Shown here piece after piece: positions 1 to 64,000 of a stretch of DNA of 64,000 nt; within the stretch, counting starts at the first letter, position 1; each line of letters opens with the position of its first letter. The translations under genes were made by a program, and so were the position numbers. Under the pieces are notes generated by a model. The model had not been told where the DNA came from. It did not search any database and saw only the letters and a program-made list of their open reading frames with translations. The stretch comes from Balanoglossus misakiensis (taxonomy: Eukaryota; Animalia; Hemichordata). Where the stretch lies: positions 2,188,247 to 2,252,246 of the forward strand of contig CM082594.2 of NCBI GenBank assembly GCA_040954595.2, read 5' to 3'.

Positions 1-208
1 CAACGTTTATGTTATTCTACATGTGGATATATACTAGTAGTAGAGACCGTTTTGGTGAGTTTTTCACACTCGTGTCTACAAGTGGAATGGAAGCTGTGTG
101 TAGTCGAACGTTGATTCACTATATATCCACATGTAGAATAACATAAACAGTGTCTTGTAGAAACAAACAAACGGGAAAATGGGCAAGAGAGCGACTTTGT
201 CCCTTTAA
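1..208. mobile_element. Partial TTAA-target MITE (Kolobok-like family A)
   Basis: Ends in ...gactttgtccct+TTAA. Internal sequence is shared with 2432-2777, ~2030-2275, 23661-23949 and 25490-25765. Confidence 0.6.
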
Positions 209-226
209 TATTCTCTTCAAACTTAC

Positions 227-918
227 ATCAAGGTCGTAGCACGTTTCGACGAGTCTGTTGTTAACGTACATGTGAAGTGTGCAATTCATGCAGCCTCTAA
301 CCAGTTCGTCATCGGATATCATGGAACCCTGCAGTGAAATGAAGCAATGGAATAAAGAAGTAAATACAGAGTGAAGAGAGAGGAAAAGTTAATTTAAACA
401 GGTTATATCGCATGCACGAAGGTGTTTGTATCGATGCGATATTGACCACCTCGCCTTTCAAGTATCAGACATACAATCTCTAACATTATACACTTGTCTA
501 GTTACTATGCACTCGTCTTCGATTACTCCACCACACTCGTTAGGAATGCTTGGGAAAATATTATCCATAATTGTGTTTTTAAGATCTTATTTTGCTTTAC
601 CAGGCTTGTCAGTGTGTCCAACTTGTCAATCACAATGTCCACGGCTCGGAATGTATTTGTTGGTCCGATGTAACTGCCGACAACTTTCAAAAACCTGGTC
701 GTGTGAATCGGATCCTCATTTTCCAATATGTCGGGTAGCATCATGATCTCGTCGAAACACTCCACGCCGTGCGTTAAGACAATATCGTATACGGCGTCGT
801 TGTAAGCCATGATTTGGGCAGAGGAACAAACCCATGGCTGAGAACGGAATGGATGCCCGGCTTCGAGGCCACGATACACGATGACCAGAAGAGCAGATAC
901 GACAAACAGCAACCTCAT
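227..918 (-). CDS. Secreted protein of unrecognised family; coding exons 918-601 and 328-227, gene continues beyond the window start
   Basis: ATG at 918 followed by a hydrophobic signal peptide (MRLLFVVSALLVIVYRGLEA). Acceptor ctacag near 932, phase-0 donor ctg|gtaaag at 601, acceptor ctgcag| at 328. The 102-nt exon GSMISDDELVRGCMNCTLHMYVNNRLVETCYDLD is in frame and ends gat|gtaagt at 227. Possible upstream UTR donor gag|gtaagt near 1362. Confidence 0.7.
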
Positions 919-2431
919 TGTACGCGTTTACCTGTAGAAGCAAGAATTACCTCTCCATAAGATGATATAGCAGGTTTATACCATCAGGGACAAACTCCTA
1001 TACGAAGAAGTACGAAGCCCCGATCAAACAACGATAATATTTCATTAGATTACAATGTTGCTACTAAACTGGATTTTATAAGCATTCTTTTATTTCATGA
1101 CAATTAATTTTATGGCAGAATGGACACAGCCAAAAAAAATTGCCGTTTGAGCATTATTCAACTCTTTCCGCCACAGAAATGCATATCCCCGCAACGAATC
1201 TACTTCAGTCTTGCTGCAAAACTTTGTGATATTGAAATGCGTCCGCGTATAGAAAATCCTGTGGACGCGACGCTAATGACATCGTCGCTCTGCTTGGCGA
1301 CGTGTCGTAATAGAGACTATACGAAGCTACAAACATAAAACTACACGGAAAAATATACTTACCTCTTACTGCTTAGCTTTGAAAGTGTGCAGCGAAAGCT
1401 TACATGCATCTGCACGGATGAATTCTTTAATGTTTGTGCACGAATTTTATAAATACTGTCACGATGTGTGTTATTTAAAAACTACAGGAAAGTTTTTTTT
1501 TAAATAGTTTATATTAGAAAATGAAAATTTAAAAAAAATAGTAGTTATACAGAAGAATGCTGGTTGATTTTTTTTTTCGGTTTATTAATGCCACGCGTAC
1601 AACTGCTGAACATATAATTCTGACGTTGTTATGTCCAAGTCCCGTTTTCAATTGCAGCTTACTTAACTCATGTTAATAGATATCAAATATTCACTTTTCT
1701 TAATGGAAGCGTCATTGCATTTAGCATTCGTTTTAGTACTCTTGACTGTATTGGTACTAACCATGCAACGAACCAAGAATTACCAAAAAGGAAACCAAGA
1801 GAGATTGGAAACCACATATGCTTAATATATAGAAGGTTGGCCATCACAGATGTCTTGCACGTTTCTAGATGACTGGTCCAAGCACAACAGAAATCGCATC
1901 TTTCAGCTGGGTCTCCGTGAAATGAAATGGCACCGGGAACTGAACTGGTTTTTACACGAAGGCTGGGCAAAAACTGCCATTAACAAACGCACAATACCAG
2001 TTTCATTTTGAAGTATTAGTTTATTTTATTTATATATAGTGAATCAACGTTCAACCACACACACCTTACAGCCCGCTTGTAGACACGATAGTGAAAAACT
2101 TGCCAAAATGAATAAATTGTAGAGTTTTTCACTCTCATGTCTACAAGTGGGCTGTAAGGTGTGTGTGGTTGAACGTTGATTTACTATATATCCACATGTA
2201 GAATAACGTAAATGGTGTCTTGTATCAAACAAGGTTAATGGAAAAGGGGTAGTGAGAGGAAAATTTGTCCTTTAACATCGGCACAATCAATTGCACGCGG
2301 TGCAGTCTATAACTCCAAATCGTGTTCAGGGTGATAGAACTTGCAGTAGTAACTGTATTGTTCTCAATACAGGAGGGTCTGTGATCGACGTGTGAAACTC
2401 AGAGTTGCAACTAAGCTACCCGTTCGCTTAA

Positions 2432-2777
2432 AAGGACAACGTCTCTCTCCTTGCTGCCCCTTTTTCCATTATTATGTTTGATACAAGACACTGTTTACGT
2501 TAATGTACATGTGGATATATAGTGAATCAATGATCAACCACACAAAACTTCCATCCCACTTGTATGATATGAGAGTAAAAACTCGCCCAAAATGAATAAA
2601 TGGTAAAGAACGATTATTCATTTTGGCGATTTTTTCACTCTCCTGTCTATAAGAAGGATGGAAGATGTGTGTGGTTGAATGCTCATTCACTATATATCCA
2701 CATGTAGAATAACAAACGGTGTCTTGTTTCAAATATAATTAATGGAAAAAGGGCAGCGAGAGACAGACTTTGTCCCT
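2432..2777. mobile_element. Full-length TTAA-target MITE (Kolobok-like family A)
   Basis: TTAA at 2428-2431 and 2778-2781. TIRs aaggacaacgtctctctccttgctgccc / gggcagcgagagacagactttgtccct. RR..YY termini with a TTAA target are typical of Kolobok. Confidence 0.7.
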
Positions 2778-2781
2778 TTAA

Positions 2782-2960
2782 AGTGAAGGGGTCGTCGCGC
2801 CGCGCTTGTTTTTAAACATTACAATTCATCCACAAATCCCTCAAGTAATAACATTATTAGATCCTAGTAGGTCGTGGCGACTGCAGTGAGGTTTGTGCGA
2901 GTATTTGAGGACATATTCTCGACAAGGGGGACACCCACGCGGCGCGACGACCCCTTCCCT
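2782..2960. mobile_element. Second TTAA-target MITE (family B) abutting family A at a shared TTAA
   Basis: TIRs agtgaaggggtcgtcgcgccgcg / cgcggcgcgacgaccccttccct; TTAA at 2778-2781 and 2961-2964. Confidence 0.65.
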
Positions 2961-3941
2961 TTAAAATTGTATATATTTACCATGTTTATCGCGGCTGTGT
3001 CCAACTTGTCACTCACAACGTTCACGCTTCTGTATGTATTTGTTGGTCCGATATAACTACCAACAACTTTCACGAATTTGGCAGTTAAAATCGGCGTCTC
3101 TTTCTCCAGTGTCGTATCCCTTGATTTTGGAAGCCGTACAAACCCATGGCTTTGAACGAAACGGGTGGTTGGCTTCGAAACTACAGTACACGACGCCCAG
3201 AAGCGTCGATACGACCAGCAACAACTTCATGGCGTGTTGACCTGTAAAAATTAGAAAATATGTGATGCCTCTATTCAAGAAATCCGTGCATGAAAAACAC
3301 ACACATCCATTTCAAGCCTTGATCACGCACGTATATACACACACTGATCAAAACACGATTGTATGATAGTTCAATTATATTTAAATATCGTTAATTAATT
3401 ATTTGTTTGTTTCATTTTCATCTTTGATTTTTTATATAATTTTATGACAGAAGGGCCACAGCAAACCACAAAATCGGCGAGTGTTGACAAGTAATTTCAG
3501 TATTTCTTCCGCAGCAGAAACGCATGCCCCAGAACATTACCACATGGAAAATAAAAAAACATGCAATTTGTCGGTTAGCGGTGATTTTCAGACAAATACC
3601 AGAAAATAAATAAACAAACGCACCCACTTACCCATTCGTCGTTGGCTTTTAAATATTGGACCGACAGTTATCTGCACGCACAGATGAATGTAGCCTATAT
3701 TTCTTTAAAAACTACAAAACAAAACGCGAACACTATCGATTTTGCAAACAAGATCCAATCACCAATCAGTGTTATTTCAGCTTGTTCCATCAAAATAGAA
3801 CAAATTGCGAAAATAGCATGACGAGCACCGGAATACAGAATACCTTTTCGAATTATTCGAGTCCCGTGTACGACTAGTGAAATGTATAGCCATAAACTGA
3901 GGCAATTATGATGGCAGTTTCAAATGACACACTTTACCAAT

Positions 3942-3946
<5 letters not shown>

Positions 3947-4000
<54 letters not shown>

Positions 4001-4012
4001 ACACACACACAC
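3947..4012. repeat. (TC)n(CA)n microsatellite
   Basis: Direct reading. Confidence 0.95.
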
Positions 4013-5982
4013 GCGCGATTGGATCCACTACAAGAAATAAGAGGCGCGCCGAGTTCTCATCTGTTAAACTCAAAAACAATTAGTTGCTTACATCATACTG
4101 TCGATGCCCTTGATTCTTTTATTTCATAGAATAATATGTGTTTTGTTATTTCCGACTTAAAGATAGGCCTATATCACTCAAAATAATTCATCTGGTCATG
4201 TGTATGTCCAATTCAAAGGAGCCAAAGTCTGGTCACTCTTTGCGTAGCTTATCAGACTGTTTGTCGATCTGTTCAATGCTTAAAATGTGTTGAGTGGCGT
4301 GTCTTGTTATGAAGTATTGGGGACGGATGGACGTTTATATTGTATATGTATGTCGTGGGACAAATTTACAGGGGAGTTCTTTGAAAACAAAGAATATATA
4401 TATATGTATTTTGCAATGTTTGCAAATGGGGTATTGCATAGACCCTAGAGAAAGTCTGAAGTGAAAAACGTGAACATAAATGAAGTGTTAAAATAAGAAT
4501 TTAAGAACAAACAAGAAAATGTTAAAAATATTGTACACCATATTTATTTGCATCAAGTTTCATGAGCATGGTTCCACTGTCAGATGTCACTTGGTTTGAA
4601 AATCAATGATATATGGGACAGATCCTGAAAATTCATAGGAAGTATCACAAGTCTATGTGCTAAATGTTGTCATTCTGAAGAAGAGTTTCGTCTAAAATGT
4701 GGTATTCAACTATCTTAATGAAAACAACTTACAGGCGTTTATGGAAAAGATCTGAGGTACGTAAATTTCAGTTTCCTGAATAGTATCACAGTTACTCCAT
4801 TTTGTCAATTTCCAATCAAAATGCTGAAATACTGGCAAATAAAAGTTCTATGGAAAAGGATTACGCGTTATTTGTTTTCATATCCACTTTACTTGTCTAC
4901 TTCCAGAGCCAAAATGCCAAATTAATGCAAGTCACGTGTTTCAAAACTCAAGAAAACAGACGTTCGCTCATAAAACCGTTCAATGATATAATGCTACTGG
5001 ATTACTGTTCTTCCAGTTGAAGGGGATCTGATAAAGAAACGCATACTATAAAATTTACAAAAATAGAAATTCCTTAAAGCTTTTCCTTGTGCCATAATTA
5101 CCACGACAATATAAGATGAAGTTTACTGCGGAGTTCACGTACAATGTATTAAGCTATCATAGAGACTCCAAATTCTACAATATATGCTGCCTTCTGAGTT
5201 TAACTGGAAGATGGACAGCCAACATTGAAGAAAAATCCCAACTATAGTCAAGGCTGTGGGTTTTGCATGAGAAATCGTTCCAAAATACGTCATCTTAAAA
5301 TCAAGGACACATCCTGTCAATGCGAGTATGTAAAATATGCTTATCCATCAAGATTGAAATACTAATGTCAAGATATTCGAATAAACGTTTACAACTGAAA
5401 AGGGAAACACTAATATCGTCATTTTCTACTATTTCGTAGACACTATATTTTACAGGCACTGCTCTGAAGCGTTATATCTGAAAATGTAATTTCACAGTAA
5501 CGAACAATATTAAACCTGTCAGTTACTCTCATAATCTAGCACTGAATGAATGCTGCATTGAGCAAAAAATGTACAGAACAAAAATTTTCACGACACAAAT
5601 CATCAGTGTATGCTAACATTGTTAGACATCAATACAAGTTCATTAGCAGTTTGACCATAATTTCTAACGTTTGGCAAGATCAAAGACTCTTCTTCAGTGC
5701 TCAGATAGGAGCACCAAATATCAACCCGACACTGCTGACAGTGCCAACCAAGGGAGTTGTTGGATGGGTCAAACTCTTCTCGACGACTGAGTCCTACATT
5801 GGTGAATCTGTCCATACACAAACCATGCAAGGGAAGGTATTCCACTGATGAATTAAGCCCACATCATGGGATCCGGTGGGAAAGCTGCAAGGAGATGGAA
5901 AGATGTCAGTATATAATTATGTTTCTTCAAACACCGCAGTCAAACAACCAATCATCCCACCAAATAACCAGCCAACTGAGTA

Positions 5983-8900
5983 TTAAGAGAGCCACATGTT
6001 TAACATATTAATTAGATTTGCAAACAGACTGAAGAAGTTGTACCCACCCTTCCCCAAGTCTCTCGATGCAAATTCCTCTTCGAATGCTTTCTCCGATTTT
6101 TCTTTCAGTAGGTTTTCATATTTTTTCCTTTCCTCGTCGTTTCCCAGTAGCATGTATAGTCGAACAAGAAAATAGACCCCTGAAATTGAATGACATAATG
6201 GCAGACTATGAGAAGTTACATTTGTAGATACTGAAAAATAATTGGCCACCTCATTTTATACTAGTCTTTTAACTGAAGATTATGTATGAACACAATCTGA
6301 AACACCAATATCTCGTCCCCGAAAGGAAAAAAACGAACAAAACTAAAGTAGAATTGAGACGGATATTAGTAAATCTGCAGAACGGATGAATTAGCTGTAA
6401 TGTATAGTCAGTTTTACAGTCAAGGGATACTTTTTATGAACAACTGAAATCGCGACTAAATTCATCAATAGCAGTTGAAACAATCAACAAAATATTTCGA
6501 AAAGACAAAACTTACAAATAACTTTAATCAATGTTTGTTTTAAGCATTCGTTTTGTTTTCCATTCAAATGTTACTGGTCAGCTTTGCGAGTCATGACTAA
6601 GACATGCCGCAGTCAGTCGGTGCTGATCAACCTATAACGCTATACATGATTTCAAAGGTGATTGTCAGTGAAACAAATTGAAGTACCTATCTGCCAGCTG
6701 TCGAATTGCTCATAGTGGGACAGAACGCACTCTTTGATCTTCAGTGCATTTGTCAAGCGGCCTTCAGCTTCTTCGTATTTACTGACATCCTCGTTCGCGA
6801 GATAAAACACAGCAAGGTCAGTCATTCCTTTAAACAAAGAAAACCATTTACGTCATTTTGGAACAATATGTACAACAACTGAAGTATCACACTTGGCAAT
6901 ATTCCAAACAAAGGTGACCTGTTACAAAACTATTTATTGAGCCAATGTCCAACTCTGATGAACAACAATCTATTTCGTATGGTATAAATACGTTTTCCGT
7001 CGTCATTAATATTTCACCAAACGAATTTTATGTTTCTGATCAAACCCTGTAATAACAAACCCTGATCAAACCCTGTAAACAGTAATATTCAGTTTAAAGT
7101 TCACATGCACTCACCAATCGCAATGCTTATATGGTTTCCATTATCTTTGGATCCCCTAACCTTCTTCTTCATTTCCAGGGACTCCCGAAACAGTGTCTCT
7201 ATTTTGCCTGTGTCAACTGGCTCCTTTCGGCGGAGAAAAACTGCATATTCATGCATGGCTGAAAGAGCAATCAAGAGAGTGCAATGATCGCAGTTCGCTC
7301 AAAACGGTGATTATGATATACACAAATGTACATATGCCATGATGGTTTGTATACAGAGAGCTGTAATGGTAGTTCTTTGCCCGTTAATGTGCAGTTATAA
7401 AATAACAAGAATATATTATACTTGCATACCTATGGCCGTCCACTTTCCTGGCTCATTCTTGTAGTTTTTCTGACAAATTTTGATTGCCGTCTGGAATTTG
7501 CCTTCAATTACATTCACAGTGCTTTCGTCAGGAATGGGCTTGTTGTAGTCCCTCGCGTATCCTCCTTCGAGGGCCATCGCTTGTATATTGTACACTGTGG
7601 TTCATAAAAATGTCAACCCTCAAGATACATTGGGTTTAGGTTAATGATTGGTGGGATTTTGTTTTATCAAACTTGTGGTAAAAGTTTATAAACAATATAA
7701 AAAAAACATTCTAATGTGTTGGGAAACAAGGTACTGATATCCGTTTTTGTATGTGCGCACATTTTAAACGAAATAGTAACGATTAATAGAATCTCACACT
7801 ACAAAGGACCTGGGATCATATTTCTTACACGAGTTGGGGATTTTCTGTCCCACACGAGCCGTAGGTAAGTGTGGGCAAAATTCAGTGAGAGTGTGGGATC
7901 GATTTGTTCTCACACTCTGATCCCACACTCCCAGCGTGCCAGGAGTGTGAGAAGAAGACTGTGACATACAAAGGCGGTGTTAAATTACAGCATTTAGGCA
8001 CTTTACATACATCTGCTTCTAACACTACCAATTATCCGAATGGCATGACACTATACTCACACTTTGCCAAGGTTACATCTGCATCATATTTTTCTTCGGA
8101 GCAGCTCTTTCTGTAGTGGTCCGCCAGTGCAAGGTGCTCGAGAGCTTTCTCCTTATTATCAAGTTCCATCAGAACTCTGCCAAGCTGAAAGTGAGCTGGA
8201 GTGAAATAAAACACTGTAAGTAGAGATTTTTTAACTGACAAAAAAATTTCACAGGAATACTCAAATTAATAGTATGTGCTACACAAATTCAAAAATACTT
8301 AAGCGTCGGTACCATGAGAAAATGGTGAAACGTTATGATTTGTAATATTCTGGCGATGTTATGTCTTTAAACTCTTGGTTTTGTTTCTCTTTAATCTGGA
8401 CGTCTACAGAACAACGCATTCGAGCTCGAATATGTTTGATAAAAACAGAGTGACGTAAAACAGTACTATTTGAAAAAAATACTGTATAAACTCACCATAA
8501 GCAATTTGAAAGTTTCGTTTTTGGCTATCGAGTGCCGTGCCGAGGATGGTTTCTACTTCTAAAGCCTTCATGTAGAGTGCAAGTGCTTCATCGCGCCTCC
8601 ACCTTACAAGTCTATAATACAGTGCAACAGCATACAGCAGGTCAGCAGGGTTGTGTATCTCCCCCTTTGCTGCGGTGAGCAGGTCGTTTCTGAGGTTACG
8701 AGAGAGAGTCTTGGTATGGAGAGCCACCTCTTCTTCTTCTTCGGATATGGCCTCGTAGGGACCAGTAAATCTTCTGTAGACCTGTTCGTACGTGGGGAAG
8801 ATTGAAACCAGGAACGATATTGTACCGGATATAGCCGCGATGTACTTTTCACTATATGTGTCTTCAGAGAGATCTGCTTTAACAGCCTTCCTCATAACCC

Positions 8901-10802
8901 TGTGAATGGTAAAATTTCGCTTTAGGCTGCATTCACAAACACCTCTGGAGGGGGGGGGCGGGAGAATTGAGGGGGGGGATTTGAAAAAATTGAGGGTATG
9001 TAAGGGGGGGGATTTGAAATAATTTAGGGACTGAAAGGGGGGGACTTGAAAACTTTAACGACTAAATATTTATTTTGAGTCCACAAAAATGCAGTTTCGC
9101 GCCCTTTATTTTACAAAATTTTCTAATGTGGGAGGGGGACACCCCCTCCCACACCCACCCCCTCCATTCATCAACACCTTTCAATCATTGCCTGGTTTAT
9201 CTAGTATCCCAGGTCAGGGGACTTGCCCCCACCCCATGATAACTTTGAGCAGCGACGGTTAAATTTGTCCTCCCCAACATACCGGTAGTTGAGTTAATTT
9301 GCTTTTGCCGGGTTCATTAAAATGCAGCTTTGAGCTCTGTATTTTAGAAAATTTTCTTACGTGGGAGGGGGACACCCCCTCCCAAACCCACCCCCTTCAA
9401 TTCTCGGTTTACAATGTGTCCCAACACAGAATACAAATATATGTACTTAAAAAATAAAAACAATGTTCAGTTTTAATACCCACTGATGAGGGAAAACATC
9501 AGTTTCAAATTCTTTTCATGGGAGCGCTGTTTTTCTTTTTACAAGATAGATAGGTGATGTGTTTTGCTCAGTGAAAGAAAATGGGGGGGGGGATTTCAAA
9601 ATTTTGGCAGTTCGGAAGGGGGGGATTTGAAAATATTGGCAGTTCGGAAGGGGGGCATGTGAAAATTAGCGGTAAAAAAATTTGAATTCTCCCGCCCCCC
9701 CCTCCAGAGGTGTTTGTGAATGCAGCCTTACCCAGTGACCAAGCTTTGCTCGACCGATGTTTGTTTCGTTGGTGTCGACCAGGCAGTGCTTTCGTAGCTT
9801 CTTCAGAACTGTGTTGAGGTTACGCTGAATCTGGTCGCTTTCTTCGTCTGCTCTCAGGCCCTTCACTTTGTCCTTCAAAGCCGCTTGAAGGTCATTTAGG
9901 CTGATGCTTTCGACCCCTTGGATGATAAGTTGCTCTGAAACAGTGGGTTCCAGAAACACGCACATCTGAAGGAGCTCCAAGGCGGCTCTGCCTTGCTGTG
10001 TGACCATCAGATGTCGGAATGTCAAGCTCCATGTGGCCAGGACACTTTTCCGTTTGTACATCCATTTGTTGATGAACACCTCGCGGTCTCTTTCTTCCAG
10101 GAACCGGTCAGCATCGGTCTCTGTCATTTTTACTGGGGGAGAAGTCAGGTCAGATTTGGTCATCTCCAAGAATGCCGTGAGGGAGTTGTGAGTCCTCTCG
10201 CGTATGTTTTCGTGATACTTGTCCAAGTAACAGCTCTTTAAAAAGGCCCTCAGTGGATCATCTTCAGCGGTAGGAAACAATTCCTTGTCGATACAATTAA
10301 TCGACAGTTGCTTGTATCCAGAAAACGACGTCTTGTTTTCATTCATGTACTTTGCAGCGGCAATGAGTGCGAGTGGTAGACCATCGAGGCCATCGGGACC
10401 AGCAAGCCACTGAAGTGCTTCGAGGTTGGCTTGATTACGCTCTTCCATCTTCTGGATCATGTCTTTAGCTGAGTTGACGGTCATTGGTTCCCCGTTTGGT
10501 TGATCGTCGACATAGCGGACCAGTAAGACCATGGCCTCGTCTTCTCTGAGAGGTTTTATATGGAATTTCTTCTTCACTACAGGATATACGATTGACGTTG
10601 CATAGGACGTATCACGTGACGTGATGATGACGTGACCTCCATTAGGGAAATTGGGGAAATAATCGAAGACGTTGCTAGACAGATCAGCATTATCCAAGAC
10701 CAACAGCCAGTTCGACTTCTCCGTCAACCAGTCTGTGACGGCTTTCTTTGTGACGTCAGGGCGCACATCTTTCTTCTCCTCGAAGAGGTTCAACTTTTCC
10801 GC
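5983..10802 (-). pseudogene. NB-ARC/STAND NTPase-TPR (NLR-like) gene with SAM-like insert, interrupted by a MITE; exons 10802-8496, 8195-8061, 7594-7430, 7258-7115, 6827-6687, 6179-5983
   Basis: Walker B WLLVLDNAD, RNBS-B/sensor GGHVIITSRD, GLPLAL, and MHD-like TIHRV (restored when the MITE is removed). Downstream exons have canonical AG/GT sites, all phase 1-1, lengths 135/165/144/141 nt, and encode TPR-like repeats (AHFQLGRVLMELDNKEKALEHL; ETLFRESLEMKKK; EEAEGRLTNALKIKE). Phase-0 acceptor tttatag| at 10802. An alternative last splice to an acceptor near 5885 (AFPPDPMMWA*) is possible. Confidence 0.85.
8925..9727. mobile_element. PIF/Harbinger-type MITE, copy 1 (803 bp)
   Basis: Long TIRs ggctgcattcacaaacacctctggagggg...gagaatt. 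3-bp TSD TTA at 8922-8924 and 9728-9730. Removing the element and one TSD restores the host frame (GHWVKRNFTIHRVMRKA). Confidence 0.92.
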
Positions 10803-10829
10803 CTATAAAATATTCACACGTGGCTGTTA

Positions 10830-10846
10830 CTTTCCCTGTTTCTGCC

Positions 10847-10911
<65 letters not shown>

Positions 10912-11132
10912 GATACAAAAGGTATGTATATACCCTACTTTTATCATTTTAGTCGAGGAATTATTTGTTGATTTCCTTTCACATTTACATTAGCTATTAT
11001 TAATAATTTAGAATCTACGAATTACCGGAAATTTCCTCCAATGCCTGAAGGAATTTATAAAATAAATGTCTCTCTCTTCCTCCTTTTCCCTCTTCTTCTC
11101 TGTCTCTGTCTGTCTGTCTCTGTCTGTCTGTC
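10830..11132 (+). repeat. Left part of a satellite: ~150-bp conserved core plus variable (TC)n/(TCTG)n tract
   Basis: Core ggtatgtatataccctactttt...gaattaccggaaatttcctcc...gcctgaaggaatt..aaataaatg(tc)n, repeated at 17430-19212. Confidence 0.85.
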
Positions 11133-11434
11133 AAGAACAAAGTACAGAACAAACGCCCCTATCACAATGTCATACCGTACCAGCACAAGAAAAACTAATT
11201 CTTTTTCTTGATAATATAAAGTCTCTTAAAAATCATGTAGATAGATGTCGTGAATTTTGCCCAAATCAAAATAATTTGCTGGAAGGTCTGTCAATTGCTT
11301 ATAGGACAGCCCTAGCAGACAACAGGCCACTTAAACAAAGAATAAGTAAGCTAATGAAAAAAGTAAGGAACGATATGAGAAAAAATGGATTGTCACCATT
11401 GTTTTAACTGTCTTCTTCTCATACTTCTGCTGCA

Positions 11435-14400
11435 ATGAAGCTCTTTTTTTCAATATACCTATTAATCTTGGCTCATCTGTCGCTCCTCTCCTGTAATACT
11501 CGTGGTTGTAGAGATGCTTTAAAGCGTTACAGTGTTATAGAATCCTTGAAGACACAGCATGGCTGTGATTGTATGTTTCTTCAAGAGACACACACATCAG
11601 TAACAGATGAACCATTATGGAGAATTTTATGGCGGGGAAATATCGAATTCTCTCATTTAAATACCTCTTCCGGGGGTGCAGCTATTTTGTTTCATCCCAA
11701 AGCGAGGGTAGATGTGTTACAAAAAGAAGAAATCATACCCGGTCGTCTTATTTATGTTCACGCCAAACTCAACAATCATCAGTATCATTTTATCAATATG
11801 TACGCACCAAATGATGGTCAGGCACGCCTTATAGCTTTTCATAAACTAAAACAGCTTCTCAATCGCATTCATTCATCTGAGGATCCAATTATTCTAGGTG
11901 GAGATTTCAACTGTACTATAGATGCTAAGGTTGATAGGCACAGTGGGTGTGAAACGCACCGAGAGTCTTCTATGTTCCTCTGTAAATTACTCAAGAGGTT
12001 TAAACTTATTGATACTTGGCGACAAATTCACCCCACTAGTCGCGCTTACACGTGGCACGGGCATAATGCCCATGCGCGGTTAGATCGCTTATATGTCAGT
12101 AAATTTATTACTAATAGGGTTGTTTCTGCTATGATTGTTCCAGTTACTTTCTCGGATCATTGCATTATGCAGATGCGAATCACTCAAAAACATGTTGTTC
12201 ACAAAAGTGCTTGTTGGACCTTAAATTCTTCGTTGTTAGATGATGAGGAGTATAAGTCCCTGATCAGTGATTTTTGGTGTGGCTGGAAAACAAAGAGATC
12301 GGAATTTGATTGCATACAAAACTGGTGGGACGCGGGCAAAATTCAGATAAAATTGTTATCACAACAGTATAGTGCTGGTCGACGTCAATATGAGCTAGCG
12401 ACGAAAGAAAAACTTCTGAAAGAGCTTTCCGTCATCGAACATAATATGTCCTCTAATAATCATGTTGATCACGCAGATTATGAACAGAAAAAAGCGCGGC
12501 TGAATGATATTCTCAAAACTGAAGTCAAGGGAGCGTGGGTTAGATCTAGATTTCAATTTATTAATGAAAGTGACAAGTCCACGAGGTTTTTCTTTGATCT
12601 GGAAAAACGTAAAAGTGCACGAAAGATGATGACACATCTCAAAATTGGTAACAATTTTGTTACTGAGGATCCGGCAACCATTCGAAAAACTGCAAGAGAG
12701 TTCTATAAATCACTCTACACTCCAGATGAAATTGATTTGGAACGTCTTAATGAGATTTTCACAGATATTCCAAGATTGTCGGATGATACAAAACATTCTC
12801 TTGATCAACAAATTACCTTTGATGAACTTACCAAGTCAGTTCGGTTACTCCGCAATAACAAATCCCCGGGAATCGATGGCATTCCGTCAGAATTTTATAA
12901 ATGTTTTTGGACTGTTATTGGACAAGACGTTTATGATGTTTTACTTGAGTCGATCCAAACAGGAGTTCTACCGCTGTCTTGTCGCCGAGCTTTGGTCACT
13001 TTGTTATTTGTTATTATACAAAGTTATTGTATTCCGGGTAGGACAATTTTTAATAATATTCACTGTATTCGCGACACTCTTTATTATGCAAATAAATACC
13101 AAAGTCCACTGGCCATTGTTTCACTCGATCAAGAGAAAGCGTTTGATCGAGTGCATCACAGTTACCTTTTCAACACTTTACAAGCCTTTGGCTTTGGTGA
13201 AGGTTTTATTGACTACATCAGGTTGATCTATAATAATACTGAAAGTGTCCTGAAAGTGAATTATGATCTTACAGTACCTTTTTGTTTTTGGACGGGGAAT
13301 TCGCCAGGGTTGCGCCCTGTCAGGACAATTGTACACGCTTTGCATAGAACCGTTACTACACAAACTACGGACAAGTGGTAATATGCGTGGCTTTTCAATC
13401 CCTGGAGTTAATTCAAGAAAAAAAGTTCTTTCTGGGTATGCCGATGATATAAATGTTTTTGTAACTTGTGACCAAGATTTTGATGGGCTTTCTTATTGGC
13501 TTGATGTGTATGAAAAGGCTTCTAACGCTAAAATTAACTTTCAGAAGTCCAAAGGTCTCTGGGCTGGAAGTTGGCGGAATAGAAAGGACTGTCCTTTAGA
13601 CCTCTCTTGGAACAGTGAAGGGTTGAAATTTTTAGGTGTTTACCTTGGCAATGATAAGGAGTACATTAAGAAAAACTGGGAGGGTCTGATGGACTATGTT
13701 GAGCAAACGCTTAAAAGATGGAAACTGTATGCAAAAGCCATTTCTTACCGTGGTAGAGCCATCATAATTAATCAGTTAGCTGCATCAAAACTTTGGCACA
13801 AGTTTCTTTGCATACCCCCCCCCCCCCCCTGATGATCTTGTATCTAATATTCAAGTTCTTTTTGTTAATTTCTTTTGGCAAGGAAGGCGTTGGCTTCCAC
13901 ACGAAATGCTGTACCTGCCGGTTGATGAGGGAGGTCAGGCCATTGTTCACATTCAAAGTAAAATTAACAGCTTTCGAATGATGCATATACGAAAACTGCT
14001 GTATGATAACTCTGACTATTGTTTACATCACTATGCAAGATTTTTCTTAAACAAAATAGTTATATTCAGTTATGGAATTAATGTTTTTGCTATTAATTTA
14101 TCAGATATTATTTACTTAAATGATAATGCTCCCCCCTTTTATTACCAGTTACTGAAAACGTGGTTGCTGCTTGATACGAAGCGACGCAATACTCAGATTA
14201 CTGTTACTGATATTATGGCAGAACCTTTGTTTTACAACCCATTGGTTTTACATCCCACACAGAAATGCCCCCTATATCTGAAGCATTTTATTGATGGGGG
14301 CGTCGTAAAAATTTGTGATCTTTTTAATTTTGGTGAAAAACGCAAGAAAACCACCTTTGAAATACAAAAAGATGTTTCGGTTAATTCTGTTAGAGTTTTA

Positions 14401-14994
14401 CACAGAACAATTCAGTTACTTTGGGATTCTATCCCCCAAAAGTGGAAAACACAACTTGAGCATTATATTTCAAATAACAATGATGATTCAGGGGAGATAA
14501 CACCTATTCAATTTGATATTTCACTTCCTCATACAGATTTAGAACCCATTTGTTTCAGTAAATTTTGTAGAAAAGATATTTACTTTTTATTTATCAAAAA
14601 ACTGTACAATCAGAAACATATCCACAGACTGCCAACTCCATGGCATGATCTGTTGTCATTACCAACTGATCTCAAGGCTAACTTTAATACAGTGTATTCA
14701 GAACCCCTTAGCAGACGTGACTGTGACGTTCAATGGAGAGCGATCCACGGGTGCTTGGCAACGGGACGATATTTATACTTGAGTAATCAACGAGACAATA
14801 TTGACTGTCCACACTGTGGGGAACCTGAGACACTCTTCCACCTGTTAATCGATTGCCCAGCTATACAGCCTCTTTATGAATATTTATGTGTGCTGCTAAA
14901 GAAAGTTCTGGAAAGCGACACAATTCCTCTGACCTGGTTTGCCATCGGAATGCCTATAGGACAACCTGACTGCAAATTACAAACTGTTCAGTAA
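11435..14994 (+). pseudogene. Tx1/L1 ORF2 (AP endonuclease - reverse transcriptase - CCHC), disrupted
   Basis: SCNTRG, FLQETH, GGDFN, RLDR, FSDH (APE); KSPGIDG, LDQEKAFDRV, GIRQGCALS, GYADD, KFLGV (RT); CPHCGEPETLFHLLIDC. Frameshifts near 13285 and at the poly-C run ~13815-13830. The expected PK..NWRPISLL RT block is deleted near 13003. Confidence 0.9.
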
Positions 14995-15250
14995 TATATG
15001 GTGTATTAACAATGCAATATGTGAGCTTACCACGGATAATGAACTGATTTTTAAATTATGAACACTTTGTATAAAAGGATTTATGTACATATTTTAGTGT
15101 CTCCATCGATCAGCTGGTACTGATTTTGATGATGATGTGATGTATAGTATGTTGATTGATAATTGTTAATTCGCTTGATTTGGGCTGATTTTGTTGAAAA
15201 CTTGTATGTAATTTAGTATAATATACTTTTGTACATTAAAGGTTATTTAT

Positions 15251-17347
15251 GTGCATCACAGTTACCTTTTCAACACTTTACAAGCCTTTGGCTTTGGTGA
15301 AGGTTTTATTGACTACATCAGGTTGATCTATAATAATACTGAAAGTGTCCTGAAAGTGAATTATGATCTTACAGTACCTTTTTGTTTTTGGACGGGGAAT
15401 TCGCCAGGGTTGCGCCCTGTCAGGACAATTGTACACGCTTTGCATAGAACCGTTACTACACAAACTACGGACAAGTGGTAATATGCGTGGCTTTTCAATC
15501 CCTGGAGTTAATTCAAGAAAAAAAGTTCTTTCTGGGTATGCCGATGATATAAATGTTTTTGTAACTTGTGACCAAGATTTTGATGGGCTTTCTTATTGGC
15601 TTGATGTGTATGAAAAGGCTTCTAACGCTAAAATTAACTTTCAGAAGTCCAAAGGTCTCTGGGCTGGAAGTTGGCGGAATAGAAAGGACTGTCCTTTAGA
15701 CCTCTCTTGGAACAGTGAAGGGTTGAAATTTTTAGGTGTTTACCTTGGCAATGATAAGGAGTACATTAAGAAAAACTGGGAGGGTCTGATGGACTATGTT
15801 GAGCAAACGCTTAAAAGATGGAAACTGTATGCAAAAGCCATTTCTTACCGTGGTAGAGCCATCATAATTAATCAGTTAGCTGCATCAAAACTTTGGCACA
15901 AGTTTCTTTGCATACCCCCCCCCCCCCCCTGATGATCTTGTATCTAATATTCAAGTTCTTTTTGTTAATTTCTTTTGGCAAGGAAGGCATTGGCTTCCAC
16001 ACGAAATGCTGTACCTGCCGGTTGATGAGGGAGGTCAGGCCATTGTTCACATTCAAAGTAAAATTAACAGCTTTCGAATGATGCATATACGAAAACTGCT
16101 GTATGATAACTCTGACTATTGTTTACATCACTATGCAAGATTTTTCTTAAACAAAATAGTTATATTCAGTTATGGAATTAATGTTTTGCTATTAATTTAT
16201 CAGATATTATTTACTTAAATGATAATGCTCCCCCCTTTTATTACCAGTTACTGAAAACGTGGTTGCTGCTTGATACGAAGCGACGCAATACTCAGATTAC
16301 TGTTACTGATATTATGGCAGAACCTTTGTTTTACAACCCATTGGTTTTACATCCCACACAGAAATGCCCCCTATATCTGAAGCATTTTATTGATGGGGGC
16401 GTCGTAAAAATTTGTGATCTTTTTAATTTTGGTGAAAAACGCAAGAAAACCACCTTTGAAATACAAAAAGATGTTTCGGTTAATTCTGTTAGAGTTTTAC
16501 ACAGAACAATTCAGTTACTTTGGGATTCTATCCCCCAAAAGTGGAAAACACAACTTGAGCATTATATTTCAAATAACAATGATGATTCAGGGGAGATAAC
16601 ACCTATTCAATTTGATATTTCACTTCCTCATACAGATTTAGAACCCATTTGTTTCAGTAAATTTTGTAGAAAAGATATTTACTTTTTATTTATCAAAAAA
16701 CTGTACAATCAGAAACATATCCACAGACTGCCAACTCCATGGCATGATCTGTTGTCATTACCAACTGATCTCAAGGCTAACTTTAATACAGTGTATTCAG
16801 AACCCCTTAGCAGACGTGACTGTGACGTTCAATGGAGAGCGATCCACGGGTGCTTGGCAACGGGACGATATTTATACTTGAGTAATCAACGAGACAATAT
16901 TGACTGTCCACACTGTGGGGAACCTGAGACACTCTTCCACCTGTTAATCGATTGTCCAGCTATACAGCCTCTTTATGAATATTTATGTGTGCTGCTAAAG
17001 AAAGTTCTGGAAAGCGACACAATTCCTCTGACCTGGTTTGCCATCGGAATGCCCATAGGACAACCTGACTGCAAATTACAAACTGTTCAGTAATATATGG
17101 TGTATTAACAATGCAATATGTGAGCTTACCACGGATAATGAACTGATTTTTAAATTATGAACACTTTGTATAAAAGGATTTATGTACATATTTTAGTGTC
17201 TCCATCGATCAGCTGGTACTGATTTTGATGATGATGTGATGTATAGTATGTTGATTGATAATTGTTAATTCGCTTGATTTGGGCTGATTTTGTTGAAAAC
17301 TTGTATGTAATTTAGTATAATATACTTTTGTACATTAAAGGTTATTT
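15251..17347 (+). repeat. Near-identical direct copy of 13151-15248 (3' part of the Tx1 element)
   Basis: Both copies start gtgcatcacagttacc and end ggttattt. Four differences seen by eye (G/A near 13888, 1-nt T indel near 14085, C/T near 14856, T/C near 14955). Frameshifts are shared. Confidence 0.95.
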
Positions 17348-17357
17348 GAAAACTCAA

Positions 17358-17390
17358 CTCTCTCTCTCTGTCTCTCTCTGTCTCTGTCTC

Positions 17391-17424
<34 letters not shown>

Positions 17425-17659
17425 CCTCTTTCATATGCAGGAGGTATGTATATACCCTATTTTTTTCATTTTAGTTGAGGAATTAGTTGTTGATTTCCTT
17501 TCAAATTTACATTGGCTATTACTAAAAATTTAGAATCTACGAATTACCGGAAATTTCCTCCCATGCCTGAAGAAATTTATAAAATAAATGTCTCTCTCGA
17601 CTCCCTCCTTTTCCCTCTCCTTCTCCCTCTTTCCCTGTTTCTGTCTCTGTCTGTCTTTT

Positions 17660-17706
<47 letters not shown>

Positions 17707-18485
17707 GATACAAAAGGTGTGTATATACCCTACTTTTATCATTTTATTCGAGGAATTAGTTGATGTGAATTACCGGAAGCTTCCTCTCATGCCTGAAGGA
17801 ATTTTAAAAATAAATGTCTCTCTCTTCCTCCTTTTCCCTCTTCTTCTCTGTCTCTGACTGTCTGTCTCTCCCTCTCTCTCTCTCTCTCTGATATCCAGTT
17901 GGTGAGTCTATACATGTACCATACTTTCATCATTTTCGTTGAGGAATTAGTTGATGGTCTCCTTTCAAATTTACATTGGCTATTACTAAAAATTTAGAAA
18001 CTGCACATTACCGGAAATTTCCTCCCATGCCTGAAGGAATTTAAAAAAATAACATCTCTCTCTCCCTGATTGTCTCTCTCTCTCTCAATCACTCTCTCTC
18101 TCTCAATCACTCTCTCTCTCTTTCTCTGTCTCTCTCTGCCTCTCTCTCTCTCTCTCTCTCTGAGTCTCTCTCTCTCTCTCTCTCTTTTTATCTTTGTCTG
18201 TCTCTCTCTATCTCTCTTTCATATGCAGGAGGTATGTATATATCCTACTTTTATCATTTTAGTCGGGGAATTAGTTGTTGATTTTCTTTCAAATTTACAT
18301 TGGCTATTACTAAAAATTTAGAATCTGCAAATTACCGGAAATTTCCTCCCATGCCTGAAGAAATTTAAAAAAATGTCTCTCTCTCCCTCATTGTCTCTAT
18401 CTCTCTATCACTATGTCTCTCTCGCTCTTACTATCTCTGTCTCTCCCTCATTTTCTCTCTCTCCATCACTCTCTCAATCTCTCCA

Positions 18486-18550
<65 letters not shown>

Positions 18551-18732
18551 CTCTTTCATATCCAGGAGGTATGTATATACCCTTACTTTTATCATTTTAG
18601 TCGAGGAATTAGTTGTTGATTTCCTTTCAAATTTACATTAGCTATTATTAATAATTTAGAATCTACGAATTACCGGAAATTTCCTCCCTTGCCTGAAGGA
18701 ATTTAAAAGATAAATGTTTCTCTCTCCCTCAT

Positions 18733-18802
<70 letters not shown>

Positions 18803-19033
18803 TATCTCTCTCTCTCTCTCTCTCATCTATACAGCGTGTAAGTATAATATACCCAGTACTTTTATCATTTTAGTCGAGGAATTAGTTGTTGATTTCCTTT
18901 CACCAATTTACATTGGCTATTACTAAAAATTTAGAATATGCAAATTACGGGAAATTTCCTCTCATGCCTGAAGGAATTTTAAAAATAAATGTCTCTCTCT
19001 TCCTCCTTTTCCTTCTTCTTCTCTGTCTCTGTA

Positions 19034-19080
<47 letters not shown>

Positions 19081-19212
19081 GATATCCAGCTGGTGAGTCT
19101 ATACATGTACCATACTTTTATCATTTTCATTGAGGAATTAGTTGATGATCTCCTTTCAAATTTATATTAGCTATTACTAAAGATTTAGAATCTGCAAATT
19201 ACCGGAAATTTT
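17358..19212 (+). repeat. Satellite array: ~7 units of ~150-bp core separated by variable (TC)n/(CA)n tracts
   Basis: Unit starts near 17430, 17704 (internally deleted), 17890, 18218, 18555, 18826 and 19080. Confidence 0.9.
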
Positions 19213-21835
19213 AACTGTCTGCGTTCCGAAATTAAATCTATAAAGGACCAATTTGTGTCATCCCCCTCGTCGAAGATGACAAATGACAATGTTGCACAAT
19301 GCAAAACAACGCACAATAATCGTAATGGTGACACTGATCAACCTTCTACTCCAAATGTCCGACCTTCTGGCTCTGCTTATAACAATTCAGCGCCACAATC
19401 AAAACCGAATACCGGTGCCTGCTCTGCATATCACACACAATCATATGCCAGCATAGCTGCCACAGGTGCGCATCAGAAACAAATTGCTGGGATTGAACCA
19501 CAAGGTACTATTCAACCTAGGCAGCCAATGACATCGATCTCTGCTAACGATGGCAGCTTTACTATGGTAAATAGACGTCGACAACGTAGAGTTGGGCGTC
19601 CAAAGCCTGTTATCGGAACTGACTCCAGTGACAATGATGGTATGCTAAAAGTCGTTGTTTCGCGTCCACCAGCTCGTGTGTTCGTCAGTAGATAACACCG
19701 CCATTAGAATTGGAAGACCGTATGGTGGGGTTGGAATCCTCTGGAGAAAGTCCCTCGTCCATAAGGCTAATACAACAATTTGTCACCACGGGAATGACGA
19801 TAGGCTTACGTCTTCAACTGGCAGACAAGATTCTCCTTTTCATTTGTGTGTACATGCCTACTGACTGTGAAGAAAATTTCGACTCTTTTATGCAACACCT
19901 GTCCAAGATAGAAAATATAATTGAGGAAAGTGGAGCAAACAGTGTTTTTGCTATGGGCGACTGGAATGCCGATCCTAATAGACCGTTTGGGAAAGAACTG
20001 AAATCATTCTGTTGTGAAAACAACTTCTTTCTGTCGGATTGTCACCTGTTAAATACGGCTAATGGTCCATTCACCTACATGAGCGAAGCTCATAAGAAAA
20101 CTTCGTGGCTAGACCATTGTGTGGCTACGTTCTCGGCGCATGCCAGTATAAACTCAATGTCGGTTCTGCATGATTTTGTTGCCTCAGACCACTTTCCCCT
20201 GTCAATGTCAATCTCGCTAAGGCTGCATTCACAAACACCTCTGGAGGGGGGGGGGCGGGAGAATTCATTTTTTTTTACCGCTAATTTTCACATGCCCCCC
20301 TTCCAAACTGCCAATATTTTCAAATCCCCCCCTTCCGAACTGCCAAAATTTTGAAATCCCCCCCCCCCATTTTCTTTCGCAGAGCAAAACACATCACCTA
20401 TCTATCTTGTAAAAAGAAAAACAGCACTCCCATGAAAAGAATTTGAAACTGATTTTTCCCCTCATCAGTGGGTATTAAAACTGAACATTGCTTTTATTTT
20501 TTAAGTACATATATTTGTATTCTGTGTTGGGAGACATTGTAAACCGATAATTGAAGGGGGTGGGTTTGGGAGGGGGTGTCCCCCTCCCACATTAGAAAAT
20601 TTTGTAAAATAAAGGGCGCGAAACTGCATTTTTGTGGACTCAAAATAAATATTTAGTCGTTAAAGTTTTCAAGTCCCCCCCTTTCAGTCCCTAAATTATT
20701 TCAAATCCCCCCCCCTTACATACCCTTAATTTTTTTCAAATCCCCCCCCCTCAATTCTCCTGCCCCCCCCCCCTCCAGAGGTGTTTGTGAATGCAGCCTA
20801 AGCGCACTCCCCTCTTTGGAAGACGGTCATAATGATACTGGCACTTGTAGAAACCGAGTCCACTGGAATCAAATTAGCAACAGTGATATTGACAATTTCT
20901 ACAATACTTCCGACAAATATCTCCAAGAGATTGAAATTCCGACACAAGCATTGCTCTGCAGAGATAGTCAGTGTGTGTGTGGACGTCATAAGGACAGCAT
21001 TAGTGCGTTCTATCGTAACATCACTCAGCCTTGAGAAGGGCATCAAATGTTTGCTTTGGTGATGTAACCAGCAAGAACAACTATAGACCCATTGCAATCT
21101 CAACGTCTTCCTCTAAAATTTTGGAAATTGTTATTCTTAACCGTTGTAAACATTACCTACACACAGAAGACTTTCAATTTGGGTTCAAACAGGGGCACTC
21201 CACTGATCTTTGTATTTACATTTTGAAAGAAGTCCTTAATTACTAGTGTTACAACAGCCCGATTTTTGTATGTTTCCTTGACGCGTCAAAAGCCTTTGAT
21301 CGTGTGAACCATTGGACCCTCTTCAAAAAGCTCATTGAAAGGGGAGTTCCTCGTTATGTTTTACGCATCCTGCTTGTCTGGTACCGGACACAGGAATTTT
21401 TTGTGCAATGGGGCGGAATGAGGTCCACAGTGCTCAATGCCAAGAACGGAGTCCGTCAAGGTAATATTCTATCTCCTCTGCTGTTCAATGTCTACATGGA
21501 TGAGCTAAGCATTCGTCTTAGTTCGTCTAAAATTGTCTGTAATATAGGTGGTCAAATGTTTAATCATCTCATTACGCCGATGATTTGTCACTTCTGTGCC
21601 CGTCGATAAAAGGTTTACGTCATCTAGTTTCAATTTGTGAGAGTTATGGAATCGAACATGACATTGTCTATCACAAAACAAAATCGAAGTGTATGTATTT
21701 TATACCAAACAAGAGTTCACTCAAAAAGGAGAATCTGCCTCTGGTGAAAATTGGCACCAGCCAACTGCAAGTTGTGCACCTGTATACGTATTTGGGTTAT
21801 GTTGTAACTGACAACTCGTTGTTGCAAAATTTGCA
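19213..21835 (+). mobile_element. Decayed non-LTR retrotransposon (CR1/L2/RTEX-like, clade not assigned)
   Basis: ORF1 remnant ending ...RVFVSR. APE motifs GRPYGGVGILWRK, VYMP, GDWNAD, WLDH, SDHFP. RT motifs NYRPIAI, QFGFKQG, FLDASKAFDRVNH, GVRQGNILSPLLFN, YADD (frameshifted), YLGY. Stops, frameshifts and large deletions. Confidence 0.85.
20221..20798. mobile_element. PIF/Harbinger-type MITE, copy 2 (578 bp, inverted relative to copy 1)
   Basis: Same TIRs as 8925-9727; TSD TAA at 20218-20220 and 20799-20801. Removal restores the LINE frame (SISLSALPSLEDGH). It lacks ~230 bp lying between two internal direct repeats of copy 1. Confidence 0.92.
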
Positions 21836-22250
21836 TATTTATAATTTTGAGCAATATTTGCCAATTTTGGTCAATTTTTTTTTCTTTAAAACCGCATGCC
21901 AGATTGCTTTCCAATTTGGTAGGCATGTTCGTAGGGGTAACCTAAGTAATATGTTGTAAAAAAATGTGATATTTTCCTAAATGTGTTACCGGGGAAACTT
22001 TTGCAATTTTTGTCAAAAATTGTTTTCTCTGAAACCGCTTGTCATATTGCATTGAACTTTGGCAGTATGTTCCTTGTAGTGATTGAAGTAAGATATTGTA
22101 CAATTTTGGTGATATTTGCATATTTGTGTTCTGGCCACTTTTGAACAAATATTTTCTGTGAAACTGCTTGTTGGGTTGCTTTGAAATTTGTTTTTTTCTC
22201 TGATTGCTTTGAAATTTAGGATATAGTTTCATAACACATACATGTATATG
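21836..22250 (+). repeat. Fragment of an interspersed repeat with an inverted homolog at ~27880-28880
   Basis: aaccgcatgccagattgctttccaatttggtaggcatgttc (~21890) matches the reverse complement of aaacatgcctaccaaatttcaatgcaatctgacaagcggtt (~28470). Confidence 0.55.
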
Positions 22251-22779
22251 TGCAACTTTTATTCGATTCTGATACAGGCACCTAATTCAGGCACCAAACT
22301 TATCTGTTTTTAAATCAAATGTCAAAACTTTACTTTTTAAATCTGCTTTTAGCCAATTGTTGTAGTGTATTATTTGCTTTTAGCGTCATTGATCATATTT
22401 TTGTGGATACTGACGCTTTATAAATAAATTATTATTTATTTATAATATCAGAAATATTCAAAATTTAGCGAGTTATTTGGTAAGTTTCTTTGTTTTTGGT
22501 AAGCAAATCTTCTCCTAAACCAATTGTCCAGTTGTTTTGAAAGTTACTGCTTACAAGGAGTTGTTACCCCCAACTTAGACATGTTTACATAACTTTAATA
22601 GGCCAGCTGTTACAGAGACCACCAGCTATTAAATTTTTAATTACCAGTGGCAGGTTAGTGTGTGTCTGTCTGTCTGTCTGTTCCAGGGCTGACTGAAAGA
22701 AGTTGCTTCTCATATGTGTTTGTACAGACAATTTTTGGTCAATTTTTTTCTAGCACCACTTGTTTGTGTCATCGGTTTT

Positions 22780-23658
22780 CAAAATCAGGCCGACCCCCCT
22801 TCACCCAGGAGCAAAAAATGATGACCCCCCCCTTTGACAGACCCAAAAATATGATGACCCCCCCCCCCACGCCGAAAACATTCGCCGTCCTGATCCTATG
22901 TACATTGTATGCAATAAAGGGAATGAGGCTCCTCACACCTCAATTATAAATTTCTTAAAGTAATTGAAGTATATAATAGTATATCGTTGCAATAAAGAAA
23001 TCTATGAACAAATTAAAATGACAAGTCAATACAATAGTTGCTAGAATTGGTAAAACAAGAAAAGTGGTGGGGGTGGGCGTGGGAGGGGGTGTCCCCCTCC
23101 CAGATAAGAAAATTTTGTAAAATATGTAGCGCAAAGTTGCATTTTAATGAACTCAAAAGCAAATTATCTCAATGTTTGGGAGGACCGATTTTACTTTTTG
23201 CCACTCTACTCAAAGTTAGAAGATTTGGCGTCATGTTGTCATGACATCATTTATAAAACTTCTAGTATATAGCAGATGCAGCACGAAACTATCAGTTATG
23301 CAAAATGGTTGAAATGATTATTCTCCTTTATGTATTTACTTTGTTAAATATAATCATCGGTGGGGTTTGGGTGGCAAGCACTCTACCCTGGTACACTAGA
23401 CAAACCAGCAAAAAATGAAATGTGGCAGAGAATGAAGGGGGTGGGTGAAAATTTTGTAAAATAAGGGATGCGAAACTACAATTTTGTGGACTCAAAAGCA
23501 AAAGTTCGGAGGCAAAAGTATGTGACCTCCCCTTAAACGTTTAAAAAAACAGATGACCCCCCCCCCCCTTTTGGACTTCAAAATTTAAGTGTCCCCCCCC
23601 TGGATTTTGCTGCCCCCCCCCCCCCCCCCCCCCCGGCCGTAAAAACTGAACGGTCCCT
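22780..23658. mobile_element. Truncated Harbinger-like MITE relative
   Basis: One TIR-like end (aaaaactgaacggtccct), C-rich subterminal repeats, and the gggagggggtgtccccctccca motif shared with the 8925/20221 MITEs. Other end not seen. Confidence 0.45.
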
Positions 23659-23660
23659 GC

Positions 23661-23949
23661 TTATGTTATTCTACATGTGGATATATAGTGAATCAACATT
23701 CAACCACACACACCTTCCATCCCCTTTGTAGGATATGAAAGTAAAAATCTCGCCCAAATGAATAAATGGTAGACACCGATTATTCTTTTTGGCGAGTTTT
23801 TCACTCTCGTGTCTACAAGTGGGATGGAAATTGTGTGTGGTTGAACTTTCATTCACTACATACACACATGTACATTAACATAAACAGCATCTTGTATCAA
23901 ACATAATTAATCGAAGTGGGGCAGGGAGAGAGAGACTTTGTCCCTTTAA
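23661..23949. mobile_element. Partial Kolobok-like MITE family A (further fragments at ~24800-24829 and 25490-25765)
   Basis: Internal similarity to 2432-2777 and terminus gactttgtccct+TTAA. Confidence 0.65.
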
Positions 23950-26939
23950 TGGAAGGAGGTTTATCAATGGTTACATCGAGTTGAGTTATCTGTATCCTAC
24001 GGAAGCCATGCACGTTGTTCATCCAAAAATTCTTTGGAATACATTGAATAGTGGTCTCAATCCACTCTCATCTGCATTTTCAGGTATGTAACTATAGAAA
24101 CAGACATTTCTGACTTTCACTTTTTATCACTGGTTGGTTTATACTAGCCTATCCATGCTTTGTCATTTGAGGTTTGAGTGTTACCGTTTTGTTGTTCATT
24201 TTCTAGCATATGTGTCATTGTGATGATTTACACATATAAAGGAGTTATCAGAGAAATTGTAACGAATTTGTCTGAATGTGACACGGTTGGTCATACTTAT
24301 AAATTTTGGTTCATTTTGGTTCAAGTTAAAATATTCATTCCTGTTGTGCTTACCAAAATATGCTTGGTCATTGTGCCAATTTCTGGACAAACCAAATCAT
24401 CACCAATTTTATCATACTGGAAATTCAAAATGGCAGCCATAAACTGTATAAGCACCAATTTGAATCATTATTTTTTAGAAACAAGATGCACTGGGCCTCA
24501 TGTTTTGTTTATGAATAACAAAGAAATGGTTACATACAAGCTTAATATAATTATAAAACCTGGAAAGATTGTAGGAATTTCATTTTTTCAATGTCCACTC
24601 ATGTCTGTATTTTGACATCTGTTAAATATCCATGCATTTCCAAGTGATGTTGCCAATCTTTACATTAGTTAATGAAATGATCTACCCAGAATTCAACTCA
24701 TCTACTTGTCATTACTACTTCGACAGCAAACACTGTGACTCTCTCAACTGGCATTCAATATCCAAGGAGAAATGTTTCATTGGAAAACAGAATGTTGAGG
24801 ACAGCCAGAGAGAGACTTTGTCCCTTTAAAATTGCTATGAAATGCAATTCTTTATTATAAAATATCATAATGTACACAGGACTTTTTCAGACCAAATGTT
24901 TGAAAGTATAAATCAGACAGATTCTGAGATTAATATTTAAAGTTACATTGACAAATCTCAAGATATTTTACATAATTATGCAATCGTTAGAGAAAATTAT
25001 GTTTTCCAATAAAATGTAAACAACTTCTTGGCCTACTTCAGTAATTGCCATCAAACTCCGTCTCCTAACAGCATAACTATCCTTGTACAAAGTTTATACA
25101 CAAAATGGCTCTGGACTTGAAAAATAATGACAAAATGGCTGACCCGTGGCCGGACTAATTTGGAACATAGCACAACTGTATATCTGTACACAGTCCACTG
25201 TCCTTGAAACAAGTTTGAATGTACAATGTACATGTACTTGGTTCAGTCACATCTGCATGGGCCTTGACAGCATACATACATGCACCCATCTATCTACATA
25301 AACCTACCTAACCTACCTATGTACATATGACAGATGCCAACTGATCCCGTAAGCTCCCACTGCTATGGGAAATGGGGGTTAAACTGAAATGTGTGCTTGA
25401 GCCATACTGTGTATCTATGCATACATCCTCCCGCCATGAGTCAGACATGCTTTATCCAATCCACTTCAAATTGCCACTTGTTATACTGCTTAAAGTGACA
25501 AAGTCTCTCTCTTGCTGCCCTTTTACCATCAATTATGTTTGATACAAGACACCGTTTATGTTATTTTACTTGTGGATATATAATGGATGAACGTTCGACC
25601 ACACACAACTTTTGTCCTGTGTGTAGGATATGAGAGTAAAGTTCTCGCCAAAATGAATAAATGGTAGAGACCGATTATTCATTTCGGCAAGTTTTTCCAC
25701 TCTCGTGTCTACATATGGGATGGAAGTTGTGTGTGGTCCAACGTTGATTCACTATATATCCACAACTATTGCAGCTTTTCACAGAAGTTCAACAAATGAA
25801 CTTGTACCTGTATATGATTAATCTCCCTTTCACCCCCCCCCCCCCCTTCTCTGCAGTTTTAGGGAAATTAAAAAAAATCACTAAAAATAGAAAATTCCAG
25901 ATATCAAAAACAAAATAAACAATAGAGACCCTTCAAAGGTATTTATCAATTATTTTCAAAGCTATATGATAGTTTTTGAGTTTTTACCATTTTCACATCT
26001 CACTTGCATACTTTTGGCAGTGGCAACTTCATTTGTAGACACTTTGATTAATTTTTAATAGAGATACATATGAAAACATGTCTGTTTAATCTGTGTGTTA
26101 AAAACTGATTGAAGTCACTTAAAATCCCCCCCCCCCCTACATTTTTTTAAACTAATGCAACAATCTGAAATGTTCCCTTTTAAGGAATGACATAAGAATT
26201 TGATAGTATTCAAAAAATTCTGCCTGACATTCAGATTATTCCACCATATATCAACAACAGGGGAGAAAACAGAGTTACATTGTTCCTTACAGTTCCCAGT
26301 TAATTATCAGATTTATCAAACAGGAAATTTAATTACTTGATAAAAACTAACCAAGTGTAAAATAGAACTTACTTGTCAATAGTTTATTCAACAAATGTTC
26401 AGAAAAATAGAATTTTGAAAGGGACAATTTTTCTTCACTCCCACAGTAAAGAGAGGCAATACCAAAGTTATGTAGTATTGAACCACAGAATAATCTGCAG
26501 TATATGAACTATATGACTGTTCAATTTCCACAATTCATTTCCAAAATGAGCTCACATTCAATTTTTACAACCAACCAACAGATTGAAAATCCATTTCAGT
26601 TCCATTTGTGATCCTGAAGATCCAGTGTTAGCATCGAATTGCACGATATTTGAATTTTTGATCGAGTTATCTGACCCACACAAAATCGGCTAAACACATG
26701 CACATATGCCATCATATTCACAAAGCCTAACACAGAACCCATGACAGTGGCCAACTTCATTTGGTAAAGGCTAATAAGTGTCCTAAATATTGCAAAATTC
26801 TGTATTCATAAAATCTACACACATATAAACGGTTCTAGGAAATTTTCACATAATTCATAAAATCTACACACATATAAACGGTTCTAGGAAATTTTCACAT
26901 AATTACATTATTTTACTGTAAGCTACTTTTTGGCTACTA

Positions 26940-27589
26940 CTGTAAACCTGGAAATGTTGGCGAACGATAAATTTTTACGAGCTTCGAGAGCAAGAAAAAA
27001 TGCAAAAAAGAAATATTTTCAAACCATGTCATGAATAAAAAGCATTCAACTTTGATAATACGCTTTTACTTATGCAAAGGTTAGGCCTGTATGCATATGG
27101 TCATCATTTTATGCAAAACCAATCCTTTCCGCACTTAAGTCAACAAAGACAACATGATAAAAAATCTGGCTACTTAATTTTGTTGGCACTGGTAATTAAT
27201 GTTCACAATATCAGGGTATTTGTAATAGTAACATGAATTTCATAATTATTCAGGGAAAAACATTTTGGAGAAAAAAAAATGAAATTAATCACAATCACAC
27301 GTACACTGACAGAGTGCTTATTTGGACTTCAGGTGCTGTAAATAACACTTGAATTTGCAACATGTTATGATTTCAAGCTGTCAGTATTAACTCTGTTGCA
27401 AGTTTGGTTGAAGGAACAAAGGACGAAACATAATTTCGCTGATAAAAAAGTGCTAATAATGGATGTCAATAATCGGAGAAAAACGAAACAGTTGGTGAAA
27501 TAAGAGAACACAAAATTTCATCGTCATGAAATTGTCACCTCTTTTGATATCGCGAAAATTTCTCGTCCCAAAAATTTCCAGGTCTACAG
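26940..27589. mobile_element. TA-target MITE (Tc1/mariner-like)
   Basis: TA|ctgtaaacctggaaat ... atttccaggtctacag|TA imperfect TIRs. Confidence 0.6.
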
Positions 27590-27721
27590 TATTTCAAGAA
27601 TGCAAATAGATAATAAGCATAGAGGTACTACATCTGGGTATATGTTCAGGATGTTTTGAACAAGTAACAAATGTTATTGTTTGCAATATGTCCACCAATC
27701 ACTACAGCAGAATATGCCATT

Positions 27722-29600
27722 TTACTTTGGGTCATCAGTTGATAGAGGTAAAGTTTTCTCCATATGAACAAGGTTACTGAGTTGTGTCTGCAAGTTGTAT
27801 TCATTCAACTTGATAATTACTTTATAGAACAAGTGATCTGAAATCAAAGCAGACAAAAAATTTACTTACTTACTTGAGGAACAACTAAGAATATTCACAT
27901 TTAATTTCAAAGCAATCCCACAATCAGTTTTAGAGAAAACAATATTTGTTCGCAAGTGACAAAACACAAATATGCAAATATTACCAGAATTTTACGATAT
28001 CTTACTTCAATCATAAGGAATATGCCTGTTAAACTTCAAAGCAATCTGACAAGCGGTTTCATAAAAAAAAAAAAACAATTTTTGGCAAAAAATTGCCCAA
28101 AGAACACAAATATAGAAATTTCACCAATTTAAGTTTTACAACAGCTTACTTTGGTTATCCCTGGGAACATGGCTACCAACAAACGGTTTCAAGAACATGA
28201 GTTTTGACCGAAAATTGCCCCAAATTAGAAATATGCAAATTATGCACAAATTGATAAAAATCAAGGACACGGTGGTCCCATTTAGCGATCACACAAGAAA
28301 AAAGTCTACACCGGTATACAGACAGACACACACACACACACACATAGCAAGAGATCAATGGGCAAACACTGACTGACCCATAAGCTGCCAATGGCACGTG
28401 TTCTGTACATACACCAAATAGAACAGCTGGTTTCTTTAACAGCTAGCCACTTACTTGGGGTACCCCAAGAAACATGCCTACCAAATTTCAATGCAATCTG
28501 ACAAGCGGTTTTAGAGAGAAAAAAATTGATCATAAAAGGCAAAAAATGTTTCAAAATTATAAATATGCAAATTTTGCAACAATTTGAACAAAACTATGGA
28601 AACTCAGACCACCTATAGGAAGCTTCATATTAAATTTCAAGGAAATCTGCCTATATCGATGAAGATTGTTTAACAATAATGTGAAAAAAGGCAAAACAAA
28701 TCATAAAAAATTGAAAATTCATTATTTCAGCTCAAAACATACAGGTCTGCATGAGGTTGACATAAGGTACATGCATGCCAATGTTCAAATCAATCTGACC
28801 AGGGGATGATGAGTTCCAGAGTTTTGACCAATTTTACATTTAGCCAGTTAATTCGCATATTTTTGGTGATAGGACAATGCTGGGAAAGTATATAATGTGC
28901 TGACAGATATGAAACGAGATTGTTGTGGACAGCACTTACCATACAAATGTCCTATTGGTAAAATTTCCAACATGTCTGAGTGATCCTCACTTTGTTGCAA
29001 ACTTCTAAGATCTTCAGCAACTGACCAAAGATACTGGCAGACAAAATAAGATAAATTACCATGTAATCATTGAAAGTGATAATTTTGAGAATGAGCAATT
29101 GCCAGGATGTCTTAAAACATACATTTTGATTATGAATAGTTAAAATGATAAGACAAGAGTCACCATGATAACAATATTCTCCAGAAACTTAGTGCATACT
29201 ATTCAAGAACACAATCAAGTGTGTATTGACGTATGGGACCAGATGGTTTCTCTGAGCAGGGTGTGTGTTTGTGTGAAAATATAGAGAACAGTAGAATGTT
29301 GTGTGCACTTAAAACACTGTACGTAGCAGGGCTGTACAGAACACCCATTCTGTGCATCAACAGTTTCAAGGTTCCCAAAAACCATGTATAGGAATGCACT
29401 TTCACAGTAGACGGTTTCAAGACCCCCCCCCCTCCAATGTAAATAAATAAAGAAAGATGTCTGCTCACTCCGTACTGTGTTTCAGCTGAGCAGCTATGAT
29501 CGATCATACTGGCGTTCTGCAAAGTATATACTTGGGCATTAGTGCCACCCATTGCCTTCCACAACACATTGGCAATATGCGGCGCTATAAATGTCCCTGT
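27722..29600 (-). CDS. Last three exons of an unrecognised gene (~29600-29469, 29033-28940, 27837-27722)
   Basis: gga|gtgagc donor (phase 0) to tgccag| acceptor; 94-nt exon YLWSVAEDLRSLQQSEDHSDMLEILPIGHLY; g|gtaagt to atttcag|; then DHLFYKVIIKLNEYNLQTQLSNLVHMEKTLPLSTDDPK*. Phases are mutually compatible. The 5' boundary is uncertain. Confidence 0.45.
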
Positions 29601-29666
29601 GCATACTCTGCGGTATTTTCGTATTAACCTCATATTATCATACACCCAGTATATTTAGTAAGTTAA

Positions 29667-29830
29667 AGGGACAAAGTCTCTCTCTCGCTGCCCGTTTCCC
29701 ATTTATTATGGAAATTGTATGTGGTCGAACATTGGTTCACTTCATATACACATGTACATTAACATAAATGGTGTTCTGTATCAAACAAAATTAATGGGAA
29801 AAAGGGCAGCGAGAGAGAGACTTTGTCACT
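29667..29830. mobile_element. Internally deleted Kolobok-like MITE family A
   Basis: TTAA|agggacaaagtctctctctcgctgccc ... gggcagcgagagagagactttgtcact|TTAA. Confidence 0.75.
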
Positions 29831-29900
29831 TTAAAGGAACAAAGTTGCTCTTTTGACCATTTTCGTTATATCGAATAACTACAACTCCGGCCCATCCTAC

Positions 29901-32795
29901 TTACATATAATCCCATGATATCTTTCTTTGTTTGACGTCATCGTATACGAGTGGTTTTCGCGGAGCAGTGCAACTTCGAGCCGCAGGCGAGAAGTTGTAC
30001 GCTTCCGCGAAAACCACAAGTAACAAAGAAAAAAGTCATGGGATTATATATTTATCACATGAACAGTCTTCTTATTTTTCGTTAGAAGAGGCAGGAATAA
30101 TTAAAGCTGCAAGCAGCATTGAAGGGGCCCAAGCATAGAGTTAATAACCATAAGACTCCATTCAGGGTTGTACCATTCAATTGCGTAGGCTGTATTTGCT
30201 CTGGATGTAGAGATATGGGGAAGTAGGCAACCACCCGAAATGGATGTCTTACAAGTACAAACACAACAACCAAAGGTGAACTTCTACGTTGTAAGTACTT
30301 CAGTAAGTATACTTTAAAGGTCAGCTGAGGGTATCCAAAAATTAGGATTCTTATTTGGTTCATATTCAAGACAACGGAAAATCCTCGCTGTTTGGGTTTG
30401 TCAAATTAGATATGGCCATAATAATGAGTTACGCGAGTAAGTTACAGGTGGCCCCAGGAATTTAGCATTTCATGACGCAGAGGGTCCTACCCTACCCCTC
30501 CAAACACCTGGCTATATATGATGTGCGTGCTAACATATGGAAAGCAGGTCAATGGACACCTGAGGTCACCCAAAAATTTGACAAAAAATGTTCATTCCTG
30601 TTTATGTCATGTGCAACAAATCCTACATTTGCAGCCCTTTCACTTTGCTTACCATTAGGTATGCACGTAATACATGAATCAAGCAGGTGTCGCAGGTATC
30701 CCCCTGTATTTGACATTTCATGATAGTTTCATCCCTCCAAATACCAAAGCTGCACCTGTACAACGGGCTGAGATATGGCACTGTACGACAGAGGTCATCC
30801 AAATCAACTTAGACATTTGGGCAAAAACAAACTGACACTTACATTCGTCCCTGTGGAACAAAAACTACACCTATTGCCCTGTTGGTTAGTGTCCAATTAA
30901 ATGTACAAAATCAATGACTTAGGCAGGTGCAACAGGGGACCCCGCCTTTGGTATATCATTATGGTCCCATCCGTATATGCCCCCCCCCCCCCTCCACCCC
31001 CCAACGCCAAAGCTGCATGCATCTGCTGTGGATGCTCACTAAGCAAAAGTAGGTGAAATGTCACATAAGGTCGCCCATAACTTGACAGGAAAATCGGACT
31101 TCAAATCGATCCATGTGCAACAAATACCATGCTAGCATCCCTTTCATTGACTCCACAATTACGCATGCTCATAATTGAGTTACGCAGATGTCACAGGTGA
31201 CCCCCGAATCGGGCGTATTATTTGGTCCCATACAGCTGCATGAAGCTGCGTGCCATTACGGGCGACCTGATAACCCACACGGCCACCTGCGGGCCAACCC
31301 CCATACTGAACGTCCAGTTGCAACGTCACGACTAAAGTAGGAACTTTTGAACGGCAACGAAGCCTGATCTCTGATTATTGCTGGTACCATACTCCCTTCG
31401 TGCAAGAAAATCATTGGTCTGCTGATGTATTTCGGCCACATTAGCGACTGAGGGTCAAAGTCCGCCGCCGCATTACATTGAATGTTAACCAGTGTAGCCG
31501 GGTCTGGATAGAAAGATTTGAACGGCAACAGCTAACAAACTCAGCATAATTCAATAAAACGCCCTAACACAGCCTGAACTCAGATAATGTGTTGTCCCAA
31601 AATTCATTCTGTGGAAAATAATCACTGGACAGTTTACGTATTTCAGCCGATTTTCCAAGGACTACTGCAACCCGCCAGAAGTGAGTAGCGTGCTAATGGG
31701 ATCTCCACAACATTACGTAATGACGGTCAAAGTCCGATGCCCCAGTGTCCGTCCTCAGCCCACCAAAAAATGCGAAAAATATTACAAAAATCTTCTTCTC
31801 AAAATCGACGTGGCCTAGGACCTTGAAATTTGGCACAGGGGATTTTGGCCACATGGTCTACAAAAATCGCGAAAAGAATGTACATGCCCCCATTAACGTG
31901 CAAATTAGGTCAATTTGAAAATTACGCTCGATTATAGCCACCAAGTCACGTGACTAATTACAAATTCAAAGGGCAGGTGCACCAGTACTCATGGACCCCA
32001 ATCACCGTGCCAAATTTCAAGGTCCTAGGCCACGTCGATTTTGAGAAAAACGAGAGCAAAAAAACGACTCAAGAAGAAAGAAGAAAAACTCCAGCAATAA
32101 CAGAAGGGGACAAAGCGCCTGAGGGCGCTTGGTCCCCTAAAAAAATTCAGTATCTTGCAACAATTTTGGAGCGGCGTCGTATTTTACTGAGCGGGATTAT
32201 TTCCCCCAGGAGATATATGTTGGGGATTTGCATATACGCAAATGATGAACTATCGCTGATCATTCATAAAATCTCCCAACAAGTCGTCCCGTTGAGTTCC
32301 GTTCGCTCGAAGTTCGGCCTTACACAAATGTAATCGATTCTCTAACAATTTTACTGCGACCTCTTACCACGTCTTATACATTTCGTTGACAGGTGGAATA
32401 TAGAGGTTCAGTCATCACGCTGAACTGGCTCGAAACAATTCCCCACACTGATTCGACTCGGAACGTACCAGACTTGCGCCTAGACTAGGCTATGTGTACC
32501 TGACCCAAAACTTTGACAGCCACGATTGTCCATGATCGTTGCGTCGACTGTCTTTTTTCCAAATTCCACCTTTCTGTTTTGAGCTTACAAAGCGATATTG
32601 TCATGGAACCGTCATTTTTTTATTTCATTTCTGTATTTTAAATGCCGCTACACATACTGTTTCTGTTTGACAACAAAGCTACGGCGAAACATGGAAATAG
32701 TTCCGGTTGATGACGTAGAACAGGGGTGATCTGGATTTTTGATCTGTCCTGGTCTACGTCACACAGGTGGTGATCTGGGCCAGTTCATGTGATAA
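29901..32795 (+). mobile_element. Composite palindromic MITE-like element (~900 bp), copy 1, split by a Helentron-type insertion
   Basis: ~150-bp palindrome (29901-30050) plus a unit bounded by ttatcacatgaac...gttcatgtgataa (30052-32795). Reverse complement of 40513-41413. Confidence 0.75.
30100..32140 (-). mobile_element. Non-autonomous Helentron/Helitron2-type element (HINE-like), single copy
   Basis: Minus-strand 5' hairpin ttaggggaccaagcgcc-ctca-ggcgctttgtcccct and 3' end gcttgggcccc-ttcaat-gctgcttgcagc-tttaatt. The empty site in the paralogous element at ~41195-41215 shows insertion into a T-run with no evident TSD. Confidence 0.8.
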
Positions 32796-33078
32796 ACAAA
32801 ATTAATTGCCCTCTCTCCAGACCATCCCTGAAATAGAGGCTGTACCCAAAACAAAACAAGCTGAAAATTAGTTTTACAGCACTTCTTATTTGAGCTTGGA
32901 TATTTACTGTTCAGCGAACATGGATATTTGGTATTACACGTATAAGTTTTTGTTTGACACATTCCTGGTTTACATTTCACCACAAAGAAATACCCGACCG
33001 AAATGCAACATTTTCATTTTTGTCTTTCTCAAAGGATATTGCACAGTGCTGTTGCATTACACATTTCGACCACTTTAA

Positions 33079-33417
33079 CCCTAACAGTGCCAAGTTTGTA
33101 GGAAACGTAGTCATTTTCCTACCCCCCAGATTGCCGGGCATACTTGACCGTGGAGAGAATGAATTGGTGTGTAATGTCAAATATTTGTACAGCTGAGTAC
33201 ATACTAAACCGCCTCTGCTACTTGCTAGGTAATTTGATCAGGCCAAGATGATCATAAACAGTGGATACAGCTTAATTGAGGCAAACGACCCAGTCTAAAT
33301 ACACACATGGCAGCTAATCAAAGAAACCAACACTGTCAGTATACGTACTCCAGTGTTAATAGGTATCTTTATGGGACTTGAGACTCTAACGGGTTATGAC
33401 ACCCGGTAGCAATAGGG
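33079..33417. mobile_element. Possible piggyBac-like MITE remnant
   Basis: TTAA|cccta ... taggg|TTAA; TIR only weakly conserved beyond 5 bp. Confidence 0.35.
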
Positions 33418-33472
33418 TTAAACCCCGGTGCGGAAAGTACCGGGGTTCGGATTAACGTGTGTTTGTATAGTT

Positions 33473-33733
33473 AGGGCCCAAGCGCTTGCTTGCGCTTGGG
33501 CCCTATTGGTTTCGTTGGGGTTTTTTACGGGCCCAAGCCAAGCCAGGCTTGGGCCCGTATTGGTTTCGTTGGAATTTTTTAGGGCCCAAGCGCATACCAG
33601 CGCTTGGGCCCTATTGGTTTCGTTGGGGTTTTTTAGGGCCCAAGCCAAGCCAGGCTTGGGCCCTATTGGTTTCGTTGGTATTTAGGGCACAAGCCAAGCA
33701 GGCTTGTGCCCTATTGGTATTACTGGGGTTTTT
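33473..33733 (+). repeat. Stack of five ~50-54-bp Helentron 5'-terminal hairpin units
   Basis: Units at 33473, 33527, 33581, 33635, 33684: agggcccaagc(gc/c)-loop-gcttgggccct-attggtttcgttgg-Tn. Confidence 0.9.
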
Positions 33734-33739
33734 CATCTT

Positions 33740-36700
33740 TTTTTTTTTTTTTTTTTTTTTTTCTTGTGTAGTTTTTTTGCTCAGGTAGATCTTGAAAACG
33801 GCTGAACCTACAAATCTCAAACTTGGCACAATGGTGCAGGTCTATGAGAGCTCGTGCAGTACCCTCGTGAATGTGTAATTAGTCACATGACCTGATGACC
33901 ATATATGGGCAAAGTTTTCAAATGGGCCTAATTTGCATATGAATGACGATATCAAAATTCTGTGCAATCATTTTGCGGACCATATGGTCAGTGTCCTACA
34001 TGCTAAATTTCAAGGCTCTGGGCCAAGTCAATTTTGAGAAGAAGATTTTTAAATATTATATTTCATATTTTTTGGACCCAGCCATAGGCCTATACTTTCT
34101 ATAGTTAAGCTATGATGCTATGTCCACATCTGTGCAATGGTCCTGTACTGTGACTCTCTATTGGCCCGTGAGCGAAATGGGACCAAAATAAAAGGCAAAA
34201 TTTTGGGCTCACCTGTAACACCTGCTTAACTCATTAATTATGTGCATACCTAATTCTGGGCTAACTAATAGGGCTAGAGGTTTTGTGCTTGTGGGACATG
34301 GACCAGTATAGGGTAAAAAAAAATTGCCCAAATTTTGGGTGACCTCAGGTGACCTTTGACTTACTTTCCTATATCTCGGCATCCAGAGCAGGTACAGACT
34401 TGGCGTTTGGAGGGTTGGGACTAAAATTTAAAAGCCAAAATAGAGGGTCACCTGTGACACCTGCTTATCTCATTAATTATGTGCATACCTAATTCCAGGC
34501 CAACCAATAGGACTAGAGGTTTGATTTTTGCTGAACATGAACCAGTATGGGGTCAAAATTTCTTGCCCAAATTTTGGGTGACCTCAGGTGACCTTTGACC
34601 TACTTTACCATATCTCGGCATGCACAGCAGCTACAGCCTTGGCATTTGGAGGGATGGAACTCCTGATGGAGCCTTACACTTTACATCATTAATTATGCAC
34701 ATACATAATTGTAGGCGAACCAATAGGGCTAGAGATTTTGTTCTTGTGGGACACGGACCAGTATGGGGTCAAAATTTCTTGCCCAAATTTTGGGTGACCA
34801 CTTATGACCTTTGACCTTCGGCTTAAGCTTGGGCCCGTCATCGCTGCTTGCAGCTATATTTTTCAGTCTTTCTTTCTTTCTTTCTTTCTTTATTCTTATG
34901 TCAATTCTTTGTCGCTCTAGATCTCAGACACCACTGCAGGTACAGTTTTCAAACTTGCTACAGTGGTCAAGGTCAATGAGTAGTCGTGCATTGAACCCAT
35001 GAATGTTTAATTAGTCACGTGACCTGGCGGCCATATTGGATTTTCTGAAAAAATGCAAATCTCAGATCTCAGAAACTACAAGTCAGATCGACTTCAAATT
35101 TGGCGTGCAGGTAGACTACCTTCTGTCAATCATTTTTGTAATTGGAAATTATGCTGACAAAGTTGCAGTTTTTTTGCTACAATTTTTTTTCTGAAATCTG
35201 GCTTACATTTCAAAAATCTTCTTCTCCAGAACCGGTGATAACCGAGACACGGGGTTTGGGGTATGTGGTCACCTAACTGATGTCTATCAAGTTTGCGAAG
35301 ATCATTATGATTGGTCGAAGATTACGGCGGCCATATTGGATTTTCGAAAAACCCTAGTAAAATTTCAAAAGTCTTCTTCTCAAGAACCGGCGATAACCGA
35401 GTCACAAGATTTGGTGTGTGTGGTCATTAAACAGATGTCTAACAAGTTTGCGAGGGGGATTGTGATTGGTCGAAGATTATGGCGGCCATATTGGATTTTG
35501 TGAAAAACGATTAAAAAGTAAAAATTCCTTTTCTAGCCTAAAAATTGATAGCATAGAAATTCTTTTTATGGATATGAATCATCATATGCCAAGAATAAGC
35601 TATAAATATTTTGGTAATTTTGGCAATGACCTTTGACCTACTTTTGACGCATCATTTTTCTGCATATCTAATTCCAGGCTAACCAATAGGGCTATAAGTT
35701 TGGTTTTTGATGTATGTGGATTTGTATGTGATCAAAAAATGTTGCTACTTTTCATGACCCCTTTGACCTCTGCTGACCTCATTAAATATGCACATACCTA
35801 ATTACAGGTGAACCAATAGACCTAGAGGTTTTGTTTTTGTTATACATGGACCAGTATGGGGTAAAACTATTTTGCCCAAATGTTGGGTGACCTCGGGTGA
35901 CCTTTGACCTACTTGTGCATATCTTGACATCCACAGCAGATACAGCCTTGGCGTTTGGAGGTATGGGGCCATAATGAAAAGCCAAAGTTTTGGGTCACCT
36001 GTGACACCTGCTTAACTCATTATTTATGTGTATACCTAATTCTGGGCTAACCAAAAGGGCTAGAGATCTGTTTTTTGTTGGACATGGACCACTATGGGTC
36101 ACAATTTTCTGCCCAAATTGTGGGTGACCTCTGGGTGACCTTTGACCTACTTAACACTATATCAACACCAAGCATAGATATAACCTTGATATTTCATGGG
36201 ATAAAACACAGCATTATGTTTCTACTCATTAATTATGTGCATATCTAATAATCTGATCAGATAATAGAGCTTGGGCCCGGACAATGCTGCTTGCAGCTTT
36301 AATCTTTCTTTCTTTCTTTCTTTCTTTCTTTATTCTTCTGTCAATTCTTTGTCGCTCTAGATCTCAGACACCGCTGCAGGTACACTTCTGAAACTTGCTA
36401 CAGTGGTCAAGGTCAATGAGTAGTCGTGCATTGAACCCTTGAATTTTTAATTAGTCACGTGACCTGGCGGCCATATTGGATTTTCTGAAAAAATGCAAAT
36501 CTCAGATCTCAGAAACTACAAGTCAGATCGACTTCAAATTTGGTGTGCAGGTAGTGTACCTTCTACCCATCATTTTTGTAATTGGATATTTTGCTGTAAA
36601 TGTTGCAGTTTTTTTGCTACAATTTTTTTTCTGAAATCTGGCTTAAATTTCAAAAATCTTCTTCTCCAGAACCGGTGATAACTGAGTCACGCGGTTTGGG

Positions 36701-39700
36701 GTATGTGGTCACCTAACTGATGTCTATCAAGTTTGCGAAGATCATTGTGATTGGTCGAAGATTATGGCGGCCATATTGGATTTTCGAAAAACCATAGTAA
36801 AACTTCAAAAATCTTCTTCTCAAGAACGGGCGATAACCGAGTCACAAGATTTGGTGTGTGTGGTCATTAAACAGATGTCTATCAAGTTTGCGAAGGGGAA
36901 TGTGATTGGTCGAAGATTATGGCGGCCATATTGGATTTTGTGAAAAACGATTAAAAAGTAAAAATTCCTTTTCTAGCCTAAAAATTGATAGCACAGAAAT
37001 TCTTTTTATGGATATGAATCATCATATGAAAAGAATAAGCTATAAATATTTTGGTAATTTTGGCAATGACCTTTGACCTACTTTTGACACATCGTTTTTT
37101 TCTGCATATCTAATTCCAGGTTAACCTATAGGGCTATCATTTTGGTTTTTGATGTATGTGGATTTGTATGTGATCAAAAAATTTTGCTACTTTTCATGAC
37201 CCCTTTGACCTCTGCTGACCTCATTAAATATGCACATACCTAATTACAGATGAACCAATAGACCTAGAGGTTTTGTTTTTGTTATACATGGACCAGTATG
37301 GGGTCAAAATATTTTGCCCAAATGTTGGGTGACCTCGGGTGACCTTTCACCTACTTTTGCATATCTCGACATCCACAGCAGATACAGCCTTGGTGTTTGG
37401 AGGCATAGGGCCATAATTAAAAGCCAAAGTTTTGAGTCACCTGTGACACCTGCTTAACTCATTATTTATGTGCATACCTAATTCCGGGCTAACCAAAAGG
37501 ACTAGAGGTCTGGCTTTTGTTGGACATGGACCACTATGGGTCAAAATGTTCTGCCAAAATTGTGGGTGACCCCTGGGTGACCTTTGACCTACTTAACACT
37601 ATATCAGCACCAAACAGATATAACCTTGATATTTCATGGGATAAAACACAGCATTATGTTTCTACTCATTAATTATGTGCATATCTAATAATCAGATCAG
37701 ATAATAGAGCTTGGGCCCGGACAATGCTGCTTGCAGCTTTAATTCTTTCTTTATTCTTGTGTCAATTCTTCGGCCAACTAAATCTCAGAAACTACTGCAG
37801 GTACACTGCTCAAACTTGCTACAGTGGTCAAGGTCTATGAGTAGATGTGCAGTGACTTGTGAATACTTAATTAGTCACGTGACCTGGCGGCCATATTGGA
37901 TTTTCTGAAAAAATTCAAATCTCAGATCTCAGAAACTACAAGTCAGATCGACTTCAAATTTGGCATGCAGGTAGACTACCTTCTGCCCATCATTTTTGTA
38001 ATTGGAAATTTTGCTGTCAATGTTGCAGTTTTTTTGCTACAATTTTTTTTCTGAAATCTGGCTTAAATTTCAAAAATCTTCTTCTCCAGAACCAGTGATA
38101 ACCGAGACACGGGGTTTGGGGTATGTGGTCACCTAAGTGATGTTTATCAAGTTTGCGAAGATCATCGTGATTGGTCGAAGATTATGGCGGCCATATTGGA
38201 TTTTCGAAAAACCATAGTTAAACTCCAAAAATCTTCTTCTCCAGAACGGGCGATGACTGAGTCGCAAGATTCGGGGAGTATGGTCACTACACTGATGTCT
38301 ATCAAGTTTGCAAAGAGCATTGTGATTGGTTGAAGATTATGGCGGCCATATTGGATTTTGTAAAAAGCAGTGAAAAATTGAAATTCCGTTTTCTAGTCCA
38401 AAAATTGATAGCATACACATTCTTTTTATGGATATCAATCGTCATGTGACTAAAATATGTTACAATTTTTTGGCGATTGACCTTTGACCTACTTATCACG
38501 CGTTATTATTTCTGCATATCTAATTCCAGGCTAACCTATAGGGCTAGACGTTTGGTTTTTGATGCTTGTGGATTAGTGTGTGATCAAAATATTTTGCTAC
38601 TTTTCATGACCCCTTTGACCTCTGCTGACCTCATTAATTATGTGCATAGCTAATTACAGGTGAACCAATAGAGCTAGAGGTTTGGTTTTTGTTGGACATG
38701 GACAAGTATGGGATCAAAATTTTTTGCCCAAATGTTGGGTGACCTCTGGTGACCTTTGACCTACTTTCGCATATCTCAGCATCCAGAGCAGATACAGCCA
38801 TGGCATTTGATAGGATGGGACCAAAATGTAAAGCCACATTTTTGGGTCACCTGTGACACCTGCTGACCTCATTAAATATGCACATACCTAATTACACGCG
38901 AACCAATAGAGCTAGAGTTTTGGTTTTTGTTGGACATAGACCAGTATGGGTTCAAAATTTTTTGCCCAAATGTTGGGTGACCTCAGGTGACCTTTGACCT
39001 ACTTCACCCTATTTCAGCAGCAAAAATACACACATCCTTGTTATGTCATGAGATAATACATCTGATAGAAAATTCTGTTTCTTCTCATTCATACTGTGCA
39101 TATATAATTCAAGATCAGCGCTTGGGCCCGACAATGCTGCTCGCAGCTTTAATCTTTCTTTCTTTCTTTCTTTCTTTATTCTTGTGTCAATTCTTTGACC
39201 CACGAGATCTCAGACACCGATGCAGGTACACTTCTGAAACTTGCTACAGTGGTCAAGGTCAATGAGTAGTCGTGCATTGAACCCTTGAATTTTTAATTAG
39301 TCACGTGACCTGGCGGCCATCTTGGATTTTCTGAAAAAATGCAAATCTCAGATCTCAGAAACTACAAGTCAGATCGACTTCAAATTTGGCATGCTGGTAG
39401 ACTACCTTCTGCCCATCATTTTTGTAATTGGAAATTATGCTGACAAAGTTGCAGTTTTTTGCTACAATTTTTTTTCTGAAATCTGGCTTAAATTTCAAAA
39501 ATCTTCTTCTCCAGAACCAGTGATAACCACGACATAGGGTTTGGGGTATGTGGTCACCTAACTGATGTCTATCAAGTTTGCGAAGATCATTGTGATTGGT
39601 CGAAGATTATGGTGGCCATATTGGATTTTCGAAAAACCATAGTAAAACTTAAAAAATCTTCTTCTCCAGAACGAGCGATAACTGAGTCGCAAGATTTGGG

Positions 39701-41900
39701 GAGTATGGTCATTGCACTGATGTCTACCAAGTTTGCAAAGAGGAATGTGATTGGTCGAAGGTTATGGCGGCCATATTGGATTTTGTAAAAAGCAGTGAAA
39801 AATTTAAATTCGTTTTCCTAGTCTAAACATTGATAGCATACAAATTCTTTTCATGGATATCAATCGGCGTATGACTAAAATATGTTACAAATTTTTGGCG
39901 ATTTTTCACATGACCTTTGACCTACTTTTCACATGTTATTATTTCTGCATATCTATTTCCAGGATAACCTATAGGGCTAGACGTTTGGTTTTTGATGCAA
40001 GTGGATAAGTGTGTGATCAAAATATTTTGCTACTTTTCATGACCCCTTTGACCTCTGCTGACCTCATTAATTATGTGCATAGCTAATTACAGGCGAACCA
40101 ATAGAGCTAGAGGTTTGGTTTTTCTTGGACATGGACCAGTATGGGGTCAACATTTTTTGCCCAAATGTTGGGTGACCTCTGGTGACCTTTGACCTACTTT
40201 CGCATATCTCAGCATCCAGAGCCGATACAGCCTTGGCATTTGGCAGGATAGGACCAAAATGTAAAGCCAAATTTGAGGGTCACCTGTGATACCTGCCGAC
40301 CTCATTAAATATGTACATACCTAATTACAGGCGAACCAATAGAGCAAGAGTTTTGGTTTTTGTTGGACATGTACTAGTATGGAATCAAAAATTTTGGCCC
40401 AAATTTTGGGTGACCTCAGGTGACCTTTGACCTACTTTCCCATATGTCAGCATCCAGACAGGATAGAGCCTTGGCATTTGGAGGGATTGAACACCTCATG
40501 GAGTCTTACATGTTATCACATGAACTGGCCCTGATCACCACCTGTGTGACGTAGACCAGGACAGATCAAAAATCCTGATCACCCCTGTGTTACATCATCA
40601 ACCGGAACTATTTCCACCGATTCGCCGTAGCTTTGTTGTCAAACAGAAACAGTACGTGTAGCGCGCGGCATTTACAATACAGAAATGAAATCAAAAAATT
40701 ACGGTTCCATGACAATAACGCTTTGTAAGCTCAAAACAGAAAGGTGGAATTTGGAAAGAAGACAGTCGACGCAACGATCATGGACGATCGTGGCTGTCAA
40801 AGTTTTGGGTCAGGTGTACATAGCCTAGGCTAGGCGCAAGTCCGGTACGTTCCGAGTCAAATCAGCGTGGGGAATTGTTTCGAGCCAGTTCAGCGTGACG
40901 ACTGAACCTCTCTATTGCACCGGTCAACGAAATGTATAAGACGTGGCAACAGGTTGCAGTAAAATTGTTAGAGAATCGATTACATTTGTGTAAGGCCGAA
41001 CTTCGAGCGAACGGAACTCAACGGGACGACTTGTTGGGAGATTTTATGAATGATCAGCGATAGTTCACCATTTGCGTATATGCAAATGATGAACTATCGC
41101 TGATCATTCATAAAATCTCCCAACATATATCTCCTGGGGGACATAATCCCGCTCAGTAAAATACGACACCGCTCCAAAATTGTTGCAAGGTACTGAATTG
41201 TTTTAGTCCTGCCTCTTCTAACGAAAAATAAGAAGACTGTTCATGTGATAAATATATAATCCCATATCTTTCTTTGTTTAACGTCATCGTATACTCGTGG
41301 TTTTCGCGGAAGCGTACAACTTCTCGCCTGCGGCTCGAAGTTGCACTGCTCCGCGAAAACCACTCGTATACGATGACGTCAAACAAAGAAAGATATCATG
41401 GGATTATATGTAATTACCTCATTAATTATGTACATATCTAATTCCAGGCGAACCAATAGGGGTAGAGGTTTGTTTTTTGTTGATCATGGACCAGTATGGT
41501 TTCAAAATGTTTGACCTACTTTCCCATATCTCGGCATCCACAGCAGATACAGGCTTGGAATTTGAAGGGATGGAACACCTAATGGAGTCTTGCATTTTAA
41601 CTTATCTTTTATGCACATACGCATCTACATGCTAATCAAAAGAGCTAGGAGTTTTTGTTGGACATTGACCAGTTTGGGATCACACATTTTTGACAAAGGT
41701 GACCTTCAGGTGGCCCCTTCACTTACTCTCTCATATGTGGGTATCCTTAACGTCATTATTTTATGATAGCAAATGGTAGACTGAATAATAAGGATATAAA
41801 TGTATATTTCGACATGAACTAGTAGGGGTAAAAATACTCAACACTATTTTAGGTGACCTTAGGTGATCTTTGACCTACTTTTCCACATCTTGGCATCCTA
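33740..41900 (+). mobile_element. Left array of ~1.1-1.45-kb non-autonomous Helentron-type bodies
   Basis: 3' termini gcttgggccc..gctgct(t/c)gcagc-t(t/a)ta(a/t)t at ~34830-34860, 36270-36303, 37710-37744 and 39118-39153, each followed by a T-rich/(CTTT)n tract. Internal ~125-bp and ~170-bp subrepeats. The fifth body decays into unique sequence near 41900. Confidence 0.85.
40513..41413 (-). mobile_element. Composite palindromic MITE-like element, copy 2 (uninterrupted)
   Basis: Reverse complement of 29901-30099 plus 32140-32795. Contains long palindromes at ~41030-41125 and 41252-41413. Inserted in a Helentron body subrepeat. Confidence 0.8.
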
Positions 41901-44900
41901 AGTATCTCCCAAACAAGATTTATTGAACACAGTTCACTGACACAGGAAGCACAAAATAAGACAAAGAAATTATGTTTTATTAAAGTGGTCAGAGACCTGT
42001 AATGTACAATAAAAGAAAGAAATGATTACAGAAAAACAGCAACGATTCAGCTGATACAGTATCTGTGGTTTTTGCAAGAAAGAAAACACACAATAGAAGT
42101 TGTATAGATTTTAACCACTACATGATGAAACACAATTTGCCATTTATAATTCACCTGCTATTGTACATATATACTAAAACATATTTAGATGCCTTTACTG
42201 CCTCTAGCCAGTGAATTGGTGTAATTATGTTAGAATGTTTCAGAATTGAGAATCACATATATTAAAAGGATATATAGCACTTAACACCTATTTTGTTGCA
42301 AATTATGTACATGTAGCGTAAATATCTTAGATTGACAAAAGTCCAACATAATTTTCAGCTGTAATTCATCATTCAAATATGTAACTTTGGATATTTTTAA
42401 TACCGGTACATATCCTTAGACATTTGGATATTGCTAATACATATCCATAAACATTCTTTGTTACGCACAGTTTACAGAACTCAGGAAATAGAATAAAATG
42501 AAAATGTTTCTGCTGCACTTTAGTATAGCACTGACATAAATAGGCATCAGGCATACTCTCACAACATGGTTGTGTACACGCCTTGCATATGATTTGTTAA
42601 AGTCAAAAAAATACTTTTTGACTTTTTTGTGATATCAAGGTTTACAAGGAAGACTTTCATAAAGTCACTCACAGTGCACTATAATGTCAGTGCATAACCT
42701 AAAAAGACACAGGAATTACCCTTTTGCAGTATGGAAAGTGGTGATTTTATGTTTCATACCTACATGAAGTGCAGTACTTGTACCAAAGTCTATTTCATTT
42801 GACAAATAAACATTACCTCAGCAGTGTATATGACATCTGTGTACATGAAAGGAAACGACACTCTGAGAGCTCATTACATCCCCATAAGGTCCCCACATTT
42901 GGCAATTCTGGATATGCAGTCAAGTTAATAACTGTGTTGACACCATAAATTGTTTCACTGTAGGTTCAATCACATCTGTCTACAAGCACAGCAGAGGTTT
43001 AGTACAGTTCACCAATATTTCACATTTCAAATAGTCAAACAACAGGAAAAACTTGTGATATTAAACAAAATTCTTGCACCTTGAAAGCATACCTTACATC
43101 TATACATGACATGACAAATTATAAGATTTCTCACAGTTTTAGTGTAAACCATGTATAGCTAGTAAGGAGGCATTGTAGGCACTCAGAATCTTTTACAAGA
43201 CAATGTTGCATTTTAACTACTGCTGTAGCTTAGTCCACACGTGACAGTGAAATGAGCTAAAGTCAGATAATAAACATGTATGTTAAATGCAGATATTTCA
43301 GTTTATAATTATTTGTCAGGTTTCTATTTATGTTGATCTCTGCATTGGTTAAATGAAATCATTGTCAAGTAGATATAGAGAAAATTATTATTCTTTCCTA
43401 TCCATCATGCAACTGTATAAAGTCCAGTAACAGCATGGCATTCCTAAAATTCCTGGGTAAAGGTGGGGCTTGCTGAAGCGCACATCAGTGTGGCTTATGT
43501 CCACTTATCACACTCACAATCCTCTGATAGTGAGTTATGGTCTCACACACATAATCTTCTGACAGTGATCAAGTTAATTTTGGCACTTATGGATGAGACT
43601 TTGTTCAGTTCATAGTCTATTACATTTGAATGTCATATCTATAGTACTTTTAGTGATTAATATAAACACAATGAATGTACTGTGAGAGTTGTCTCAAAGC
43701 TTCATTTTGTGTTTAATATTATATCATGTACTGATAATTGCATTCAGGACTTGTGTTATGGAGTTGTTGATGTTATACAAGGTGCAGCAACCAAGTTGGT
43801 GCAGTGATTGATTTCAGACTTCAGTTCCTCAGAACAATCACATCGAGCAGATGATGCATTTTGTTACAGACAAATTGAACATACCTAATAAAGTGTACAT
43901 CCCATTGTTAAATTACACTGGCTTCCACACTGTATACATATGTAATGTTTACTCTTGATGTATTATTCAATACAGATGTGGCAAGAACTACACTGGCATG
44001 ATAATAAGGCTTCTTCACCACAAGCAATGGCATAAACATATCTTGTTGTATTCCTATCAACTGAAAAAACTGTACAAATATTTACTTTGGCTTAAAATGC
44101 CATTCTAACTGTGGTTAATTCATGATAATGGCTACATTTTGTACAGTCTTTCATTCTTAACTCTTCATTTTAAATTAAGTTTACAATTTCCAACCGCAAA
44201 TATTTGAGATTTTGTTCAAATATTAAAAGCACTTCACTCTAAATTAATATCTGTTGTGCATTACTGATAGACAGAAGCCTGTTTGGCAGTAAACTTTAAA
44301 AAGTCAAACACTTCATTCAATGTTCTAATAATAGCAACTATGTTGACATAAAATCAACAATTTTCAAATACTAAACAGACATAATCTTTGTGGAGAAAAA
44401 GAATTACAATTTCACACAATTCAAGTAAAAATCTAACACAAACACTATATTGACAAAAAAATTTACAATAATTACCATAAAATATTTGATGGAAACAACC
44501 ATGTTCCATGAGAAATTTAACAATATCATATATTACAATTAATGTTATAATGAAAACATCTATCACTCTCAAAATGCCCAACAAACAGAAACTTTTTGAG
44601 AATGAAATGTCAATTAAAAACTTTTGTATTAATGTCACAATGAAGAAAAATATCTTCACTAAAAATTAATATTTACAATATTGTATCTTGTCTTATATGT
44701 ATCTTGTGTTAAAATATCACGAATACACCATACTGCACATCATTAAAGGCCTGCATACAGAAACAACAGAAAATTGTTCATACAATACCGAATAGCCTAT
44801 CCTACAATAATATTATACATGTATTGTAATTACATCCTTTTTAGCCAGCAAATTGAACAGTTAAACTTTCTAAGAAAAAGACCATTTGAACAAAAGAATG

Positions 44901-44964
44901 TAAATTGCCTTAAACATACTTGACCTTTTTATATGGATTTTGCATAAATATAAAATACCACCAT

Positions 44965-44976
<12 letters not shown>

Positions 44977-45044
<68 letters not shown>

Positions 45045-45045
45045 C
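44977..45045. repeat. (CA)n(TA)n microsatellite
   Basis: Direct reading. Confidence 0.95.
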
Positions 45046-45309
45046 ATACCTATATATACATACATATGCATGCATCCATCGATACATACATAGATAAATA
45101 TGAAGTAAAGGTAAGCTTGAGAAACAATATGCGGTATGATGGTTTCTCAAGCTACCCTTATATTATATTCTGATCAACTTCAGTATCGACCACTTTCTAT
45201 CGGATCAGTCGTACCACATACCTCGTACATATACCACCCCTTACACACCCCAGATTATATACAAATAGAAAATTGGAAATAATGACACTTTAACGAGCTT
45301 TAACAATTA

Positions 45310-46170
45310 ACTCTATAAGTCACTTCACGTTTTCGTTATTAAGGATCTCTTATTGATAGTCTGTATAAGTCTGTTCACATTTTCCATATTTAGGATCTCT
45401 TATTGATAATCTGTATAAGTCTGTTCGGTATTTAGGATCTCTTTTTGATAATCTGTATAAGTCTGTTCACGTTTTCGGTATTTAGGATCTCCTATTGATA
45501 ATATGTATAAGTCTGTTCACATTTTCGGTATTTAGGATCTCTTTTTGATAATCTGTATAAGTCTGTTCACATTTTCGGTATTTAGGATCTCTTTTTGATA
45601 ATCTGTATAAGTCTGTTCACATTTTCGGTATTTAGGATCTCTTTTTGATAATCTGTATAAGTCTGTTCACGTTTTCGGTATTTAGGATCTCCTATTGATA
45701 ATCTGTATAAGTCTGTTCACATTTTCGGTATTTAGGATCTCTTTTTGATAATCTGTATAAGTCTGTTCACATTTTCGGTATTTAGGATCTCTTTTTGATA
45801 ATCTGTATAAGTCTGTTCACATTTTCGGTATTTAGGATCTCTTTTTGATAATCTGTATAAGTCTGTTCACGTTTTCGGTATTTAGGATCTCTTTTTGATA
45901 ATCTGTATAAGTCTGTTCACGTTTTCGGTATTTAGGATCTCCTTTAGATAATCTGTATAAGTTTGTTCACGTTGTCGGTATTTAGGATCTCTTTTTTTGA
46001 TAATTTGTAAAAGTCTGTTCACATTTTCTGTATTTAGGATCTCCTATTGATAATCTGTATAAGTCTGTTCACATTTTTCGGTATTTAGGATCTCCTATTG
46101 ATAATCTGTATAAGTCACTTCACGTTTTCCTTATTTAGGATCTCCTATTGATAATCTGTATAAGTCAATT
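45310..46170. repeat. 50-bp minisatellite, ~17 copies
   Basis: Unit tttaggatctctttttgataatctgtataagtctgttcacattttcggta (e.g. 45531, 45581). Confidence 0.95.
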
Positions 46171-46187
46171 TGTGTTTTCCGTATTTA

Positions 46188-46610
46188 CCATAGTGTGCTA
46201 CTGACAGTATGACCGGGCAAGGAGCGCAGCGACAAGCACAAGTCGCCCGCCAAATCAGATCACTTGCCCTGTCATGTCCTACCACCAGAGGCACACGCTT
46301 TGCATTGGTGTAGCAACAAGGTCTGGTACCGTCACTCAGCTTCTTGGTTACAAACGCCATTATTGAATCGTGCACCTGAATGAGGTTTTTCCTCGTGGCA
46401 GGTTATTTCTTTGTTTTTTTCTAATATACTTATTTTATTTCAAAACACATGTCTTAATTATTAAATTTTGATGCTTTTGCTCCATGAAAGCTAATGTTTT
46501 TGGTACAACATTTATTGTCATATTTTCTATTCCTGTCGCAGACACATGGTCAATCAATGTATTAGCTTCTGTAGTTAATTTGCTTGAAATTGTTTGCAGT
46601 TTGTGTATCG
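46188..46610 (-). repeat. Direct duplicate of 47210-47630 (Helentron ORF C-terminus plus downstream sequence)
   Basis: The non-coding part is nearly identical; the part matching ...TTEANTLIDHV...SIKI* is diverged and frameshifted. Confidence 0.85.
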
Positions 46611-47485
46611 TTACGTTACCATTACCTTATCGAAAGCATTCTGATGGTAAAAGTTATTTTGCGGTATGGTAATACATGTTATGTAAAATATTGACTTAAG
46701 CTTTCTCATATTATGAGTATATATTGCAGGGAAAGTTATTGGCAGCTGTCAAAACTCTCTAGCATATAAGTACGATAAGGCAGGTGAACAAGATGCACAT
46801 ATTATTTTTACAGATCCTGAACACCCACTTCAAAATTTATTCACAAACTCCAATCATGGACATGCTACAGAATTTGATTTACCAGGAAATAATTGCTTAG
46901 AAAAACATTTTTCTCAACAGCTGTATATATTTTAAATTCAAGTTTATCCTTTCTTAGTTTCATCCAATGCTGCAGATGTGGTTTTCATCATGTTGTCTTA
47001 TTTGTGTATACATGTTCATTGTAATTAAAATGTAATATCCTAAATTTATAAATGATTAATGAGACTGAAGACCATTTTCACAACTGTTGTTGACAATAAA
47101 GTATTTGAATTGAACATTGATTTACCCTACGAGCCAGTATAAGTACATTAACCTCATGCTTGGTAGTTTTGCTTTTATCTAGTCTCACGCCCAGACCTCA
47201 TTGCTGTGCACCATAGTGTGCTACTGGCAGTATGACCGGACAAGGAGCGCAGCGACAAGCAGAAGTCGCCCGCCAAATCAGATCACTTGCCCGGCCATGT
47301 CCTACCACCAGAAGCACACGCTTTGCATTGGTGTAGCAACAAGGTCTGGTACCGTCACTCAGCTTCTTGGTTACAAACGCCATTATTGAATCGTGCACCT
47401 GAATGAGGTTTTTCCTCGTGGCAGGTTATTTCTTTGTTTTTTTTCTAATAATACTTATTTTATTTCAAAACACATGTCTTAATTA

Positions 47486-50400
47486 TTAAATTTTGATGCT
47501 TATTGCTTCATGAAAGCTGAAGTATTTTGGTACAACATTTACTGTCACATTTTCTACTTCTTTCACATACACATGATCAATCAATGTATTAGCTTCTGTA
47601 GTTGGTTCGCTTACAGTTTGTCTGAAACCATGATCTTCCATGAACTTTACAAGTGATGACCGGGTCAAGATATCTTCATTGAAATCACCCATGATCAGTT
47701 TGCCTCCAGGGTATTTTTCCATTGCTTTCACCAAACAAACCAAACTTTTTTTGAATACCTCTGCTTTGTATGATGGCGGTCTGTAAACTACAGCAACTGT
47801 AACATTGATTTTAGCGACATAAAATGAAATACATTCCAAATTACACACAGCCAAATGCAAAATTTCACAATCATTACATATTTTGCTATAGACTCCAACA
47901 CCACCCCGCTGTTGCAACTGTAGACTTGATGTATTTGTATCAAATTGATTGTAGGATTGAGATTGAGGTTGGTGATTGAATTCATATCCGCTCAATTGCA
48001 AATTACAATGTGTTCCTTTTTCAGATAACCATGTCTCGGTCAAACAAATGAAGTCTGCTTCCAAATATTCACTGTCATTGCAAATATCTTTAATATGATT
48101 GACAAGTCCCTCCACATTATGCAATACAAATGAACATGTATAATTACTCTGTTCTTTCTGAGTACACTTGAGAAGTAACTTTGGCATTGTTTCCAGGGCT
48201 TCTTGTACCTTTTCATTGCAATATATGGATGATTTGTTAAAGTCATTAATTATGAGACCATCTAATGATGTCACCCTACTCAATGCAACATATGCCTGTC
48301 CTGGTGCAAACATCTTCTTTAAACTGACAACAGCTTTTTCAACGGTTAATCCCTGTACTTTGTGAACTGTACACGCCCAAGCTAGTTTCAAAGGAAACTG
48401 CCTTCTAATACCACCATTACTTGCAACAGACATTTCCTGAGGTTCTATAGAGGTACTGTTTGCTGGAAGGTCAGATATAGTTATAGGCTTCTTTTTACGC
48501 AATCCTTGGCCAACTTTCTCATTATCAAATACAACATAAATTGCAGCAGGAAATTTTTCATTTGGTTTCACTGCAATGTGACATACTGTGCCGAATACGC
48601 CATTCACCAAACCATCAGCAACATCAATATTATGAGTCAATTGAACTCGTGCACCAACAGCTAGAGTAAGTGTCTTTGGCAAAGTTGTCCTATATACTTT
48701 GACATGATGGCCTTCCTTTTTTTCTAGCCTTCCAGTTTTAGGATTCCTACTAAAATCCTCCGCTTCAATACATACAGGGTCAGAACATTGAGAATGAAGC
48801 ATTTCAACATTACATCTATTGACCTCTGCATTGGTTGCAAAAACATGCATTGCCTCAGATGTTTCACCGGTAACACACTTTTGAAACATTGCCACGTCAC
48901 CAGGATTTAGTGTGTCCCCTTTCTTGTGAACTCTTACTCGATTTAGTGCTTCTGCAAATGCGCAGTCTTTCTGTCTCATTATTTCAGTTAACTCTATGAT
49001 ACTGAAATTATCATTCCACAGATTGATGGATTCTTGGTCTATGCATAGTGGACTTGCTTTCACAGGTGGAAGTTGATAAAAATCACCTACAGCAATAACG
49101 CATACATTTCCAAATGGTGAATAAGTCGATAATTGTTTGATTTGTTGGAGTCTTCCGTGGACATAGTACAATAACTTTTTGTCTACCATAGAAATCTCAT
49201 CTATTATCAAAATTTGGAGGTTACCAAACTTGCAACGAAGAGTATTTAGCTTTTCCTCACGCAGTGGCTGATATGGCAACTTCGAGTCAACTGCTATGGA
49301 GAATATATGATGGAGGGTTGTTCCTTGTATATTAAATGCTGCGACTCCTGTTGGTGCAGTTAAAGCAATAGAAATTCCATCAATGTCTGGCATTGCACGA
49401 GCTAGAATTCGTTTGGCTTCATGATATATGGCTTTGATTAAGTGACTCTTTCCAGTACCAGCACCACCAGTGACAAACAGATAAAAGGGTTCTGGATTCT
49501 TGCCATTGCTTTTGTCCAAACACCACTTCCTGACAGTGTAAAACACTTCTGCTTGTTTCTTGTTCAAAGATCTACACATTGCTTCAACCTCATCTTTCTT
49601 TACTGAAGAACTTGAAACTTCTACATGGCAATCATCACCTTTGGGTTTCTGAACCAAATCTGGAATGTCATCGTCATCTACGGGATCATCACCACTGCAC
49701 CTTTTACCTTCTTCAATGCATTCTGATCGTTCTAATTCACTTTCTGGACATATTTGAGCCCATGCATCTTCAAGAGGTCCATTCTCATCCAGAATTTGTT
49801 CAGCTATATCAATAGCATCAGCGTCTGTTTCAAATAATGCCTTATTGGCATCTACAATCACCTTAACCTTTTCTAAAGAAGCATAGCCACATTTCACTGC
49901 ACCAAGCCAATAAAAATCCTCATACGATTCAAATCCACTAGGTTTTAGTTGTGATTCAGTTCGGTATGGGAGAAAAAGCTGTAATATACTGCCATAATGC
50001 TTCTCTGGATTTTTGGTAACAGAAAATCTTGCATATCTAACAACAGCCCCGTCACTTTTAGATCTTTTCTGCATGTAACCAACATCATTTTTCAACTTAA
50101 CTATTGGACTGCGGCGTTTGTCATTACTCACATTTTTCATTTCTGATTTTGAAACCACTCTATATTCTGAACAAAATGTTGCAAGACACATGTTGTCGAA
50201 ACCAACCCCATTTGGTCTGTTCTTGTACCTGTCCACAATGCTATTCATCCATATCTCATCCTCGTCTAAATCATCACCTTTCATTTTCTTCTGTATTGCT
50301 TTTAATGGCAAACTCATTTTGATTTGATTTTCTCCTGTTGGAATAAACTGAACTTTTCGTGATGATTGTTTCAGTTTCAAACCACATACCCTATACACAG

Positions 50401-53400
50401 CTTCCTGGGCACTTATTTCCCTGTTGTGCAGATATACACCACCTAACTCTTTCATGGCAGACTTTGCATCCACATTTCCTTCTTTGTAAGCCTCTTTCCG
50501 TGCATGTTCCAAGAGTAAACCCATTTCTCTTTCTGCCTTAGATATGTATGACACAATGTACACAACACAGGCATAAGCATCCACAACAAACTGAATGTCC
50601 ATATTTGCATTCCAGGAACGAAGGAGGTTGGCATTATATTGATTCACCCAAACATCACTTGGCTCACGTTTTAGAACTACACTGGTCTTTTTGGCCAACA
50701 TTGCATGTGCTTGCTCAAACATCTCTTGAGATATGCTGACTGCATTGAACAAGTCATCAATAGTTTCAATTGGTTTATCTTTGTCACACAGGCATGTCCA
50801 AACTCGTTCTAAAATTTGTCTAGCCTTCATCTCACCTAATGCTGTATCATCCAACTGAGGCAAATCAATTTCACATTCATTTTTCTGTAATGTTGTGACC
50901 TTAGCATCCTTACAATTCCCATTCTCATCTGTTCCTTCTTCATCAGTATCTACAGATTTGCTTACATAAGGACGGCATAGAAAGGTTTGCTCTGAAGGTG
51001 GTCGGGGAAAGTTGAATCTACATGAAGTACCCTTTTTCTTGCAAGATTTTGAATGCCTTGAGCTGTGTTTCTGGACAGTGTTAACAATGTCGTTTAATAC
51101 CTCATCGTCCTCTACGGAAGGCATTTTACATGTTACGTATGTGTCAACAAAATCAACAACATCTTCATCAGAATCTTTGTCCACTTTAGGTGCATTTTCA
51201 ACCCAAAATAAACAGTGAGTGTGCGGTGATCCACGCTGTTGAAACTCGACTCGATAAAAATAATCTTTGATCTTCCCAATAGGACTAGCTGGTGACATAA
51301 TTACATCAGTCAAAAAACAATGAAATCTGTGATCAAACATTCTGGCTGCTGTCACAGGGTTTCGTCTCAAGATAGCACATTTCTCAGACCAATCAAGATC
51401 CTCAACATTACAAGTGTCACCTTCTTCACGAAGTATAGTCTCAACAACCTCTTTCCACCTTAAGTCAGCAGCAGAAAATGAGCAGAACCATGTTGGTATA
51501 CCTAACTGTCGGATCATTGCAAACAAATCTTTCTGTGTGGCCTGCCAATAAGGGGGAGTTCCTCTTACAGGTTTCAGAAACTTATAACCTTCATCACACT
51601 TCAAAATCTCTTTCAAAGATTGTCCATCAGTCAGAACATCAGATGTCACCTTTTTGCCACAAGCATTGGCAGTTCCTTTTCTCAAAGGGATTGACACATT
51701 TGATACAACCTGGTCCAGTTCTGAGCGATATTGGGAATAAAATATATAGTCTGTGCTTTTTGCAAACCTATTACTTGCATTCATGAGACGACTCTGCAGG
51801 TATCGTCCTATTGTTATCTTAACCTCTCGGTCATCGTAAAATGTTGGTGACCCCGTTGGGAATATCACAGGAAAGCACTTTGCCTCATTGAACTTTTCCA
51901 TCAACACTCTAACAGGTTTATTATCCTCTGCAGGAGCAACACAAGCAATATCGTCAAAGTGATAATCAAGAATATCCTGACCAATGTCAACTGGTTGAAA
52001 GCATGTGTCCATGAATATTCCATCAGTATCTTTTTCAGGCTCAACTCCATATTCTGTGTCTGATGCTACATCATTGCCCTCAGTATCTGGAGTTTTTTCT
52101 TCAGTATTTCCATTACTTTCACCATCAATTTTTTCTTCAATCTTTTCAAGAGTATTTTCCCAAGTGAGATTGAATTTCACATCATTATACCACTTGTTAT
52201 TTTTCTGTAGGTATTCCAGTGCATTTTGGATGTGTCCTTTGTTTACAAATTGATACTGATAACAACCTTTGTAACTTAATTTCCGCTTTAATTTCACCTT
52301 TATCCTCTGGTCATCCAATTCACCTCTAGGCAAAACACTTGTGGTCTTTTGTATATTAGATGGGACACATACTACAGGTCCATGAACACCATTCTGACCA
52401 CCTTTTGGCAGTGCCATCATTTTCATGAAAGGAATATGCAGTGCAATTAAATGTTGCTCTAAAGAATTCAGGCATTTTAATTCATTAGGGATTGGTTTGA
52501 CATCAAGATTATTTGCAGCAGCTTGAACAGGCATTTCTGCACGCATGAGTTTGCTATGGCATGTGTGACAAATCCATAATTTACTGGCTGCACTGCTCTT
52601 GAGGGGACAATCAACAATACATAAGTTACTGCAGTTGTGTACATAATCTTCTGTTATGCATTTCTTGGCATTCATTTCACAAAACACATTTCTGGACACA
52701 TATTTATCCATGTTACAAACAAGGACCTGCTTTCGAAAAAGTCGCCGGTGACAAACTGAACATACACAATTTGGCCCAACTGAAATCTGATTCCTAAAAT
52801 CAATTATAACATCTTCTATATTTTGCTTTTTCATTTTCTTTACTTTCCCGGCAATACGACTTCTCTCTAATACGGTCTCTTTATAATGCTGATCCTGCTT
52901 GTACCGTTCTAAACATTGCTTCCTCTGATGTCTTTGAAAATGCTCATCTTTCCGATACTTATCAACACATTGTGCTGCGCTGTGACTTTTCTTGCGTTCT
53001 CGGAACTTCTCATCTTTTTTGTACTTATCAACACATTGTGCTGCGCTCTGACTTTTCTTGCGTTCTCGGAACTTCTCATCTTTTTTGTACTTATCAACAC
53101 ATTGTGCTGCGCTCTGACTCTTCTTGCGTTCTCGGAACTTCTCATCTTTTTTGTACTTATCAACACATTGTGCAGCGCTCTGACTCTTCTTGCCTTCTCG
53201 GAACTTCTTATCTTTTTTGTACTTGTCAACACATTGTGCTGCACTCCGTCTCTTCTTGTGTTCTCTGTATAGTGGGTTATTTTTATATTTTGCCACACAC
53301 TGTTCTGAACAAAGAGTTTTCTGTGCTTCACGAAATACTAAATCACAATTGTATCGTCCGGTCAGTCTACGTTTTTTCTCTTCTCTATATAGTACATCTT

Positions 53401-54826
53401 CGTGGTACCTCTTTCTACTGTCCAATTTTATGTTGCTTCTATATTCAGAATTAGTCTGATAACGTTCACATTGTTTAGCTGCTTTAGAGCTCTTCACAAT
53501 ACTGGATACATTTAATTCATTCAATTTAGTTTTTTGAATTTCATACTTTCCACGCCTGAGTTTCTTTTTCAGCCGTTCACCCTTGCCTCTACTACATTTC
53601 TTACCTCTTACTGATTCAAGACACTGAAGTTCATCATGTGTTGCAAATACTTCTAAATGGACGGCTTTTTTCAAACCATTCTGTGTTGAGCTCCTATCGT
53701 CCGTCACATCCATGCACTCTCCAGTCACAATCTCAACAGGGACAACTTCATTGCAATCAATGTGTGTACAATGACAGGTTTCCAACTGTGGTGTCTTCAC
53801 ACACTCAACTACTTCATAATGGTTTCTATTACGATGGTTCAGGTATATACCTACACCTCTATCAACATTATTTTTATTGATTATATTACAAGAATGTTTC
53901 CACCAACTATCGAAACTGTACACGAAAATATTCACATTGAAGAGACTAGTAGTGGCAAGGATTTCAGTTTCTGTAGCCCATGTTCCTAGATGATCCATTC
54001 TGGACTTCTCAATATAATCAGCAACTGATGTATATCCATCTAACCTTACCCAGCCTGAATATACTTCCTCATTGGCTTTCAAGTGATTCACAATGGCCGT
54101 TCGAATAACTCCGTGATTTCGCTCAGTCCCACTTAAACAATATGACAAAGACCTAAAAAAACAGTTACCATCACCAATTATTGACTTGTAATTACATGGG
54201 TCTCCAATTGTAACACTTCCGACTTTATTTAAAATATCAATTTTATTTTTATCTACAATATCAAATTTGCAACACAGCTGTTCACATACATCAAAAGTTA
54301 GTGGAGAGAATGAATAAACACTGTCCTCTGTTCCACTACCAATATATAGGTCGTCCAATGAATCATTGTCAAGACTATGTTGTTGCAGAATTTCATTACT
54401 TCCTTCAGTCTTATCAACACTTTGATTTTCAGTCTCAAATATCTCATTGTTGACTTTTGTACTTTCATTTTGTCTGTCACTTTTTCTGATTTTATCTATA
54501 TTCCTGTTTTTAGAGAGGGCAGGCCCCTCTTTGTATTCATTTCTATTCCTGTTTTTAGAGAGGGCAGGCCCCTCTTTGAATTCATTTCTATTCCTGTTTT
54601 TAGAGAGGGCAGGCCCCTCTTTGAATTCATTTCTATTCCTGTTTTTAGAGAGGGCAGGCCCCTCTTTGAATTCATTTCTATTCCTGTTTTTAGAGAGGGC
54701 AGGCCCCTCTTTGTGCTCTATAGCTATCCTGTTTTTCAAGAGGACAGGATCCTCAGACACAACAGCATCTTCATTCTTCTGACTCCTCTTCTTCCTCCAG
54801 TATCTACTGCGTGGCATCTGGAACAA
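47486..54826 (-). CDS. Helentron (Helitron2) transposase: OTU-like protease - Cys-rich region - HUH Rep - Pif1 helicase - AP endonuclease; first ATG at 54817
   Basis: Uninterrupted 2446-codon ORF. OTU GDGNCFFRSLS...WATETEI...HYE. Rep motifs WFCSFSAAD, VEFQQRGSPHTH, YIVSYISKAE. Pif1 motifs GGAGTGKS, IIDEISMV, GDFYQLPPV, EIMRQ, RQFPLKLAWACTVHKVQG, GQAYVALSR. APE motifs HNVEG, LTETW, YRPP, GDFNED, LIDHVY. Confidence 0.96.
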   Translation of the reverse strand: MFQMPRSRYWRKKRSQKNEDAVVSEDPVLLKNRIAIEHKEGPALSKNRNRNEFKEGPALSKNRNRNEFKEGPALSKNRNRNEFKEGPALSKNRNRNEYKEGPALSKNRNIDKIRKSDRQNESTKVNNEIFETENQSVDKTEGSNEILQQHSLDNDSLDDLYIGSGTEDSVYSFSPLTFDVCEQLCCKFDIVDKNKIDILNKVGSVTIGDPCNYKSIIGDGNCFFRSLSYCLSGTERNHGVIRTAIVNHLKANEEVYSGWVRLDGYTSVADYIEKSRMDHLGTWATETEILATTSLFNVNIFVYSFDSWWKHSCNIINKNNVDRGVGIYLNHRNRNHYEVVECVKTPQLETCHCTHIDCNEVVPVEIVTGECMDVTDDRSSTQNGLKKAVHLEVFATHDELQCLESVRGKKCSRGKGERLKKKLRRGKYEIQKTKLNELNVSSIVKSSKAAKQCERYQTNSEYRSNIKLDSRKRYHEDVLYREEKKRRLTGRYNCDLVFREAQKTLCSEQCVAKYKNNPLYREHKKRRSAAQCVDKYKKDKKFREGKKSQSAAQCVDKYKKDEKFRERKKSQSAAQCVDKYKKDEKFRERKKSQSAAQCVDKYKKDEKFRERKKSHSAAQCVDKYRKDEHFQRHQRKQCLERYKQDQHYKETVLERSRIAGKVKKMKKQNIEDVIIDFRNQISVGPNCVCSVCHRRLFRKQVLVCNMDKYVSRNVFCEMNAKKCITEDYVHNCSNLCIVDCPLKSSAASKLWICHTCHSKLMRAEMPVQAAANNLDVKPIPNELKCLNSLEQHLIALHIPFMKMMALPKGGQNGVHGPVVCVPSNIQKTTSVLPRGELDDQRIKVKLKRKLSYKGCYQYQFVNKGHIQNALEYLQKNNKWYNDVKFNLTWENTLEKIEEKIDGESNGNTEEKTPDTEGNDVASDTEYGVEPEKDTDGIFMDTCFQPVDIGQDILDYHFDDIACVAPAEDNKPVRVLMEKFNEAKCFPVIFPTGSPTFYDDREVKITIGRYLQSRLMNASNRFAKSTDYIFYSQYRSELDQVVSNVSIPLRKGTANACGKKVTSDVLTDGQSLKEILKCDEGYKFLKPVRGTPPYWQATQKDLFAMIRQLGIPTWFCSFSAADLRWKEVVETILREEGDTCNVEDLDWSEKCAILRRNPVTAARMFDHRFHCFLTDVIMSPASPIGKIKDYFYRVEFQQRGSPHTHCLFWVENAPKVDKDSDEDVVDFVDTYVTCKMPSVEDDEVLNDIVNTVQKHSSRHSKSCKKKGTSCRFNFPRPPSEQTFLCRPYVSKSVDTDEEGTDENGNCKDAKVTTLQKNECEIDLPQLDDTALGEMKARQILERVWTCLCDKDKPIETIDDLFNAVSISQEMFEQAHAMLAKKTSVVLKREPSDVWVNQYNANLLRSWNANMDIQFVVDAYACVVYIVSYISKAEREMGLLLEHARKEAYKEGNVDAKSAMKELGGVYLHNREISAQEAVYRVCGLKLKQSSRKVQFIPTGENQIKMSLPLKAIQKKMKGDDLDEDEIWMNSIVDRYKNRPNGVGFDNMCLATFCSEYRVVSKSEMKNVSNDKRRSPIVKLKNDVGYMQKRSKSDGAVVRYARFSVTKNPEKHYGSILQLFLPYRTESQLKPSGFESYEDFYWLGAVKCGYASLEKVKVIVDANKALFETDADAIDIAEQILDENGPLEDAWAQICPESELERSECIEEGKRCSGDDPVDDDDIPDLVQKPKGDDCHVEVSSSSVKKDEVEAMCRSLNKKQAEVFYTVRKWCLDKSNGKNPEPFYLFVTGGAGTGKSHLIKAIYHEAKRILARAMPDIDGISIALTAPTGVAAFNIQGTTLHHIFSIAVDSKLPYQPLREEKLNTLRCKFGNLQILIIDEISMVDKKLLYYVHGRLQQIKQLSTYSPFGNVCVIAVGDFYQLPPVKASPLCIDQESINLWNDNFSIIELTEIMRQKDCAFAEALNRVRVHKKGDTLNPGDVAMFQKCVTGETSEAMHVFATNAEVNRCNVEMLHSQCSDPVCIEAEDFSRNPKTGRLEKKEGHHVKVYRTTLPKTLTLAVGARVQLTHNIDVADGLVNGVFGTVCHIAVKPNEKFPAAIYVVFDNEKVGQGLRKKKPITISDLPANSTSIEPQEMSVASNGGIRRQFPLKLAWACTVHKVQGLTVEKAVVSLKKMFAPGQAYVALSRVTSLDGLIINDFNKSSIYCNEKVQEALETMPKLLLKCTQKEQSNYTCSFVLHNVEGLVNHIKDICNDSEYLEADFICLTETWLSEKGTHCNLQLSGYEFNHQPQSQSYNQFDTNTSSLQLQQRGGVGVYSKICNDCEILHLAVCNLECISFYVAKINVTVAVVYRPPSYKAEVFKKSLVCLVKAMEKYPGGKLIMGDFNEDILTRSSLVKFMEDHGFRQTVSEPTTEANTLIDHVYVKEVENVTVNVVPKYFSFHEAISIKI
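52940..53310 (-). repeat. In-frame 66-bp (22-aa) coding repeat KKSQSAAQCVDKYKKDEKFRER, ~5-6 copies
   Basis: 66-bp period (e.g. acacattgtg at 53031 and 53097). Confidence 0.92.
54495..54750 (-). repeat. In-frame 45-bp (15-aa) coding repeat KEGPALSKNRNRNEF, 5 copies plus a degenerate one
   Basis: Direct reading of DNA and translation. Confidence 0.95.
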
Positions 54827-55199
54827 AGCAAATATACTGTCTAGTTAGGTTTTTACTATCCTTTCACCACCAGACTTCAGATAACCTTCTCATCAAATCA
54901 CATCACTAGTGATTATAACCAGTAAAAAGTAGTGGAACTTTTAACAGACAGAAGTGATTTATAGAAACTTAGTCCGAACAAAGTTGTAATTCAACAGCAA
55001 CACATAATACACACATATCCCCATGCCTGTATACAAATAGACACATATACACACAAAGTATCACAGACACACTTTTTTTCTGCTGGAAAACAGGATAAGG
55101 CTTAAATCCTGACCCCTGCATGACCTAACATTCTGGCATTCACATTAGAATGTGCTCAGACAAATCTCAGATCTGAGTGAAATTTTCTTTAAAAATCAT

Positions 55200-55765
55200 T
55201 TCCACTATTTAGCAATATCAAGTCCAAGTACGATAGGCATACATGTATGAATTTGCACAGACATAAACAAATACACGGACACCCCAACATCCACCGTGTA
55301 CAGACCTGACCCTGAATGACCCGACATTTTCCCATTTACGTTGCAATGTACTCAGACAAATGTGAATAAAATTTCACTTCAAAACCATTTCTACCAGTTA
55401 GCAATATCAAGTCCAAGTACAATGATAGGCATACATGTATGAATTTGCACAGACATAAACAAATACACGGACACCCCAACATCCACCGTGTACAACCAAA
55501 TAAGGCTACAGACCTGACCCTGAATGACCCGACATTTTCCCATTTACGTTGCAATGTACTCAGACAAATGTGAATAAAATTTCACTTCAAAACCATTTCT
55601 ACCAGTTAGCAATATCAAGTCCAAGTACGATAGGCATACATGTATGAATTTGCACAGACATAAACAAATACACGGACACCCCAACATCCACTGTGTACAA
55701 CCAAATAAGGCGTCAGACCTGACCCTGAATGACCCGACATTTTCTCATTTTCATTATGTACTCAT
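55200..55765. repeat. ~200-bp tandem repeat, 3 copies, upstream of the Helentron ORF
   Basis: agcaatatcaagtccaagtac at ~55211, 55401 and 55608. Confidence 0.9.
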
Positions 55766-55929
55766 ACAAATCACAAACGATTGTTATAGACCTGATTTAC
55801 ACTTAACAATTTAATATACAAGTTCAATAACAAGGCAGGGATATCAAGAAACATACATCATACCAATGTTTTATTGAAGCCACTGTTGTAAGAAATGGCA
55901 CTATCCAATGGTCTTAACACCACATAGCA

Positions 55930-56971
55930 CAGGGCTCGAAATTAACGGTGGTCTTGCGTCCAAAGACCACCACATTTTCATTTTGGACCACCACATTTGA
56001 AAAATTGGTGGTCCATTTGGACCACCAATTATAATTCGTTCGTCTTCAGTGCTTAGATAGTTCGGTAAGAGGAATGATTTAGCGATAGTTCACTTCCGTA
56101 TATTTCAGGACCGCAATATCCCTAACGCTCCTCCCAGCTGTCACTTATCAACCCGCATGACCATATACGTGAACAAAGACCCGTTTCATGTAACCCATAT
56201 ACAAGTAAGCAATGGAACTATATTTTCAGGGTAGCCTTGAAACTACTGTGACGTTTAGCAATACTATTGGGCATCACCATTGGAAACGCAGTGTGTCTAT
56301 GTACATTATGCTAACGCAAGTCCGTCAATGGAATAACTGTAATGTCAATAGAGTTCTTTTGACATGCAGAGTCGCGGTTTATGGGGTCGCGTTTGATATT
56401 TTATGTTTTACGTGCAGTGCACGCAAAGAGCCAAATAAAATTGCGTGAAATTGTATTTGAATTACGTGCAACAAAATAGCAATAGACAAGCAGGCTTTCA
56501 TAAACATCGACTTGAATGAGTTCTCCCTTCATGTCTAGACGGCCCAACACAAAAAAATCATTTACAATGTAGCGAATAAAGTACATAAACATCATGAATG
56601 AAAGAGATCGTGTCGCAAGTGGTTCCCCCCCCCCCCCCAATACGCATTAGTACAGACAAGGTAGCGAATTCGTGTGTTATATCATCAAGGAAAATGACCC
56701 AGAAGCCCTAATTGCTTTGTTATATCTAATGGCTTCTGCGTGCATAAATTATAGCGCCGACACGTCCTAAGTTTGTGGCCTAGGTTACCGCACGTACATC
56801 ACTGTGCGTCCTGCTATGTGCATACAAGCGCGCGTACGCGTACATGTAGACTTTAAGTTACGACTTACATGTTTCATTGGTGTGACCACCAAATTTAGTT
56901 TTGGACCACCACATTTTTATTTGTGGTGGTCCACTTGGACCACCACATTAAAAATTTAATTTCGAGCCCTG
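55930..56971. mobile_element. Non-autonomous hAT-like (hAT5-type, 5-bp TSD) element
   Basis: TIRs cagggctcgaaatta / taatttcgagccctg. TSD TAGCA at 55925-55929 and 56972-56976. Subterminal ggaccacc repeats at both ends. Confidence 0.85.
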
Positions 56972-58864
56972 TAGCACAATGATTGTTCTGCACATACAAG
57001 TCCCTTCCTTTCTGATGTATTCAATAAACACCATTTCTATGAACTATTACAATATGTTTTTCTTCCGTCACCCCTGAATAACAAATTCAAAGAAATGGGC
57101 TAGTGCTTTTACATGTTAACAGACGGTGCATGGAAGTGGACAATCATCCTATCTGATATTAAACCACAGTGTGACTGATAGTAGAACTAAGCAATTCCTC
57201 CGCAAATGATTTAAAAGGCTAATTCACATTTGACACAATGCACACCTGAGTGTGTTAATCTATGATACTATGCACTGTTGTGCACCAACACTCACCTTGA
57301 AAACTCTTTGGTAGCCAAAATCTGTCAAGAAAATAATAAATAATAATTAATAACTAATTAACTATAAATGTATATTTAAACTAGTACATGAAAATATACA
57401 ATTGCCTACAAACAGGATAACAATTAACAATGAATTCACTGCCAAGCTTGTGATATTCAGAAATTCATATCTTGATCACAGTTTCCATACAAATGGCACA
57501 TACAGGTTACCACAGATTGATAACATAACTTGTCTTGCCCACAACATAGTTTCATGGCATCAAAATATGTTTACAAGTCAACTGTTCTTTTCATGCTCCT
57601 GCCAGATTCCATTGTCTATGTTTTGGCACACCTGTCACCACCAGAAAGCATACACACTAAAGACAGTGGTCACCAAAAATATTTGGCCAATTCTACGCTT
57701 GTCCCCACATTTTTACAAACAACTAAAACGTCAAATAATCCAGCAATGTTTCTGTTTTGTACTCACACAGATTGTTCAATATTTGAAGCAAAATTCCTTT
57801 CAATTATCAAAAAACAAATCGATTTAACTGATAAAAATTACAATGATAACCCCTGGGCTTTTGATCACATAAACATACAATATTCACATAAATAAATGCA
57901 GTATTTACGTATTTGGAAAACCAATCCATAAATATCACACAGTTAATTTTTTTTTACAAATACACATCCCAGAAATAATACTTTACCAACGCTTGTACGT
58001 AACATACGCATGACACAGCGATCGCCCGAATTCAACACTTCCGGTCACGAGATTCGCTTGCCTAAACCCTTTCCAGTCTAAATAATCATTTGTACATTGA
58101 CTGCAAAAAGAAGCTTATCTCGTAATTTCAACTTGAATGGAACTCACTAGAAACTCTGATTTACCCAGCCTCTAATTGTTCTATTTAATCCAGCAAACTC
58201 CACCATCTCAACATATATAACATTTGCCAAAACATGCATGCTTACGGTACCATGGATTCTTTACATACAGTAAGCAATCTCGACACGTTACGATAGCCGC
58301 CATATTGGAATTCGCTCGAGACGAAAATACAAAACATCTTACAAAACTGCCATCGTCTCACAAACAAACAAAATCACACTACCATTGGTTAAACAACAAC
58401 TTCATAACCAACATCACCAAGTATTATACGTTCAAACCACCGATTCTCTCATTCGTACCACATTTAAAAACCGCATGTAATTGTATACGTGTTACTCACC
58501 GGATTCAGGTCAACGCCTCTGCTGGAGTCAGATTCGTTTTCGGATTCAAGTGCGTAGGATGAAGTTGCTTTCAGATTCATACCCCATAGACGTGTTGGGT
58601 TAACACTCCGTTTATACAGCTCAATATATTGGTATATCTATACTACATCCTCTTCACAGTTAACGAATGTAATATACAGATCTGTTCACTTAAATAAAGA
58701 TATGTTTATTGCCAAACAAATACCTTTGTCAAAACTTTCACTGATTCAGATGAAAATTTTCAACTATTTACAACCAATCCACACATCACTTGTGACTAAT
58801 TAACCAATCACATAATGTGTCCATTCTAACTTTGTATTTCGCCCTCAACTACTGCATGTGTAAT

Positions 58865-61800
58865 GATGCATGTGGATTAGTGTGTAATCATAATAGTTTG
58901 TAGTCTACCTTCTGCCCATCATTTTGTAATTGGACATTATGCTGTCCATGTTCCAGTTTTTTTGCCACCATTTTTACTAAGTTTGCCAAGAACATTGTGA
59001 TTGGTCGAAGATTATGGCGGCCATATTGGATTTTCGAAAAACCATAGTAAAACTCCAACAATCTTCTCCAGAACTGGCGATAACTGAGTCGCAAGATTCG
59101 GGGAGTATGGTCATTACACTGATGTCTATCAGGTTTGCAAAGAGCATTGTGATTGGTCGAAAAATATGGCGGCCATATTGGATTTTGTAAAAAGCAGTGA
59201 AAAATTGAAATTCCTTTTTCTAGTCTAAACATTGATAGCATACAAATTCTTTTTGTGGATATGAGTCGTCATATGACTAGAATATGTTGCAAATTTTTTG
59301 GCAATTTTCACATGACCTTTGACCTACTTTTTTAAGAACCTGCATATATGCATATATAGCTCATACTACCTGTTCTAAATGTACCAGAGTTCTGATTTTT
59401 GTGCACATTGGTATCACCCCTGCCAGGACCTACCCCAAATATTTTGGTAATTTTGGCAATGACCTTTGACCTACTTTTGACACATCGTTTTTTCTGCATA
59501 TCTAATTCCAGGCTAACCTATAGGGCTATCATTTTGGTTTTTGATGTATGTGGATTTGTATGTGATCAAAAAATTTCGCTACTTTTCATGACCCCTTTGA
59601 CCTCTGGTGACCTCATTAAATATGTGCATACCTAATTACAGATGAACCAATAGACCTAGAGGTTTGGTTTCTGTTGGACATTTACCAGTATTGGGTCAAA
59701 AAATTTTGCCCAAATGTTGGGTGACCTCGGGTGACCTTTGACCTACTTTTGCATATCTCGACATCCACAGCAGATACAGCCTTGGCGTTTGGAGGTATGG
59801 GGCCATAATGAAAAGACAAAGTTTTGGGTCACCTGTGACACCTGCTTAACTCATTATTTATGTGCATACCTAATTCCGGGCTAACTAAAAGGGCTAGAGG
59901 TCTGGTTTTTGTTGGACGTGGACCACTATGGGTCAAAATTTTCTGCCCAAATTGTGGGTGAACTCTGGGTGACCTTTGACTTACTTAACACTATATCAAC
60001 ACCAAACATAGATATAACCTTGATATTTCATGGGATAAAACACAGCATTATGTTTCTACTCATTAATTATGTGCATATCTACTAATCTGATCAGATAATA
60101 GAGCTTGGGCCCGGACAATGCTGCTTGCAGCTTTAATCTTTCTTTCTTTCTTTCTTTTTTCTTGTGTCAATTCTTCGGCCAACTAAATCTCTGAAACTAC
60201 TGCAGGTACACTGTTCAAACTTGCTACAGTGGTCAATGTCTATGAGTAGATGTGCAGTGACTTGTGAATACTTAATTAGTCACGTGACCTGGCGGCCATA
60301 TTGGATTTTCTGAAAAAATGCAAATCTCAGATCTCAGAAACTACAAGTCAGATCGACTTCAAATTTGGCATGCAGGTAGACTACCTTCTACCCATCATTT
60401 TTGTAATTGGATATTTTGCTGTAAATGTTGCAGTTTTTTTGCTACAATTTTTTTTCTGAAATCTGGCTTAAATTTCAAAAATCTTCTTCTCCAGAACTGG
60501 TGATAACCGAGACACGGGGTTTGGGGTATGTGGTCACCTAACTGATGTCTATCAAGTTTGCGAAGATCATTGTGATTGGTCGAAGATTATGGCGGCCATA
60601 TTGGATTTTCGAAAAACCATAGTTAAACTCCAAAAATCTTCTTCTCCAGAACGGGCGATGACTGAGTCGCAAGATTCGGGGAGTATGGTCACTACACTGA
60701 TGTCTATCAAGTTTGCAAAGAGCATTGTGATTGGTCGAAGATTATGGCGGCCATATTGGATTTTGTAAAAAGCAGTGAAAAATTGAAATTCCTTTTTCTA
60801 GTCTAAAAATTGATAGCATGCAAATTCTTTTTATGGATATCAATCGTCATGTGACTAAAATATGTTACAATTTTTTGGCGATTTTTCACATGACCTTTGA
60901 CCTACATATCACACGTTATTATTTCAGCATATCGAATTCCAGGCTAACCTATAGGGCTAGACTTTTGGTTTTTGATGCACGTGGATTAGTGTGTGATCAA
61001 AATATTTTGCTACTTTTCATGACCCCTTTGACCTCTGCTGACCTCATTAATTATGTACATAGCTAATTACAGGGGAACCAATAGAGGTAGAGGTTTGGTT
61101 TTTGTTGGACACAGACCAGTATGGGATCAACATTTTTTGCCCAAATGTTGCGTGACCTCTGGTGACCTTTGACCTACTTTCGCATATCTCAGCATCCAGA
61201 GCAGATACAGCCATGGCATTTGGTAGGATGGGACCAAAATGTAAAGCCACATTTTTGGGTCACCTGTGACACCTGCTGACCTCATTAAATATGCACATAC
61301 CTAATTACAGGCGAACCAATAGAGCTAGAGTTTTGGTTTTTGCAGGACATGGACCAGTATGGGTCAAAAAAAATTGCCCAAATGTTGGGTGACCTCAGGT
61401 GACCTTTGACCTACTTCACCCTACTTAAGCAGCAAAAATACACACGTCCTTGTTATGTCATGAGATAATACATCCGATAGAAAATTCTGTTTCTTCTCAT
61501 TCATACTGTGCATATATAATTCAAGATCAGCGTTTGGGCCCGACAATGCTGCTCGCAGCTTTAATTAGGGCCCAAGCGCAAGCAAGCGCTTGGGCCCTAT
61601 TGGTTTCGTCTGGGTTTTTCTGTCTTTAGGGCCCAAGCGCTTGCTTGCGCTTGGGCCCTATTGGTTTCGTTGGGGTTTTTCTTTCTTTCTTTCTTTTTTC
61701 TTGTGTCAATTCTTCGGCCAACTAAATCTCTGAAACTACTGCAGGTACACTTCTCAAACTTGCTACAGTGGTCAAGGTCTATGAGTAGATGTGCAGTGAC

Positions 61801-64000
61801 TTGTGAATACTTAATTAGTCACGTGACCTGGCGGCCATATTGGATTTTCTGAAAAAATGCAAATCTCAGATCTCAGAAACTACAAGTCAGATCGACTTCA
61901 GATTTGGTGTGCAGGTAGTGTACCTTCTGCCCATCATTTTTGTAATTGGATATTTTGCTGTCAATGTTGCAGTTTTTTTTGCTACAGTGGTTTTACTGAA
62001 ATCTGGTCAAAATTTCAAAAATCTTCTTCTCCAGAACCGGTGATAACCGAGACACGAGGTTTGGGGTATGTGGTCACCTAACTGATGTCTATCAAGTTTG
62101 CGAAGATCATTGTGATTAGTCGAAGATTATGGCGGCCATATTGGATTTACGAAAAACCATAGTTAAACTCCAAAAATCTTCTTCTCCAGAACGGGCGATG
62201 ACTGAGTTGCAAGATTCGGGGAGTATGGTCACTACACTGATGTCTATCAAGTTTGCAAAGAGCATTGTGATTGGTCGAAGATTATGGCGGCCATATTGGA
62301 TTTTGTAAAAAGCAGTGAAAATTTGAAATTCCTTTTTCTAGTCTAAAATTTGATAGCATACAAATTGTTTTTATGGATATCAATCGTCATGTGACTAAAA
62401 TATGTTACAATTTTTTTGTGATTTTTCACATGACCTTTGACCTACTTATCACGCGTTATTATTTCTGCATATCTAATTCCAGGCTAACCTATAGGGCTAG
62501 ACGTTTGGTTTTTGATGAATGTGAATTAGTGTGTGATCAAAATATTTTGCTACTTTTCATGACCCCTTTGACCTCAGCTGACCTCATTAATTATGTACAT
62601 AGCTAATTACAGGCGAACCAATAGAGCTAGAGGTTTTGTTTTTGTTGGACATGGACCAGTATGGGATCAAATTTTTTTGCCCAAATGTTGGGTGACCTCT
62701 GGTGACCTTTGACCTACTTTCTCATATCTCAGCATCCAGAGCAGATACAGCCATTGCATTTGGTAGGATGGGACCAAAATGTAAAGCCAAATTTTTGGGT
62801 CACCTGTGACACCTGCTGACCTCATTAAATATGCACATACCTAATTACAGGTGAACCAATAGAGCTAGAGTTTTGGTTTTTATTGGACATGGACCAGTAT
62901 GGGTAAAAAAAAAATTGCCCAAATGTTGGGTGACCTCAGGTGACCTTTGACCTACTTCACCCTATTTCAGCAGCAAAAATACCCACATCCTTGTTATGTC
63001 ATGAGATAATACATCCGATAGAAAATTCTGTTTCTTCTAATTCATACTGTGCATATATAATTCAAGATCAGCGCTTGGGCCCGACAATGCTGCTCGCAGC
63101 TTTAATTCTTTCTTTATTCTTGTGTCATTTCTTTGTCGCTCTAGATCTCAGACACCGCTGCAGGTACACTTCTCAAACTTGCTACAGTGGTCAAGGTCAA
63201 TGGGTAGTCGTGCATTGAACTCTTGAATTTTTAATTAGTCACGTGACATGGCGGCCATATTGGATTTTCTGAAAAAATGCAAATCTCAGATCTCAGAAAC
63301 TACAAGTCAGATCGACTTCAAATTTGGTGTGCAGGTAGTCTACCTTTTACCCATCATTTTTGTAATTGGATATTTTGCTGTAAATGTTGCAGTTTTTTTG
63401 CTACAATTTTTTTTCTGAAATCTGGCTTAAATTTCAAAAATCTTCTTCTCCAGAACCGGTGATAACCGAGTGACGCGGTTTGGGGTATGTGGTCACCTAA
63501 CTGATGTCTATCAAGTTTGATAAGAAGCATTGTGATTGGTCGAAGATTATGGCGGCCATATTGGATTTTCGAAAAACCATAGTAAAACTGCAGAAATCTT
63601 CTTCTCCAGAACGGGCGATAACTGAGTCGCAAGATTCAGGGAGTATGGTCACAACACTGATGTCTATCAAGTTTGCAAAGAGCATTGTGATTGGTTGAAG
63701 ATTATGGCGGCCATATTTGATTTTGTAAAAAGCAGTGAAAAATTGAAATTCCTTTTCCTAGTCTAAAAATTGACAGCATACAAATTCTTTTCATGGATAT
63801 CAATCATCATATGACTAAAATATGTTACAAATTTTTGGCGATTTTTCACATGACCTTTGACCTACTTATCATGCGTTATTATTTCTGCATATCTAATTCC
63901 AGGCTAACCTATAGGGCTAGACTTTTGGTTTTTGATGCATGTGGATTAGTGTGTGATCAAAATATTTTGCTACTTTTCATGACCCCTTTGACCTCTGCTG
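58865..64000 (+). mobile_element. Right array of Helentron-type ~1.4-kb bodies, with two stacked 5' hairpins at 61567 and 61628
   Basis: Same unit and orientation as 34900-40500. 3' termini at ~60102-60138, 61530-61566 and 63071-63106. Runs off the window end. Confidence 0.88.

What the first reader, a model, noticed from the sequence alone, without database searches (positions are those of the whole stretch)
61567..61659. Flip-flop loop and compensatory stems in the Helentron terminal hairpin (parvovirus-like hairpin transfer?)
Seen: the same 13-bp stem agggcccaagcgc/gcgcttgggccct encloses loop AAGCAA at 61580-61585 but its exact reverse complement TTGCTT at 61641-61646 and 33486-33491. Other heads change both arms together: acggg../..cccgt at 33527, gggcAcaagc/gcttgTgccc at 33684, and aagcc/ggctt versus aagcgc/gcgctt. 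Known: flip/flop terminal isomers arise from HUH-Rep terminal resolution in parvoviruses/AAV and from template switching at palindromic circovirus origins. Inference: this end may be copied through a fold-back or strand-switch step during transposition, which would invert the loop and homogenise the arms. I do not recall this being described for Helitron2/Helentrons.
Basis: partly seen in the sequence, partly recalled or inferred. Interest (0 to 1): 0.85.

Follow-up and report, generated by a model that had tools for sequence, protein, structure and literature searches.

The report
Flipped loop in Helentron front hairpin
The hairpin at the front end of a rolling-circle transposon carries its six-base loop in both orientations, but the flipped form is a minority that likely arose in one rare DNA-copying slip and was then multiplied, rather than from a parvovirus-like flip at every jump.

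Summary
Observation confirmed. One perfect 14-bp stem holds loop AAGCAA (61580-61585) or its reverse complement TTGCTT (61641-61646, 33486-33491), and all 7 heads in the window have perfect stems. The stem is the 5' subTIR+IR hairpin of a Helitron2/Helentron family; an intact 2452-aa OTU-Rep-Hel-EN frame lies inside the array. The flipped head is not an assembly error: short-read contigs hold it exactly, at about 50 times a reference contig's depth. Inverted (T-ending) loops make up roughly 3-17% of laid depth (worst case 25%), against the 50% that parvovirus-type flip-flop predicts, and the common loop ATACCA shows little inverted partner. In the best bracket pairing of the nested array, both flipped heads sit on sister bodies (weak support, n=2). 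Most likely one template-switch loop inversion, a known mutation at short inverted repeats, was amplified as a subfamily. Compensatory Helitron2 hairpin changes and stacked 5' ends are already published; three searches found no paper on loop inversion in Helentrons. Still open: the genome-wide AAGCAA:TTGCTT ratio, and whether transposition raises the switch rate. This scan noted the nesting in seven other windows of this genome, and loop flips in bacterial repeats.

The parts
61566..61599 (+). Head Hx: 5' subTIR + nested IR hairpin, 14-bp stem, loop AAGCAA (flip) at 61580-61585
61627..61660 (+). Head Hy: same stem, loop TTGCTT (flop) at 61641-61646
33472..33505 (+). Head H1: same stem, loop TTGCTT (flop) at 33486-33491; head and tail identical to Hy; held exactly by a 44-nt short-read contig (depth 5857 in X1, 2936 in X2)
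33526..33559 (+). Head H2: C/G pair inserted in both arms, AAGCC/GGCTT inner stem, loop AAGCCA
33580..33613 (+). Head H3: GCGC stem, loop ATACCA (the consensus of the loose ends in X1 and of the one X4 contig)
33634..33665 (+). Head H4: AAGCC/GGCTT stem, loop AAGCCA
33683..33713 (+). Head H5: paired CAC/GTG change, loop AAGCA; directly joined to body B5
33734..34860 (+). Body B5 (divergent subtype, about 67-71% to the full-length other bodies) with 3' subTIR and 3' stem-loop
34862..37743 (+). Bodies B4 and B3 (95.4% alike; 3' end GAGCTTGGGCCC type); one is surplus to the head count
37744..39153 (+). Body B2 (3' end GCGCTTGGGCCC type); pairs with H3 in the best bracket pairing (inferred)
39154..60137 (+). 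Probable autonomous copy (inferred): 5' part B1 (39154-about 41750, interrupted at 40513-41416), internal region with the RepHel frame, 3' part Bq (about 58860-60137) with 3' subTIR and stem-loop
47486..54844 (-). Stop-free 2452-aa frame: OTU, DUF6570, Helitron_like_N/Rep (HUH motif at residue 1200, two-tyrosine motif at 1429), PIF1 helicase, endonuclease; reverse to the head-to-tail direction
60138..61565 (+). Body Ba (GCGC type, one change in its 3' subTIR); pairs with flop head H1 in the best pairing (inferred); shares start variants with By
61681..63106 (+). Body By, directly joined to flop head Hy
63107..64000 (+). Body Bx (cut by the window end); pairs with flip head Hx (inferred)
30101..32138 (-). 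Sister-family element; head has a single-arm mismatch; an empty paralogous site near 41188-41215 shows insertion in a T run without target duplication

Best explanation
The loop of this Helentron's front-end hairpin occurs in both orientations, and the flipped form likely arose in one rare polymerase template switch between the perfect 14-bp arms and was then multiplied as a minority subfamily by ordinary rolling-circle transposition. Shown: the stem, both loop states, the Helitron2/Helentron anatomy, the many-copy flipped head, and its minority share of laid depth. Inferred: AAGCAA (one substitution from the AAGCCA loop of two other heads) is the ancestral state and TTGCTT the one-step inversion. 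Also inferred: the paired arm changes come from the same arm-copying switches, or from stepwise change filtered by the need for a paired hairpin to transpose, and each was then fixed as a subfamily marker. Untested: whether the switch happened during host replication or during transposition.
For: (1) Heads with a T just before the right arm, which any inverted A-starting loop has, are about 3-17% of laid contig depth in X1 and X2, and 23-25% in the worst case. The depth starting at 33491 is only 0.86 of the flop contig in both runs, which leaves little room for inverted ATACCA. (2) The loose-end consensus before the right arm is ATACCA in X1 (5 contigs, agreement 0.96) and X4 (1 contig), and ends in AAGCCA in X2 (5 contigs, agreement 0.72). 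(3) The two flop heads are identical through the tail. When one of the twin bodies B3/B4 is treated as surplus, head type and 3' subTIR type agree in 6 of 6 pairs, against 3 of 6 for the strict inside-out pairing (counted by eye). Both flop heads then sit on Ba and By, which alone of 7 bodies share a T-run variant at the body start and group at 84 ultrafast-bootstrap. (4) Spacer inversion and arm homogenisation by template switching are documented for arms over 9 bp in yeast genes (PMC8604942, passages) and in rRNA hairpins (PMC8794818, passages). (5) Compensatory changes in Helitron2 termini are in PMC3627910 (passage).
Against: The genome-wide AAGCAA:TTGCTT ratio could not be read, so a balanced pair inside one young lineage is not excluded. 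The depth figures are sums of overlapping contigs, which the tool says are no copy number; my bound assumes at most 6 overlapping contigs per path. X1 and X2 are one sample and may be the window's own source. Ba+By support is weak: 84 is below the usual 95, the first-200-nt tree does not group them (47 for B2+Ba), and the 6 shared columns include one 4-base A run, against 2 and 3 for the other pairings. Bodies are chimeric. The pairing needs one surplus body; under strict pairing the two flop heads would sit on different body types. 0 single-arm mismatches in 192 arm bases against 2.5-3.8 expected (P about 0.02-0.09) is borderline and leans slightly towards active arm correction. About 2240 (X1) and 920 (X2) depth units align through the loop on other contigs whose loop letters I could not see.
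Confidence: 0.65

Rival explanations
1. Recurrent, low-rate strand switching tied to transposition: RepHel unwinding, or a cruciform at the circle junction, exposes the head as folded single strand, so arms are copied from each other and the loop sometimes inverts, as in the circovirus melting-pot origin.
For: 7 of 7 heads have perfect stems despite three different paired changes, one an indel pair; P of no single-arm mismatch is about 0.02-0.09. Joined 3'-5' ends exist in Helitron2 (PMC5148889, passages), and a 3' end joined to a head is seen at 61560-61566 and in an X4 contig. Template switching at an HUH-Rep palindromic origin is described for porcine circovirus (PMC2690592, passages).
Against: Only one distinct inversion is seen in the window, and the depth left for inverted ATACCA is small. 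One X2 contig (depth 61) shows unpaired arms (table 5c). The sister-family head and the four heads in L004 and L007 keep asymmetric arms, all with the intact subTIR on the left (two of the four were selected by the pattern). In circoviruses the nick site is in the loop, whereas here the element end lies outside the hairpin (inferred from the T-run junctions).
Confidence: 0.2
2. Parvovirus-like hairpin transfer (terminal resolution) at each transposition round, which inverts the loop as a rule.
For: The exact flip/flop pair in one stem; the transposase carries an HUH Rep domain and a helicase.
Against: It predicts near-equal orientations for every loop (AAV steady state, PMC5948225 passage); observed at most 25% and likely under 17%. 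5 of 7 window loops start and end with A. The hairpin is subterminal, and Helitron2 likely moves as a joined-end circle, not as a linear genome with hairpin telomeres.
Confidence: 0.04
3. No inversion event: TTGCTT was built by slippage or duplication from arm sequence (GCGCTTG is a direct repeat across the flop loop), and the paired arm changes are stepwise point or indel mutations kept only by selection for transposable hairpins.
For: Both loops are made of arm-like letters. A loop-less head exists in X1 (table 5c, depth 245), which shows slippage between the short direct repeats. With many copies, two-step compensation is feasible for substitutions (inference).
Against: It needs several steps to reach the exact reverse complement (chance 0.0015-0.005), whereas one switch suffices; paired indels are hard to get stepwise.
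Confidence: 0.09
4. Assembly or library artefact: 31-mers inside the 34-bp hairpin are shared by flip and flop.
For: The hairpin is longer than a 31-mer, so graph assemblers can confuse the two states (inference). The flip AAGCAA plus tail was not seen by itself in the contig tables.
Against: A 44-nt contig links TTGCTT to the tail beyond the hairpin with 0 differences at depth 5857 and 2936. A-ending loops linked to the same tail dominate.
Confidence: 0.02

Closest known systems
Helitron2 / Helentron / HINE (DINE-1-like) 5' subTIR+IR hairpin (Bao and Jurka 2013 PMC3627910; Thomas et al. 2014 PMC4067079; oyster Cg_HINE PMC7492417; passages read)
   Same: 5' hairpin using the subTIR, 3' subTIR plus stem-loop, microsatellite behind the head, T-run insertion, OTU-Rep-Hel-EN protein, reversed ORF in some members, compensatory changes between related elements
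   Different: An inverted loop subfamily is not mentioned in the passages read or found by three searches
Short inverted-repeat template switching: spacer inversion and arm homogenisation (PMC8604942, PMC8794818 passages; PMC5941160, PMC5453318 search listing only)
   Same: Perfect arms over 9 bp, short spacer turned end for end with arms unchanged, both arms changing together
   Different: Here the product sits in a mobile element and was amplified to many copies; whether the rate is higher than in host DNA is untested
AAV / parvovirus ITR flip-flop by terminal resolution (PMC5948225 passage)
   Same: Two reverse-complement isomers inside one palindrome; HUH Rep plus helicase
   Different: Equal steady-state ratios there, a minority state here; linear hairpin telomere there, subterminal hairpin in a likely circular intermediate here
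Porcine circovirus melting-pot origin (PMC2690592 passages)
   Same: HUH-Rep rolling circle with template switching across a palindromic stem
   Different: The nick site lies in the loop there; here the element end lies outside the hairpin, and no switch during transposition is shown
FoHeli multiple 5' termini by self-insertion (PMC5148889, sections 10 and 16 read whole)
   Same: Stacked short 5' ends, nested copies, reversed ORF
   Different: Here both heads and bodies survive as a bracket-like array

Membership tests
Helitron2/Helentron (HLE2) | 5' hairpin that uses the 5' subTIR, a few T from the end | tested here: met
   definition
Helitron2/Helentron (HLE2) | Subterminal 3' inverted repeat followed by a short palindrome and T end | tested here: met
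   7 such ends; GCTTGGGCCC in 6 of 7, one changed. The short 3' palindrome is visible in the letters, but it was not the lowest-energy fold in the one end folded
Helitron2/Helentron (HLE2) | RepHel with HUH and two-tyrosine motifs, DUF6570; EN domain for Helentron | tested here: met
   66-69% identity over the searched region to abalone and acorn-worm proteins. That the frame belongs to these ends is inferred from body-like DNA on both sides
Helitron2/Helentron (HLE2) | Insertion into a T run without target-site duplication | tested here: inconclusive
   Shown by an empty site for the sister element 30101-32138 only; for this family inferred from the nested junctions
Parvovirus-type terminal resolution (flip-flop) | Both isomers near equal frequency for each terminal sequence | tested here: not met
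   Inverted loops about 3-17% of laid depth, at most 25%; rests on contig depths, and the AAGCAA:TTGCTT pair itself was not resolved
Parvovirus-type terminal resolution (flip-flop) | Linear genome with hairpin telomere and a Rep nick opposite the hairpin | not testable with these tools
   Nick site unknown; Helitron2 joined ends reported in PMC5148889
Template-switch spacer inversion at short inverted repeats | Exact reverse complement of the spacer inside unchanged perfect arms longer than 9 bp | tested here: met
   criterion
Template-switch spacer inversion at short inverted repeats | Event placed on a single branch of a tree of copies | tested here: inconclusive
   Ba+By clade at 84, not recovered in the first 200 nt; depends on the inferred head-body pairing
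Circovirus melting-pot switching | Palindrome repair during Rep-driven replication | not testable with these tools
   needs a marked-hairpin transposition assay

The most novel reading that the evidence does not exclude
The Helentron front hairpin is a self-correcting end: during RepHel-driven rolling-circle copying it melts like the circovirus origin, so mismatched arms are repaired from each other and the loop inverts at a rate far above that of host hairpins; AAGCAA and TTGCTT would be a live flip/flop pair in a young lineage, and the loop a natural reporter of the Helitron2 copying step.
Probability: 0.2. Interest if true: 0.65.

Novelty: new member of a known kind. Interest (0 to 1): 0.27.

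Why it matters
As most likely read, it is an ordinary hairpin mutation caught in a transposon and amplified. It still says something useful: the loop letters and orientation likely do not matter for mobility, while pairing and the subTIR do, and the flipped loop is a handy subfamily marker for dating the nested arrays. If inversions turned out to be recurrent and tied to transposition, they would give a sequence read-out of how Helitron2/Helentron ends are copied, for which I found only models in the passages read.

Tried and rejected
Laying contigs on 61622-61800 gave no cover over the head, which the tool skipped as repeat. Run X3 laid nothing and X4 laid one contig. The head pattern found 0 stretches in viral contigs and 7 in metagenome contigs. 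Of the 7, L004 and L007 look like Helentron heads, two stacked each; L003 and L005 are one unrelated perfect hairpin; L001, L002 and L006 look like chance. The perfect-stem pattern gave 24 stretches in prokaryote genomes, none sharing body DNA with the window; they were dropped. Supplements: the subTIR table of PMC4067079 has no loops, and four arm motifs found nothing in its 10 text-held files. For PMC7492417 I read part 1 of each of two files; the spreadsheet lists central arrays only, so loop orientation in oyster could not be tested. Figures of those papers were not visible and may show head variants. Two left-arm variants in table 5c (depth 52 and 22) cannot be classed as paired or unpaired, because their right-arm letters are not given. 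Contigs that align through the loop with 4-5 differences cannot be assigned a loop. A look-up of earlier findings by sequence returned nothing. Strict inside-out head-body pairing was considered and ranked lower (3 of 6 against 6 of 6 agreements), not excluded.

Full report
Observation. A perfect 14-bp stem encloses AAGCAA at 61580-61585, TTGCTT at 61641-61646 and 33486-33491, and ATACCA at 33594-33599. Three more heads at 33526, 33634 and 33683 carry loops AAGCCA, AAGCCA and AAGCA, with changes made in both arms: a C/G pair inserted, an AAGCC/GGCTT inner stem, and CAC/GTG. All 7 of 7 heads have perfect stems, and searches for the left arm with up to two mismatches and for every GGGCCC found no further head of this family. 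An exact reverse-complement pair by chance has probability 0.0015 among the four GCGC heads. Flip and flop fold equally well as DNA, about -19 kcal/mol on either strand.

What the element is. Each head is followed by a 20-base tail and a TCTT microsatellite. Seven 3' ends carry the inverted copy of the left arm, a short palindrome and a T end. This is the Helitron2/HINE plan: a 5' hairpin using the subTIR, and a subterminal 3' repeat with a hairpin (PMC3627910, passages; PMC4067079, passages; PMC7492417, passages). A stop-free 2452-aa frame at 47486-54844 (-) has OTU, DUF6570, Helitron Rep, PIF1 and endonuclease domains, with HUH and two-tyrosine motifs. DUF6570 is a marker of this group (PMC11417382, passages). 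The best hits over residues 760-1300 are 66-69% identical proteins of abalone and an acorn worm. Body-like DNA lies on both sides of the frame, so it likely belongs to an autonomous copy of about 21 kb whose ORF runs against the head-to-tail direction, as reported for some Helitron2 elements. An empty paralogous site for a sister element shows insertion in a T run without duplication.

The array. Five heads stack at 33472-33733 and are followed by six bodies; then come two heads and two bodies at 61566-64000. This is what insertion into the T tract behind an earlier head gives. Multiple 5' ends by self-insertion were proposed for Fusarium Helitron2 (PMC5148889, sections 10 and 16 read whole). 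Two of seven metagenome hits (L004, L007) also show two stacked heads. I had noted the nesting before looking; unchecked notes of this scan report it in seven other windows of the same genome. One body is surplus. If one of the twins B3/B4 (95.4% alike) is set aside, heads with the GCGC stem pair with 3' ends that carry GCGC, and the others with ends that do not, in 6 of 6 pairs. Strict pairing gives 3 of 6 (my count). In the better pairing both flop heads sit on bodies Ba and By. These alone of seven share a T-run variant at the body start, and they group at 84 ultrafast-bootstrap over the whole body, but not in a tree of the first 200 bases (47 for B2+Ba). Shared derived columns are 6, four of them one A run, against 2 and 3 for the other pairings. 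That fits a single inversion but is weak, and the bodies are chimeric.

Population evidence. No genome is held, so I laid public short-read contigs. The first try gave no cover over the head. The second, on the flop loop, right arm and tail (33480-33527), laid 174 contigs from X1, 115 from X2, 0 from X3 and 1 from X4. X1-X3 are one sample and may be the window's source. A 44-nt contig holds TTGCTT joined to the tail with no difference, at depth 5857 (X1) and 2936 (X2). That is about 50 times a long contig shared by both runs (111.6 and 58.4), which I take as a near single-locus yardstick. The flop is therefore real and many-copy. Summed depth is 14,000-17,000 over the loop and 305,000 at the first bases of the right arm in X1 (7,000-8,000 and 189,000 in X2). 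Every A-starting loop seen here would end in T if inverted. Allowing one to six overlapping contigs per path, such T-ending heads are 3-17% of the depth, and 23-25% in the worst case. Depth starting at the last loop base is 0.86 of the flop contig in both runs, so the flop's own continuation can account for it and little is left for inverted ATACCA. The loose-end consensus before the right arm is ATACCA in X1 and X4 and ends in AAGCCA in X2. Limits: the tool warns that summed depth is no copy number, contigs drop rare variants, and the share of AAGCAA itself cannot be read.

Arms. Zero single-arm mismatches in 192 arm bases compares with 2.5-3.8 expected from private body differences or from the 3' subTIR (1 change in 70 bases); P is about 0.02-0.09. 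That is borderline, and the expectation is likely too high because private differences include unseen lineage steps. Unpaired arms do exist: the sister head at 32106-32138, one X2 contig of depth 61, and the four heads of L004 and L007, which all keep the intact subTIR on the left (two were selected by the pattern). A loop-less head at depth 245 shows slippage in this hairpin.

Mechanism. Parvovirus terminal resolution drives flip and flop towards equal ratios (PMC5948225, passage); the data here do not show that. Replication template switching between short inverted repeats both homogenises arms and inverts spacers, seen in yeast only for arms over 9 bp and mostly in already perfect repeats (PMC8604942, passages), and in rRNA hairpins (PMC8794818, passages). 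A family with very many perfect 14-bp hairpins would be expected to suffer such an event now and then (inference). A flipped loop that leaves the fold unchanged would then transpose normally and found a subfamily. I put this at 0.65. A low-rate switch during RepHel copying, like the circovirus melting-pot origin (PMC2690592, passages), gives the same products and cannot be told apart here (0.2). Routine hairpin transfer is at 0.04, stepwise or slippage origin at 0.09, and artefact at 0.02.

Novelty. Compensatory changes in Helitron2 termini were reported in 2013 and stacked 5' ends in 2016. Searches for Helitron with flip, flop and hairpin (1 paper, on Polinton-like viruses, listing only), Helentron with template switch (0), and at least three of Helitron, hairpin, loop inversion, microinversion and spacer inversion (0) found no report of a loop inversion in these elements. 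The library lacks most subscription papers, and figures were not visible. It is a new instance of a known mutation type in a known element end: interest 0.27, rising to about 0.65 if recurrent inversion tied to transposition were shown.

Noticed in passing
window 33472-64000: Bracket-like nest of Helentron copies: five stacked heads, six bodies (one likely the 21-kb autonomous copy with a reversed ORF), then two more heads; head type matches 3' subTIR type when one twin body is set aside.
   Followed up: partly
window 40513-41416 versus 29898-32795: The insert inside B1 is the empty version of the DNA that flanks the sister Helentron at 30101-32138; it contains a short inverted-repeat element at about 41254-41409.
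   Followed up: partly
window 55947-56947: About 1-kb stretch inside the probable autonomous copy, bounded by clusters of GGACCACCA palindromes and hairpins; looks like a separate inverted-repeat element.
   Followed up: no
window 13151-17347: Tandem 2.1-kb duplication at 99.8% identity inside a LINE-like region with endonuclease and reverse-transcriptase matches; could be recent or an assembly effect.
   Followed up: no
window 9666-10802 (-): 378-aa frame with an NB-ARC match, next to repeats that carry a GGGAGGGG hairpin (9127, 9362, 20567, 23080).
   Followed up: no
run X1, table 5c: A loop-less head variant (arms joined across the GCGC repeat) at depth 245 between two right arms.
   Followed up: no
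L003:984-1019 and L005 (minus strand): The same perfect 16-bp hairpin with a GGGCCCGAGC arm occurs in two metagenome contigs with identical flanks; no link to the window's element was found.
   Followed up: partly
window 33421-33447: A 9-bp hairpin just upstream of the first head, perhaps the 3' end of another element.
   Followed up: no
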